Shown: positions 1-43,445 of the stretch, piece after piece
How the letters are laid out: each line of letters starts with the position of its first letter
Position numbering within the stretch: the stretch's first letter is position 1
DNA from: a virus
IMG/VR virus record: IMGVR_UViG_3300028589_000003
Location: 1-43,445 of that record
Reading direction: 5' to 3' (one strand)
DNA: 43,445 nt
The notes under the pieces: generated by a model
What the model saw: only the letters and a program-made list of their open reading frames with translations
What the model was told of the DNA's origin: nothing
Database searches by the model: none
Program-made: the position numbers and the translations under genes

Positions 1-127
1 GCCACCTCGTAGGCAGTCATGGTGCCTTCGCTTTGGCTAATCAACAGGAACAGGTCCTCATAGAAGGCCTCGGAGATATCCTGCTCACACTCGGCAATCT
101 CAGCCCGGACGTTGACCAAGGCTGCAG
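1..127. repeat. Terminal overlap: exact copy of 43319-43445 (circular-closure overlap)
   Basis: Read directly: gccacctcgtaggcagtcatgg...gttgaccaaggctgcag occurs at both window ends with no mismatch. The portal reading frame is continuous across the junction. Confidence 0.95.
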
Positions 128-1157
128 GGTTAGGCTCGTAGGATGGGCGCATGGCCGCACCGACGAGGTTGTCCGGAACCCATGTAATGCCGCCTGGAAC
201 AGTGCTTGCGCCTTGCCCCCTGATGCTGATCGGCGCCGTGAGCGATGGCCTGGCGTACAGCTGGACCAGGCGCATCTTGTCGGCTTCGAGCAGCTGCAGT
301 TCCTGAGACTTGCCAATGGCAACATCGCCGGGGCCGGTACCGTATACGTTGACCCCGTTCACATCCCAGCGCGGCGCCATGATCGGGAACGACTTGAACC
401 CGCTTTGGCGCAGGATGCATTCGTTCTGTTTGCCGTCCTCCCAGTACGTGGACTTCCAAGGCATGGACCGGCTGTCCATCTTGGCCATGTCGGCATCAGG
501 GTTAGGCTCGATCAGGTGACACACGCAGATGTTCGTGTTCTGCCCCTGCTCGGCCAGCAGCTTGACCTGAGCGCTGCAGTTGTCCTTGCCGAACTGCTGC
601 ACGATCTGGCGCGGGGTCATGCTGTATTCGCGGTAGAACGTGTCGATCTGCCCGCGTGCGCTGGTTGCCAAGGCGAAGGTGCCCACCGGGTAGTGGTAGA
701 AGCGGACCACGTCCTCGTCGTCAGGAAGCGCAGACATGGCTCCGGTGCCGTACACCATTTCCGAGTGACAGACCTGCGGCAGGATGTTGTAGAAGTTCGA
801 GCGGGCCAGCACGCCGTGGATGGACTGCTGAACGGAGTACAGCCACTGCTGCACGGCGGAGTTGTTCGGCACACCCTGCGGAGGCTGGATCAAGATCCAT
901 GGCCGTGACTGGCTGGCCAGGCCTGAAGCCATGCCTGCCGCGCCGATCTTGGCCGAGCGAACGGGCTTCTGGTTGTTGATCCGCTGATCCCGGCGCTTGC
1001 CATCGTTCTTCAGGTCGCCTTCGAACTGGCCGTCAGCCGGCGCCAGGTAGTCGCGCTGGTTCTTCCACTTGGGCAGCCACTTCTCGTCGCGCTCGGCCTT
1101 GAGCTGCAGCCCCTTCTTGCTGAGGCGCTCGGCCTCTTTGGCGTCGATCTTCGGCAT
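1..1157 (-). CDS. Portal (head-to-tail connector) protein, 5' part; continues at 42781-43318 through the circular junction
   Basis: The minus frame is open from ATG 1157 (MPKIDAKEAERLSKKGLQLKAERDEKWLPKWKNQRDYLAPADGQFEGDLKNDGKRRDQRINNQKPVRSAKIG...) to the window edge. It is absent from the ORF track because no stop is reached. It is in frame with ORF 42781..43437 (1157-119 = 346 codons), giving one 564-aa protein. Its size, its position after terL and its Gln/Ala-rich C-terminal tail fit a podovirus-type portal. Confidence 0.85.
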   Translation of the reverse strand, partial: MPKIDAKEAERLSKKGLQLKAERDEKWLPKWKNQRDYLAPADGQFEGDLKNDGKRRDQRINNQKPVRSAKIGAAGMASGLASQSRPWILIQPPQGVPNNSAVQQWLYSVQQSIHGVLARSNFYNILPQVCHSEMVYGTGAMSALPDDEDVVRFYHYPVGTFALATSARGQIDTFYREYSMTPRQIVQQFGKDNCSAQVKLLAEQGQNTNICVCHLIEPNPDADMAKMDSRSMPWKSTYWEDGKQNECILRQSGFKSFPIMAPRWDVNGVNVYGTGPGDVAIGKSQELQLLEADKMRLVQLYARPSLTAPISIRGQGASTVPGGITWVPDNLVGAAMRPSYEPNPAALVNVRAEIAECEQDISEAFYEDLFLLISQSEGTMTAYEV

Positions 1158-1160
1158 GGT

Positions 1161-1490
1161 TTAGCTCCCGAGCAGGCTCTTGGCGCCGGTAGTGGACGCG
1201 CTACCCAGGCCGCCAGCACCGGTGAGGATGTTCCCGCTCAGTCCAGCTGCTGCCAGTTGTCGGCGGCGCTGGGCCTCGCGTGCTGCCTCGGTGTCGGCTG
1301 ACACAGCCGTTGGGGTACTGGATGGCGCTTCAACGGCAGCGGTACTGCCGGTTTCAGCGCCCATGCCTGCACCAAGTGCGCTCGCACCAATGCCCAGTGC
1401 TGCCTTGAGCGGATCGACTGCCAGCTTCTCAGCCGCGCCAGACAAGCCGAACGTTGCGATGTTGAGTGCTTTCTTGACCTTCTTGCCCAT
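1161..1490 (-). CDS. Ala/Gly-rich hypothetical protein (possible virion/ejection protein)
   Basis: ORF 1161..1499. ATG 1490 is preferred because AAGGAG lies 8 nt upstream, whereas the GTG at 1499 has no spacing to the RBS. Low-complexity A/G/S-rich sequence ending ...ILTGAGGLGSASTTGAKSLLGS. Lies between terL and portal. Confidence 0.6.
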   Translation of the reverse strand: MGKKVKKALNIATFGLSGAAEKLAVDPLKAALGIGASALGAGMGAETGSTAAVEAPSSTPTAVSADTEAAREAQRRRQLAAAGLSGNILTGAGGLGSASTTGAKSLLGS

Positions 1491-1495
1491 GTTGT

Positions 1496-1924
1496 TCACT
1501 CCTTGGTGATTGCGTACATGACGATATCTTGGCCATCAGGTGAGGCCTTGCGCATTGTGGATTCAAACGTGTGGCCTGTCGCCCTGAGGAATGCGGCGCT
1601 GTGGCGGTCGCTGGCGGCGCAGGTTGATTGGACGCGGTGGAGGCTGTCGGAATGCATGAGGCGGTCGATGCTTGCGGCTACTGCCCGGGCAAGGCTCAGG
1701 CCGCTCCCCTTGACTGCTGCACGGTCTATTACTGCGAACGCATATGCCACGCCATTCCAAAGCAACTGGTAGCCCGATACAGCGACGATCTTCTCGCCCA
1801 GGTAGTACGAGGTCAGTCCGCATGCTTCGGCCTCTGTATGCGCCTCCCAGCCCTCGCACGGGTTCTCTTCGTAGCACGGAAGGCGGGCAAGGTCGCCAGC
1901 CTGGTATGGCCTTGTCGTGATCAT
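1496..1924 (-). CDS. GNAT-fold acetyltransferase-like protein
   Basis: 142 aa. ATGA overlap with the terL stop. The beta-alpha pattern (...IVAVSGYQLLWNGVAYAFAVIDRAAVKGSGLSLARAV...FLRATGHTFE) resembles a GNAT core. Assignment is by eye only. Confidence 0.5.
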   Translation of the reverse strand: MITTRPYQAGDLARLPCYEENPCEGWEAHTEAEACGLTSYYLGEKIVAVSGYQLLWNGVAYAFAVIDRAAVKGSGLSLARAVAASIDRLMHSDSLHRVQSTCAASDRHSAAFLRATGHTFESTMRKASPDGQDIVMYAITKE

Positions 1925-3429
1925 GCGTAGGGGTTCCAGTCGGTCTGCACGTCGGCTTCCCCGGTGTAGGGATCCCAGTTCGTCGCATTGCTGCGGTCCT
2001 GCATGCGCATTACAGGCATGGCGAAGGTCAGGGCCAGGGCGTCGGCGTTGTCTGGACTCATGCCCAAGCGCTTCTTGATGTCGTCCTTTTTCTCAAGCGA
2101 CAGCTGGTCGCGGTTGTTGTGCGCGTACTCAGGTGAAGTCAGCTCAGCCTCAAGCTCTGCGTCGAACTCAATGGCCAGGCCGGCACGGATCGACTCCCGC
2201 ATCTGCCACCACATGTAAGTGCGCATGTTGCTGTAGTGTGCGTCAGGTGCGGCACTGGCGAAGTTGACATCCATGATTGGGACGCCGGGCATCAGCTTGC
2301 GCAGCTGGTCAGCCACTGGACCGCCTACGCCTGTCGAGTCAACGAACACTGCATCAGGCCTGTGATCCTTCACGACGGTGCACACCTTGGCGATGAAGCG
2401 CGTGGTGTCGCGAGTCTCAGAGCCAGGGATGACGACAGGCGGAATGCTGCGCGCATCCAGGCCACGCCTGAACCTGATCACGTTGTTGTCTTCGCCGCCT
2501 CGGGCGATGTCGATGCCGATCACCAGAGCGTCATGCAACGTGTAAGCCGCCTCGCGCTTCATGGCCTCGGCCACCCAGTCAGTTGGTATCAGCTGCAATG
2601 CGGAAGCCCTCGGGAACATGCCGCGCACACGGACGCGGACGAAGTCGGAATCTTCACCCCAGTCATCAATCCACTTCTGGTGCTGGGTCTTGTTGGTGCC
2701 TTCAACAGTCCTGGCATCGATCTGCTTGCACTTCCACCGGTGCTTGAACTTGCGGAAGCACTCCCGGAATCGGCCCGTGTTGCGCGTCGGGTTGCCGAAT
2801 GCCACCCAAATGATCTCGGTGTTCTCGTCGGTCAGCGCGCCTTCTGCCACTTCCCACACCTTGTCGCTGATGTTCGATGCCTCATCGAAGATCAGGATGA
2901 TGCGCTTGCCCTCGTTGTGCAGGCCGGCGAATGCCTCGGTGTTGGTGTCGGACCATGGCACGGCGTCGGCGCGCCATGAGGCTGAGTGCTTGGGGTCAAG
3001 GGAAACGATCGATGTAGCCGTGGTCTTGAACCAGTGCGAGAAAAGGCTTAGCCGGCGCCACTTGGCGATCTCCGGCCAAGTCTTGGTGCGCAGCTGGGTT
3101 TCGGTGTTTGCTGTCACGACGACGCGGGTATCAACTGCTGTGCACTCAGCCCAGTCAATGAGCATGCTGATGAAGGCTGACTTGCCGATACCGTGGCCTG
3201 ATGCCCGGGCGAGCAGCAGAGGCTCAAACCTGTTCTCGCTGCGCAGGTGGTCGCGGATTTCCTTGAATGCGTCAGCCTGCCATTCCCTCGGCCCCATCTT
3301 GCCCTTCAGCTCGCCTTCATCCCACGGATACGCAATCTCAGCGAACCCAAGCGGGTCATCAGCGAACTGAGCAGCCAGAGCCGCAAGCTCGTCCTCAAGC
3401 TCGCTCTCACGCGTGGCCACGTTAGCCAT
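1921..3429 (-). CDS. terL: Terminase large subunit
   Basis: 502 aa. Walker A-like ASGHGIGKSAF and a DE-type Walker B (IILIFDEAS). Overlaps terS by 8 nt. Size and position are typical. Confidence 0.9.
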   Translation of the reverse strand: MANVATRESELEDELAALAAQFADDPLGFAEIAYPWDEGELKGKMGPREWQADAFKEIRDHLRSENRFEPLLLARASGHGIGKSAFISMLIDWAECTAVDTRVVVTANTETQLRTKTWPEIAKWRRLSLFSHWFKTTATSIVSLDPKHSASWRADAVPWSDTNTEAFAGLHNEGKRIILIFDEASNISDKVWEVAEGALTDENTEIIWVAFGNPTRNTGRFRECFRKFKHRWKCKQIDARTVEGTNKTQHQKWIDDWGEDSDFVRVRVRGMFPRASALQLIPTDWVAEAMKREAAYTLHDALVIGIDIARGGEDNNVIRFRRGLDARSIPPVVIPGSETRDTTRFIAKVCTVVKDHRPDAVFVDSTGVGGPVADQLRKLMPGVPIMDVNFASAAPDAHYSNMRTYMWWQMRESIRAGLAIEFDAELEAELTSPEYAHNNRDQLSLEKKDDIKKRLGMSPDNADALALTFAMPVMRMQDRSNATNWDPYTGEADVQTDWNPYA

Positions 3430-3994
3430 TGCGCTGAGCCGCCTTTGCCCGAGCAGCAGCCAGGCGACCGCCGAAGCCTTCCTTCACGTCGACCTCAACC
3501 AACTCAGCAAACGCACGCACACCCACATGCTTGCCCATCAGCTCAAGCACCCGCGTCTTGTCGTAGAACTTGACCACGCCCGTCTTCATGTTCACTTCCT
3601 TGACCATCTGCCGCCAGATCTTTGGCCAGGAATGGATTGGCTTGAGACGTCCGTGCTCGTCGTAGATATCGGACATGTCCATCTCTTCGATGGCGGCCAG
3701 GCGCTTGAGGACGTATGCGGCGTCGATTCCTGCCTTTTCAACAGCAGCATCACGCACAGAATCAATGAAGGCCTTGACCTTTGCGTTGCTTGACATGCGT
3801 GAAGCGCACGCATCTATCGAGTCTTCGTCCTTTGCAGTCCCTCCGGCGCGCAAATAGGCCTCTCTCTGACTCATGCCTGACGGGTCTAGCAGGTTCAGCG
3901 CAAAAGCCTTCTGGCGGCGATTCAGGACGTTGTAGAGGGTCAGCTGTTGCGAGGAAAGCCCCTCACAGCGCTTATCTGATTCGGTCATGGCCAT
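3422..3994 (-). CDS. terS: Terminase small subunit
   Basis: 190 aa immediately upstream of and overlapping terL. N-terminal HTH-like LTLYNVLNRRQKAFALNLLDPSGMSQREAYLRAGG, typical of Terminase_2-type small subunits. Confidence 0.8.
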   Translation of the reverse strand: MAMTESDKRCEGLSSQQLTLYNVLNRRQKAFALNLLDPSGMSQREAYLRAGGTAKDEDSIDACASRMSSNAKVKAFIDSVRDAAVEKAGIDAAYVLKRLAAIEEMDMSDIYDEHGRLKPIHSWPKIWRQMVKEVNMKTGVVKFYDKTRVLELMGKHVGVRAFAELVEVDVKEGFGGRLAAARAKAAQRNG

Positions 3995-4011
3995 TCCCGG
4001 TGATTGGTCAA

Positions 4012-4022
4012 ATATTGATCAA
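4012..4022 (-). promoter_or_regulatory. TTGATCAATAT motif (minus-strand reading) 17 nt upstream of the terS ATG
   Basis: Exact 11-mer shared with 26574-26584 at identical spacing to a start codon. Core TTGATCAA is a perfect palindrome containing GATC. It sits within the imperfect palindrome attggtcaa-ata-ttgatcaat. Confidence 0.3.
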
Positions 4023-4047
4023 TCATACCAGAGCCATGGAATTCAGT

Positions 4048-4536
4048 TCACCGCACCATTTCCGAAGGCGCCTGCTCCCTGGTGTTGATCCTGAAGTCAA
4101 TGTCGGCAGCCTGGCCGGCCAGGTTCTGGAAGGTCAGCACGTAGCTGGTGTTCTTCTTGAGGATCAGCGGCTCATCATCAGGAATCGTGACGGTTGACGT
4201 GCCGGTGGTGGCATTGCCGCGCAGCACGATGCTCGCGAAGTAGGCATTTGGCGTGAACGTGACTCCGGCCTTCATCTGAACCGGTGGCGTTACTGGGCCG
4301 GCCTGGTTCCGATTGTACGTGCGCAGGATGTTGGTACCGCCAGTGAATGCGACCTCATACAGCGAAATGCGTATCTTGTTCTCGCTGCACGTGTAGGTGC
4401 GACGGTCGAACTGGAAGTTGTAGGCGCCGGTGGTGAACCCGACCTGAACAACGGCGTTCTGTGCCACCGCCGTGAACTCATGCTCGTTTGTCCATACAAG
4501 GCCAGAAGCCATGAGTGAATCTTTTCTGTCGTCCAT
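4048..4536 (-). CDS. Hypothetical beta-rich protein (first gene after the early terminator)
   Basis: 162-aa ORF rich in T/N/V/F, consistent with a beta-strand fold. GGGGGAG lies just upstream of the ATG. I recognise no family. Confidence 0.6.
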   Translation of the reverse strand: MDDRKDSLMASGLVWTNEHEFTAVAQNAVVQVGFTTGAYNFQFDRRTYTCSENKIRISLYEVAFTGGTNILRTYNRNQAGPVTPPVQMKAGVTFTPNAYFASIVLRGNATTGTSTVTIPDDEPLILKKNTSYVLTFQNLAGQAADIDFRINTREQAPSEMVR

Positions 4537-4585
4537 ATCTCCCCCTGAAAGTGGTTAAGCGAAGCGCTTTGCGGAGTATGGCAGC

Positions 4586-4623
4586 ACAAAAACAAAACCC
4601 CAGACCTTTCGACCTGGGGTTTT
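4586..4623 (-). terminator. Rho-independent terminator after the ruvC-like gene (bidirectional shape)
   Basis: aaaaccccag-acctttcgac-ctggggtttt gives a 6-bp GC stem extended by A:T pairs. On the minus strand it is followed by TTTTGTTTTTGT. Confidence 0.6.
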
Positions 4624-4708
4624 GCGAACTTCACCGTGAACACCGTTCTGAATCGCTGATGGCGGGGAGTCGGGTGTGGGTGAATCATGCGTTACTTGCT
4701 TTCCGGCG

Positions 4709-5176
4709 TCAAGAGAGCGTCATGCCATGTCTAGCAATCAGGATTGCATCGGCTACTGCTTGGCCTTTGCCCTTCAGATCGAGGATTCGAAGATCAGGGT
4801 AAAGCCTTGCGCAATGCGACCTTGCCGCGTCCTTGTCCTTTCCGATCAGGCCTGCCGATTTCTTCCATGACTGCGGGGTTACGCAGACATATGGAACCTC
4901 TAGCGCCATCAGTACGCCTTCGATGACTCCAGCAGAGTGCCCGAACGAGAACATCGAACTGACACCCTGCCCTGGCATGGCCCCGACCTGCTCCAGAACA
5001 GCCCTGATCCTCTCCCCCTGAAACCTCCTGACGAACTGAGCCACAGCGGAGCCGTTTACGCGGTTTTTCTTGCCTACCATTAGCGTTGGCATTGGTTCGT
5101 GGTGAATCACGCTAAAATCGACCTCCAGAGCGACGAGAGAGCCGCTTAGGCCTGGGTCGATACCTATGGTGATCAC
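4709..5176 (-). CDS. RuvC-like Holliday junction resolvase
   Basis: 155 aa. N-terminal ITIGIDPGLSG (catalytic Asp motif) and C-terminal AVADAILIARHG, typical of the RuvC fold. GTG start overlaps the upstream stop. Confidence 0.8.
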   Translation of the reverse strand: MITIGIDPGLSGSLVALEVDFSVIHHEPMPTLMVGKKNRVNGSAVAQFVRRFQGERIRAVLEQVGAMPGQGVSSMFSFGHSAGVIEGVLMALEVPYVCVTPQSWKKSAGLIGKDKDAARSHCARLYPDLRILDLKGKGQAVADAILIARHGMTLS

Positions 5177-5421
5177 TGATCCTCCTTGGCCATGGCCTCG
5201 TCGATCTCCGCGTCGGCTTGATCGTTGGTTATCTCGCCGGCCCGCAGCTCATAGAACCAAGACTCCATGCTCGGGCAGCCATGATCTCGCATCCACCGAT
5301 ACCTCTCCACATCCCGAATCAACTCCACCATAACCCCAGCCGGAACCGTAACCAGCAGATCGGGGCATTTCTCAGCCGTGGCCTGGGCGGTGGCCTTTAG
5401 CGTTTGCAGGTCGGTGGTCAT
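5173..5421 (-). CDS. Hypothetical protein
   Basis: 82-aa ORF with ATGA-type overlaps on both sides (translational coupling). Confidence 0.6.
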   Translation of the reverse strand: MTTDLQTLKATAQATAEKCPDLLVTVPAGVMVELIRDVERYRWMRDHGCPSMESWFYELRAGEITNDQADAEIDEAMAKEDQ

Positions 5422-5990
5422 TTGGATTTCTCCTTGGCATTCTCGGCGCGGCGCTTGTCGCGATAGGCATAAACTTCTTCAAGACCTTCATCGATCTTCA
5501 CGACTTCGCGATCGAAGTAGGCCTGGGCCTGGGTTTCTCCCTCCGGCGGCAACTCACCAGGGCCGCGCAAGCCGTTCCAAATCCACAGCATCGCGTCATC
5601 GGCACCCTTCCCTTCCTGCCATTCGATCACGGATGCACGCATTCCAAGCAGGTAACGCCCGAATGTCAGGTCGAGTTCCTTGACTTGCATGCGCAGCGCC
5701 TCGTTCTCTGCCTTGAGCTGATCGATCAGGCGGCGTGAATGCTTGGCTGGCTCGAAAGCAAGTTCATCGATCTCAGCCAGCAGAGCCAGAACCGTTGCCG
5801 GACTTGCGGCTGCGGCGAACTCTGCGTTCTGCAGGCCCTTCCCGTCTGAAGTATGCCAAGCGCTTAGAATCTTTCCGCTGCCGTCGCCAATTACATGAAC
5901 GCCGTTGTGATCGACCTCTACCCGTCGTGGACCGTGATTTTGGGTAGCGGCCTGAGCCAGCGCCATCAGCTTTTCCTTGTCGATGCTCAT
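5418..5990 (-). CDS. Hypothetical protein, Ead/Ea22-like
   Basis: 190 aa. N-terminal KLMALAQAATQ...AEFAAAASPATVLALLAEIDEL followed by a coiled coil resembles lambdoid ead/Ea22-type early proteins. Assignment is by eye. Confidence 0.55.
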   Translation of the reverse strand: MSIDKEKLMALAQAATQNHGPRRVEVDHNGVHVIGDGSGKILSAWHTSDGKGLQNAEFAAAASPATVLALLAEIDELAFEPAKHSRRLIDQLKAENEALRMQVKELDLTFGRYLLGMRASVIEWQEGKGADDAMLWIWNGLRGPGELPPEGETQAQAYFDREVVKIDEGLEEVYAYRDKRRAENAKEKSK

Positions 5991-6178
5991 TCCTTAATCT
6001 CCTTCCGCCCATGCCCCCGATCAAGCAGCACAAACCCTGCTGCCTGCCTGGCCTTTGAGCATTTGTCGTGGTTGTAGTACGCCCGGCCGCGCCCGCATAC
6101 ATCGCAGCGCCCAGTCATTGCACTACGGAACAGCGGATTCATGCCGCCATTTGGCTTGGTCATTGGTTGATCTTCCAT
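5987..6178 (-). CDS. Small zinc-ribbon-like protein (63 aa)
   Basis: Internal ATG 6178 of track ORF 5987..6370 overlaps the stop of the upstream mini-gene by 1 nt. Product is MEDQPMTKPNGGMNPLFRSAMTGRCDVCGRGRAYYNHDKCSKARQA.... The N-terminal extension in the track overlaps another better ORF. Confidence 0.5.
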   Translation of the reverse strand: MEDQPMTKPNGGMNPLFRSAMTGRCDVCGRGRAYYNHDKCSKARQAAGFVLLDRGHGRKEIKE

Positions 6179-6348
6179 CACTTCCCCTCCCGCGCATACC
6201 GCGCCTGCCTGATCTTGGAGCACTTCGTGTGCTTGTAGGTGTTGTGGCCGAAGGACTTGGGCTTGCCACAGATGTCGCAGTGGCTTGGCAGATCCAGCGG
6301 CCCCATGGAATACCCGCGCATCTTGGTCTTGCGGCGTAGGGAGGTCAT
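6178..6348 (-). CDS. Small zinc-ribbon-like protein (56 aa), paralogue of 5987-6178
   Basis: Translated by hand and below the ORF-track cutoff: MTSLRRKTKMRGYSMGPLDLPSHCDICGKPKSFGHNTYKHTKCSKIRQARYAREGK. ATGA overlap with the upstream stop at 6345-6348. Shares the CD(I/V)CG...KCSK.RQA motif with the next gene. Confidence 0.5.
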   Translation of the reverse strand: MTSLRRKTKMRGYSMGPLDLPSHCDICGKPKSFGHNTYKHTKCSKIRQARYAREGK

Positions 6349-6542
6349 GGGCGGCGCTCCAAGGTTTCACGCCATGGCTTTTCGGCGCCTATCCATCTGG
6401 CCTTTTCAAATTGGCCATCTGCATTGACCCAGCTGACCAGCATTGACACCGGCTTTTTGTCATACCAGTACCAATCTCCAGAACTGTCCATTGCAGCCCA
6501 GTCAAATCCTTTGGGGGCCTCACTCCAATCCGGCTTGCTCAT
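6345..6542 (-). CDS. Hypothetical Trp-rich small protein
   Basis: 65-aa ORF with coupled overlaps. Its DWSEAPKG motif also occurs as DWSKAPED in the 12023-12526 product. Confidence 0.6.
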   Translation of the reverse strand: MSKPDWSEAPKGFDWAAMDSSGDWYWYDKKPVSMLVSWVNADGQFEKARWIGAEKPWRETLERRP

Positions 6543-6961
6543 GGCATGTCACTCCACTTCTCGTCACGGCGCATTGCTTCATCAATGGCCTGGACCGGCG
6601 TTTTGTACCATTCGTCTTGAGCACAATCAGGCCACTGGCAGCGATAGACGCCTTCAGGATCTCGCGTGCCGTTCATGTGGCTGATGGTGATCTGCTGTTC
6701 AAGAACGAATTTCAGCCGTTTCTCTGCCTCGTATGCCTGATGGAATGCGCGGTTCGCGGCGTCGATCTGCTCTTGAAGCTCGCTTACCGTTTCGCCGTAT
6801 GTATCGTTCTCGCGATCACGAACCTCAACCCCAAGCAGTTCACCGAGCAGGCGTGCCATTTCTGGAACGTCTGCCAGCACGTAATGGTCGTCTGATTCGC
6901 GGACGTAGGTGAATCCGAGTTCTAGGCAGCGCTTCTGCCAGTCAGTGCGTTGATCGCTCAT
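6539..6961 (-). CDS. Hypothetical protein
   Basis: 140-aa ORF with ATGA overlaps on both sides. Confidence 0.65.
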   Translation of the reverse strand: MSDQRTDWQKRCLELGFTYVRESDDHYVLADVPEMARLLGELLGVEVRDRENDTYGETVSELQEQIDAANRAFHQAYEAEKRLKFVLEQQITISHMNGTRDPEGVYRCQWPDCAQDEWYKTPVQAIDEAMRRDEKWSDMP

Positions 6962-7335
6962 ACCGCCTCCCCCTTAGCCAGGGCCAGTGCTGCGTCAACT
7001 ACTTGGTCAAGCCCGTGAAGTTCGAGAGTTCCACGCAGAGTAGCGACAGCATCAAGAGCCTCGACAATCCGCCGATCCTCATCACTGCGCCGCTCAGCCA
7101 GCCGCTCAATGTGCCGCACATTCTCCTGAACCTGCTCGCTGAGCTTCTGGGCCCTGGCGAAGTTCTCGTCGGCTACCTCGGTGGCTTGGCGCAGGGCTTC
7201 GGCTTGGAGGTAGACCAGACGATCCACGGTCTGGATCATGCAGTCGTAGGTCAGCGCTGACATCTCGCCGGCCGCGCTCTTGATCGCCAAGTCCATGAGC
7301 ATGCGTGCGCGCTTGATTTCGTCGATGTTGGTCAT
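6958..7335 (-). CDS. Hypothetical coiled-coil protein
   Basis: ATG 7335 (MTNIDEIKRARM...) forms an ATGA overlap with the stop of the upstream gene. The GTG start at 7374 given in the track is less likely. Confidence 0.6.
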   Translation of the reverse strand: MTNIDEIKRARMLMDLAIKSAAGEMSALTYDCMIQTVDRLVYLQAEALRQATEVADENFARAQKLSEQVQENVRHIERLAERRSDEDRRIVEALDAVATLRGTLELHGLDQVVDAALALAKGEAV

Positions 7336-7634
7336 TTGCACTTCACTCCTTGGGATTCGATGGCGGAGCGGCACTCGTCAATAGCAAGTTGGTTGGCCAT
7401 GAGCGCCGAAAGCAGAGACTGATCACCATTGGCGCGCTCGCCTGTGTCGCCACGGCTTTGTGGTAGTTCGATCACCAAGGCCTGGCGCGAGGCTTGCCAT
7501 GCCGCCTCGCAAATCCACTTGAGGTCTTCCCATTTCTTGGCTCCGCCGAGTTCGCCATGATCTCGCAGACGGGTGACTTGCTCCCGGTGCCAAGCCTCAA
7601 ACTGCGCCCTAGATTCGTTTTCGATGTTGCTCAC
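7332..7634 (-). CDS. Hypothetical protein (100 aa)
   Basis: In-frame GTG 7634 is preceded by GAGGAAAT. The longer track ORF (to 7958) would overlap dnaB and has an Arg/Pro-rich junk-like N-terminus. Confidence 0.5.
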   Translation of the reverse strand: MSNIENESRAQFEAWHREQVTRLRDHGELGGAKKWEDLKWICEAAWQASRQALVIELPQSRGDTGERANGDQSLLSALMANQLAIDECRSAIESQGVKCK

Positions 7635-7648
7635 GGTGATTTCCTCTC

Positions 7649-7801
7649 TCAGTCCTTCCAGATTTTCGATTCCTGAAGCGCCACAGCTGCGGCGATTAGG
7701 GTGTATGTGACTAGTACAGAGGCCAGCGGCGCCAGGTATGCGACCGATGAAACGGTGGCAACGAGTAGGGCTAGGCCTAGGAGTAGGTTTTTCATATGCA
7801 T
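7649..7801 (-). CDS. Small membrane protein (50 aa)
   Basis: Hand-translated: MHMKNLLLGLALLVATVSSVAYLAPLASVLVTYTLIAAAVALQESKIWKD. The ATG directly abuts the dnaB stop. Two hydrophobic stretches. Below the track cutoff. Confidence 0.4.
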   Translation of the reverse strand: MHMKNLLLGLALLVATVSSVAYLAPLASVLVTYTLIAAAVALQESKIWKD

Positions 7802-9205
7802 CTACCCATTTTTTCCAATTGCATTGATGAACGACTTTGCCGAGCGTGGGCGCACTGGCTTTTCCTCGGTGTCGCCATAGCGCTTGATGGCCGGAACAAA
7901 CTTGGCGATCTCGCCCCTGAACATCAGCGTGCAGCGGCCTGTTTTCCCGTGGCGGCACTTCGGCACAAAGATCTCCGTATATCCGTCGCGCCCGTCCTCG
8001 GAGTTCTCATCGCGGTGCGCCATGATGATCGTGTCAGCGTCCTGCTCGATGTCGCCACAGTCGCGAAGGTCTGACATTTGCGGCGTCTTGTCGGCGCGGG
8101 ACTCGATGCCTCGGTTGAGCTGGGCCAGGGCGATTACTGGAACCTTCAACTCCTTGGCCAGCGCCTTCATGCCACGGGAAACGACGCCCAGTTCTGCAGC
8201 TCGGTTGAACAGCTTGCTCCCTGGCTCAGATGCCACAAGGCCGATGTAGTCCACCAAGATGGCCTTGAGCGGCTTCACGCGGTGCTGGTACCGGGCAATG
8301 GACGCGATTCGGCTGAACGGCAGTGCAGGCTTCTCGCAGAGCCGGTAATCAGCGTGCTGGATCTTGTTCACGCCTTGGGTGATCAGCGGCCAGTGATCGT
8401 CTGCTGCCTTCTCCGAGCCATCCAGAACGCTTTGGGTGACTTGAGACTGGGCAGCCAAGCAGCGACGAGCCAGTTCGTTGCCCTCCATTTCCAGCGTGAA
8501 CACCAGAACGCCATGGCCTTCGTTGATCGCGATGTTGTCGGCCAGGTTGAGGCCGAGAACCGTCTTGCCGGTACCGGGGCGCCCAGCGATTACCGTGAAG
8601 CTGCCAGGGCGCAGTCGCTTGATGATGCGGTCAAGGTCAGGTAGTCCAAACGTTACGCCTTCTGGTTCGTACTGCTCTTGGCCGGCAGCGTTCGCGCGGT
8701 CCAGTTCATCCACGACCTTCGGCAGCACATCAGACATCAGGATCACATCAGGTCGATCATCCTCGGCATCTAGGCTCATCAGCATTGCCTGGGCGTTGGC
8801 GATCTGCTCCGAGATATTGCCCTTACTCAAGGCAATGTCGCTGATCTCCCACGCGGCCTGCTGGAGCTTGCGAGCCTGGAACCGTTCGCGAACAACCTTG
8901 GCGTACTGCATGGCGTTGGCATACCCCGGCACGTTGCGCTGAATCTCAGCGGCGTAGATCAGGGTTGGTGCACCACTTGGTAGCTCAGCACGGTAATCAC
9001 TGAGGGTGATCACGTCGGGTGAATGGCCCTTAGCGCGTTGAGCCAGGATCATCGAGTACAGCATGGCGTTGTCAGCGTTGAAGAAGTGCTCAGGCAGAAG
9101 GTTGGCGCCGATACGGTCAGCCAAGTCCGCTCTGTGCAATAGAGCACCGATCACGCCGTGCTCAGCTTCCTCAGAAAAAATCGGTCTTTCAGGTGCTTCG
9201 TTCAT
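7802..9205 (-). CDS. dnaB: Replicative DNA helicase DnaB
   Basis: 467 aa. N-terminal EAEHGVIGALL, Walker A GRPGTGKT, plus IALAQLNRGIESR and SDLRDCGDIEQDAD motifs characteristic of the DnaB family. Confidence 0.92.
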   Translation of the reverse strand: MNEAPERPIFSEEAEHGVIGALLHRADLADRIGANLLPEHFFNADNAMLYSMILAQRAKGHSPDVITLSDYRAELPSGAPTLIYAAEIQRNVPGYANAMQYAKVVRERFQARKLQQAAWEISDIALSKGNISEQIANAQAMLMSLDAEDDRPDVILMSDVLPKVVDELDRANAAGQEQYEPEGVTFGLPDLDRIIKRLRPGSFTVIAGRPGTGKTVLGLNLADNIAINEGHGVLVFTLEMEGNELARRCLAAQSQVTQSVLDGSEKAADDHWPLITQGVNKIQHADYRLCEKPALPFSRIASIARYQHRVKPLKAILVDYIGLVASEPGSKLFNRAAELGVVSRGMKALAKELKVPVIALAQLNRGIESRADKTPQMSDLRDCGDIEQDADTIIMAHRDENSEDGRDGYTEIFVPKCRHGKTGRCTLMFRGEIAKFVPAIKRYGDTEEKPVRPRSAKSFINAIGKNG

Positions 9206-9921
9206 ACGCCCAGTACCTTGGCCACGTTCTCAGGTCGAGTCAGGAACTCAAAGTCAGCCTTCCAGCCACGGTCGTTGTTGCCGCGCCAATGCTGGTTCTC
9301 AAGGCAGTCAGTGAAGTAGGCCTTCCAGAAGTCAGCACCCATTTCACGGAATGGGCGCTGGCCACGGATTTTCATATCCATCAGCTTCTTCACGTTGGCC
9401 GCTCGTTTTGGAGTCATCAGCTCAGCGCCCTTGAAGACGCCGCCGCATATCTCTTGGTAGGCCTTCAAGATCTCGTCATTCGACGGTCGGCCATCGTGAT
9501 GGTCGACAAGGGTTTTTTCTTGATTGGTTATTTGATTATTGGTTATTTGATTTGTCGGAGGATTCTCCGAGGTAACCACGGAAGAATTTCCGATCATGCT
9601 CGGAGAAACGTCCGATCTGTTCCACTGCCTGCCCTTCTCAGTGATCCTGATCAGCGTGATTTTCGAGGTGCTGGAAAGTTCGATCACTTCGATCAACTCC
9701 AGCGCCTTGAGAATCCTGTAGGCCGTGTCTGGCTTGTCGGTCAGCAAAGGCAGTTCCTCAACGATTTTTGCTTTGCTGATGGCGTAGAACGTCTTCTGGC
9801 CGACCACGACAGGACGAGCCCAAGACGGTACCTGATAGATGAACGCGAACAGCATGGCCTGCTGGGCGCTCATGCCCCATTCAAGGGCCTTGGTTTGGTT
9901 GATCAGGACCGTGAATTGCAT
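9202..9921 (-). CDS. Replication initiator (lambda O-like / wHTH replication protein)
   Basis: 239 aa immediately upstream of and overlapping dnaB. N-terminal winged-helix-like region (AYRILKALELIEVIEL), then an Asn/Gln/Thr linker encoded by the AT-rich repeats, then a C-terminal domain. Confidence 0.65.
   Translation of the reverse strand: MQFTVLINQTKALEWGMSAQQAMLFAFIYQVPSWARPVVVGQKTFYAISKAKIVEELPLLTDKPDTAYRILKALELIEVIELSSTSKITLIRITEKGRQWNRSDVSPSMIGNSSVVTSENPPTNQITNNQITNQEKTLVDHHDGRPSNDEILKAYQEICGGVFKGAELMTPKRAANVKKLMDMKIRGQRPFREMGADFWKAYFTDCLENQHWRGNNDRGWKADFEFLTRPENVAKVLGV
9519..9552. repeat. Iteron-like tandem repeats inside the initiator gene (candidate ori)
   Basis: GGTTATTTGATT occurs at 9526-9537 and 9541-9552 (15-bp period), with a partial copy TTCTTGATT just upstream. 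This is an AT-rich island in a GC-rich gene. Confidence 0.4.
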
Positions 9922-10139
9922 TTTGCCTTCTCCTGATTCGCCTCAATCCGAGCCAGGGATTGTTCGCGCCCAAACTGATTCATGATCTCGCCAAGCTGAT
10001 CGTCAGTGATAAGGATCGCGAACTTGGCCGCGCTGCCTAGGGCGCCAAAGTGGATTTCGTAGCGCTCTCCGTTCCACTTCAGCTTCACGGTGTCGCGCTT
10101 GTACGTCTTGATCTCCATGCGGTGCTGAGCTTTAGCCAT
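9903..10139 (-). CDS. Hypothetical protein (78 aa)
   Basis: ATG 10139 (MAKAQHRMEIK...) has GGAGGAG 8 nt upstream. Lies between the cro-like gene and the initiator gene. Confidence 0.55.
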   Translation of the reverse strand: MAKAQHRMEIKTYKRDTVKLKWNGERYEIHFGALGSAAKFAILITDDQLGEIMNQFGREQSLARIEANQEKAKCNSRS

Positions 10140-10144
10140 TTCTC

Positions 10145-10345
10145 TCACTCCTCCCCCATCGCCACGAACTCGCTGACCTTCATGTCGAAGGCATCAGCCA
10201 GCTTCTGAAGCGTTGCACCGGTGCACGACTTCTGTGCGGCCAGCTGGCTCAAGCTGGTTTCCCGCATGCCCAGCTTTTCAGCCAGATCCTTTTGGTTCAT
10301 ATCGTGCTGAGCCAGGCACTTCTTAATGCTTTTTCGAAGGTTCAT
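10145..10345 (-). CDS. Cro/XRE-family HTH transcriptional regulator
   Basis: MNLRKSIKKCLAQHDMNQKDLAEKLGMRETSLSQLAAQK... is a classic HTH_3 pattern. ATG 10345 has GGAG 6 nt upstream; the TTG 10384 in the track is less likely. First gene of the leftward operon. Confidence 0.75.
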   Translation of the reverse strand: MNLRKSIKKCLAQHDMNQKDLAEKLGMRETSLSQLAAQKSCTGATLQKLADAFDMKVSEFVAMGEE

Positions 10346-10382
10346 TCGTGTCTCCATTGGTTGATCGTCTGCGATGGAGATC

Positions 10383-10411
10383 AATCTATGTCATCCTGAA
10401 TGAAATTGCAA
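10383..10411 (-). promoter_or_regulatory. Candidate leftward promoter (TTGCAA-N17-TAGATT)
   Basis: Minus-strand -35 TTGCAA (10411-10406) and -10 TAGATT (10388-10383) with a 17-nt spacer. The -35 overlaps the left arm of the inverted repeat. Confidence 0.3.
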
Positions 10412-10463
10412 TGGTACCGAAAAAATATTCGATTTGTCCGTTGACAGATTCGGTACCATTGCA
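10407..10463. promoter_or_regulatory. 15-bp perfect inverted repeat (putative operator pair)
   Basis: tgcaatggtaccgaa (10407-10421) is the exact reverse complement of ttcggtaccattgca (10449-10463). One arm overlaps each divergent promoter. Confidence 0.5.
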
Positions 10464-10469
10464 TAGAGT
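10441..10469 (+). promoter_or_regulatory. Candidate rightward promoter (TTGACA-N17-TAGAGT)
   Basis: Consensus -35 TTGACA at 10441-10446, a 17-nt spacer that is exactly the right IR arm, and -10 TAGAGT at 10464-10469. Confidence 0.45.
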
Positions 10470-10507
10470 TCACCTCAGCAACGCAACACACAAAACGCAG
10501 CTTCACC

Positions 10508-10521
10508 CGCTCTTTATACAA
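10508..10521 (+). promoter_or_regulatory. boxA-like element in the rightward leader
   Basis: CGCTCTTTATACAA compared with the boxA consensus (T/C)GCTCTTTAACAA of rrn and lambdoid nut sites. A short GC hairpin (tccc-gacc-ggga, 10537-10548) follows. Confidence 0.3.
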
Positions 10522-10647
10522 CTCGGCGCAACACCCTCCCGACCGGGAAAGGCAGTTAGCCACCCACATAGCCATGCGGCTCCCTGGGGCTGGCCGTATC
10601 GGCCTCGGTAGGCGGGAGTGATTGCTTTCCTCGGTGCCATTCCATGA

Positions 10648-11226
10648 GTGGCATCAAGGGAAATCAACCAATGTGAGAACTACAAAATGCTGAACATTAA
10701 CGAAGAAGACCTGAAAGCCGCCATAGTCGAGAAAGCTGCTGACGAACTGCTGAGCCGCGACAGTGATCTTCAAGGGCTGGTAGCAAGGGAAGTTAAGTCT
10801 CGCTTAGACAAGATATTTGCCGAGCGAGCAATGGCGCAGGTAGAGAAAGCGATTGACGAGACAGTGCACAACTGTTTCGAGCGTGATTACCAGAAAGTAT
10901 CTTCCTGGGGCCAGCCTGAGGGCGAGCCGACCAGCATCCGCAAGGAGCTGGAGCGAACTGTAAGCGGGTACTGGTCTTCGAAAGTCGATCCGCGCACAGG
11001 GAAGTCTGATGGCGGCTACAACTCTGTCACCCGCGCCGAGTACCTTATGACGCAAATCTGCGCAGAGGACTTCTCGAAAAACATGAGGGAAAGCGCGCTG
11101 AACATCACCGGACACCTGAAAGACGGCCTGCGCAATCAAATGGGAAAGGTAATGGACGACATCCTGGGCGACCTATTCCGCGTCAAGAGCCTGCAAGACC
11201 AAGGCAAGGTCGAAAAACCTTACTGA
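10648..11226 (+). CDS. Hypothetical protein (first rightward gene)
   Basis: 192-aa ORF. The start is ambiguous (GTG 10648 or ATG 10687, both with weak RBS). Charged and helical. AT-richer codons than its neighbours. Confidence 0.6.
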   Translation: MASREINQCENYKMLNINEEDLKAAIVEKAADELLSRDSDLQGLVAREVKSRLDKIFAERAMAQVEKAIDETVHNCFERDYQKVSSWGQPEGEPTSIRKELERTVSGYWSSKVDPRTGKSDGGYNSVTRAEYLMTQICAEDFSKNMRESALNITGHLKDGLRNQMGKVMDDILGDLFRVKSLQDQGKVEKPY

Positions 11227-11233
11227 TTGACTC

Positions 11234-11262
11234 GAAGCCATTGTCGACAGTGGCTTCTTGTG
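11234..11262 (+). terminator. Possible intrinsic terminator/attenuator after the first rightward gene
   Basis: gaagcca-ttgtcgacag-tggcttc gives a 7-bp stem followed by TTGTG, a weak U tract. Confidence 0.3.
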
Positions 11263-11285
11263 AATCGAACGAATGGAGAAATGCT

Positions 11286-11387
11286 ATGTGGATTGTCATC
11301 GCCGGGCTCATCGGATTCGTTTTGGGATTTGCATCTGCGGTCATGTGCATTCCGCCACCTGCTGGATCTGATCGAGATTACGGGTGA
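11286..11387 (+). CDS. Small membrane protein (33 aa)
   Basis: Hand-translated MWIVIAGLIGFVLGFASAVMCIPPPAGSDRDYG. GGAGAA upstream. Replaces the junk-like 88-aa track ORF 11227..11493. Confidence 0.4.
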   Translation: MWIVIAGLIGFVLGFASAVMCIPPPAGSDRDYG

Positions 11388-11392
11388 TCGAA

Positions 11393-11545
11393 ATGACCTG
11401 CCTCCCCCTAGACCTACCCGACGAAACCTACGAATGCCCCTACTGCAAGCAGCAGTGCGGAGGCCCCAACTCCTACCGGCAGCACGTTCTTAGCTGCCAT
11501 CTGAATGAGTATCTGGATCCTGAGCCAGAGACGGAGGATGTATGA
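11393..11545 (+). CDS. Small C2H2-type zinc-finger protein (50 aa)
   Basis: Hand-translated MTCLPLDLPDETYECPYCKQQCGGPNSYRQHVLSCHLNEYLDPEPETEDV with a CxxC...HxxxxH pattern. Its stop forms an ATGA overlap with the next gene's start at 11542. Confidence 0.5.
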   Translation: MTCLPLDLPDETYECPYCKQQCGGPNSYRQHVLSCHLNEYLDPEPETEDV

Positions 11546-11793
11546 GCAAGACCAACGATAGCCCTGCCTTCCCATCGGCTAATAATGTAAGAGCGGGCGA
11601 TATAGTCACTGGCGGCCATTCGGGGATGAGCCTTCGCGATTACTTCGCGGCCAAGGCAGCAAATGGCCTCTGCTCAAACCCAGTATGGCTGCAAGAAAGC
11701 TTCAACACTGTGGGCAGTGATGAGGCCGTTAACTTCGTTGCGGCAGCAGCTTATGAGCTCGCCGACGCCATGCTTGAGGCCCGATCAAAATGA
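11542..11793 (+). CDS. Hypothetical protein
   Basis: 83-aa ORF with coupled overlaps. The SLRDYFAAKA segment is common in small phage proteins. Confidence 0.7.
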   Translation: MSKTNDSPAFPSANNVRAGDIVTGGHSGMSLRDYFAAKAANGLCSNPVWLQESFNTVGSDEAVNFVAAAAYELADAMLEARSK

Positions 11794-12023
11794 ACGAGCA
11801 AACTCGTGAACAAGTGCGCGACCTGATCGAGGCGCGCTTTCTCGCCGTAGCGAACCAGGGCCTTACCTGCTGCCTTCAGCGCGAGATCGAAACCGCTGTC
11901 GACATGGCAGGCCTGTGCGGCGCCATCGACGTTGACGAGCAGCGGTATTTCAAGGAGCGCTTGAATCGGATGATTGAGCGCGATCATGAGCAGTGGCAGG
12001 AATCGAATCGGAGGATTGGGTGA
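11790..12023 (+). CDS. Hypothetical protein
   Basis: 77-aa ORF with an ATGA overlap upstream. Confidence 0.65.
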   Translation: MNEQTREQVRDLIEARFLAVANQGLTCCLQREIETAVDMAGLCGAIDVDEQRYFKERLNRMIERDHEQWQESNRRIG

Positions 12024-12526
12024 TGGAGATTGATTGGAGCAAGGCGCCGGAAGATGCAACTCACTTTGATGCAAGACCACACACAATTGCTTCCTTCATG
12101 CGACTTAAGCAGGGTTCTGGTGATGAGTGGATGTGGTGGAGCCATGGAGGCTGGCAATACTACGGCCAGATTGGCGATACATGCTCAATGACAGAACGAC
12201 CAAAACCATGGAACGGCGAAGGCCTGCCGCCGGTTGGCCTTGAAGTCGAATGGAACCAGGGATCGAATCATGATTGGGTCCGGGTGACCGTGATCGCATA
12301 CTTCAAGCATGAGGCATGGATATCGATCAAGGGTGCCAGCCCAATCACTGTCGGAAATCCGGCGAACTTCAGGCCTAGCCGCACGCCCGAGCAGATCGCA
12401 GAAGAACAGCGCGAACGCGAGTTCGAAGAAATCCGCCACGTCATGGGAATGTTCGATGACTACCGCGATGCGGCAGAAGAATTGCTGAACCGCGGATACC
12501 GCAAGCAGGAAACCAAACCCGAATAA
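12023..12526 (+). CDS. Hypothetical Trp-rich protein (167 aa)
   Basis: ATG 12023 (MEIDWSKAPEDATHF...) overlaps the upstream stop, with GGAGGA 8 nt upstream. Confidence 0.65.
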   Translation: MEIDWSKAPEDATHFDARPHTIASFMRLKQGSGDEWMWWSHGGWQYYGQIGDTCSMTERPKPWNGEGLPPVGLEVEWNQGSNHDWVRVTVIAYFKHEAWISIKGASPITVGNPANFRPSRTPEQIAEEQREREFEEIRHVMGMFDDYRDAAEELLNRGYRKQETKPE

Positions 12527-12538
12527 CCGGAGACGACC

Positions 12539-12775
12539 ATGAAATCACAGGCCACCCGCTACACCCGAAAGGAACTGGCTTACCTGGCGTACTGGGAGGC
12601 CCGTGGTTATCGCTTCAAGCGTGGGCAGAAGCCGCCGCTGAGTACGGATACGCCGCCCGGGTTCGCGGTGAGCAATCCGATTCTGGATGCGCTGTGCGGC
12701 CTGTTCATCATCGTCTTCGTCACCGGCCTGTGCTTCACATGGGTCTACTACGCGGCAGGGCTTCAACATGGCTGA
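12539..12775 (+). CDS. Hypothetical protein with C-terminal transmembrane helix
   Basis: 78 aa. C-terminal LDALCGLFIIVFVTGLCFTWVYYAAGL is hydrophobic. Confidence 0.55.
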   Translation: MKSQATRYTRKELAYLAYWEARGYRFKRGQKPPLSTDTPPGFAVSNPILDALCGLFIIVFVTGLCFTWVYYAAGLQHG

Positions 12776-12941
12776 CCTGACCGTAATCCGAATCATCAAG
12801 CCGCCACACTTCAAATTCCGGCAGTTCTGGATCCTCGCCGAGGTCAAGCAGGCCTTCGGCGACAACTTCGAAAAGCTGCTGATGTTCAACACCAAGGCCG
12901 AGGCTGACAGGGTTCAGCCTGGGTATAACTTCAAGGGGTAA
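12768..12941 (+). CDS. Hypothetical protein (57 aa)
   Basis: Internal ATG 12768 (MADLTVIRIIKPPHF...) of track ORF 12687..12941. The upstream part of the track ORF is an out-of-frame overlap with the preceding gene. Confidence 0.5.
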   Translation: MADLTVIRIIKPPHFKFRQFWILAEVKQAFGDNFEKLLMFNTKAEADRVQPGYNFKG

Positions 12942-12943
12942 TC

Positions 12944-13288
12944 ATGATCCATGGCCGCACCTCCAGCGCGCCTCTGAACAGCCTCGATATCGTCCTCTGC
13001 CTTTCCCTCTCCCTCGCATTCAACAAGACAGCCGACGCGGTACGCCGAACGGCTATGCGAATCCGCGGGAAATCGCCATACGAGCACCAGCCCAAACTGG
13101 CAAAGCTCGCCCGAGCAGAGGACGACGAGGTTCTACGCGCCGTATTCGAAATGCTCGACAAGACCGTGGCGCTGACCAGCGATGCCGCTCCAGAAGCGCC
13201 ACGATGCCACATGAAACCAATGCGCTTTGCAGGCTACATGTACTACTGCCAGCACTGTTCGCATACCAAGCCGAGAACACTGGGATGA
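12944..13288 (+). CDS. Hypothetical protein with C-terminal Cys/His cluster
   Basis: 114-aa ORF ending ...CHMKPMRFAGYMYYCQHCSH.... Its stop overlaps the recT start. Confidence 0.5.
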   Translation: MIHGRTSSAPLNSLDIVLCLSLSLAFNKTADAVRRTAMRIRGKSPYEHQPKLAKLARAEDDEVLRAVFEMLDKTVALTSDAAPEAPRCHMKPMRFAGYMYYCQHCSHTKPRTLG

Positions 13289-14211
13289 GCCAAGCCCTTC
13301 AAACAATCGCTCAGGACATCTACGGGGCGCGAGATTCGTTCGCGTCCGTCCTGACCGACCGATCACTCAGTTTCGAGCGAGAAGCTGAATTCGCAATCCA
13401 GACGCTGACCGGCAACGACTACGCGATGAAGATCGCCATGCAAAACCGGCAGTCGGTCTTCAACGCAGTGACCAACATCGCGGCAATCGGCATCAGCCTT
13501 AACCCGGCGAAGCGCCAGGCCTATCTGGTGCCGCGTGACGGCAAGATCTGCCTGGACATCAGCTACATGGGCCTGATGGACCTCGCAATGGCCACAGGAG
13601 CGATTTTGTGGGCACAGGCTGAGCTTGTGTATGCCCAAGACTCTTTCGCTCTCAACGGCTTCGACAAGCCGCCTACGCACTCATACAACCCGTTCAGCGC
13701 TGACCGCGGCGATATCGTCGGCGTGTACGTGGTCGTGAAGACTGCCGACGGCGACTACCTGACCACCTGCATGAGCCGCGCAGACATCGACGCGATCATG
13801 AACCGGTCGCAGTCGGTTAAGTCTGGCAAGTCGTCGCCATGGAAAACCGACTACGGCGAGATGGCCAAGAAGACCGTCGTCAAGCGCGCCTACAAGTACT
13901 GGCCAAAGACTGACCGCCTCGACAAGGCCATTCACCACCTGAACACCGACAGCGGTGAAGGCCTGGCAACACTGGCGCCACAAGGGCCTAGCCAGCTGGC
14001 CGAGCAGTGGATTCAGCAGGCGGCTGAGTGTACGACTCTCGACGCCCTGGCCAGCATCTGGCGCCAAGGCGTGCCAGCGTTCAAGCAGGCAAACGACATG
14101 GCCGGCGCCAACCAGTTCAAGGCCTTCGTTGAGAAACGCCGCGAACACCTTAAAACCCAAGCTGAACAGCAGGCGCCAATCGAAGGCGAAATCTTGGAGA
14201 GCGAAGAATGA
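13285..14211 (+). CDS. recT: RecT-family single-strand annealing protein
   Basis: 308 aa from ATG 13285 (ATGA overlap). The blocks NPAKRQAYLVPRDGK, SYMGLMDLA and VVKRAYKYWPK are typical of RecT. Confidence 0.85.
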   Translation: MSQALQTIAQDIYGARDSFASVLTDRSLSFEREAEFAIQTLTGNDYAMKIAMQNRQSVFNAVTNIAAIGISLNPAKRQAYLVPRDGKICLDISYMGLMDLAMATGAILWAQAELVYAQDSFALNGFDKPPTHSYNPFSADRGDIVGVYVVVKTADGDYLTTCMSRADIDAIMNRSQSVKSGKSSPWKTDYGEMAKKTVVKRAYKYWPKTDRLDKAIHHLNTDSGEGLATLAPQGPSQLAEQWIQQAAECTTLDALASIWRQGVPAFKQANDMAGANQFKAFVEKRREHLKTQAEQQAPIEGEILESEE

Positions 14212-14846
14212 AACTTATAGATCTTTCCGGGCAGAAATTTGGAAGGCTATACGTTGCTTCCCTTAGCCCGGAAAGGTCGAAGGCCAAGGGCGCCCAGTTC
14301 AACTGTATATGTGATTGCGGCACGGAAAAATTGATCCTTGGCTCTCATCTTCGCCTTGGCAGAGTTGTCTCTTGCGGATGCGCGAGAAGGGAACGGCTAG
14401 CCACATCGGGGATTAAGCACGGAATGTGCGGAACCGGGGCATGGCACAGCTGGCGCGACATGATGAAGCGCTGCTACTCCCAAAAGTCAGCCCATTACCA
14501 CCATTACGGCGGCAGAGGAATTGAGGTTTGCCAGGAATGGCGTTCCTTTGAGGGCTTCCACAAAAGCATGGGTGACCGACCGATAGGAATGTCGATCGAG
14601 AGAGAGGACGTGGATGGCAACTACGAGCCAGGCAACTGCAAATGGATACCTCTGAGCAATCAGCAGGAGAACAAAAGGAACAGCCTGTTCGTAGTGCTCG
14701 ATGGTGAGCGTATGTGTCTATCTGTCGCATGCAAGAAATTGGGAATTAGCTATCAGCGGACCAGAGACAGAATTAAGAAGCTCGGATGGGACTTTGAGAA
14801 AGCCATCAGCGAGCCAAAGAAAATTAACGGAGAAATCTACGCATGA
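14208..14846 (+). CDS. Endonuclease-like / DNA-binding protein of a family usually annotated as phage homing or HNH-like endonuclease
   Basis: 212 aa. N-terminal GQKFGRLYV...CICDCG...SCGC Cys cluster, then YGGRGIEVCQEWRSFEGF...NYEPGNCKWIPLSNQQENKRN. AT-richer codons than the flanking recT and exo genes. Confidence 0.55.
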   Translation: MKLIDLSGQKFGRLYVASLSPERSKAKGAQFNCICDCGTEKLILGSHLRLGRVVSCGCARRERLATSGIKHGMCGTGAWHSWRDMMKRCYSQKSAHYHHYGGRGIEVCQEWRSFEGFHKSMGDRPIGMSIEREDVDGNYEPGNCKWIPLSNQQENKRNSLFVVLDGERMCLSVACKKLGISYQRTRDRIKKLGWDFEKAISEPKKINGEIYA

Positions 14847-15502
14847 GACTTATCCAGTGCGCCCAAGGCGAAGAAGCTTGGCATCAGCTGAGATCAGGCC
14901 GCTGTACGGCCTCCCGTTTCTTTGAGGCAAGGTCAAAACTCACAAGGGCTAGCAAAAACGGATCTGCTGGTGATCCATCTGGCGATGCAATTTCTTACGC
15001 ATGGTCTGTCGCCATCGAGCGAGTGTTTGGATCTACCATCGACATCAATCAGCAGTCGGCTGCAATGCGCAGAGGTACGGAGTTAGAGCCCCACGCCCGC
15101 CTGGCCTACGAGTGCGAAACCGGATACCTGGCCTCCGAGTCCGGAATCTGCGTCTCAGACTGCGAGCGCTTTGCGTATTCGTCTGACGGCCTCATCGATG
15201 ATGACGGCATGATCGAGATCAAGTGCCCAGCGGCTCCGGCCAAGATCGGCGCAATCTGGTCGTCTCCTGAAACCGCCGCGGCTGAATACATCGACCAGAT
15301 CCAGGGCGGAATGTGGATCACGGGCCGCAAGTGGTGCGACTTCATCATGTACTGCCCTTGGCTTGAGCCAGTCGGCAAAGATCTGTTCGTCCAGCGAATC
15401 CACCGAGACGAGGCCTACATCGGCGATCTCGAAGCCGACCTTCTGTCGTTCTGGCAGATGGTCGAGAAGTTCGAAGGCGTGCTGCGCAAGCCGAAGGAGT
15501 AA
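14843..15502 (+). CDS. YqaJ/lambda-exonuclease-like recombination exonuclease
   Basis: 219 aa. PD-(D/E)XK core SSDGLIDDDGMIEIKCP. Partner of recT. Confidence 0.8.
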   Translation: MRLIQCAQGEEAWHQLRSGRCTASRFFEARSKLTRASKNGSAGDPSGDAISYAWSVAIERVFGSTIDINQQSAAMRRGTELEPHARLAYECETGYLASESGICVSDCERFAYSSDGLIDDDGMIEIKCPAAPAKIGAIWSSPETAAAEYIDQIQGGMWITGRKWCDFIMYCPWLEPVGKDLFVQRIHRDEAYIGDLEADLLSFWQMVEKFEGVLRKPKE

Positions 15503-15504
15503 GC

Positions 15505-16092
15505 ATGGCAGACCTGGCGCTTGTCCGAACTGCAAATGGGTTGGTCGGCGCCACGGAAGCCGACCGGGAGTTGATCAGCAAGACGAAGATCGGCAGCACG
15601 ATCCATGGCGACTTTAAGCGGATGCGCAACGCCAAGCTGCATGGGAAGTTCTTCGCGCTGATTGATCTGGCGTACCAGTACTGGGAGCCAACCGGTGGCT
15701 TGATTCCACGGCAGGAAATGCGCGGCATCATCGGCCTGCAGAAGTACTTCGAAGAACTCAACGAAAGGCCTGGGCAGCTTAATAAAGCCGTTCAGGCCTA
15801 CATCGACAAGCTGCAAGCCGAGCGCGCCGAGCGATTCCCGGCAGTCGAGAAAAGCCGCGAGGCCTTCCGAGAGTTCATCACCATCGAGGCCGGCTGGTAC
15901 GACATCACGCAGACGCCTGACGGCATACGCAAGAAGGCCAAGTCAATCAGTTGGTCGCGCATGGATGACGTCGCGTTCTCTGCGCTCTACAAGGACGTGT
16001 TCAACGCCTGCTGGCGCACCGTCCTGCAATCCCACTTCAACAACGAGGCTGATGCGATGGCAGCAGCCGAACAACTAGGCACTTTCGCCTGA
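15505..16092 (+). CDS. Hypothetical protein (DUF1367-like by eye)
   Basis: 195-aa ORF. The RMRNAKLHGKFFALIDLAY segment resembles lambdoid DUF1367 proteins. Confidence 0.55.
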   Translation: MADLALVRTANGLVGATEADRELISKTKIGSTIHGDFKRMRNAKLHGKFFALIDLAYQYWEPTGGLIPRQEMRGIIGLQKYFEELNERPGQLNKAVQAYIDKLQAERAERFPAVEKSREAFREFITIEAGWYDITQTPDGIRKKAKSISWSRMDDVAFSALYKDVFNACWRTVLQSHFNNEADAMAAAEQLGTFA

Positions 16093-16108
16093 CACCTAAG
16101 GAAGACAT

Positions 16109-17113
16109 ATGACCCGCGAACAAAAAGCACTGCTGGACCAAGCCCGTGCCGAAGGCAAGCTGCCGATGGAGTACTCGCCTGAATTCATCGTGCACGACAT
16201 GGTCGACACCATGCGCAACCAGATGGCGCGCTACGAAGTCGGCTACAAGAAGCTATCGCAACAGCAACAGGACACGGTTCTGGCAGAACTTCAGCATGCA
16301 GCCGAGGGCATCGCGCACACCGTGGCCCGCATGATCCACGCGGCCGGCAGCCAGACAGTGAACATGACCCTGAAAGACCTGAAGGTTTCGAATGGCCAGG
16401 TTACTGGCATGGTCAAGGCCGACGAGGACTATTACAACGACCTCATTAGCAAAGTGCAGGACAAGGGAGAGGTGCTGATCGTTCTGTACCCTCGCGAGTT
16501 CAGCGCCGGCATGGCTGACATCCAGTCGGAGAAGGATCAGCGCTCGCTACCATTGGAAGAAGGCGAGAAGCCAGCCAGGAAGCCACGCGGCAGCAAGTCC
16601 AAGCCGGCCGACGAGACGAAGGGCATCGAGATCCCGCCGAAGATGCTTTCGGATGCCCGCGACTTCGTGACCGTGAACTGCAATGCCCACATCAGCGGGA
16701 TGCAGAATTTCCTCAAGATTGGGTATGAAAAAGCGGTTGCCATCCTCGACAAGCTGGCCGCCGAAGGCATCGTCACCCGCACCTCCGAAGCTCCAAACGA
16801 TCAGTTCGAACTGGTCCGCGAGAAACCCTCCGCTGAGGCTCCCGCAAAGGACGCTGACGGCCTTCCAGAGACCTACGGCGATCTGACCTACAGCGAAGTG
16901 CAACAGACCGTGGTACTGCACGCCAAGAGCTTCTACCTGCCATGGCTGAGCGACCGCTTCAAGATCGAAGGTGAGCAGGCCGAGCACCTGGCCCTGCGTC
17001 TGCTGGATGACGGCGTGATCGAGGCCGAGCAGTCGGTTGAAGTCGAAGGCGAGCCGCCGCTGGTCACCTACAAGGTCATTGCCACCCTGGCTGATCTCGA
17101 TCTTCCGTTCTGA
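16109..17113 (+). CDS. Hypothetical protein with FtsK-gamma-like winged-helix segment(s)
   Basis: 334 aa. ISGMQNFLKIGYEKAVAILDKLAAEGIV resembles the FtsK gamma (KOPS-reading) domain pattern S.LQR...IGY.RAA.L.D.ME..GIV. A weaker second copy lies near the C-terminus (AEHLALRLLDDGVIE). Confidence 0.6.
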   Translation: MTREQKALLDQARAEGKLPMEYSPEFIVHDMVDTMRNQMARYEVGYKKLSQQQQDTVLAELQHAAEGIAHTVARMIHAAGSQTVNMTLKDLKVSNGQVTGMVKADEDYYNDLISKVQDKGEVLIVLYPREFSAGMADIQSEKDQRSLPLEEGEKPARKPRGSKSKPADETKGIEIPPKMLSDARDFVTVNCNAHISGMQNFLKIGYEKAVAILDKLAAEGIVTRTSEAPNDQFELVREKPSAEAPAKDADGLPETYGDLTYSEVQQTVVLHAKSFYLPWLSDRFKIEGEQAEHLALRLLDDGVIEAEQSVEVEGEPPLVTYKVIATLADLDLPF

Positions 17114-17161
17114 TCCATCCCGCCCCGGTTAACGCCGGGGCAACCCACCGAGAACACCACC

Positions 17162-17545
17162 ATGAACATGACTGCGATTTACGTAATGGCCGCAGTGCAG
17201 CGGGCGCAGAACGAAGGCGCTAGCAGCGTGAGCCTTAACGTGAAAGACATGATCGAGATGTGTCACTTGATCCAATCCGGCATGCACAAGGAGATCGTCG
17301 GGGTCCCGATGAAGCATGTTGGCTGGGCCAATCCATTCCAGATCCAGGCGATGCGCCGGGACAGGAAGAAAGACTTCCCTCTCAAGCGCAGGAAGTCCGC
17401 AGAGCACTGCGTGCAGGTCTTCTTCTCTGGCGACATCAGGGAGCACATGCAGGAATCCATTCGCCTCGTCGCAGTTCGCGAAGAGGAGCGCCGTCAAGAA
17501 AGAGAACGCCGGGAGAAAGCCAATGTGCAAAGTACTGTTCCGTAG
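17162..17545 (+). CDS. Hypothetical protein
   Basis: 127-aa ORF with a basic C-terminus. Confidence 0.55.
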   Translation: MNMTAIYVMAAVQRAQNEGASSVSLNVKDMIEMCHLIQSGMHKEIVGVPMKHVGWANPFQIQAMRRDRKKDFPLKRRKSAEHCVQVFFSGDIREHMQESIRLVAVREEERRQERERREKANVQSTVP

Positions 17546-17741
17546 CGGTTACATGTGGGCGATGGACGTTACCCGGGATCTGGTGGCGCTCACGGTCAAG
17601 GATGGCGGCTATGACGAACTTATCTGCATCACCAAGCGCGGCAAGCAGGACAAGCCTGATGACTACGCAAATGGCGTTCAGGCCTGGATCAACAAGCTGA
17701 TGGATGCGCGGGATGTGGCAGCCATGAGGGGAAAGTCATGA
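17523..17741 (+). CDS. Hypothetical protein (72 aa)
   Basis: ATG 17523 (MCKVLFRSGYMWAMD...) preceded by GGGAGAA. The longer track ORF from 17316 is an Arg/Ser-rich out-of-frame overlap. Confidence 0.5.
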   Translation: MCKVLFRSGYMWAMDVTRDLVALTVKDGGYDELICITKRGKQDKPDDYANGVQAWINKLMDARDVAAMRGKS

Positions 17742-17866
17742 ACCAGCGCGTCTACACCTTCAAAGAACTTATGCAGCGCCTGACGCACCGTGACTGGGCC
17801 GTCGCCGCCATCGGCAAAGACTTCTTTTTTGTTCCGCGTAGCTACCTTCCGGGGAGGAAGATTTGA
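17738..17866 (+). CDS. Small hypothetical protein (42 aa)
   Basis: Hand-translated MNQRVYTFKELMQRLTHRDWAVAAIGKDFFFVPRSYLPGRKI. ATGA overlap upstream and TGAATG junction downstream fill the gap exactly. Confidence 0.35.
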   Translation: MNQRVYTFKELMQRLTHRDWAVAAIGKDFFFVPRSYLPGRKI

Positions 17867-18118
17867 ATGGACGTTAAACGGTATCTGCCACAGAAAACGC
17901 CAATCGGCAACGTGATGAAGGAGAGCCCCGAAGGCTATTGGGTCTTGTCGAATGACTTCGACCGAATCCTAGCCGAGCGCGACGCCCTCCAGCAGTTGCT
18001 GAATGCGCGGGATGAGGAGATTGAGCGGCTGAAACAGGAGCTAGCTGACGAGCGCCTGCAATCGCTAGCAGATGGTGCTTTCGCTGAATACTGCGCAGAC
18101 AGGGAGAACCAAGCATGA
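17867..18118 (+). CDS. Hypothetical coiled-coil protein
   Basis: 83-aa ORF with GGGGAGGAAG upstream. Confidence 0.6.
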   Translation: MDVKRYLPQKTPIGNVMKESPEGYWVLSNDFDRILAERDALQQLLNARDEEIERLKQELADERLQSLADGAFAEYCADRENQA

Positions 18119-18738
18119 GCAAGAACGATATGGTGATGGGAAAGCCGGAGGCTTATCAAGTTCGACTGCGTGGCCCTAGTGGAGAGTGGTGCCCATGGTT
18201 CGATGTCGGAAAGTTCTTTTTCGACCACTTCCCATACGAAAAGGATGGAGTCGGTGAGAAGCGAGTACTTTTTACTGGTGACGCCATGGATGCCGTGTTG
18301 GCCGACCGAGACGCCTATGTGCAGAACGCTATCGACTTGCGCGCCCAAGCCGAAGAACTCAAGCACATAGCGCAAAAGAACGTTGATCGGAATGTTGACT
18401 TGAGCGCCCAGCTGGCCGAGCGGGATGCGTTGCTGGCCAGCGTTGTAAACTCGGGAGCGCTTTCGTGCGAGCAGTACGAAGAACTTGAGGCCGATTGCTG
18501 TGCCGCCGTCGATGTTGTTCATCAGGTCAAGCGACAGGAGTTCCATGAGCACCTGGACAAATGCGCCGCCCTATCCGCCAGCGCAGAGCCGAGCGCGCCG
18601 GTTGAGCGCGGCGGGCTCAAGGAGTGCCCGAAAGGTTATGGGCACGGCGGCCAGTGGTGCGGACCATCCTACAATTGCTGGCTGGATCGGCGCAGCGATG
18701 AAGAAAAGGCCCGCGCCGCCCTGGAGCGCAAGCCATGA
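18115..18738 (+). CDS. Hypothetical protein
   Basis: 207-aa ORF with coupled overlaps. Confidence 0.6.
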   Translation: MSKNDMVMGKPEAYQVRLRGPSGEWCPWFDVGKFFFDHFPYEKDGVGEKRVLFTGDAMDAVLADRDAYVQNAIDLRAQAEELKHIAQKNVDRNVDLSAQLAERDALLASVVNSGALSCEQYEELEADCCAAVDVVHQVKRQEFHEHLDKCAALSASAEPSAPVERGGLKECPKGYGHGGQWCGPSYNCWLDRRSDEEKARAALERKP

Positions 18739-19037
18739 CCATTCCTGAAATCGCGCCGTGCCCGTTCTGTGGAAGCTCTCAGTGCTCTCCGAATTACCAC
18801 AACCATCGGACCTGGGTTGAATGTGACGCCTGTGGAGCTCGCGGCCAATCGAGCAACTGCCCGAGTATTCAGGACAACCGAGGGCCTGCGGAAGGAGTCG
18901 CAATCAGGCACTGGAACCAGCGCGCCGGCCACTCAATCGCCGGCTACGAAGGTACCTCCGGCCTCTACTACAGCAAGCTCGCCGCCGTGGCCAATGGTGA
19001 ACAGCGGATCGAGCCTATCTACAGGGTGAAGAAATGA
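18735..19037 (+). CDS. Lar-family restriction-alleviation-like protein
   Basis: 100 aa. The pattern CPFCGS...VECDACGARG...AIRHWNQR matches the Lar/zinc-ribbon pattern. Confidence 0.65.
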   Translation: MTIPEIAPCPFCGSSQCSPNYHNHRTWVECDACGARGQSSNCPSIQDNRGPAEGVAIRHWNQRAGHSIAGYEGTSGLYYSKLAAVANGEQRIEPIYRVKK

Positions 19038-19330
19038 ACGGGCCAATTGAGTTTACCCGGGAGCAGCTTTTGCAGATGTGCCGATCGTATCGGGCTGGCG
19101 CCAGTCTTGAGGCGCTGGGCATGGAGTACGGCATCAGCAAGACCGCGGTATCGCGTCGGCTGAAGGCTCACGGCGTGAAGCTTCGTCCGCGCGGGTCTCC
19201 GCTTGGTGGCCGGTCAAGCGCAGCCAAGGATGCCATCCTGAAGCTGCTCGAGAAGGGCAAGACTCTTCAGCAGATCGCTGAATACATGTCCGTTACCGTG
19301 CGGACCATCTACCGGAGGCTTGAGTCATGA
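19034..19330 (+). CDS. Double helix-turn-helix DNA-binding protein
   Basis: 98 aa with two HTH-like units (GASLEALGMEYGISKTAVSRRLK and GKTLQQIAEYMSVTVRTIYRRL). Confidence 0.65.
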   Translation: MNGPIEFTREQLLQMCRSYRAGASLEALGMEYGISKTAVSRRLKAHGVKLRPRGSPLGGRSSAAKDAILKLLEKGKTLQQIAEYMSVTVRTIYRRLES

Positions 19331-19506
19331 AGCTAGCCCTATTCGTCCTTTACATCGTCGTGCTGTGCATTCTGGCGCTAATGGCGAAAGCATCTGACAG
19401 CTGCGCAATGCCAGTGTCTTGGAACTACCAGCCGGCCCCGCATGAACAACAACCAGAGCCCATGATGGCTAAGCATGGGTTCGGCGGAGAGAGGTGGGTA
19501 TTGTGA
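19327..19506 (+). CDS. Small secreted/membrane protein (59 aa)
   Basis: Hand-translated MKLALFVLYIVVLCILALMAKASDSCAMPVSWNYQ.... ATGA overlap with the upstream stop. Just below the track cutoff. Confidence 0.4.
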   Translation: MKLALFVLYIVVLCILALMAKASDSCAMPVSWNYQPAPHEQQPEPMMAKHGFGGERWVL

Positions 19507-19549
19507 TTGCCGTCGCCTATATGGCTTACCTGATCTGGAAGGCTCCCCA

Positions 19550-19846
19550 ATGAAGCAAGACAAATTCACCAAAGCAGCACGCGGCAGGGATTGCCTTGTG
19601 CGCTTGCCCGGGTGCCCGAACAACACTGAGACGACTGTGCTAGCGCATTACAGGCTGGCCGGCACCTGCGGAGTTGGCATGAAGCCGAATAACCTGCAAG
19701 GCGCGTGGTGCGACGACTACTGCCACAGTCGCGTCGACGGCCGCGTCAAGTCAGACTTGACCAGAGAGGAACTGCGCCTTTACCACGCTGAAGGCGTCAT
19801 GCGCACGATTGATGCGCTGGTTCGTGAAGGGGTGCTGAAGCCTTGA
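19550..19846 (+). CDS. YbcO/DUF1364-like putative nuclease
   Basis: 98 aa from ATG 19550 (RBS GGAAGG). The pattern CLVRLPGCPNNTETTVLAHYR...GMKPNNLQGAWCDDYCH matches lambdoid YbcO-type Cys/His proteins. Confidence 0.6.
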   Translation: MKQDKFTKAARGRDCLVRLPGCPNNTETTVLAHYRLAGTCGVGMKPNNLQGAWCDDYCHSRVDGRVKSDLTREELRLYHAEGVMRTIDALVREGVLKP

Positions 19847-19849
19847 CTG

Positions 19850-20656
19850 GTGAGCCAGAAAACAAACTCAAATAGGGGTGATACCGTGATCAAGTCTGAA
19901 GCTGATCTTTGCTCGATCTTTATCAGGGACTTAAACGCACAGCCTGGATGGATTTGCTATCCAGAATCTGGAGGATTCGACATCCTGGCCGTGCATGAAA
20001 GCGGACGCCAAATTGGCATTGAGGCCAAATTGCAACTGAATGCCAAGGTCGCAGATCAGATCATGCCCAACCCATGGCAATACAGGTATGGCATTAAAGG
20101 CCCAGACCATCGCCTTGTGATAGTCGGAAAGATTACTGATGCCAGCGCCGGAATTGCCAAGCTGCTGGGGTATATGGGAGTCCCTGTCCTTGTGCCAGAT
20201 CAGCGCGTGAGAAGCACAAAAGAGGGGATACGTGAAGTTCTGGAGTTCTGCTCATACAAGCTCAGCGACCTGCTCAGCGGGAAAGGCCATTGGGGTGATA
20301 TCGAACTTTTCGACTGGAATCCCGATGAGCGCTGCCCGGTTCCTATGGTTGTTCCAGATCTCCCGGCCGGCGTTCCTTCTCCAGTTCGCCTTACGCCATG
20401 GAAGGAAAAGGCCATTCGTGCTGTTGCGCTTCTCAGAAAGCAGGGATCTATCACATCAAAACAGATCAAGGAGCTTGGTATGAGCCCTACTACATGGACC
20501 CAGCATGGGGGCACAAGGGCATGGCTGGACAAGGGCCCCGTTCTTGGTCAGTGGTTAGAAACTGAAAGAATGCCAGCGTTCGACAAGCAACATCCTGAAG
20601 CCTATGCAATAGCGGTTGCCGACCTTGAAGAAAGCTCGAAAGGAAGCTTGATATAA
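19850..20656 (+). CDS. PD-(D/E)XK nuclease-like N-domain plus C-terminal winged-helix protein
   Basis: 268-aa ORF, with an alternative GTG at 19886 behind AGGGGTG. GGFDILAVHESGRQIGIEAKLQ is a D...E.K-type motif. C-terminal LLRKQGSITSKQIKELGMS is wHTH-like. Clearly AT-richer than the genome average. Confidence 0.55.
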   Translation: MSQKTNSNRGDTVIKSEADLCSIFIRDLNAQPGWICYPESGGFDILAVHESGRQIGIEAKLQLNAKVADQIMPNPWQYRYGIKGPDHRLVIVGKITDASAGIAKLLGYMGVPVLVPDQRVRSTKEGIREVLEFCSYKLSDLLSGKGHWGDIELFDWNPDERCPVPMVVPDLPAGVPSPVRLTPWKEKAIRAVALLRKQGSITSKQIKELGMSPTTWTQHGGTRAWLDKGPVLGQWLETERMPAFDKQHPEAYAIAVADLEESSKGSLI

Positions 20657-20676
20657 ACTCCGCCCTAAACGAGAAA

Positions 20677-20702
20677 GGCCCGCGCAATGCGGGCCATGTT
20701 TT
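20677..20702. terminator. Bidirectional terminator between the convergent operons
   Basis: ggcccgc-gcaat-gcgggcc gives a 7-bp GC stem, followed by atgTTTT on the plus strand and TTTCTC on the minus strand. Confidence 0.6.
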
Positions 20703-20720
20703 AGCTTCTCGAAATATCCC

Positions 20721-21743
20721 CTAAAGCAAGACTTCCTGCTGCGTGGTGTTGATCGTCGCGCTTGCAGTTCCATTGATTGAACCCGACCGGATGCGCACGA
20801 ACTTCCCGGCTGGGATATAGCGGCAGATAGACCAGTTGTTGCCCTGCACCTGATTCAGTACGACGGCCAGGGTTATCGTGTTGCTGTACGTCTGCTGGGC
20901 TTTCGTGGTCCAGTCGCCCGGCGTGGTGCTGTTGGTGTCTGCCGTCTCAAGGAACACGCTGGCCGAGGATGGTCCGCCGATGGTCGACGTGGTACTGAAC
21001 GAGCCTTCATAGCAGACGTGCGCAACCCGCGTAGCGCTGATCTGGAATCCGGTTGCCGTGGTCGTTGTGACCAGAGTACGGGCCGGGCTGTCGTTGATTG
21101 ATGGCGCAACAGGGGTTGCGTAGTTCGGGACGTTCAGAACGCCAGTGGCGCTGTTATAGGTAGCGGCGCCAGACGTGCCCGTGGTAGTCAACGAGATTGC
21201 AGATCTGGCCCCGGCCTGGTTGATGTAGGCCGACGGGTTCGTGGCGTTGTAGGGCGTGAATCCAAGCGCAGCAGTGACCTGTCCCGAGGTGATGCCGGTC
21301 AAGAATCCAGACGGGTTCCCAGTCAGCGGGTAGGCATCCGTGATCCCATAACCGGCCAGCGTCGTCGGCGTGCTGGTGATCGTGCTCCATGCCTGGGTGT
21401 GCGCTGATGGCGGGAACGTCGAAGGGATCCCCGTGAGCGATGCGTAGGTGCCGGCTGTGGCCACCGGTGCGAAGGTCGGCTTCCCGGTGATGTCAGTCCA
21501 TGCCTGAGGTAGAGCGACCAGTGAGCCGCTGCTGACCTGCAGCCCGGTGCCGATGGTCCAGTGCACGGGCAATACGGTCGACCCGTTGAATCCCATCAGG
21601 CCGTCTTGAGTTCCTGGCGGCTTGGCTACAGTGCGCGGGATGCTGCTGGTGTCTGTGGCGTTGCGCTGGTTCGTTACGATGTCGCTGGGCCCTGCAAATG
21701 CCAGCGCCGGCAATAGCGCAAGCGCGATCAGAAAGCGCTTCAT
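20721..21743 (-). CDS. Tail-fibre-like protein with N-terminal Sec-type signal peptide
   Basis: 340 aa. MKRFLIALALLPALAFA|GPSD has a basic n-region, a hydrophobic core and an AFA cleavage motif. Fibre-type repeats AWTDITGKPTFAP / AWSTITSTPTTLAGYGITDAYP. Thr/Ser/Gly-rich, with a beta-rich C-terminal domain. Confidence 0.7.
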   Translation of the reverse strand: MKRFLIALALLPALAFAGPSDIVTNQRNATDTSSIPRTVAKPPGTQDGLMGFNGSTVLPVHWTIGTGLQVSSGSLVALPQAWTDITGKPTFAPVATAGTYASLTGIPSTFPPSAHTQAWSTITSTPTTLAGYGITDAYPLTGNPSGFLTGITSGQVTAALGFTPYNATNPSAYINQAGARSAISLTTTGTSGAATYNSATGVLNVPNYATPVAPSINDSPARTLVTTTTATGFQISATRVAHVCYEGSFSTTSTIGGPSSASVFLETADTNSTTPGDWTTKAQQTYSNTITLAVVLNQVQGNNWSICRYIPAGKFVRIRSGSINGTASATINTTQQEVLL

Positions 21744-22120
21744 GCGGTGATCCTCGAAAGAATGGCGGGCTTGTTCCGGTAGAACACGCAGTTGTCGCCA
21801 GGGTTGAACATGTAGTCGGCGCCATTTACGGCGATCGACGACTGGAAGTGAGCCAGCGCAATCTGGCCGTCAGAGTTTACGAAGACCCGCTGGCCTACCC
21901 TGCCGTCAGAGTTGCCGGGCAAGTTGATCGTCACGGCATTGAGCTGGGCGCCGCCAGTCTCAAGGTTCAGGGTAACGTCGTTGTTGGTGTTCGGGATCGT
22001 AACCGTCTGGCCTTCTGTCACAGCCTGGTTCATTACCGTCATGGGTGAACCGCCAGCCATAGCTTGATCGATCATGGCCTGCACATCTGTCTGGCTCATT
22101 CCGATTGCCGGCCCGATCAT
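21740..22120 (-). CDS. Hypothetical protein (126 aa), fibre-cassette member
   Basis: ATG 22120 (MIGPAIGMSQTDVQ...) forms an ATGA overlap with the upstream stop. Its own stop overlaps the start of the fibre-like gene. Confidence 0.6.
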   Translation of the reverse strand: MIGPAIGMSQTDVQAMIDQAMAGGSPMTVMNQAVTEGQTVTIPNTNNDVTLNLETGGAQLNAVTINLPGNSDGRVGQRVFVNSDGQIALAHFQSSIAVNGADYMFNPGDNCVFYRNKPAILSRITA

Positions 22121-22413
22121 GATGTCACCTGCTGCACGCACATGCGGCCTTTAGGAGTGAATCCGACCTCCCAGTACAGAACCCATACCCCAGGCGGATT
22201 CAAACTCAGCGTGCGTGCCGGAAGACCTCCTAGCACCAGTTCATAACCGTGTCGGTCATCTTCTCCATCAGTGGTCGGCGGAGTGGCGCCCTCCCACACA
22301 GCACACCGGCCACCGTTCTTGTTCTGCATCAAAAGCGGAGTGCCAACGGCGAACCCGGTCAGCGCGTACACGTTCTGCCATACCCCTACGGTCGGCTTGA
22401 TGTCTTTGATCAT
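22117..22413 (-). CDS. Hypothetical protein (98 aa), first gene after the lysis-cassette terminator
   Basis: ORF with GGAGAAGG upstream of the ATG. Confidence 0.6.
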   Translation of the reverse strand: MIKDIKPTVGVWQNVYALTGFAVGTPLLMQNKNGGRCAVWEGATPPTTDGEDDRHGYELVLGGLPARTLSLNPPGVWVLYWEVGFTPKGRMCVQQVTS

Positions 22414-22425
22414 TCGTCCTTCTCC

Positions 22426-22449
22426 AAAAGAAAAGGGGCCGTAGCCCCT
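22426..22449 (-). terminator. Rho-independent terminator after the spanin genes
   Basis: Minus strand reads AGGGGC-TACG-GCCCCT followed by TTTTCTTTTGG. Confidence 0.65.
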
Positions 22450-22452
22450 AGT

Positions 22453-22656
22453 TCAGCGCTTCCCGCACTTGAGGTCCCACATGTCGTTATGTGCTGCGAT
22501 CTCTTCCTTCGTCTGCCTGGTCATCACCTTGCGCTCTGCGGCGGTTGTGGTGATCGGCTTTACCCAGGCACAGCTTGTGTCAATCACTACGGGAGTGACG
22601 CTGCAACCGGCGCTCAAGCTCATCGTCAGAATCAGCAGCCACCTCAACTTCGACAT
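22453..22656 (-). CDS. Outer-membrane spanin (Rz1-like lipoprotein)
   Basis: 67 aa. Signal peptide with lipobox LSAGC. The gene overlaps the 3' end of the upstream gene in a different frame, which is classic overlapped spanin architecture. Confidence 0.75.
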   Translation of the reverse strand: MSKLRWLLILTMSLSAGCSVTPVVIDTSCAWVKPITTTAAERKVMTRQTKEEIAAHNDMWDLKCGKR

Positions 22657-22828
22657 GGGTACGCTCCGTTGCGGCCTGCGCCGCCTTCTCGTTTTGCACA
22701 GAGGCCTGTTCAGTCTTGGCCTGCTGTGCGCCCTCTTTCTTTCCGCTGGACTTCCCTATGGCGTTTCCGCCGAAGAAGCCCAGGGCTGCCGCTACCAGCG
22801 CGACAATCCCTATGATCCATTCAATCAT
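22580..22828 (-). CDS. Inner-membrane spanin (Rz-like) candidate
   Basis: 82 aa. One N-terminal TM helix (IIGIVALVAAALGFFGG) then a charged helical region. Directly follows the endolysin and overlaps the o-spanin. A small holin cannot be excluded. Confidence 0.6.
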   Translation of the reverse strand: MIEWIIGIVALVAAALGFFGGNAIGKSSGKKEGAQQAKTEQASVQNEKAAQAATERTHVEVEVAADSDDELERRLQRHSRSD

Positions 22829-22831
22829 GGC

Positions 22832-23311
22832 TCAGTCCTCGATCAGGTTAGACGCTATCCGATTCGCCCATCCCTTGGCGAAAGATGGCCAGTTTTTCAG
22901 CCCGGTCATGAACTTGAGCCGGTACCCACTGAAGCGCTTGTCGAGTTTCTGAGGGTCCATGGCGCGTACTGCCGCTAGAGTCTTAGGCCCGATCACGCCA
23001 TCATCCGTGACGCCGGCTGCGCGCTGGAGGATCTTCACGGCCTGCCCTACGCCAGAGTTGACTGCTGTGTCGAACACATCGAAGCGTACGACCTCTGGCA
23101 TTTCCTCTGCGCGAACCCGCTTCCAGTACAGGGCCTGATAGATCTCCTTGGCCGTGTCACGCGGCAGACTACGCATGTCGCCTGTGTAGCCCCATGACCT
23201 GGCCACGGTTTGAGTTACGCCCCACATGGTTGATCCGCCTGGGTCGTCAGGGTGGCTTGAGTAACCGCCCTCATGTCCGATCAGGCGGTCGAATGCTTCG
23301 TTGAAGTTCAT
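22832..23311 (-). CDS. Endolysin, GH108-type muramidase with peptidoglycan-binding domain
   Basis: 159 aa. LIGHEGGYSSHPDDPGGSTMWGVT matches the GH108 N-terminal signature. AGVTDDGVIGPKTLAAV is a PG-binding-type motif. Confidence 0.85.
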   Translation of the reverse strand: MNFNEAFDRLIGHEGGYSSHPDDPGGSTMWGVTQTVARSWGYTGDMRSLPRDTAKEIYQALYWKRVRAEEMPEVVRFDVFDTAVNSGVGQAVKILQRAAGVTDDGVIGPKTLAAVRAMDPQKLDKRFSGYRLKFMTGLKNWPSFAKGWANRIASNLIED

Positions 23312-23523
23312 GGCGATACCTCAACCAAGTCTTCTGCGGGGACTACGAAACATGGGTAGCCGCCGCTAGCGTCTAGCGTGACAGAGATATGAGGCCTTCC
23401 GGTAAATTCAGACTCTGCCTTGGCGCATCCAAAGTCTTCTTCAAGGCATTCATAAACCGATGTACCGGCAATTACGTCGGGGTTGATAACACTGTCTTTC
23501 AGCAGCCGATATTTCATAGTCAC
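23308..23523 (-). CDS. Hypothetical protein (71 aa)
   Basis: ORF coupled to the tailspike stop and the endolysin start. Soluble and acidic. Confidence 0.55.
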   Translation of the reverse strand: MTMKYRLLKDSVINPDVIAGTSVYECLEEDFGCAKAESEFTGRPHISVTLDASGGYPCFVVPAEDLVEVSP

Positions 23524-25859
23524 CTCGCTGTGGTTGCTCGCCAGAACACACGAACGGTGCCGGCTGCGCCAAAGTTGGCAAGGCTGCCAGTCTTGACGGT
23601 CAGGGTCACCGATGATGCTGTTGGCGTGTTGCTGTTGCAGACGACTGCGGTTGCCCCGAGAGCAGTAGTGTTGACGCTCTCAGTAACAATTGGCGGGTCT
23701 TTAAAGATACCAGATGGGAAAGTGACCACAGCGCTCGCAGAAGCCTGCGAGGTGGTAACAGGGATGTCTACGAAGCCACCGATAGATACACCCGTTACCT
23801 CGGTCGCCGTGTGCACCTGAGCGGCTTCGCCTGGAGCCTCAAAACCGTTCATACTGGTCCGAGCAAATGCTGATCCTCCCGAGTTGGTAACTCGGACAGA
23901 CTCATAGCCTGGCGCAGCTTGGGCGACCTGGGCGCCGTCGAGCTTCACGCGGGCATCGGTCGCGAGGGAGTTGCGTTGGATGATCTTGAACACGGACATC
24001 GCAGCAGGCGCATAAACAACCATGCCAGAGCAATCAAATGTTCCACCGATGGTGTCGGCCGCCGCACTCGAGGTGTTGTTGCCGCCGCAGTCCACCACCC
24101 CACGTGACGCGGCAGCGGGGTTTGTGTCTGCATAGCAGCGAACGCCCGAATAGTCTCGGTCGTAGCCTGTCATTTCAGCGTGATAGAAGCAAATGCCATC
24201 GTCAGCCGCGAACACCCTGCCTTTCACGGTGATGTGGTTACCACCGCCATCAAAGCCGCCGTAGATGTCTCCCTCGAAGGTGAAATATTCAGTGTTGCCG
24301 TGCGTATCAACCGCATGCGCCAACCCTTCGAAGGTAGTAGTTGCTGTTCCTCGGCACACAATATCGCGACATGGAACGCTGCCAATATCGCCATACCCGC
24401 CAGTTGTAATACCGTGACGCGAAGCCGAGAAGTAGCCCTCCATACGCATATGCTGGCAGTTGGAGAAGATCAGGCCGTAGTCATTGCCAGTTCCGGACAT
24501 GAGACCTTGCTCGGCAACTAGGCCTCGGCCCTCACCGTTAAAGCACTTTTCCAGTTCTATAGCAGACGAAGACTGCTTGCTGTAGCCCTTCAGGCCGGTT
24601 ATATCGAAATCGATCAGGCGCTGAGCCCTGACAGCCATCACTGTTGGCAAGGCCTCAGGTGCATTGACCTTGAGCGAGCCTTCCAGCTTGAACTTGCCGC
24701 CGTTCATCTTATAGATGTTCACCGCTGCAGCTGTGTACCCAGCATAAAGAGGCTTGGTCAGGCGAACCTGCGTCGGGCTTGTGACGGCAGCCACACGGCA
24801 ATACTCACCTGCACGGTAGTAGCTGCGGAAGCTGGAGTAGCTGAAGTCGGTTGGGTTGTAGATGACGAATACGTCGCCTGGAGACAACCCGTGCGCGGAT
24901 GTAAACGTAAGGAGGTTTGCCCCCTTGAGATAATTGATGCTGAGCGCTGGCATAGCAGTGAAGCTGCCGCCGCCCAGTCTAACGGCGCAGGAATTCGGGA
25001 AGTTTCCGACTGTAACTGCGGCGCTAGCGTCGAGCACCACATCCCCGAACGTGCGGAGTACTGTCCCGAATGGGAAAGCAAGCTCACCAGTGAGCTGGTA
25101 AGTGCCTTCATTTATCCCGAGAGAACCGCCGCTTGCAGCCCAGGCTTGCAGGCTGGCGAATTGCTCAGGGAATTTCAGGTTGCTGATTCGGTCGCCAACG
25201 GTCCAGCCATCGTGACCCAGCATCCTTGAACCTTTAAGCACATCCAGCTTGTTGGCCAGATCCTGAACAACTCCAATAAATCCATTGGCTCCCGTGAAGA
25301 TGACATTGGCGGAGTTGTTTATTGGGCCCTGACCAGTAGCAAGAATGCCGGCGATGAAATCAGTGGCCCAACGAAGAGTGGCAGCATCCTGATCATTTAC
25401 AGGGTTGGCCACATTGATGATTCTGTGACCTTTCGCATCCCATGTCTGGCCAGTTGGATCAAGCTGCATGGAGTTGTTGGCAACGCCGAGCGCCTGCTGA
25501 ATCAGCATGGTCAATCGGTCAAAAACGTTCTCATGGATCTCAGGGTAAAAGCGCGATTGGTTGATGATATCGGTTGGCTGCGTAACTGGCATAACGCGAA
25601 GAACCGAAAGCGTCTGGCCGGTCGGCGGCGCGACAAGCATAGTCAGTACGCTGACAGGGTTGCCATCCTGCTCAGGCTCTCCCGCGCCGGAAAGCGTGTA
25701 GTTGATCCCGAGCGTCAGAGGCGTAACCAAGAATGTGGTGTTATCTACAAGCGAAGCCTGGATGTCGGAGTTACTGAAGAACCTGAATGGAAGCGGGAAA
25801 ACGGTCGTGGTCCCGTTGCCCGGAAATGATGTGCGGTCTGTGCTGCTGGCTACGGTCAT
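23520..25859 (-). CDS. Tailspike / tail fibre with beta-helix (depolymerase-like) body
   Basis: 779 aa. The N-terminal ~150 aa (FPGNGTTTVFPLPFRF...YTLSG...RLTMLIQQ...DAKGHRIINVANPVNDQDAATLRW) is the conserved podoviral particle-binding fibre/spike head. The remainder is Gly/Asn/Thr/Val-rich, as in right-handed beta-helix spikes. Confidence 0.8.
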   Translation of the reverse strand: MTVASSTDRTSFPGNGTTTVFPLPFRFFSNSDIQASLVDNTTFLVTPLTLGINYTLSGAGEPEQDGNPVSVLTMLVAPPTGQTLSVLRVMPVTQPTDIINQSRFYPEIHENVFDRLTMLIQQALGVANNSMQLDPTGQTWDAKGHRIINVANPVNDQDAATLRWATDFIAGILATGQGPINNSANVIFTGANGFIGVVQDLANKLDVLKGSRMLGHDGWTVGDRISNLKFPEQFASLQAWAASGGSLGINEGTYQLTGELAFPFGTVLRTFGDVVLDASAAVTVGNFPNSCAVRLGGGSFTAMPALSINYLKGANLLTFTSAHGLSPGDVFVIYNPTDFSYSSFRSYYRAGEYCRVAAVTSPTQVRLTKPLYAGYTAAAVNIYKMNGGKFKLEGSLKVNAPEALPTVMAVRAQRLIDFDITGLKGYSKQSSSAIELEKCFNGEGRGLVAEQGLMSGTGNDYGLIFSNCQHMRMEGYFSASRHGITTGGYGDIGSVPCRDIVCRGTATTTFEGLAHAVDTHGNTEYFTFEGDIYGGFDGGGNHITVKGRVFAADDGICFYHAEMTGYDRDYSGVRCYADTNPAAASRGVVDCGGNNTSSAAADTIGGTFDCSGMVVYAPAAMSVFKIIQRNSLATDARVKLDGAQVAQAAPGYESVRVTNSGGSAFARTSMNGFEAPGEAAQVHTATEVTGVSIGGFVDIPVTTSQASASAVVTFPSGIFKDPPIVTESVNTTALGATAVVCNSNTPTASSVTLTVKTGSLANFGAAGTVRVFWRATTAR

Positions 25860-25862
25860 TGC

Positions 25863-26180
25863 TTACCCCCTATGAAGCGTTGTTTTTCGCGGGAGCATAC
25901 GCGCTGCATTGCCCCGCGATTGGATTACGGGAATCATGACCATGATCACGAATGCCGTTGATAGCGCAGACCCTCCAAGGTCCGTGGTGCGGAGCTGCCC
26001 TATGGTGATCAGCGAGTACAAGGCCCATCCAAATGAGCCTCCCGCTAGGCCTATAGCCATGAGACTCACGCCAAATTTGAATCTAGCCTGCGGGTCGTGG
26101 AAGCGACCAAGCAGGATGGCGATCACCAAAAGCGCAACGCTCCGAATGATCACCAACCAAACACCGAGATCAATCTCCAT
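25863..26180 (-). CDS. Membrane protein (105 aa, about 3 TM); holin/antiholin candidate
   Basis: ATG 26180 with GAGGTGA upstream. Product MEIDLGVWLVIIRSVALLVIAILLG...VSLMAIGLAGGSFGWALYSLI...ALSTAFVIMVMIPVI. The longer track start overlaps the previous gene. Confidence 0.5.
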   Translation of the reverse strand: MEIDLGVWLVIIRSVALLVIAILLGRFHDPQARFKFGVSLMAIGLAGGSFGWALYSLITIGQLRTTDLGGSALSTAFVIMVMIPVIQSRGNAARMLPRKTTLHRG

Positions 26181-26556
26181 CCTTTTCACCTCGCTTAGCG
26201 CGCAACGGAAAAATGATGTCGAGAACGGTTTCTGCCCACGGAGGGAAATTCTCTTTCCTTTGGACCACCAGCGCGAACGCCAGAAAGATGAAGACAACCA
26301 GCGCCGACACAGCGGCAGCCCATATCATGCTCTGCGGACTATACGGTGGCCCGTCAGGGTATTTGTAGATCCCCGTGGCGTATCCCATCCCCCACGAAAA
26401 CACCGCCAGCAGGACGCGTCTCAGGCCCTTGCTGGACGATGGGTATGCCAGGTAGAAGAAGCACCCGAACGCAGCGCCTGAGGCTGCGTAAGGATTCATT
26501 GCTACCAGCCCGGCAAATAGTGCGGCAGCTAACCAGCCCCCAAATTGCTCCGTCAT
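26170..26556 (-). CDS. Membrane protein (128 aa, 3-4 TM); holin candidate
   Basis: GGWLAAALFAGLVAM, AAFGCFFYLAY, RRVLLAVFSWGMGYATGI and IWAAAVSALVVFIFLAFALVV are hydrophobic segments. The C-terminus is charged. Confidence 0.5.
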   Translation of the reverse strand: MTEQFGGWLAAALFAGLVAMNPYAASGAAFGCFFYLAYPSSSKGLRRVLLAVFSWGMGYATGIYKYPDGPPYSPQSMIWAAAVSALVVFIFLAFALVVQRKENFPPWAETVLDIIFPLRAKRGEKDGD

Positions 26557-26573
26557 TCCGTTCCCCTCCCAGG

Positions 26574-26584
26574 ATATTGATCAA
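26574..26584 (-). promoter_or_regulatory. TTGATCAATAT motif (minus-strand reading) 17 nt upstream of the ATG at 26556
   Basis: Exact copy of the 11-mer at 4012-4022 with identical spacing to the start codon. A partial copy, TGATCAATAG, spans the giant-gene stop (26611-26620). Confidence 0.3.
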
Positions 26585-26617
26585 ATTTTAACCACTTATC
26601 GATGATGGCACTATTGA

Positions 26618-29600
26618 TCATTTTTTAGGCGGTCCGAAGATGACGCCACGGGTCCAGTCAGTTACGCCTTCTGGCTCTATGTCGCCCTCAGCAACACCGA
26701 TCAGGTACTTGACAGTGCGCTTCGGCTGGGCCACTGGCAGGCCGACCGAGTAGCCGATGGTGTCGATGGCAAGGCCTGCTACCCGTGCCGTATCAACGTC
26801 CTTTCCTTCTGCAGCAGACTTGCCGGCCGCACCTGCCTTGCTCAGCGTGTTGAAGACTTCGCCAATGGGAGTTGCACCCTTGTAGGCCCACCCGCTTTCC
26901 AGGCTGGAGGCCAAATCCCGAACAAGCGGGATGCCGAGCAGCGGATAGGTAGCGATCTTGAGCGAAGCCCAGGCGCGCCAATCTTCGTCTTCCCCCGGCC
27001 CTTGGCCACTGACAAGCGGACCAAGTACGGCAGGAATAGCGATCAAGAACATCGTTCGCTCGAAGACGTTCAAGTAATCGGCTGCACCTTTGGCGCTGGA
27101 GAAGGCGCGCTTGATGTCCACCGTGCGGTTATACAGCAGGTTGAAGTAGCTGTAGACGATGGTCAGGGCGCGCATTAGGCCGTCCTTGCGCTGGACTGCA
27201 GCTAGGTCTTTCGGGCCGGCTGCCATCTGCGACAGGCGCACTGCGCGGTCGCCGGCCGCAATCGCCTGCTCGCCATCAAGCCCGCTATCCAGGCCATGCC
27301 GGTATCCAGCAATCCAAGTCGGATAATCGACCATCGCCTGAATCACACCGATGTGCTTAAAGGCCAGTCGCTGCACGAACGAAAGCCAATCACTCTTGCC
27401 GCTGATCTTCTTCAGGACGCCGCGCATGTCGCGGTCAAGGTTGTCCACACGGAAGCGCATTTCGCTGGACATCTGGTTGACCATTTCGATTGAGTCGAAC
27501 GGGTGTCGAATGAACTCCTGCATGCCCTGGAAGATGTAGCGCTTGCCGCCGACCTTGCTGAAGTATTCGAAGGACTGCGAGTAGCCGAGGATCTGCTGCA
27601 GGCCAGTTGTGGCGCTGAAGCCCATGAAGCCAACAGCCAGGTTTGCGCGCAGGCGCTCGGCACCACGGGTCCATGCGTCGATTCCCTTCTGGCTGTCCAG
27701 CACCATGTCGTTCGCAACGCCTTGCAGCCATGGATTGAACTGGTTTGCTACGGCGGGGCCAAGTGTGTCTATCAGCATCTGCTTGATCTGCTTGTCGCCG
27801 ATGATCTTGGCAGCATCCCTGATGGCCTTGCGGTGCGTCAGGTCGTGGATGACTTGGCCAAGGTGCGAGGCGATGATCTCAACGTCCAGCTGGATGGGAG
27901 CAGCGAACGAATCAACACGGGCCTTGGTGTGGCCCTTGGGCGTAGTTGCCCTAGCGTAGCCTTGTTCGAACAGACCACCTTCGTTGCCTAGCTCATTCTG
28001 CACGCCGGCATAAGCACTGCTGCTGGTGTCGTACACAAGGGGCCAGTAGCCGCCACGGAAGGTGCCGTGCTGGGTCACTACAGGTGTTGCCTCGACCTTT
28101 TCAGGAGGAACGCCGTGCAGGTCCTTTTCCAGCTGCACGATCGATGGCCACAGTTCCTCTACCAGATCCCACATCGACTGCACGAACTCCCAATCGCGCT
28201 GCGTCAGGTTGCCAGTGATCTCGTTCAGCTGCTGCTCAGTCCATGCCTTGCCGTTGTGCCCGCCGTCGAGCAGCTTCTTGCGGTTGCTGGCGTTGCCGGT
28301 ATTCAGTGCAGCCGAGAGGATGGCGTTCATGGTAAGCGGCTGCCCAAGGCTCTGAATGTGGATCTTCTGCTGCATGACCTTGGCGCCGCGTTCCTTTGTG
28401 TAGGCGTCCACTATCTCGGTCATCTTGATTGCGATGTCTCGGTTCAGCTGATCCTTGGCGCCCTGGGCTTCAACGAACGGCTGGAAGAAGGCCGTCGACC
28501 ACGGGCCGTCAACCTGTCCACCGTCCAGCCACTCAACAATCTGCTCCATCTTGATCAGGGCCGAACTCAGTTCGCCGGCCTGATCGCCAATTCGCTCAAG
28601 CAGGCCGCGAATGTTCTTGTCGATTGGCGGCGGCGTGCGCTTCTCAAGGTTCGCGTATCCGGCGCGGATCAGGTTGTTCTTGGCCTCTTCGAAGTCCTTC
28701 AGGCGCTTGTTCGCCAGCAGCTTGTTCTTGGTGCTGGCCAAGTGGTTGACGTTGGCTACGAACTCGTCAAGTTCCTGCAGCTGGTCAAGGCTCAGGTCCT
28801 TGTAATTCACGCGCTGGCTGGTGTTCAGCACAAACTCAGGAACGATTGGCTCGTTGCCCATGGCCAGCTGGTCGGCGTACCAGGCTGCAAAGGACTTGCG
28901 TTTGTCGATCTCGCGCAGACTGACCTTGCGGAATTCGTACTGCTCCATCACCGCGTCGATCTGGTCAAGGTAGTCGTGCCCTGCCTTACCCAGGCGCTCG
29001 CGGGTGCTGGCCTTGTTGTACTTGAGCATGCGGGCGGTAATGTCCTCCACCTGCTCGCGGGCCTTGCGCGCTTCCCGGTACATGTAGAAGTTCAGCAGCT
29101 GGCGCTGCTTGGCCTCGTAGGCGGTTTCAAGGTCGCCATTGACGAAGGCCTCATACGACTGGCGGCTGGCCTTGGCCTCAGCGCGCTGGAACTCTGCCGG
29201 CTGGATGTCACGCACTTTGCGCTGGAGCATGACCCTACGTGCGGCTTCCTTGAGGATCTGCTGGGTAGTGATGTTTTTGCGATTGCCCACCTGAGCCAAG
29301 CGGCGCAACTCCTTCTGCAGTACCTCAGCACGGCGCTCGTTGTGGGTGGCTTCGATGGCGCGCTCTGCGGCCTCGCCAGTCGACTTTGGCCCGTGGCGCT
29401 CAAGCATGCGCTGATCAGTCTCGCGCTTGATGACTTGGCTGCGGGGTTCGGCTCCGAGCAAGGCCTTTACCAGCTGATCGCCTGAGTCATAGCCGAGCAT
29501 TGGCCCGACAATGTCCAGGGGCTGGCCGTCTCGGGCATGAGTGAACGCCAGCTTGCGAGTTGCCTTGGCGCCGTAGCGCTCTGCCAGTTCTCCGCTGTTG

Positions 29601-32600
29601 AGCTTGATGCTCAGTTCTGTGCCGTCGGGCATCTGGCCCTTGCGCAGAGCCTTGAGTGCTGCGTACTCGGGCATCGTGTCGACTTCTTCCGTTACCTCGT
29701 CTCGCACCCTGGAGGATTCTTCGCGCCACCACTTCGAACGCCGGCGCTCTTCCTCCCGGACGATCTCTTCTTCAATGGAATCGCGGGCGTCTGCGTGGGC
29801 CAGGTCGATGCTGTTCTGATACGCGGCGAATTCCTGATCCGTCATGCCAGCAGCGGTCGCATCAGCGAACAGAGGGATGGCGTTCGTCACCTGTTCGGCA
29901 GCGGTGATCTGGTCATCAGTGGCCACAAGGCGGTCAAAAACCCGGCGCATATCATCAGTCAGAGTGACGTTCAGCCGACGCAAGTCCTTGTAGATCTGGA
30001 TCAGCCAGCGCTTGAAGCGGGCGAATGCGCCGGCCAGTTCAGGGCTTGGGGCTTTTCCTTCGGCGACATATTTCTCAAATCCTCTAGCAAACTGCTCGTG
30101 AAATTCAGCTCTCTGATCGTCTGTCATTCTGAGCCATGTTTCTAGTAAACTGCCCTCTACCTTCAAATCAGAGGAACTAGAAATATGCCTGTCACTATTA
30201 CCTGCGTTCGCTGCGGATCCTTGAGAGATATCCCCCCCTCTAGGGTTAGGTACACCAAGAGCTTTTGCGGAAGAACTTGCTACAACCTCTACAAGGTTGA
30301 GCAAAGCTCTGGCTCCGTCGACCGTAATGGATACACCCTGATCAGCATCAACGGTAAAAGCGTCCTTGAGCATAGATGGATCATGGAGAACCACATCGGT
30401 CGGAAGCTTTTGCGATCCGAGCACATCCACCACATCAACGGGCAACGATCTGATAACAGAATCGAGAATCTTGTTATTACTGATCGAGCTAGCCACGTGA
30501 TCGAACACGCGGAGGAGAGGTTCAGCACTGATCAGGCCGCTTCCCTCAGGGCGCAAGGACTCACGTACAAGCAGGTCGCGGATAAGCTTGGCGTCAAGCT
30601 CTGCACCGTTTGGTGGAGACTGAATAGAGGCCTGAATGCCAAACCAGCGAAGCAGTGACTCCACGTCGTCTCTGATTTGTTGAGGGGCATTCTGCTTTGC
30701 TGCTAGATCAGTTATTACCTCAAGATAGTAGTGACCCAGTTCGTGGAGAACAGTGGACAGGTCGCGCTTGTCGCCCAAGGAGATCTGGAATCGGCGGTCA
30801 CCCTCGCCGCGTGGAGTGAAGGTGATGAAGCCCCGGGCATCGCCGTTGTCGCTCTGGTTCAGCCGGCGCTGTCCGGCAACAGCCTGCGAGTTCATTTCAG
30901 TGCCATTCCAGCGGACGATTGCTTGGTCAGATGGCGTATCAGCGGTTTGCTCAGGGCTGGCGGCTTGGCGCTCTTCTGCCGTCATGGTGCGGCGGCGCTC
31001 TGTGTTACGGGCCTCCACCTCGCCGGCCAGGCGGCGATACGTCGTTTCAGGGTTGCCGATGTCGCGCATTACTTGCTCGGCATCTGCGGCGCGTTGCTCG
31101 ATCTGTGGCAGATCAGTGGCCAAGGCATCCTGCATCTGTTGTTCGGTTGGCGTGCGCTCGAAGGTATCGATGAATGCCTGCTGGCCAGCTTCATCGCCAA
31201 GGCTATCGATCTCCCGGCGAAGGTCCGCGACCTGACGCCAGTAGTCACGATCAGCCATTGCCTGGTCCTTGTCGGCGCGCATGGCATCCTCTGAGCCGCC
31301 AGTTGCGAAACCCTCGCGCACCTGAATGGCGTGCTGGACCTCATGCATCACAACGTCAATGGCGGGCGAATCAGCGCTGTACAGGGTTGGGTCGCCGATC
31401 TCGATGTATGATCCGACGAAGCCACGCCCTGGCTGAGAAACGAACATCCCGCCAGAGCGGCGGGCGGGGTTCACTCGGATCTGGACCTGCGCCAGCTCAG
31501 GGTACGCGGCGAACAGTGCCGGGTGATTTAGCGCCTCGCCAAGCATTACGCCATCGACCTCGGCGTCATCAAGCCAGTCGTTGACAGGGGCGAACTGGGC
31601 TTGGCTATCGTCAATCTCGAATCGCCACTTGCCATCGGCGCCCTGCGCCCATCCAGTTTCGCGGCGCACCTGCTCGGCGTTGTCGCCAGCCGCAATGCGC
31701 TGTTCAGCATCGGCCAGCGAAGGCATGTCAGCGGTCCAAGCTGTCTGGCCGGCGAATTGGTCAAGGCGACGGCCCTGCTGCGGGCCAGCCTGATCGGCGG
31801 TGAAGGTCAGCGGGAACTGCTGGCGGATCTGCTCCAGGGCTTGGCCAGTGCGCTCGGAGAGGTTGCTCAGTACGGACAGGTGCACGCTGGCGTACTGCTC
31901 GGCATCGGCGCGGCGATACCCGGACGCCACAAGGTCATCGACCACTTCACGATAGGCATTGGTTTCTGGTGAATTCTGCTGGACGATCTTGCTCAGATCA
32001 TCAAGCTGAGCCTCTTGGTCGGCGGTCCAGGTTTCAACATCGGCAGGGCTCATGCCATCAGCCTGGGTGCGGATGCTCTGGCCAAGATCCTGATGGTAGT
32101 CAGCGAAGACGCGCAGATAATCGGCCGTCTTGATCGCCACGCTGCCGCCACGCGCAGAAGCGTCAGCGAATTGTTCGGTCATGCCAGGGATCGACAGCAT
32201 CAGCTCTGGCAGATCGGCCTTGCCATCCTGATTCAGGCGGGTCAGCGCCTCGGCTGGAATCCACAGGGTTTCCATCGGCGTATCGGCAAGCTGGGCCTTG
32301 GCGATATCGCCGAACGTATCAGCCTCGCGGCCACGGGTCTTGCTACCCAGGGAGGCGTCGACCATTTCATCCAGGGACATCTGGCCTTCGCGGGTTTCGC
32401 GTGCACGGCGCAGGCCGTCGCCAATACCTTCGATCAATCGACGGTTGCTGAAGGCAAGGACATCGAGCGACGACATGCCGGCACCGGCCACGGCCTCGAG
32501 CAGAACTTCGCCAGCATCGACTTCGCCTTCAGCAAGGAGCTGGCCGGCTGCCTCACTGGCGCCTTCACCGATACCTTGCACTGGGAACTGAACGGCCAGG

Positions 32601-33763
32601 TTGGCCAGTTCGCGCTGTGTCCGGGTGAGCTGACGACCAGCGATTCGCGATGGTGCCAGCAGGTGACTGGCAAGGCCCATGCTCACAAGGTCAACAGCGG
32701 TCGTGCCAGCGGCTTTTAGGCTTGCCCTGCGCTCTGCATCATCCATGAGCTTATCGTCTTGCAGAGCGCGCAATACGGCCTTTGGATCGTTCTGGTTTAC
32801 CTTTGCCTCGCGCAGGACATCCAGCAGCTTGGATTGGTACTCACCTGAGAACCCGATGCCTGCTGCTGCAACCGGTCCGGCGATGGCGCCAGCGGCGAGC
32901 ATTTCAGCGCTGGTTGCAGCGGCGCCTACGGATGTGCGGAAGGCATAGCCAGGGTTCTCGGCAAGTGCTTCAGCAGTGGCAGATAGGCTTCCACGGCCAA
33001 GAGATTCAAGTTCTGCTGCTCGGCGTGCGCCTGGGTCAACTGGCATATCAGAAAGCGTCTGCTCGTCCTGTGCGGCGCGCTGCAGTTGTTCAGTCTGCCG
33101 GCCAACAAGGCGCTCACGCATCTGCTGGCGCTGCTCTGGCGTGGCTTGCAGGTAGTCGAAGCCAAACCCAGTAGGGTTATCGCCTCCAGGGAATGGAAGC
33201 TCACCGGCCTCAGCAGCCCGGGCAACCTCAAGGTCTACGCGGTCGAACTGCGCCTGAATGTCATTGAGTCGCGCAGCATCAGCGACACGGCCAGCCTGGC
33301 GCTGTGCAACCCACTGCTGGCGAACGGCGCCGAACAGCTTCTCGCCTGTGCTCTGCTGGTTGAACCGCGTATCACTGGCCGCGCCTTCGATGCGTACCAG
33401 TTGATCAAGGTCATCCTGAGCGACCGCCGCAAGGTTGCCGTCACGTAGTGCATTGGCCGTCTTGCGGTAATTGTCGTAGATGCCCGCGTACTGGTTTCCG
33501 CGCAGCAGCTGGTTCATTCGGTCGGCGTTGTCATGCAGCACCTTGGCCGGCACGCCGCTGTAGCGAGACACAGCCGTAGCTTTGGCATAAGCATCGGGGC
33601 TGATATTCGAAACCGTCTCCATGCTGTGCACGAAGTCTTGGCTTTGCGACTGCGCGAAATCACGGGCCGCATCAGCCAGCTGCGTGGTCTTGGACGGCGG
33701 CGTTTCAGGCTGCGGAATCGCGCTTGAATCAACCGGTTTCAGCAACTCAGGAACTTGGATCAT
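26618..33763 (-). CDS. Giant polyvalent virion/ejection protein (2381 aa) with two zincin-like HExxH motifs
   Basis: Single uninterrupted ORF. ATGA overlap with the upstream SLT gene. Contains VVMHEVQHAIQVREGFATGG...YRRLAGEVEARNTERR and LHELGHYYLEV...HEQFARGFEKYVAEGKAPSPEL blocks known from phage/plasmid polyvalent proteins. The hydrophobic C-terminal region fits a DNA-ejection role. Confidence 0.85.
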   Translation of the reverse strand: MIQVPELLKPVDSSAIPQPETPPSKTTQLADAARDFAQSQSQDFVHSMETVSNISPDAYAKATAVSRYSGVPAKVLHDNADRMNQLLRGNQYAGIYDNYRKTANALRDGNLAAVAQDDLDQLVRIEGAASDTRFNQQSTGEKLFGAVRQQWVAQRQAGRVADAARLNDIQAQFDRVDLEVARAAEAGELPFPGGDNPTGFGFDYLQATPEQRQQMRERLVGRQTEQLQRAAQDEQTLSDMPVDPGARRAAELESLGRGSLSATAEALAENPGYAFRTSVGAAATSAEMLAAGAIAGPVAAAGIGFSGEYQSKLLDVLREAKVNQNDPKAVLRALQDDKLMDDAERRASLKAAGTTAVDLVSMGLASHLLAPSRIAGRQLTRTQRELANLAVQFPVQGIGEGASEAAGQLLAEGEVDAGEVLLEAVAGAGMSSLDVLAFSNRRLIEGIGDGLRRARETREGQMSLDEMVDASLGSKTRGREADTFGDIAKAQLADTPMETLWIPAEALTRLNQDGKADLPELMLSIPGMTEQFADASARGGSVAIKTADYLRVFADYHQDLGQSIRTQADGMSPADVETWTADQEAQLDDLSKIVQQNSPETNAYREVVDDLVASGYRRADAEQYASVHLSVLSNLSERTGQALEQIRQQFPLTFTADQAGPQQGRRLDQFAGQTAWTADMPSLADAEQRIAAGDNAEQVRRETGWAQGADGKWRFEIDDSQAQFAPVNDWLDDAEVDGVMLGEALNHPALFAAYPELAQVQIRVNPARRSGGMFVSQPGRGFVGSYIEIGDPTLYSADSPAIDVVMHEVQHAIQVREGFATGGSEDAMRADKDQAMADRDYWRQVADLRREIDSLGDEAGQQAFIDTFERTPTEQQMQDALATDLPQIEQRAADAEQVMRDIGNPETTYRRLAGEVEARNTERRRTMTAEERQAASPEQTADTPSDQAIVRWNGTEMNSQAVAGQRRLNQSDNGDARGFITFTPRGEGDRRFQISLGDKRDLSTVLHELGHYYLEVITDLAAKQNAPQQIRDDVESLLRWFGIQASIQSPPNGAELDAKLIRDLLVRESLRPEGSGLISAEPLLRVFDHVASSISNNKILDSVIRSLPVDVVDVLGSQKLPTDVVLHDPSMLKDAFTVDADQGVSITVDGARALLNLVEVVASSSAKALGVPNPRGGDISQGSAANAGNSDRHISSSSDLKVEGSLLETWLRMTDDQRAEFHEQFARGFEKYVAEGKAPSPELAGAFARFKRWLIQIYKDLRRLNVTLTDDMRRVFDRLVATDDQITAAEQVTNAIPLFADATAAGMTDQEFAAYQNSIDLAHADARDSIEEEIVREEERRRSKWWREESSRVRDEVTEEVDTMPEYAALKALRKGQMPDGTELSIKLNSGELAERYGAKATRKLAFTHARDGQPLDIVGPMLGYDSGDQLVKALLGAEPRSQVIKRETDQRMLERHGPKSTGEAAERAIEATHNERRAEVLQKELRRLAQVGNRKNITTQQILKEAARRVMLQRKVRDIQPAEFQRAEAKASRQSYEAFVNGDLETAYEAKQRQLLNFYMYREARKAREQVEDITARMLKYNKASTRERLGKAGHDYLDQIDAVMEQYEFRKVSLREIDKRKSFAAWYADQLAMGNEPIVPEFVLNTSQRVNYKDLSLDQLQELDEFVANVNHLASTKNKLLANKRLKDFEEAKNNLIRAGYANLEKRTPPPIDKNIRGLLERIGDQAGELSSALIKMEQIVEWLDGGQVDGPWSTAFFQPFVEAQGAKDQLNRDIAIKMTEIVDAYTKERGAKVMQQKIHIQSLGQPLTMNAILSAALNTGNASNRKKLLDGGHNGKAWTEQQLNEITGNLTQRDWEFVQSMWDLVEELWPSIVQLEKDLHGVPPEKVEATPVVTQHGTFRGGYWPLVYDTSSSAYAGVQNELGNEGGLFEQGYARATTPKGHTKARVDSFAAPIQLDVEIIASHLGQVIHDLTHRKAIRDAAKIIGDKQIKQMLIDTLGPAVANQFNPWLQGVANDMVLDSQKGIDAWTRGAERLRANLAVGFMGFSATTGLQQILGYSQSFEYFSKVGGKRYIFQGMQEFIRHPFDSIEMVNQMSSEMRFRVDNLDRDMRGVLKKISGKSDWLSFVQRLAFKHIGVIQAMVDYPTWIAGYRHGLDSGLDGEQAIAAGDRAVRLSQMAAGPKDLAAVQRKDGLMRALTIVYSYFNLLYNRTVDIKRAFSSAKGAADYLNVFERTMFLIAIPAVLGPLVSGQGPGEDEDWRAWASLKIATYPLLGIPLVRDLASSLESGWAYKGATPIGEVFNTLSKAGAAGKSAAEGKDVDTARVAGLAIDTIGYSVGLPVAQPKRTVKYLIGVAEGDIEPEGVTDWTRGVIFGPPKK
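30055..30760. mobile_element. Homing-endonuclease insertion with putative co-converted flanks inside the giant gene
   Basis: AT-rich tract in a GC-rich gene. The flanking giant-gene codons switch to rare AGA/ATA/CTA/GTA/CAA/TTT/AAA usage (for example atgacagacgatcagagagctgaatttcacgagcagtttgctagaggatttgagaaatat). The central part encodes the HNH ORF on the opposite strand. Confidence 0.55.
30185..30658 (+). CDS. HNH homing endonuclease (zinc ribbon + HNH + C-terminal HTH)
   Basis: 157 aa. EHRWIMENHIGRKLLRSEHIHHINGQRSDNRIENLVITDRASH is a canonical HNH_3-type motif. N-terminal CVRCG...FCGRTC. C-terminal LTYKQVADKLGVKLCTVWWRL HTH. GAGGAA RBS. Lies entirely antisense within ORF 26618..33763. Confidence 0.85.
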   Translation: MPVTITCVRCGSLRDIPPSRVRYTKSFCGRTCYNLYKVEQSSGSVDRNGYTLISINGKSVLEHRWIMENHIGRKLLRSEHIHHINGQRSDNRIENLVITDRASHVIEHAEERFSTDQAASLRAQGLTYKQVADKLGVKLCTVWWRLNRGLNAKPAKQ

Positions 33764-35862
33764 TGGACGCTTACCCCCAGGCCGGAAATTCGTTCCAGAT
33801 ATGCTGCCACAATGTTTTCCTCGCTCGCCGATTGTCCGGCAGCGCGCAGGGCCTGCACGATGCGCAGGCGCTCTTGAGCCGGGATGTCGGCGATCTTGAT
33901 GTCACCCTTGTCGACGTAGGCCTTGTCCAGCTTCTCAGGCGTGACCTCCCACAGCTTCAGAGAATCCTCAGAGAACAGGCCTGTGCCGCTAAGGCGCACA
34001 TCAAGCAACAGTTGATCGGCGATCTGCTTTGATTCAGTCGCCGTTGGCTGCTTGCCAGTCGCTTGGAAGATGGCGTCCTTTCGAGCTTGGTAGGCGGCGC
34101 GGAACTGCTCTTGACGCTCAAGGTTTTTTGGCTCGTTAGCATCTTTGTTGTTGCCGACCTTGATGCCGGCCATTGCCATGACGCCCCGAAGCTGTCGCTC
34201 TTCAGCCTTCACCGAGCCCTGGCCCGACAGATCACCCTGCTTGACCTTCTGGTACATGGTCGTCACGCGCTTGAAGTCGGCATTGTTCAGGTACGGGCGC
34301 ACATCACGCTCAAGGCTCAATTCCTCAAGCTGCGCTGGCGGCATGTCGATGAATTCCTGCAGCTTGGCGTAATCGGTCTTCGGCTCTGTTCCCTTGCGAC
34401 GGTGTTCGTCCATCTTCTGGAGCTTGACCTGATCGTCTGCAGTCAGCTGATCCAGCATGTTCGGCGGTACCGCGTTGAAGCCGCGCTGCAGAACGACTTG
34501 AGCCGCCTGGTCATAGGCGGCTTTCTGTTCCAGCTGTTGGGCCTTGTACAGATCGTCTACGCGATCCTGGGCGTACTTGCGCGTCTTGGGGTCGTTGATC
34601 TTGTTGATCTGCTGAGTTGCCGCTGCGTAGCGCGCAGATGCCGGCTCTCCACCTACCAGCTGGCCAACGATCTTGCTTGTGTAGTCGCGGGTCTCTTGGT
34701 ACGGGATCTTGTTGATGAAGTCCTGATTGCTGATCTCACCGGTGCGCGGGTCGCCATACTCCTTGACCCATTTATCCACAGCCCCTGGCCCGGCGTTGTA
34801 GGCGGCAACAGCCAAGGTCTCGTTGCCACCATACTTGCCCAGCATCTTGTTCAGGTACTGGGTTCCGAGCGCCATGTTGTACTGAGGGTCAGCAGTAAGG
34901 CGCTCTTCGCTGTACGGGATGTTTAGCTCTGCGGCCATTTCCTTAGCGGTTTCTGGCATCAGCTGCATCAGACCCTTGGCGCCCTTTGGCGATACTGCAG
35001 TAGGGTCACCAGAGCTTTCGGCCTGGATGATCAAGTTTGGGAGTGCCTGCGAGCCGATGCTTCCGCTCGCCCACACGCTGGCGCCGATCTGAGAGCCAAG
35101 CTGCTGGCGCACGCTGGTAGAGAGCATCTTGCTGATCTTGTACTGGTCATCCGGGATCATGTACCCGGACGAGGCTGCGAAGTACTGCTGAGCCTTCAGG
35201 GGATCATCCACGGCCATACGGCTGATCACATCGCTGGCCATGCTGCTGTTGAACTTCTGGATGTTCTGCTGAACAGCCTCTTGAGGGAGGCCCTTGCGAG
35301 CTCCATTCGCGGCGATGATGCGCGCCCCCTTGTTCTGGTAGTACGCAACCTGCTGAGGATCGTTGAAGTATGCTGTAGCGCCTTGTGTGGCAGCTTGAAG
35401 GGATGCTGCATCGGTCTGATCGTAAAACGACTGGCGTTCGCCGTATTCGTAGCGATTCAGTTCAGCGCTCAGGCTCTGGCGCTGGCCGGCAGTGATCTGC
35501 TTCCACCTGGCCTTCTGACGGTCGTTGGTCAGCGAGTTTCCGATAGCGTCGGCCTGCTGGTCGTAAAGACTGATCGTCTGATTCGTGATGTCCAAGGCGT
35601 TCTGACCCTTGCGGGTGTACACACCGTCCTGCTCGTTGAACATCGTGTTGAGCTTCCAGTTGCTCAGCTGCGTCTCGGCGTTGATCAGTGCGGCGGTGTC
35701 GGCGTCCTCTTGGGACTTCTGGAAGATCTGGCCGGCAGCCCTGATTCCTACCTGAGCCAGATCGGATCCTGTGTTATCCACAGGCGTAGCCTGCACCTGA
35801 GGAGTACCAATGCCACGGCTTCGAACCTGAGGACCGCCAAGAGTTGGGACTTGAACAGCCAT
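33760..35862 (-). CDS. Internal virion protein with lytic transglycosylase (SLT) domain
   Basis: 700 aa. AESSGDPTAVSPKGAKGLMQLMPETA...AAYNAGPGAVDKW is the SLT catalytic signature. AAGGAGG RBS. Confidence 0.85.
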   Translation of the reverse strand: MAVQVPTLGGPQVRSRGIGTPQVQATPVDNTGSDLAQVGIRAAGQIFQKSQEDADTAALINAETQLSNWKLNTMFNEQDGVYTRKGQNALDITNQTISLYDQQADAIGNSLTNDRQKARWKQITAGQRQSLSAELNRYEYGERQSFYDQTDAASLQAATQGATAYFNDPQQVAYYQNKGARIIAANGARKGLPQEAVQQNIQKFNSSMASDVISRMAVDDPLKAQQYFAASSGYMIPDDQYKISKMLSTSVRQQLGSQIGASVWASGSIGSQALPNLIIQAESSGDPTAVSPKGAKGLMQLMPETAKEMAAELNIPYSEERLTADPQYNMALGTQYLNKMLGKYGGNETLAVAAYNAGPGAVDKWVKEYGDPRTGEISNQDFINKIPYQETRDYTSKIVGQLVGGEPASARYAAATQQINKINDPKTRKYAQDRVDDLYKAQQLEQKAAYDQAAQVVLQRGFNAVPPNMLDQLTADDQVKLQKMDEHRRKGTEPKTDYAKLQEFIDMPPAQLEELSLERDVRPYLNNADFKRVTTMYQKVKQGDLSGQGSVKAEERQLRGVMAMAGIKVGNNKDANEPKNLERQEQFRAAYQARKDAIFQATGKQPTATESKQIADQLLLDVRLSGTGLFSEDSLKLWEVTPEKLDKAYVDKGDIKIADIPAQERLRIVQALRAAGQSASEENIVAAYLERISGLGVSVQ

Positions 35863-35871
35863 GTGACCTCC

Positions 35872-36441
35872 TTAGGTGTAGGCCTGGTTGTTGTTGAGGC
35901 GGCTGATGCCAGAGAGCGCCGCCGTGGTTCCAGCCCCGCTAGAAGAGAACAGGCCTGAGAAAAGGCCGGCACCATATGAGCCGGCAGCGCCCTGAATTGC
36001 CCCGCCAAGCAGAGAGGTGATCGGGCTTCGCTTAGCGATCTTGCTCAGCTGCTTGGCGTTAGTGAGCGCATTGCTGGCCTCGACCTGATAGCCATAGGCC
36101 TCGCGGGCTGCGTTGTTCGAGATCGTCAGGGCGTCGAGTTCGCCAAGCTGGGCGGTGTCCTGCTGGATGATGGCGTTTGAGCCTTCATTGACCAGACCGC
36201 CATTCGCAGCCTGAGCGGCGCGCTGCGTGCCGATCAGCTGCTGCGTCTGCACGCGGGCCTGGTCGGACTCAATGGCACCGCGCACCTTGGCGTCATTGGC
36301 CGCATTGTTCAGGTAGATGGCGTTCTGACGCAATGCCGAAGCTTGGGCTCTGGCCTGTTGCGCTTGTTGCTGGCCCTGAAGGAATCCGCCAGCGGCTCCT
36401 AGGGCAATCGGTATAGCTGCTGCGGCGGCTGGGAAGCACAT
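35872..36441 (-). CDS. Internal virion/ejection protein candidate (189 aa)
   Basis: ATG 36441 with GGAGAG upstream. Ala/Gln/Gly-rich (MCFPAAAAAIPIALGAAGGFLQGQQQAQQARAQ...). Its position corresponds to T7 gp14. Confidence 0.55.
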   Translation of the reverse strand: MCFPAAAAAIPIALGAAGGFLQGQQQAQQARAQASALRQNAIYLNNAANDAKVRGAIESDQARVQTQQLIGTQRAAQAANGGLVNEGSNAIIQQDTAQLGELDALTISNNAAREAYGYQVEASNALTNAKQLSKIAKRSPITSLLGGAIQGAAGSYGAGLFSGLFSSSGAGTTAALSGISRLNNNQAYT

Positions 36442-36443
36442 AG

Positions 36444-36896
36444 TCAGTCTCTCCGGTACAGGGTGAACTTGTGGAAGGGCATGCCGTGGGGATAGGTCGG
36501 TGTGGCCTGATCTATCGAGAATCCAAGCCACTCAAGCCACCTGATAGCCGCGACATTCCTTGCGTCAACGTAGTTTGACAGGGTTGCGTGGCGCGTGAGC
36601 ATGTCCTTGAGTATGGCCTTGCTGGCTTGCATGAAGCCCCTGGCATGCTTCTCAACGTCATGCGTGGTCACCATCCAAGGAACGCCGGCGCCGATGCCCT
36701 GCATGGTGTCGCCGACGATGGCGATAGGATGATCATCGGAACAGATAGACCAGCACCGCATGCTTTCCTCGAAGCCGACCGACAAGCAGGAAGCCACGCT
36801 CTCACCGAGCGCAGCCATTTCCTCTCTGTCCGCTTTCCTGGCGCCGGCCTCAACAATGGCCAAGTCGTCACGCCTTGTGGCCCTCACGGTGATCAT
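36444..36896 (-). CDS. GNAT-fold-like protein at the T7 gp13 position
   Basis: 150 aa from ATG 36896 (ATGA overlap with the stop of the 784-aa gene). MITVRATRRDDLAIVE...VAAIRWLEWLGFSIDQ resembles the acetyltransferase fold. Lies between the tubular-B-like gene and the ejection proteins. Confidence 0.5.
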   Translation of the reverse strand: MITVRATRRDDLAIVEAGARKADREEMAALGESVASCLSVGFEESMRCWSICSDDHPIAIVGDTMQGIGAGVPWMVTTHDVEKHARGFMQASKAILKDMLTRHATLSNYVDARNVAAIRWLEWLGFSIDQATPTYPHGMPFHKFTLYRRD

Positions 36897-39247
36897 CGCC
36901 GGCCACCCACTTCGGTAGCGGGAATAAGCGCGAGGATGGTCATTGGCAGCGGGTCTTTCTGGACCACCGTGATTTGGCCGTTGCCGCTCCAGCTGTCGGT
37001 GATGACTTGGGTCGCCTTCCCGGTGAAAGGCTGAATCGGGCCATAGTCGTCGGAATCCTGGCGAGGCTTGAATTCCCACAGCTTTTCTTCGTCATTTGAT
37101 GACCCGTAGAAGCCACCTCGAGACTCAAGCAGCACCGCTGTTACCTGCTGAATTATCTTCGCCTTGTCTGACAGCGTTTCTTGGCCGCTGAGCGTTACTT
37201 CAAGGGTCTGAAGCTCCGATTCATACGTAAGGCCAACCAGTGCCACTCCGGCCGGCGTGTCGAGTTCAATGGAGCCGCCAGTAACGATCAGGTCACGGGT
37301 CACGTTGCCATCTGCGAGCACCGCAACGCGCCGTCCTTCGAGGTGAGAAAGGCCAGAAAGGGTGTTCCTGGCAAATGCCCAAGTGGTGAAAGGTACGCCA
37401 CGGATTGCCTCTGGAACTTCGCCGTATGGCCTCACTGTGACGACTGAGCCGCTTGTGCGAGCAGTTATCTGCATGCGGAATGGCTCTGCATCTGGCGTGG
37501 CCAAGTATTGGATCGAGTCGCCGATATCTCCAACGGCAAAGCGCGAGCCATTGGAACTGGTCAGCGTCAGCGCTTCCGGGTATTTCCACTCGGTGCCACC
37601 AGTGAGCGTCATCGTCTCAGAGGTGGTGTTGTTGCCGTCGTACATCAATGCGCAGTCAAGGAACCATGCGTACTTGATGAGCGGAGCACCGTTGTAACGC
37701 TCTGGCTGACGATCTGCCATGCGTTCGACGTAGCGCTGGGTCACGCCATTGACTACGCGCTCAACGCACAGATAGACCGCATCAGAGCGCCCCTCGGGCA
37801 CAGAGCAGATCGACATAACCTTGCCGTCAGTTTCATGCCGGTGCCAGCCGATCACCTGCTGCTCTGGAAGGTAGGTAATGGCAACCACCTTTCCATCTTC
37901 CCGGGCGCCCCAAACGATGCTGTACGGGATTTTCTGATAGTCCCAGTCGACCAGGCTGAATTCCTGCAGCATTTGCGGCGAGAGCACGCTGATGTCGCTG
38001 CCGCTGAACCCATCGGATTCAAGTTGGTAGCCGAATGCAGTGACAGTGCGACCGCGCTCCTGAGCGTAAATCGCCGTGTTGTTGAGAACCAGCGGTCGCA
38101 GCTGGCCAATGCCGTTATACGTCTGAGGATCGCCGTTGATGGTCTTTGCCGTGAACCCGCTACTCTGGCCCTGGATGATCCATTCAGCGCCGTCTGTGAA
38201 CGTCATAAGCGCTCTCAGGGGCATAATGTGGTTGATCTGGTTCACCTCGTTGCTAGCGATGGTCCATGTGATCGCGTCATCGTCCTTGGTCGGGAAGGAG
38301 TAGCCGAAGTTGGTGAACACGCCCGTCCGGCTGAACCACAGTGTCTGCGGCTTGTTCGTGGTGCTCCCGTAAACAAGGCGCTGCTGGAAGTAGGTGACAG
38401 TGCGCGGGAAGTTGCCAGCGCCGATGAATGGGTCTGCACCAGTCGGCGGCGTGTCAGTCTTGGTCGGCGTAATGTTCACATCGGTGAAGCTTGGCGAGTT
38501 GGCGCGACCCACAAAGCCATAGATGCCGGCCCCGGCGTTGTCCTTGTACACGTTGTAGTAAGTGGCGCCAGTAACTGCAGGCCAGGTCACGGTGGCCTTC
38601 TGGTTGTCGCTCTTCACATTGATGGAGTTGGACGTTACCGGCAGAGACTCTTCAGGCGTCTGGCTGCCGTCATCCACCACGGCGGTAATCTGGTAGCGCC
38701 AGGCAATGAGGATGGTGGAACTGCCGCCCGCATCAGCTGTTGCAGTCGCGCTCGCCGGCGCTGCCACGGATGGAACAAGACTCACATCAGTCAGCGTCCA
38801 GTTGTCATGCGCAAAGCGCTTCAGCTTTTTCGGTTTGTGGCTTGGATGAACGATATCCATCACATCAGCCGACTGGGTGAAGTTAAGCGCGAAGATCTGG
38901 TCCCTGGTAAACGGGGTGGCAAGCTCGAATATCTGGCCAACGTTCGGACCGCTGCTGTACACCACAAGGGCGCAATTGCGATAGATCCTCATCTTCAGGT
39001 GCGTGAACTCAAGAGCATAGGTGTCGTTCACGTTGAACTTGAAGCGGATCAGGCGCGCTACTTCATTGCCGGCAGTCTGCGCAAGGAACTGCGTGCCGGG
39101 GCGGTTCTGCGCGCCACCGTACGGGCTGATGATGAAATTGATGCACTTGGCCAGGCCGGTCTGGTATGCGGCAAGATCGGTACGAGCGGCAAGCTCAGGG
39201 CCGACCTCACCTCGGGAGAATGACGGCTGGATGAGGGAAGTGGTCAT
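36893..39247 (-). CDS. Tail tubular protein B-like (nozzle) protein
   Basis: 784 aa, comparable in size and position to T7 gp12. N-terminal PSFSRGEVGPELAARTDLAAYQTGLAKCINF. Beta-rich. Confidence 0.65.
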   Translation of the reverse strand: MTTSLIQPSFSRGEVGPELAARTDLAAYQTGLAKCINFIISPYGGAQNRPGTQFLAQTAGNEVARLIRFKFNVNDTYALEFTHLKMRIYRNCALVVYSSGPNVGQIFELATPFTRDQIFALNFTQSADVMDIVHPSHKPKKLKRFAHDNWTLTDVSLVPSVAAPASATATADAGGSSTILIAWRYQITAVVDDGSQTPEESLPVTSNSINVKSDNQKATVTWPAVTGATYYNVYKDNAGAGIYGFVGRANSPSFTDVNITPTKTDTPPTGADPFIGAGNFPRTVTYFQQRLVYGSTTNKPQTLWFSRTGVFTNFGYSFPTKDDDAITWTIASNEVNQINHIMPLRALMTFTDGAEWIIQGQSSGFTAKTINGDPQTYNGIGQLRPLVLNNTAIYAQERGRTVTAFGYQLESDGFSGSDISVLSPQMLQEFSLVDWDYQKIPYSIVWGAREDGKVVAITYLPEQQVIGWHRHETDGKVMSICSVPEGRSDAVYLCVERVVNGVTQRYVERMADRQPERYNGAPLIKYAWFLDCALMYDGNNTTSETMTLTGGTEWKYPEALTLTSSNGSRFAVGDIGDSIQYLATPDAEPFRMQITARTSGSVVTVRPYGEVPEAIRGVPFTTWAFARNTLSGLSHLEGRRVAVLADGNVTRDLIVTGGSIELDTPAGVALVGLTYESELQTLEVTLSGQETLSDKAKIIQQVTAVLLESRGGFYGSSNDEEKLWEFKPRQDSDDYGPIQPFTGKATQVITDSWSGNGQITVVQKDPLPMTILALIPATEVGGRR

Positions 39248-39849
39248 TGGTGAATGGCTCCCTCATAGATCGAGGTGAACGGGCCGTCTGGCTGTCCCTC
39301 GTTGAGGCTGGCGGCGATTGCCACCTGAATCAGCTGCTCAGCAAGCTGGATCATGTCGTTGCGCGTGGAAAGGTCCTTCTTCAACGGAGCAGCGATGAAC
39401 GATGCCAGGCGTGCTGCCATGGCCTCAACGAAGTACGCCGGCCAGCGCTCAGCCTCTTCCACGCGCTTTGTGTACTTGAGCACGGCATCTTCGATATCGC
39501 ACAGAATGACGCGGCCATTGGCCTCGTACTGGATGTCGAACTTTGGCTTGAATTCTTCAGGCGTGGCCCGCGCATACCCTGACATGATCTCCAGTGCGTT
39601 GATGCAGTCGTTCGGGTAGCGGTAGCGGAATCCCCATCCCTCTGGCGGAGTGCCGAGATCAGCCAGGGCAACAGTCGTGGTGGCGAACTTCCATTCCACA
39701 TCCTTGTACGAGAGCAGTGCATCCCGGCAGGTATCCCAAAAACGCGAGCAGGTCACGCGCTCAGGGCTTCGCTCAAGCTCATCGGCCACCGTCTCGGATG
39801 ATCCGATGTTGGATAGCGCCATGTTGTACACATCGATCTTGCTGGCCAT
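39244..39849 (-). CDS. Tail tubular protein A / adaptor-like protein
   Basis: 201 aa from ATG 39849 (MASKIDVYNMALSNIGSS...). Immediately precedes and overlaps the nozzle-like gene, at the T7 gp11 position. Confidence 0.55.
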   Translation of the reverse strand: MASKIDVYNMALSNIGSSETVADELERSPERVTCSRFWDTCRDALLSYKDVEWKFATTTVALADLGTPPEGWGFRYRYPNDCINALEIMSGYARATPEEFKPKFDIQYEANGRVILCDIEDAVLKYTKRVEEAERWPAYFVEAMAARLASFIAAPLKKDLSTRNDMIQLAEQLIQVAIAASLNEGQPDGPFTSIYEGAIHQ

Positions 39850-39866
39850 GTCTGGACCCCACAAAG

Positions 39867-39888
39867 AAAAAAGGCCCCCGAAGGGGCC
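39867..39888 (-). terminator. Rho-independent terminator after the capsid module
   Basis: Minus strand reads GGCCCC-TTCG-GGGGCC followed by TTTTTT. Confidence 0.7.
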
Positions 39889-39900
39889 AGGGTTGGCTGA

Positions 39901-40218
39901 TTAAGCGTCCGGTAGATTCTTGTCTTCCGGTGGTTCTTCTTCCCCCCCGCCGTCCTTGGCCTTGGCCTCGGCGATCAGTTCTTTCAGCTTTTCGGAACCG
40001 GTGGCGTGATGTGGCTTCAGGCCCAAGGCGCGCGCTTCTTCGATCAGCGCCTTTTGATCATCGCCGTCCTTGGCACCGCTACCGCCTACCTTCTCCAGCC
40101 ATTGGCCAGGCTTAACGCCAGGCTCCAGGGTGACCAGAGATTCGTCGCCACGGTCCGGGTAGACCAGACGACCACCGATGTAGTGAGGAACATGAGTGAC
40201 ACGATATTGCTGGCTCAT
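39901..40218 (-). CDS. Hypothetical protein with HeH/Rho-N-like C-terminal motif
   Basis: 105 aa. ALIEEARALGLKPHHATGSEKLKELIAEAK resembles the helix-extended-helix (Rho_N/SAP-like) motif. Acidic tail. Confidence 0.5.
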   Translation of the reverse strand: MSQQYRVTHVPHYIGGRLVYPDRGDESLVTLEPGVKPGQWLEKVGGSGAKDGDDQKALIEEARALGLKPHHATGSEKLKELIAEAKAKDGGGEEEPPEDKNLPDA

Positions 40219-40227
40219 GCTGCCTCC

Positions 40228-40677
40228 TTACACGGTGTAGTTGCGGTCATAGGCGCGCCATGCGGCCACATCAGTGGTCAGGAAGGCATCGAAGTTGCCA
40301 GCGGTCAGCGGGCCAGTGGCAACGGTGTAGCGCACGCCAAGGTAACGCTCGTAGTTGCCGGCCGGCAGCTTGATCGCGACCATGCCCAAGCCAGGGGCCA
40401 TTTCAGCCAGCGCGAAGGCCTTGCTGGTGAAATGAACGGTGGACGAAGTCAGGCCCACGTTGTCATCCGATTCCAGAGTGACGGTGACTGTTGCAGCGCC
40501 AGCGGCGGTCGGCTGAACAGTGGTGGTCACGACCAGATACACATCCTGGCCGGTACCGATGTCGCGGATCGGGTTTTTGCCCGAACTGTTGCTGACCAGA
40601 TCCATGACGTTGGTCGAGATAGCGGTTGCGGTGACCGCCTGGGCGTCCGAGAACTCTGCTTGCTTGTCGACGTACAT
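40228..40677 (-). CDS. Capsid decoration/cement-like protein (Bbp16-type by eye)
   Basis: 149 aa directly after the major capsid gene. FSDAQAVTATAISTNVMDL...YLVVTTTV...ATVTVTLESDDN...RYLGVRYTV resembles cement proteins of BPP-1-like podophages. Confidence 0.5.
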   Translation of the reverse strand: MYVDKQAEFSDAQAVTATAISTNVMDLVSNSSGKNPIRDIGTGQDVYLVVTTTVQPTAAGAATVTVTLESDDNVGLTSSTVHFTSKAFALAEMAPGLGMVAIKLPAGNYERYLGVRYTVATGPLTAGNFDAFLTTDVAAWRAYDRNYTV

Positions 40678-40706
40678 AAGGGTTTCTCCTGTTGAGTGAA
40701 GCCGGG

Positions 40707-41708
40707 TCAGACGACCCGGGCCTCAGAGTTGAGCATTGCGTCGACGCGACGAACAGGCACTTCGCCGAACATCAGCGCTGGCTTGCCTGCAACGTTGTCG
40801 TAAGACAGGGTCGATGCGGCCACTTTGTTCACGGTCTGGCGGCGCAGGAACGAGCGGATGCGGCGCGGAACGTAGAACACCGGGGTTACGCCGTTCAGGC
40901 TGTGGATCATCTCCAGGGCCTGGGTCATCAGGTCGATGATGTCGGCGCCGGCACTGGCGTTCTTGGTCAGGTCGCTGTTGTCGATGTTGGCGATACGAAC
41001 GGCGTAGCGCCAGTCATGGACAGCAATGCCGGCCTTCCACTGGTACTGATCGCCGTAAGCGCGGAAGCGGTTCATGTTGGCATCGAACGCATCAATCTCG
41101 CCCAGGTCGTTGTGGATCAGGCCAGCCTGCGAGCCTTTCGGATAGATGCCGTGGATGGTGTTCGCGCCCCAGCCGATCAGCCAGATGGACGAGTTATCGG
41201 TACCAGTGCCGCCGGCATCGATTACGTTGTCCTTGGTGGCCGCGCCGCCGACAGTGGTGGGTACGTCGTCATAGCGCGGCGAAAGGCCTACGAAGGCCTC
41301 AGGGGTGGAGCGGTCGCCGTAGATGACTTGCTGCTGCATGCGCTGGTTCATGGCTTCGAGGTGAGCCTTTGCCTGCAGAAGGCGGAACTGCGGGGTGTTT
41401 CCGTTCAGCATGGCCAGGTCTTTGTCGATCTCGGAGCGCGCTTCCAAGATGCCGCAGGCCTCATCCAGCTGTGCAGTGGTCGCCTTGCTCGGTGGAACGC
41501 CGCCGTTCAGCTTGCGCCATACAGGCTCAGGCAGGCCGGTGCGAGTGGTCACGCGGTGGCCGGTGGGCAAGTTGCCCTCGTACCAAGGCATGTCGAGCAG
41601 CATTTCGTTGTCCTGGCTCAGCAGTTCCGCTACTGCAGCGGTCTTGCCGTCCGGGTCCAGGGTCTTCGCCACATCCAACAATGTGACTTTACCGGTCAGA
41701 GTTGCCAT
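40707..41708 (-). CDS. Major capsid protein
   Basis: 333 aa. Follows the scaffold-like gene and is followed by the cement-like gene and a terminator. Size and composition are typical of an HK97-fold MCP. Confidence 0.8.
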   Translation of the reverse strand: MATLTGKVTLLDVAKTLDPDGKTAAVAELLSQDNEMLLDMPWYEGNLPTGHRVTTRTGLPEPVWRKLNGGVPPSKATTAQLDEACGILEARSEIDKDLAMLNGNTPQFRLLQAKAHLEAMNQRMQQQVIYGDRSTPEAFVGLSPRYDDVPTTVGGAATKDNVIDAGGTGTDNSSIWLIGWGANTIHGIYPKGSQAGLIHNDLGEIDAFDANMNRFRAYGDQYQWKAGIAVHDWRYAVRIANIDNSDLTKNASAGADIIDLMTQALEMIHSLNGVTPVFYVPRRIRSFLRRQTVNKVAASTLSYDNVAGKPALMFGEVPVRRVDAMLNSEARVV

Positions 41709-41735
41709 AAATCATTCCCCTCAAGTGGTTTGTGG

Positions 41736-42467
41736 TTACTGCTGTTGCATGGTTGGCCAAAGCACCGCTTCAGGTGGCTTCGGACCGGTGGATCTTTCGC
41801 CACCGTGGACCATCGTGTCTTCGCTGATGCTGGACCCGATGGCGTGGATGAATTTGAAGAACTCCGGGTGAGAGCCCAGGGCCGAGTAGTTCAGCAGCTC
41901 GCGCAACTCAGGACTGGCGAACTTGGCCATGACGTTCTGCGTGGTCTTCAGCGAAGCTTCGAAGTTCTGGCCGCCGATCTCCGGCAGCTGCTTGCACAGA
42001 TTGCCCCAGTCCTTGTTCAGGTTGACGATCTGCGCGTTCATGGCCTCGTGCTGCTGCTTCTGCTGCTCTGCCACCTGCTCGGCGGTGAGTTCAGCAGGCT
42101 GGCGGGCCTTGTCGATCTCCAGAAGCTTGTTCAGGACTTCCTGGGCCTTCTCCTGTGGCAGGCCGAGATCCTTGAACAGGGACTGCACCTGAGGCAGGAC
42201 GGCTTCATCCAGGGTTTCGCCGTCAGGCAGGGTGAATGCCTCGTAGGCCTCTGGTGCACCGGCTGGCTTCTCCTGCTGCTGTTGCTGGCCTTCCTGCTGC
42301 TGCTCTGTGCTGGCCTGCTGTTCGCCGCCGCCAAGCATACTGGATGGCTCTGCCGATGCCTGAGCATCACCGCCAGTTGCAGCAGCTGCGCTGCCACCAT
42401 CACCGCCGTCAGCACCAGCCTCATTCATGAAGAAATGGCCCAGTCGGCCATGGATGAACAGATTCAT
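41736..42467 (-). CDS. Scaffolding protein
   Basis: 243 aa. Acidic, Gln/Glu/Ala-rich and helical (QQQEGQQQQQEKPAG...), lying between portal and MCP. ATG 42467 has GGGAG upstream and an ATGA overlap. Confidence 0.65.
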   Translation of the reverse strand: MNLFIHGRLGHFFMNEAGADGGDGGSAAAATGGDAQASAEPSSMLGGGEQQASTEQQQEGQQQQQEKPAGAPEAYEAFTLPDGETLDEAVLPQVQSLFKDLGLPQEKAQEVLNKLLEIDKARQPAELTAEQVAEQQKQQHEAMNAQIVNLNKDWGNLCKQLPEIGGQNFEASLKTTQNVMAKFASPELRELLNYSALGSHPEFFKFIHAIGSSISEDTMVHGGERSTGPKPPEAVLWPTMQQQ

Positions 42468-42784
42468 TCGTCACTCCCAGTCTGTTGTTCCTGCGCTTCA
42501 CGCAGAAGGCGTTCCCGGTTTTCTTTGACCATCAGGTCGTAAAGCTCTGGTACGTAGGCGATCAGGTCGCTCATCAGCTGGAGGGCGTTACAGCGCTTGC
42601 CCTCGTTGAATGCCAGCTGGCCGTGTTCTTGGTTCGGTGCCGCCTGGTAGATGGCCACCACCTCGAACCGCTCCCAGATGACCCTGCGCGCCTGCACGGT
42701 GCTCATGATCGTCTGGTAGCCCATCTGTCGTTCCAGTTTATCCGCTTCCGCTTTGTTGCTCAAAATTTGTACACCTCGCATCAA
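42464..42784 (-). CDS. Hypothetical protein (106 aa) between portal and scaffold
   Basis: ORF overlapping the portal stop and the scaffold start. Confidence 0.6.
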   Translation of the reverse strand: MMRGVQILSNKAEADKLERQMGYQTIMSTVQARRVIWERFEVVAIYQAAPNQEHGQLAFNEGKRCNALQLMSDLIAYVPELYDLMVKENRERLLREAQEQQTGSDE

Positions 42785-43445
42785 CTCGCGCCAATCATAG
42801 CAGTTAGCGCGCTGTCACCGGTTGTCGGGGTTTCGGAAAGGGTCTTGGCGCTGTCGACCATCTGTGCGGCTTGCTCGGCCATGATCTGTTGCTGCTGTGC
42901 CTGCGCCCTGGCCTGACGGATCGCGTCGACCTCATCCTGAGATCGGAGCAGGGTTGGCGGAACGCCAATGGCGGTGAAGTACTCTTCCTGCGCAACGTCA
43001 GAGTTGATCTTGTCGAAGGCGTCAGGCTGGGCCTGGGCAAGCAGAGAGGTGAACTGAATGGCGCGCTCGATGCCGCTGGCTGCCACGGCCTTCTGTGCCT
43101 GGGACAGGATGCTGACGTACTCGACCCGGAGCGGAACGCCCTGCAGCTCCTCGGGCGGCGGTGGAATCAGTGGCTCGCCCTCACGCAGGCCCATCCAGTA
43201 AGGAATGCTGGCCTCGTACATGATCGAGAAGACTTGGTCGATCAGTGGGTCGAACAGTTCATCGTTGTTGCGCTCGACCACAGGGCCAAGCATCAGCATC
43301 TTCTCCTCTTTGCGCTGGGCCACCTCGTAGGCAGTCATGGTGCCTTCGCTTTGGCTAATCAACAGGAACAGGTCCTCATAGAAGGCCTCGGAGATATCCT
43401 GCTCACACTCGGCAATCTCAGCCCGGACGTTGACCAAGGCTGCAG
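42781..43445 (-). CDS. Portal protein, 3' part (joins 1-1157 across the window ends)
   Basis: ORF open to the right window edge. The C-terminal sequence ...RQARAQAQQQQIMAEQAAQMVDSAKTL... resembles T7-type connector tails. Stop codon at 42781-42783. Confidence 0.85.
   Translation of the reverse strand, partial: AALVNVRAEIAECEQDISEAFYEDLFLLISQSEGTMTAYEVAQRKEEKMLMLGPVVERNNDELFDPLIDQVFSIMYEASIPYWMGLREGEPLIPPPPEELQGVPLRVEYVSILSQAQKAVAASGIERAIQFTSLLAQAQPDAFDKINSDVAQEEYFTAIGVPPTLLRSQDEVDAIRQARAQAQQQQIMAEQAAQMVDSAKTLSETPTTGDSALTAMIGAS
43319..43445. repeat. Terminal overlap: exact copy of 1-127
   Basis: Same 127-nt string as the window start. Unique genome length is therefore 43,318 bp. Confidence 0.95.

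What the first reader, a model, noticed from the sequence alone, without database searches (positions are those of the whole stretch)
30055..30760. HNH homing-endonuclease gene embedded antisense and codon-on-codon inside the 2381-aa virion polyvalent-protein ORF without breaking it
Seen directly: a well-formed HNH gene (30185-30658, +) lies wholly inside the minus-strand ORF 26618-33763, yet that ORF has no stop across it.

The two frames use exactly the same triplets; both have low coordinate = 2 mod 3. Antisense stops could therefore only come from sense TTA, CTA or TCA codons. None of the HNH gene's 13 Leu or 13 Ser codons is one of these.

The insertion splits a block that, from my recollection of homologous polyvalent proteins, is normally contiguous: HELGHYYLEV...LLRWFGIQ | about 165 aa of shadow-like sequence | ETWLRMTDDQRAEFHEQFARGFEKYVAEGKAPS. 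The 3' end of the HNH ORF (AKPAKQ*) is the antisense of the conserved SLLRWFG.

On both sides, about 90-100 nt of genuine giant-gene coding sequence switches to AT-rich rare codons (AGA, ATA, CTA, GTA, CAA, TTT). This is what co-conversion of flanks from a lower-GC donor during homing would leave.

This arrangement does not fit the usual categories. It is not a free-standing intergenic endonuclease gene. It is not an intein, because the strand is wrong and there are no splice-junction residues. If it is an intron, the endonuclease gene is antisense. Either the virion protein carries a roughly 165-aa translated passenger whose only constraint is to stay stop-free, or an unrecognised splicing element is present.
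Basis: partly seen in the sequence, partly recalled or inferred. Interest (0 to 1): 0.8.

Follow-up and report, generated by a model that had tools for sequence, protein, structure and literature searches.

The report
Antisense hidden HNH homing gene
A selfish HNH homing-endonuclease gene sits backwards inside a phage's giant virion-protein gene, which apparently reads straight through it with no intron or intein, and the same trick recurs in at least 175 clusters of mostly giant phage proteins.

Summary
A 157-aa HNH_3 + HTH gene (30185-30658, +) lies inside the 2381-aa polyvalent virion-protein ORF (26618-33763, -). The two ORFs use the same triplets, and the giant ORF stays open and in frame.

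The closest phage, Pseudomonas phage AF, and 80 other homologues lack the roughly 160-codon insert. The two flanks carry a foreign allele. They have the worst codon usage in the gene and are only 67-70% identical to AF, against 89% elsewhere. This fits import together with the endonuclease gene.

No intron or intein signature was found.

Three other phage contigs carry a homologous, intact HNH gene at the same site, in the same orientation and phase. Substitution patterns show that the HNH frame is the selected one; the host-frame "shadow" peptide is only kept free of stops. A search with the shadow peptide found 175 protein clusters, mostly giant proteins. All nine that I checked at DNA level encode an intact antisense HNH.

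The stop-free antisense frame is not statistically remarkable in this GC-rich window alone (P about 0.05-0.26).

The closest precedent is the same-strand "ShiLan domain" hidden HNH (2025); antisense endonuclease genes are also known inside inteins. I rate this a new variant of a known kind. Translation through the insert and endonuclease activity are inferred, not shown.

The parts
26618..33763 (-). Giant polyvalent (internal virion / ejection) protein ORF, 2381 aa, unbroken across the insert
   Evidence: ORF. (LPD22 1e-24, LPD23 3.6e-23). (phrog_9880 match in two stretches, the second resuming at residue 1207). (orthologue of phage AF gp16: 2136 identical residues of AF's 2213).
30185..30658 (+). 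HNH homing-endonuclease gene, 157 aa: N-terminal CxxC...C...C zinc ribbon, HNH_3 core (EHIHHING...DNRIENL...SH), C-terminal HTH. It is antisense to the giant ORF and codon-on-codon with it. Its last 8 codons and its stop overlie the host codons for SLLRWFGIQ.
   Evidence: the residues H82, H83, N85, D90, N91 and N95 are invariant in the alignment. AF2 mean pLDDT 83; best PDB fold match is I-HmuI (1u3e), probability 0.99, E 0.03.
30155..30631 (.). The inserted element proper, about 477 nt (159 host-frame codons of 'shadow' peptide). It lies between host WFGIQ (30632-30646) and GSLLETW (30134-30154). It holds only the SD and the HNH coding sequence.
   Evidence: gap against AF. (empty alleles such as WFGIQPAEGKTQLQTW...). 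(AF2 pLDDT 35-74 for the insert, above 90 for the flanking helices).
30056..30154 (-). C-side flank of host coding sequence (KVEGSLLETWLRMTDDQRAEFHEQFARGFEKYVAEG). It is an imported 'long-type' allele, AT-rich with rare codons, and lies directly upstream of the HNH start on the + strand.
   Evidence: codon score -1.80, GC3 0.37; lowest in the gene. (70.5% identity to AF over the 44 alignable nt, against 88.8% outside). (allele type).
30632..30752 (-). N-side flank of host coding sequence (LEVITDLAAKQNAPQQIRDDVESLLRWFGIQ), an imported allele
   Evidence: codon score -1.40, GC3 0.43. (66.7% identity to AF over 90 nt; the minimum of 210 outside windows is 77.8%).
30170..30175 (+). Shine-Dalgarno-like AGAGGA, 9 nt before the HNH ATG
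   Evidence: Read directly from the sequence. A similar AGAGG precedes the TTG start of the same-site homologue in L213.
30132..30190 (+). Predicted hairpin in the HNH leader. The outer stem (30132-30146 / 30176-30190, 13 of 15 bp) pairs the AUG. An inner stem pairs CCUCU with the SD AGAGG. This is a possible translational brake.
   Evidence: inverted repeat I4. (MFE structure of the + strand RNA). The function is inferred only.

Best explanation
This is an intron-less, intein-less homing element. It is a compact cassette, about 477 nt, made of a ribosome-binding site and an HNH_3/HTH endonuclease gene. It is inserted backwards into a loop between two helices of the HExxH...HEQFARGFE domain of the giant polyvalent virion protein.

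The endonuclease ORF contains none of the three codons (TTA, CTA, TCA) that read as stops on the opposite strand in the same triplet phase, and its length preserves the host frame. The host ribosome therefore reads straight through. The virion protein then carries a passenger peptide of about 160 aa that has no constraint of its own except being stop-free.

The endonuclease, made from a + strand transcript, is inferred to nick or cut insert-free alleles of the same gene in co-infecting phages. Repair from the occupied allele copies in the cassette together with about 100 nt of donor coding sequence on each side. This is how an otherwise AF-like gene came to carry a foreign, AT-rich patch at 30056-30752.

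What is shown:
- the anatomy;
- absence of the insert from relatives;
- the foreign flanks;
- the lack of intron or intein signatures;
- recurrence of the arrangement, and purifying selection on the HNH frame across copies.

What is inferred:
- translation through the insert;
- endonuclease activity and its target site;
- transcription of the + strand.
For: Identity. HNH_3 and HTH_23 both score above their Pfam cut-offs, and 13 PHROG HNH families match. The catalytic motif columns are invariant. The best fold match is the homing endonuclease I-HmuI.

Insert against empty sites. AF gp16 and 80 IMG/VR loci have a contiguous domain.

Co-conversion. The flanks are 67-70% identical to AF, against 89% elsewhere. 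They are more divergent than any of 210 control windows, and they carry the 'long' WFGI...TW..M(T/S)..QR..HEQ allele in an AF-type gene. Their codon usage is the worst in the gene.

No splicing element.
- Rfam gives no hit at E<=10 on either strand of 29800-31000, and nothing in the whole window.
- Rfam gives nothing in four related loci, L003-L005 and L127.
- There is no Hint/intein domain.
- Apart from a 30-nt leader that holds the SD, the insert is entirely HNH coding sequence, which leaves no room for a ribozyme core.

Recurrence at the same site. L212, L213 and L214 carry intact 153-156-aa HNH_3 genes at the same site, orientation and phase.

Which frame is selected. Across the four copies, HNH amino-acid identity is 44-54% and shadow identity is 28-42%. 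Nucleotide identity by HNH codon position runs pos2 > pos1 > pos3 in 5 of 6 pairs.

Recurrence elsewhere.
- The shadow peptide finds 175 clusters at E<=1e-3. Of the 150 listed, 119 are at least 1000 aa.
- All nine fetched contigs (L212-L220), plus L003, L004, L005 and L127, encode an intact antisense codon-on-codon HNH. Some have GC of only 0.39-0.43, where chance openness is about 1e-6 to 1e-9.
- In an unbiased set of 101 HNH relatives, antisense stop counts are bimodal: 0 in 19, and 2-16 (mostly 4-16) in nearly all the rest.

Structure. The AF2 model places the insert between two confidently modelled helices.
Against: - No expression data of any kind are available.
- No sigma-70-like promoter was found on the + strand anywhere in 25800-34000, so how the HNH gene is transcribed is unknown.
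- The stop-free antisense frame has P of only about 0.05-0.26 for this window alone. The selection argument therefore rests on relatives.
- No close relative (>60% identity) of this particular HNH exists in any collection searched. Purifying selection on this copy itself, and its donor, therefore cannot be shown.
- The recipient AF-type allele differs from the donor type at the insertion site, so plain homologous recombination during co-infection could have moved the patch without endonuclease action.
- The minus-strand RNA of the insert folds better than shuffles (z = -4.0). This is unexplained.
- The 175 shadow hits were found as parts of called proteins, so that set is biased towards read-through cases.
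Confidence: 0.75

Rival explanations
1. The element is a fossil. The HNH gene once homed into this site but is no longer expressed or active in this phage. The insert persists only because it is harmless to the giant protein.
For: There is no recognisable promoter on the + strand. The start codon and SD are predicted to be paired in a hairpin. No close relative exists that would show recent spread. HNH third-position GC (0.65) is close to the host's (0.71), which suggests long residence.
Against: The ORF is full length with an ATG, an SD and every conserved motif column intact. The flanks are still un-ameliorated (GC3 0.37-0.43), which argues for recent import. Across same-site copies the HNH frame is under purifying selection. 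Low, tightly repressed expression is normal for homing endonucleases (PMC2988022).
Confidence: 0.12
2. The insert is removed from the giant-gene mRNA by an unrecognised self-splicing or host-assisted RNA element, that is, an intron whose endonuclease gene is antisense. In that case the open host frame would be incidental.
For: Antisense endonuclease genes occur in some nuclear group I introns (my own knowledge, not checked here). The minus-strand RNA of the insert has MFE z = -4.0 against shuffles.
Against: No Rfam intron family matches at E<=10 on either strand, in the whole window or in related loci. Apart from a 30-nt leader, the insert is all HNH coding sequence. An intron needs neither an in-frame length nor a stop-free frame. 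Yet all four same-site copies and nine further sampled copies keep both, including AT-rich ones where this is about 1e-6 to 1e-9 by chance.
Confidence: 0.06
3. The arrangement is domesticated. Either the HNH nuclease now serves the phage (for example in DNA packaging or in competition between phages), or the shadow peptide has become a useful linker in the polyvalent protein. Either way it would no longer be a purely selfish element.
For: HNH proteins are used by some phage packaging machines (PMC3592412). The arrangement is maintained in many lineages. Polyvalent proteins are strings of effector domains joined by linkers (Pfam LPD families).
Against: The distribution is sporadic: the closest relative AF and 80 homologues lack the insert. 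Shadow sequences evolve faster than the HNH frame and are conserved only as its mirror image. Many different insertion sites are used. The AF2 model gives the shadow low confidence.
Confidence: 0.05
4. The + strand ORF is a chance 'shadow' ORF of a GC-rich gene and not a real gene.
For: GC-rich genes often have long open antisense frames. Several such ORFs of more than 150 aa overlap the giant gene on the + strand.
Against: There are significant matches to HNH_3 and HTH models and to many PHROG HNH families. Free-standing homologues exist at 35-46% identity. The segment is absent from AF. The local GC drops to 0.41-0.52.
Confidence: 0.01

Closest known systems
ShiLan domain: hidden out-of-frame HNH insertion in mycobacteriophage DNA methylases (Arsenault, Gosselin & Gogarten 2025, Genes 16:178, PMC11855218)
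   Same: It is an insertion inside a protein-coding gene that is in frame and stop-free in the host frame. It has no detectable intron or intein. It hides a zinc-ribbon HNH endonuclease in a non-host frame, and its distribution is sporadic and homing-like. The endonuclease stop lies at or near the edge of the insert. The HNH proteins are homologous: the best tblastn hits of the window HNH in cultured phages are exactly these methylase genes (39% identity, E 1e-17 to 5e-18). In ShiLan gp65 the match lies in the third frame of the gene.
   Different: There the HNH is on the same strand, in the +3 frame; here it is on the opposite strand, codon-on-codon. There the host gene is a non-essential methylase; here it is a giant polyvalent virion protein. 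The paper mentions no antisense case. Here the arrangement is seen in at least 175 protein clusters and at many sites.
Non-canonical inteins with the homing endonuclease encoded on the antisense strand (cited as Gorbalenya 1998 and Gogarten et al. 2002 in bioRxiv 10.1101/2025.01.02.630785)
   Same: The host ORF reads through the antisense of an endonuclease gene, so the host-frame peptide there is a meaningless mirror image that must stay stop-free.
   Different: In those cases Hint splicing domains flank the region and excise it from the protein. The endonucleases reported there are LAGLIDADG or VSR-like. The window has no Hint domain and no room for one, so the passenger presumably stays in the protein.
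Free-standing phage HNH/GIY-YIG homing endonucleases and 'genes in pieces' (T4 mobE, seg genes; Aeromonas phage nrdA split by mobE: PMC2988022, PMC2790892, PMC3045599)
   Same: Intron-less homing with co-conversion of flanking markers. A compact endonuclease cassette with its own RBS. Expression kept low.
   Different: Those elements sit between genes or split the host gene into two separately translated pieces. Here the host ORF is neither split nor interrupted.
Group I intron-encoded HNH endonuclease I-HmuI (PDB 1u3e)
   Same: Best structural match of the predicted 157-aa protein (probability 0.99). Same HNH core plus DNA-binding extension.
   Different: I-HmuI is encoded in the sense orientation within a self-splicing intron. 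No intron is detectable here. The fold match is weak in global terms (TM 0.35, E 0.03).

Membership tests
HNH homing endonuclease (Pfam HNH_3, I-HmuI-like) | HNH_3 domain above the curated threshold, with the catalytic His...Asn...His motif intact | tested here: met
   HNH_3 scores 35.6 bits against a cut-off of 24.8. The aligned residues H82, H83, N85, D90, N91 and N95 are invariant, and H104 is nearly invariant.
HNH homing endonuclease (Pfam HNH_3, I-HmuI-like) | An appended sequence-specific DNA-binding module | tested here: met
   HTH_23 scores 25.6 bits against a cut-off of 24.6 at residues 118-144. An N-terminal CxxC...C...C ribbon is visible in the sequence.
HNH homing endonuclease (Pfam HNH_3, I-HmuI-like) | Fold similarity to a characterised homing HNH enzyme | tested here: inconclusive
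   The top PDB hit is I-HmuI (1u3e) with probability 0.99, but E is 0.033 and TM is 0.35. No PDB hit was found by sequence.
HNH homing endonuclease (Pfam HNH_3, I-HmuI-like) | Presence/absence polymorphism at a fixed site, with co-converted flanks | tested here: met
   The insert is absent in AF and in 80 homologues. It is present at the same site in L212-L214. The flanks are a foreign allele.
HNH homing endonuclease (Pfam HNH_3, I-HmuI-like) | Site-specific cleavage of the insert-free allele and biased inheritance | not testable with these tools
   This needs purified protein and phage crosses.
Hidden-HNH in-frame insertion element (ShiLan-domain type) | The insert keeps the host ORF in frame and stop-free | tested here: met
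   The 2381-aa ORF is unbroken. It is 168 codons longer than AF gp16, a whole number of codons, with one 8-residue segment of AF replaced. There are no TTA, CTA or TCA codons in the HNH ORF.
Hidden-HNH in-frame insertion element (ShiLan-domain type) | The endonuclease is encoded in a frame other than the host frame, within the insert | tested here: met
   It is antisense and codon-on-codon. This differs from ShiLan, where the HNH is on the same strand in the third frame (PMC11855218).
Hidden-HNH in-frame insertion element (ShiLan-domain type) | No self-splicing intron and no intein domains | tested here: met
   Rfam at E<=10 gives no hit. There is no Hint/intein Pfam hit in the giant protein. 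The insert does not end in His-Asn, and the residue that follows it is Gly or Glu rather than Cys/Ser/Thr.
Hidden-HNH in-frame insertion element (ShiLan-domain type) | Homology of the hidden endonuclease to the ShiLan HNH | tested here: met
   tblastn gives 39% identity over residues 3-111, E 1e-17, to ShiLan gp65 and to many related methylase genes.
Group I / group II intron | Match to a ribozyme covariance model | tested here: not met
   No Rfam family matched within the insert at E<=10 on either strand of 29800-31000. Nothing matched at gathering threshold in the window or in L003-L005 and L127.
Intein | Hint splicing domain and junction residues in the host frame | tested here: not met
   No Hint domain was found. 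The insert is fully accounted for by the antisense of the HNH ORF. AF2 gives no confident fold for the insert.
Large polyvalent protein of phages (Pfam LPD families) | A giant multi-domain protein carrying LPD-type domains, in the virion-protein module | tested here: met
   LPD22 and LPD23 match. The gene is orthologous to AF gp16, which lies between the internal virion proteins and the holin/tail-spike genes.

The most novel reading that the evidence does not exclude
The window holds one member of a large, apparently undescribed class of homing elements. These are HNH genes that have been purged of TTA, CTA and TCA so that their antisense strand is translatable. That lets them colonise protein-coding genes backwards, above all the giant polyvalent virion-protein genes of phages and at many different sites, with no intron or intein. 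The host simply makes a protein that carries the mirror-image peptide. Gene callers report only the giant ORF, so these endonuclease genes are missing from the protein annotations of the nine fetched contigs (L212-L220). This would be a third general way, beside self-splicing elements and intergenic residence, for homing endonuclease genes to live inside genomes.
Probability: 0.6. Interest if true: 0.8.

Novelty: new variant of a known kind. Interest (0 to 1): 0.7.

Why it matters
Homing endonuclease genes are usually thought to survive inside essential genes only by riding on self-splicing introns or inteins. Otherwise they stay between genes. One exception has been described, the same-strand ShiLan domain of 2025.

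This case shows an antisense version in a structural virion protein. The comparative data suggest it is common: 175 clusters, mostly giant proteins, at many insertion sites.

If translation through the insert is confirmed, four things follow.
- Selfish DNA can persist by being translatable rather than removable.
- Giant polyvalent proteins tolerate passenger segments of about 160 aa.
- Automated annotation misses a whole set of nuclease genes.
- Apparent "domains of unknown function" in giant phage proteins can be mirror images of genes on the other strand.

It also offers compact, possibly site-specific nicking enzymes and a tractable test system: this phage and the insert-free phage AF.

Tried and rejected
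1. Group I/II intron. Rfam was run at E<=10 on 29800-31000, at gathering threshold on the whole window, and on four related loci. It found nothing relevant.

2. Intein. There is no Hint domain and no suitable junction residues.

3. Looking for a close relative or donor of this HNH. I searched the 5.8-billion-protein search, IMG/VR, JGI metagenomes and GTDB genomes. The best full-length identity was 40-47%, so dN/dS on this copy and identification of the donor were impossible.

4. Searching with flanks plus insert as a protein query. This returned only insert-free homologues. The insert-bearing relatives appeared only when the shadow peptide alone was searched against the representative library.

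5. Sigma-70 promoter scans of 29700-31100 and 25800-34000. Both gave zero sites, so transcription of the HNH gene remains unexplained.

6. Testing whether the L005/L127 insertion site is homologous to the window's. The hhalign result was only E 0.026 over 31 columns, which is inconclusive.

7. PDB sequence search with the HNH protein. It gave no meaningful hit.

8. Chance as an explanation of the open antisense frame. It cannot be rejected for the window alone (P 0.05-0.26). It is rejected for the family.

9. Short repeats. A 13-nt direct repeat (30083/30141) and a 13-nt inverted repeat at the patch borders (30056/30769) are about what chance gives, so I did not pursue them.
Full report
**1. 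The observation**

The ORF list shows a 2381-aa ORF on the minus strand (26618-33763) and a 157-aa ORF on the plus strand (30185-30658) wholly inside it. Both have low coordinate = 2 mod 3, so they use the same triplets.

The plus-strand protein carries a zinc ribbon, the motif EHIHHING...DNRIENL...SH, and a C-terminal helix-turn-helix. It scores above the curated Pfam thresholds for HNH_3 (35.6 bits against 24.8) and HTH_23 (25.6 against 24.6). It also matches 13 PHROG families annotated as HNH endonuclease. An AlphaFold model (mean pLDDT 83) has the homing endonuclease I-HmuI as its best PDB match (probability 0.99, E 0.03, TM 0.35).

The giant protein carries LPD22 and LPD23. Its match to phrog_9880 is in two stretches, and the second resumes at residue 1207, the C-terminal edge of the insert. 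GC falls from about 0.62 to 0.41-0.52 over 30050-30750.

**2. It is an insertion**

The closest phage is Pseudomonas phage AF (89% nt identity). Its gp16 is 2213 aa and reads ...DDVSTIRAWLG-AEEGDPIT-TEQHEQFARGFE. The window reads ...DDVESLLRWFGIQ-[about 160 aa]-LLETWLRMTDDQRAEFHEQFARGFE.

Eighty further IMG/VR loci encoding this domain are all contiguous. They fall into two allele types: an AF-like short type, and a long type WFG[VI]xDLxTWxxM(T/S)L..QR..HEQFARGFE. Some long-type alleles have a longer linker, for example WFGIQPAEGKTQLQTW.

The window's flanks are of the long type, inside a gene that is otherwise AF-like (2136 of AF's 2213 residues are identical). Measured against these empty sites, the insert proper is about 30155-30631.

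**3. The flanks**

The two 30-codon flanks have the lowest synonymous-codon scores of all windows in the gene: -1.40 and -1.80, against -0.915 +/- 0.166. No outside window is as low. Their GC3 is 0.43 and 0.37, against 0.71.

Nucleotide identity to AF is 66.7% and 70.5% in the flanks, against 88.8% on either side. The lowest of 210 control windows is 77.8%.

The patch 30056-30752 is therefore foreign DNA that arrived with the endonuclease gene. Its ends lie in the most conserved motif-coding stretches (HELGHYYLEV and HEQFARGFE...GKAPS). This is what co-conversion during homing, or recombination anchored on conserved sequence, would leave.

**4. The open antisense frame**

The HNH ORF has 13 Leu and 13 Ser codons and no TTA, CTA or TCA. 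The other two antisense phases of the insert hold 5 and 18 stops.

For this GC-rich sequence alone this is not remarkable. P is 0.26 under the giant gene's codon usage and 0.05 under the ORF's own position-specific composition.

**5. No splicing element**

Rfam at E<=10 on both strands of 29800-31000 gives only three chance-level snoRNA/sRNA hits, all outside the insert. At gathering threshold the whole window gives nothing. Four related loci also give nothing. The giant protein has no Hint/intein domain, and the junction residues do not suit an intein.

Apart from a 30-nt leader holding the SD AGAGGA (30170-30175), the insert is entirely HNH coding sequence. That leaves no room for a ribozyme core.

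One point is unexplained: the minus-strand RNA folds better than shuffles (z = -4.0). The plus strand gives z = -2.0.

**6. Relatives at the same site**

Searching the shadow peptide (the host-frame translation of the insert) against 1.84 billion representative proteins gave 175 hits at E<=1e-3. Of the 150 listed, 119 are at least 1000 aa and 85 at least 2000 aa, with the match internal.

Three of them (P0142, P0143, P0198; loci L212-L214) have the insert at the same site...WFGI(K/T)G-[shadow]-...(T/V)W..M(T/S)LEEKRP.HEQ.ARGFE. On the opposite strand, codon-on-codon, each encodes an intact HNH_3 + HTH protein of 153-156 aa.

Across the four copies:
- HNH amino-acid identity is 44-54%, and shadow identity is only 28-42%.
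- Nucleotide identity by HNH codon position runs pos2 > pos1 > pos3 in five of six pairs.

The HNH frame is therefore the one under purifying selection. The host-frame peptide is a passenger.

**7. Relatives at other sites**

Six further sampled hits (L215-L220, GC 0.41-0.64) and four loci found independently by tblastn (L003, L004, L005, L127) all encode an intact antisense codon-on-codon HNH. Where a domain could be assigned, their hosts are polyvalent proteins: InPase, MuF_C, ART-PolyVal, PBECR5, LPD1, LPD3, LPD38, LPD39 (and the gene tables). L005 and L004 gave no diagnostic Pfam hit.

Insertion sites differ but recur. Examples are just upstream of ADLSSFLHExGHFFLEV, around WFGDSKVVDxxGKPLVVYHG, and inside YDxPL..Q..V..ALGL|ATG..Y.AL.

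In AT-rich members the open antisense frame cannot be chance. Under a mononucleotide model, L005 (288 codons, GC 0.39) gives P about 3e-9 and L219 (200 codons, GC 0.41) gives P about 3e-6.

In a set of 101 distinct HNH relatives collected without regard to context, the number of antisense same-phase stops is bimodal. It is 0 in 19 ORFs, 1 in four, and 2-16 (mostly 4-16) in the rest, even at GC 0.25-0.37.

In all nine fetched contigs, the gene tables list only the giant ORF over the element and not the HNH gene.

**8. Structure**

An AlphaFold model of the domain with its insert gives pLDDT above 90 for the flanking helices (residues 48-68 and 74-86; then 252-281 and 287-309). The insert gets pLDDT 35-74. 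This places the passenger in a loop between two helices of the HExxH domain.

**9. Mechanism**

The best-supported reading is an intron-less, intein-less homing element. Its endonuclease gene is inserted backwards and is translatable on its antisense strand, so the giant protein is made with a mirror-image passenger of about 160 aa.

The same-triplet phase is the cheapest way to keep both frames open. Only three sense codons are forbidden, and each has synonymous alternatives.

Translation through the insert, endonuclease activity, the target site and plus-strand transcription are all inferred. No sigma-70-like promoter was found. A predicted hairpin (30132-30190) pairs both the SD and the AUG. 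This resembles the translational repression described for T4 endonucleases (PMC2988022), but it is untested here.

**10. What is known**

The closest precedent is the ShiLan domain (PMC11855218). It is an in-frame, stop-free insertion in mycobacteriophage DNA methylases that hides a same-strand, third-frame HNH and has no intron or intein. That paper contains none of the words antisense, reverse, opposite or complement.

The window's HNH is homologous to those hidden HNHs: 39% identity, E about 1e-17. They are its best hits among cultured phages.

Antisense endonuclease genes are known inside non-canonical inteins, where protein splicing removes the mirror peptide (bioRxiv 10.1101/2025.01.02.630785).

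Literature searches for an antisense, intein-less HNH in virion or polyvalent proteins found nothing. The library lacks most subscription journals, so absence is not proof.

**11. Verdict**

Of its two alternatives, the translated passenger is favoured.

This is a new variant of a known kind, and evidently one member of a widespread set of elements that annotation pipelines overlook. Confidence in the mechanism as stated is 0.75. The main rivals are an inactive relic (0.12), an unrecognised RNA-level removal (0.06) and domestication (0.05).

Noticed in passing
L198, L027, L202, L136/L139/L140, L147, L160/L161, L163, L191, L204, L037 (HNH matches as listed): Many free-standing-looking HNH_3 genes have zero stops in the antisense same-triplet frame, including very AT-rich ones (GC 0.25-0.37). 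There the open antisense frame is only about 20-100 nt longer than the HNH ORF on each side, giving 'mirror ORFs' of 160-230 aa. The other two antisense phases of the same ORFs carry 4-18 stops. In L198 the mirror ORF starts with what looks like the N-terminus of another gene. Possible reasons are a host gene broken or spliced there, or an ORF kept open to avoid polarity.
   Followed up: partly
L031, L032, L034, L035 (for example L032 3253-5685 minus strand; HNH 4449-5111 plus strand): A terminase large subunit (Terminase_6N split in two) contains an intein-like insert: C|KVGTLIQT... at the start, ...LINKN|C at the end, and a weak Hint_2 hit below cut-off. The middle of the insert is the antisense, in a different phase, of an HNH_3 + HTH gene (28.4 bits). 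This would be an intein whose HNH endonuclease is encoded on the opposite strand. The reported antisense intein endonucleases are LAGLIDADG or VSR-like.
   Followed up: partly
L023 / L175 (573-aa ORF at L023 5450-7168, minus strand): An N6_N4 DNA methyltransferase ORF is split by an insert whose opposite strand encodes an HNH_3 relative, in a different phase from the window's. This is an antisense counterpart of the ShiLan-type methylase insertions.
   Followed up: partly
L036 295-1893 (minus strand) and 475-1644 (plus strand): A TnpB-like ORF (OrfB_IS605 plus the Cas12f1-like TNB domain) has an N-terminal extension that is the stop-free antisense of an HNH_3-containing ORF.
   Followed up: no
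L044 (Mycobacterium phage ShiLan, NC_041988) 2501-2854 within gp65 at 693-3575: The best hits of the window HNH among cultured phages lie inside annotated DNA methyltransferase genes of 32 mycobacteriophage records. They are on the same strand but in the third frame. This is the published ShiLan-domain hidden HNH, so the window's endonuclease belongs to the same wider HNH lineage.
   Followed up: yes
window 30132-30190 (+): A hairpin is predicted in the HNH leader. The outer stem pairs the AUG, and an inner stem (CCUCU/AGAGG) pairs the Shine-Dalgarno sequence. A weak -10-like TAAACT (30146-30151) lies inside it. A transcript starting there would free the start codon, while read-through transcripts would hide it.
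   Followed up: partly
window 30083-30095 and 30141-30153; 30056-30068 and 30769-30781: There is a 13-nt direct repeat, TCTAGCAAACTGC / TCTAGTAAACTGC. One copy lies in the HEQFARGFE exon flank and the other at the edge of the insert. There is also a 13-nt inverted repeat at the two outer borders of the imported patch. Both are about what chance gives in 900 nt.
   Followed up: no
window 30130-30660 (-): The minus-strand (giant-gene sense) RNA of the insert has a predicted folding energy 4 sd below dinucleotide shuffles. The plus strand is only 2 sd below. No known RNA family matches.
   Followed up: partly
window 25800-34000: No sigma-70-like promoter match occurs on either strand across the whole 8-kb giant-gene region (0 found, 2.0 expected from shuffles).
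   Followed up: no
L219 14255-14695: The gene directly downstream of a 4564-aa polyvalent protein that carries an antisense HNH has faint HNH_3 and weak AP2 Pfam hits. It may be a second, free-standing endonuclease gene. This would put embedded and free-standing forms side by side.
   Followed up: no
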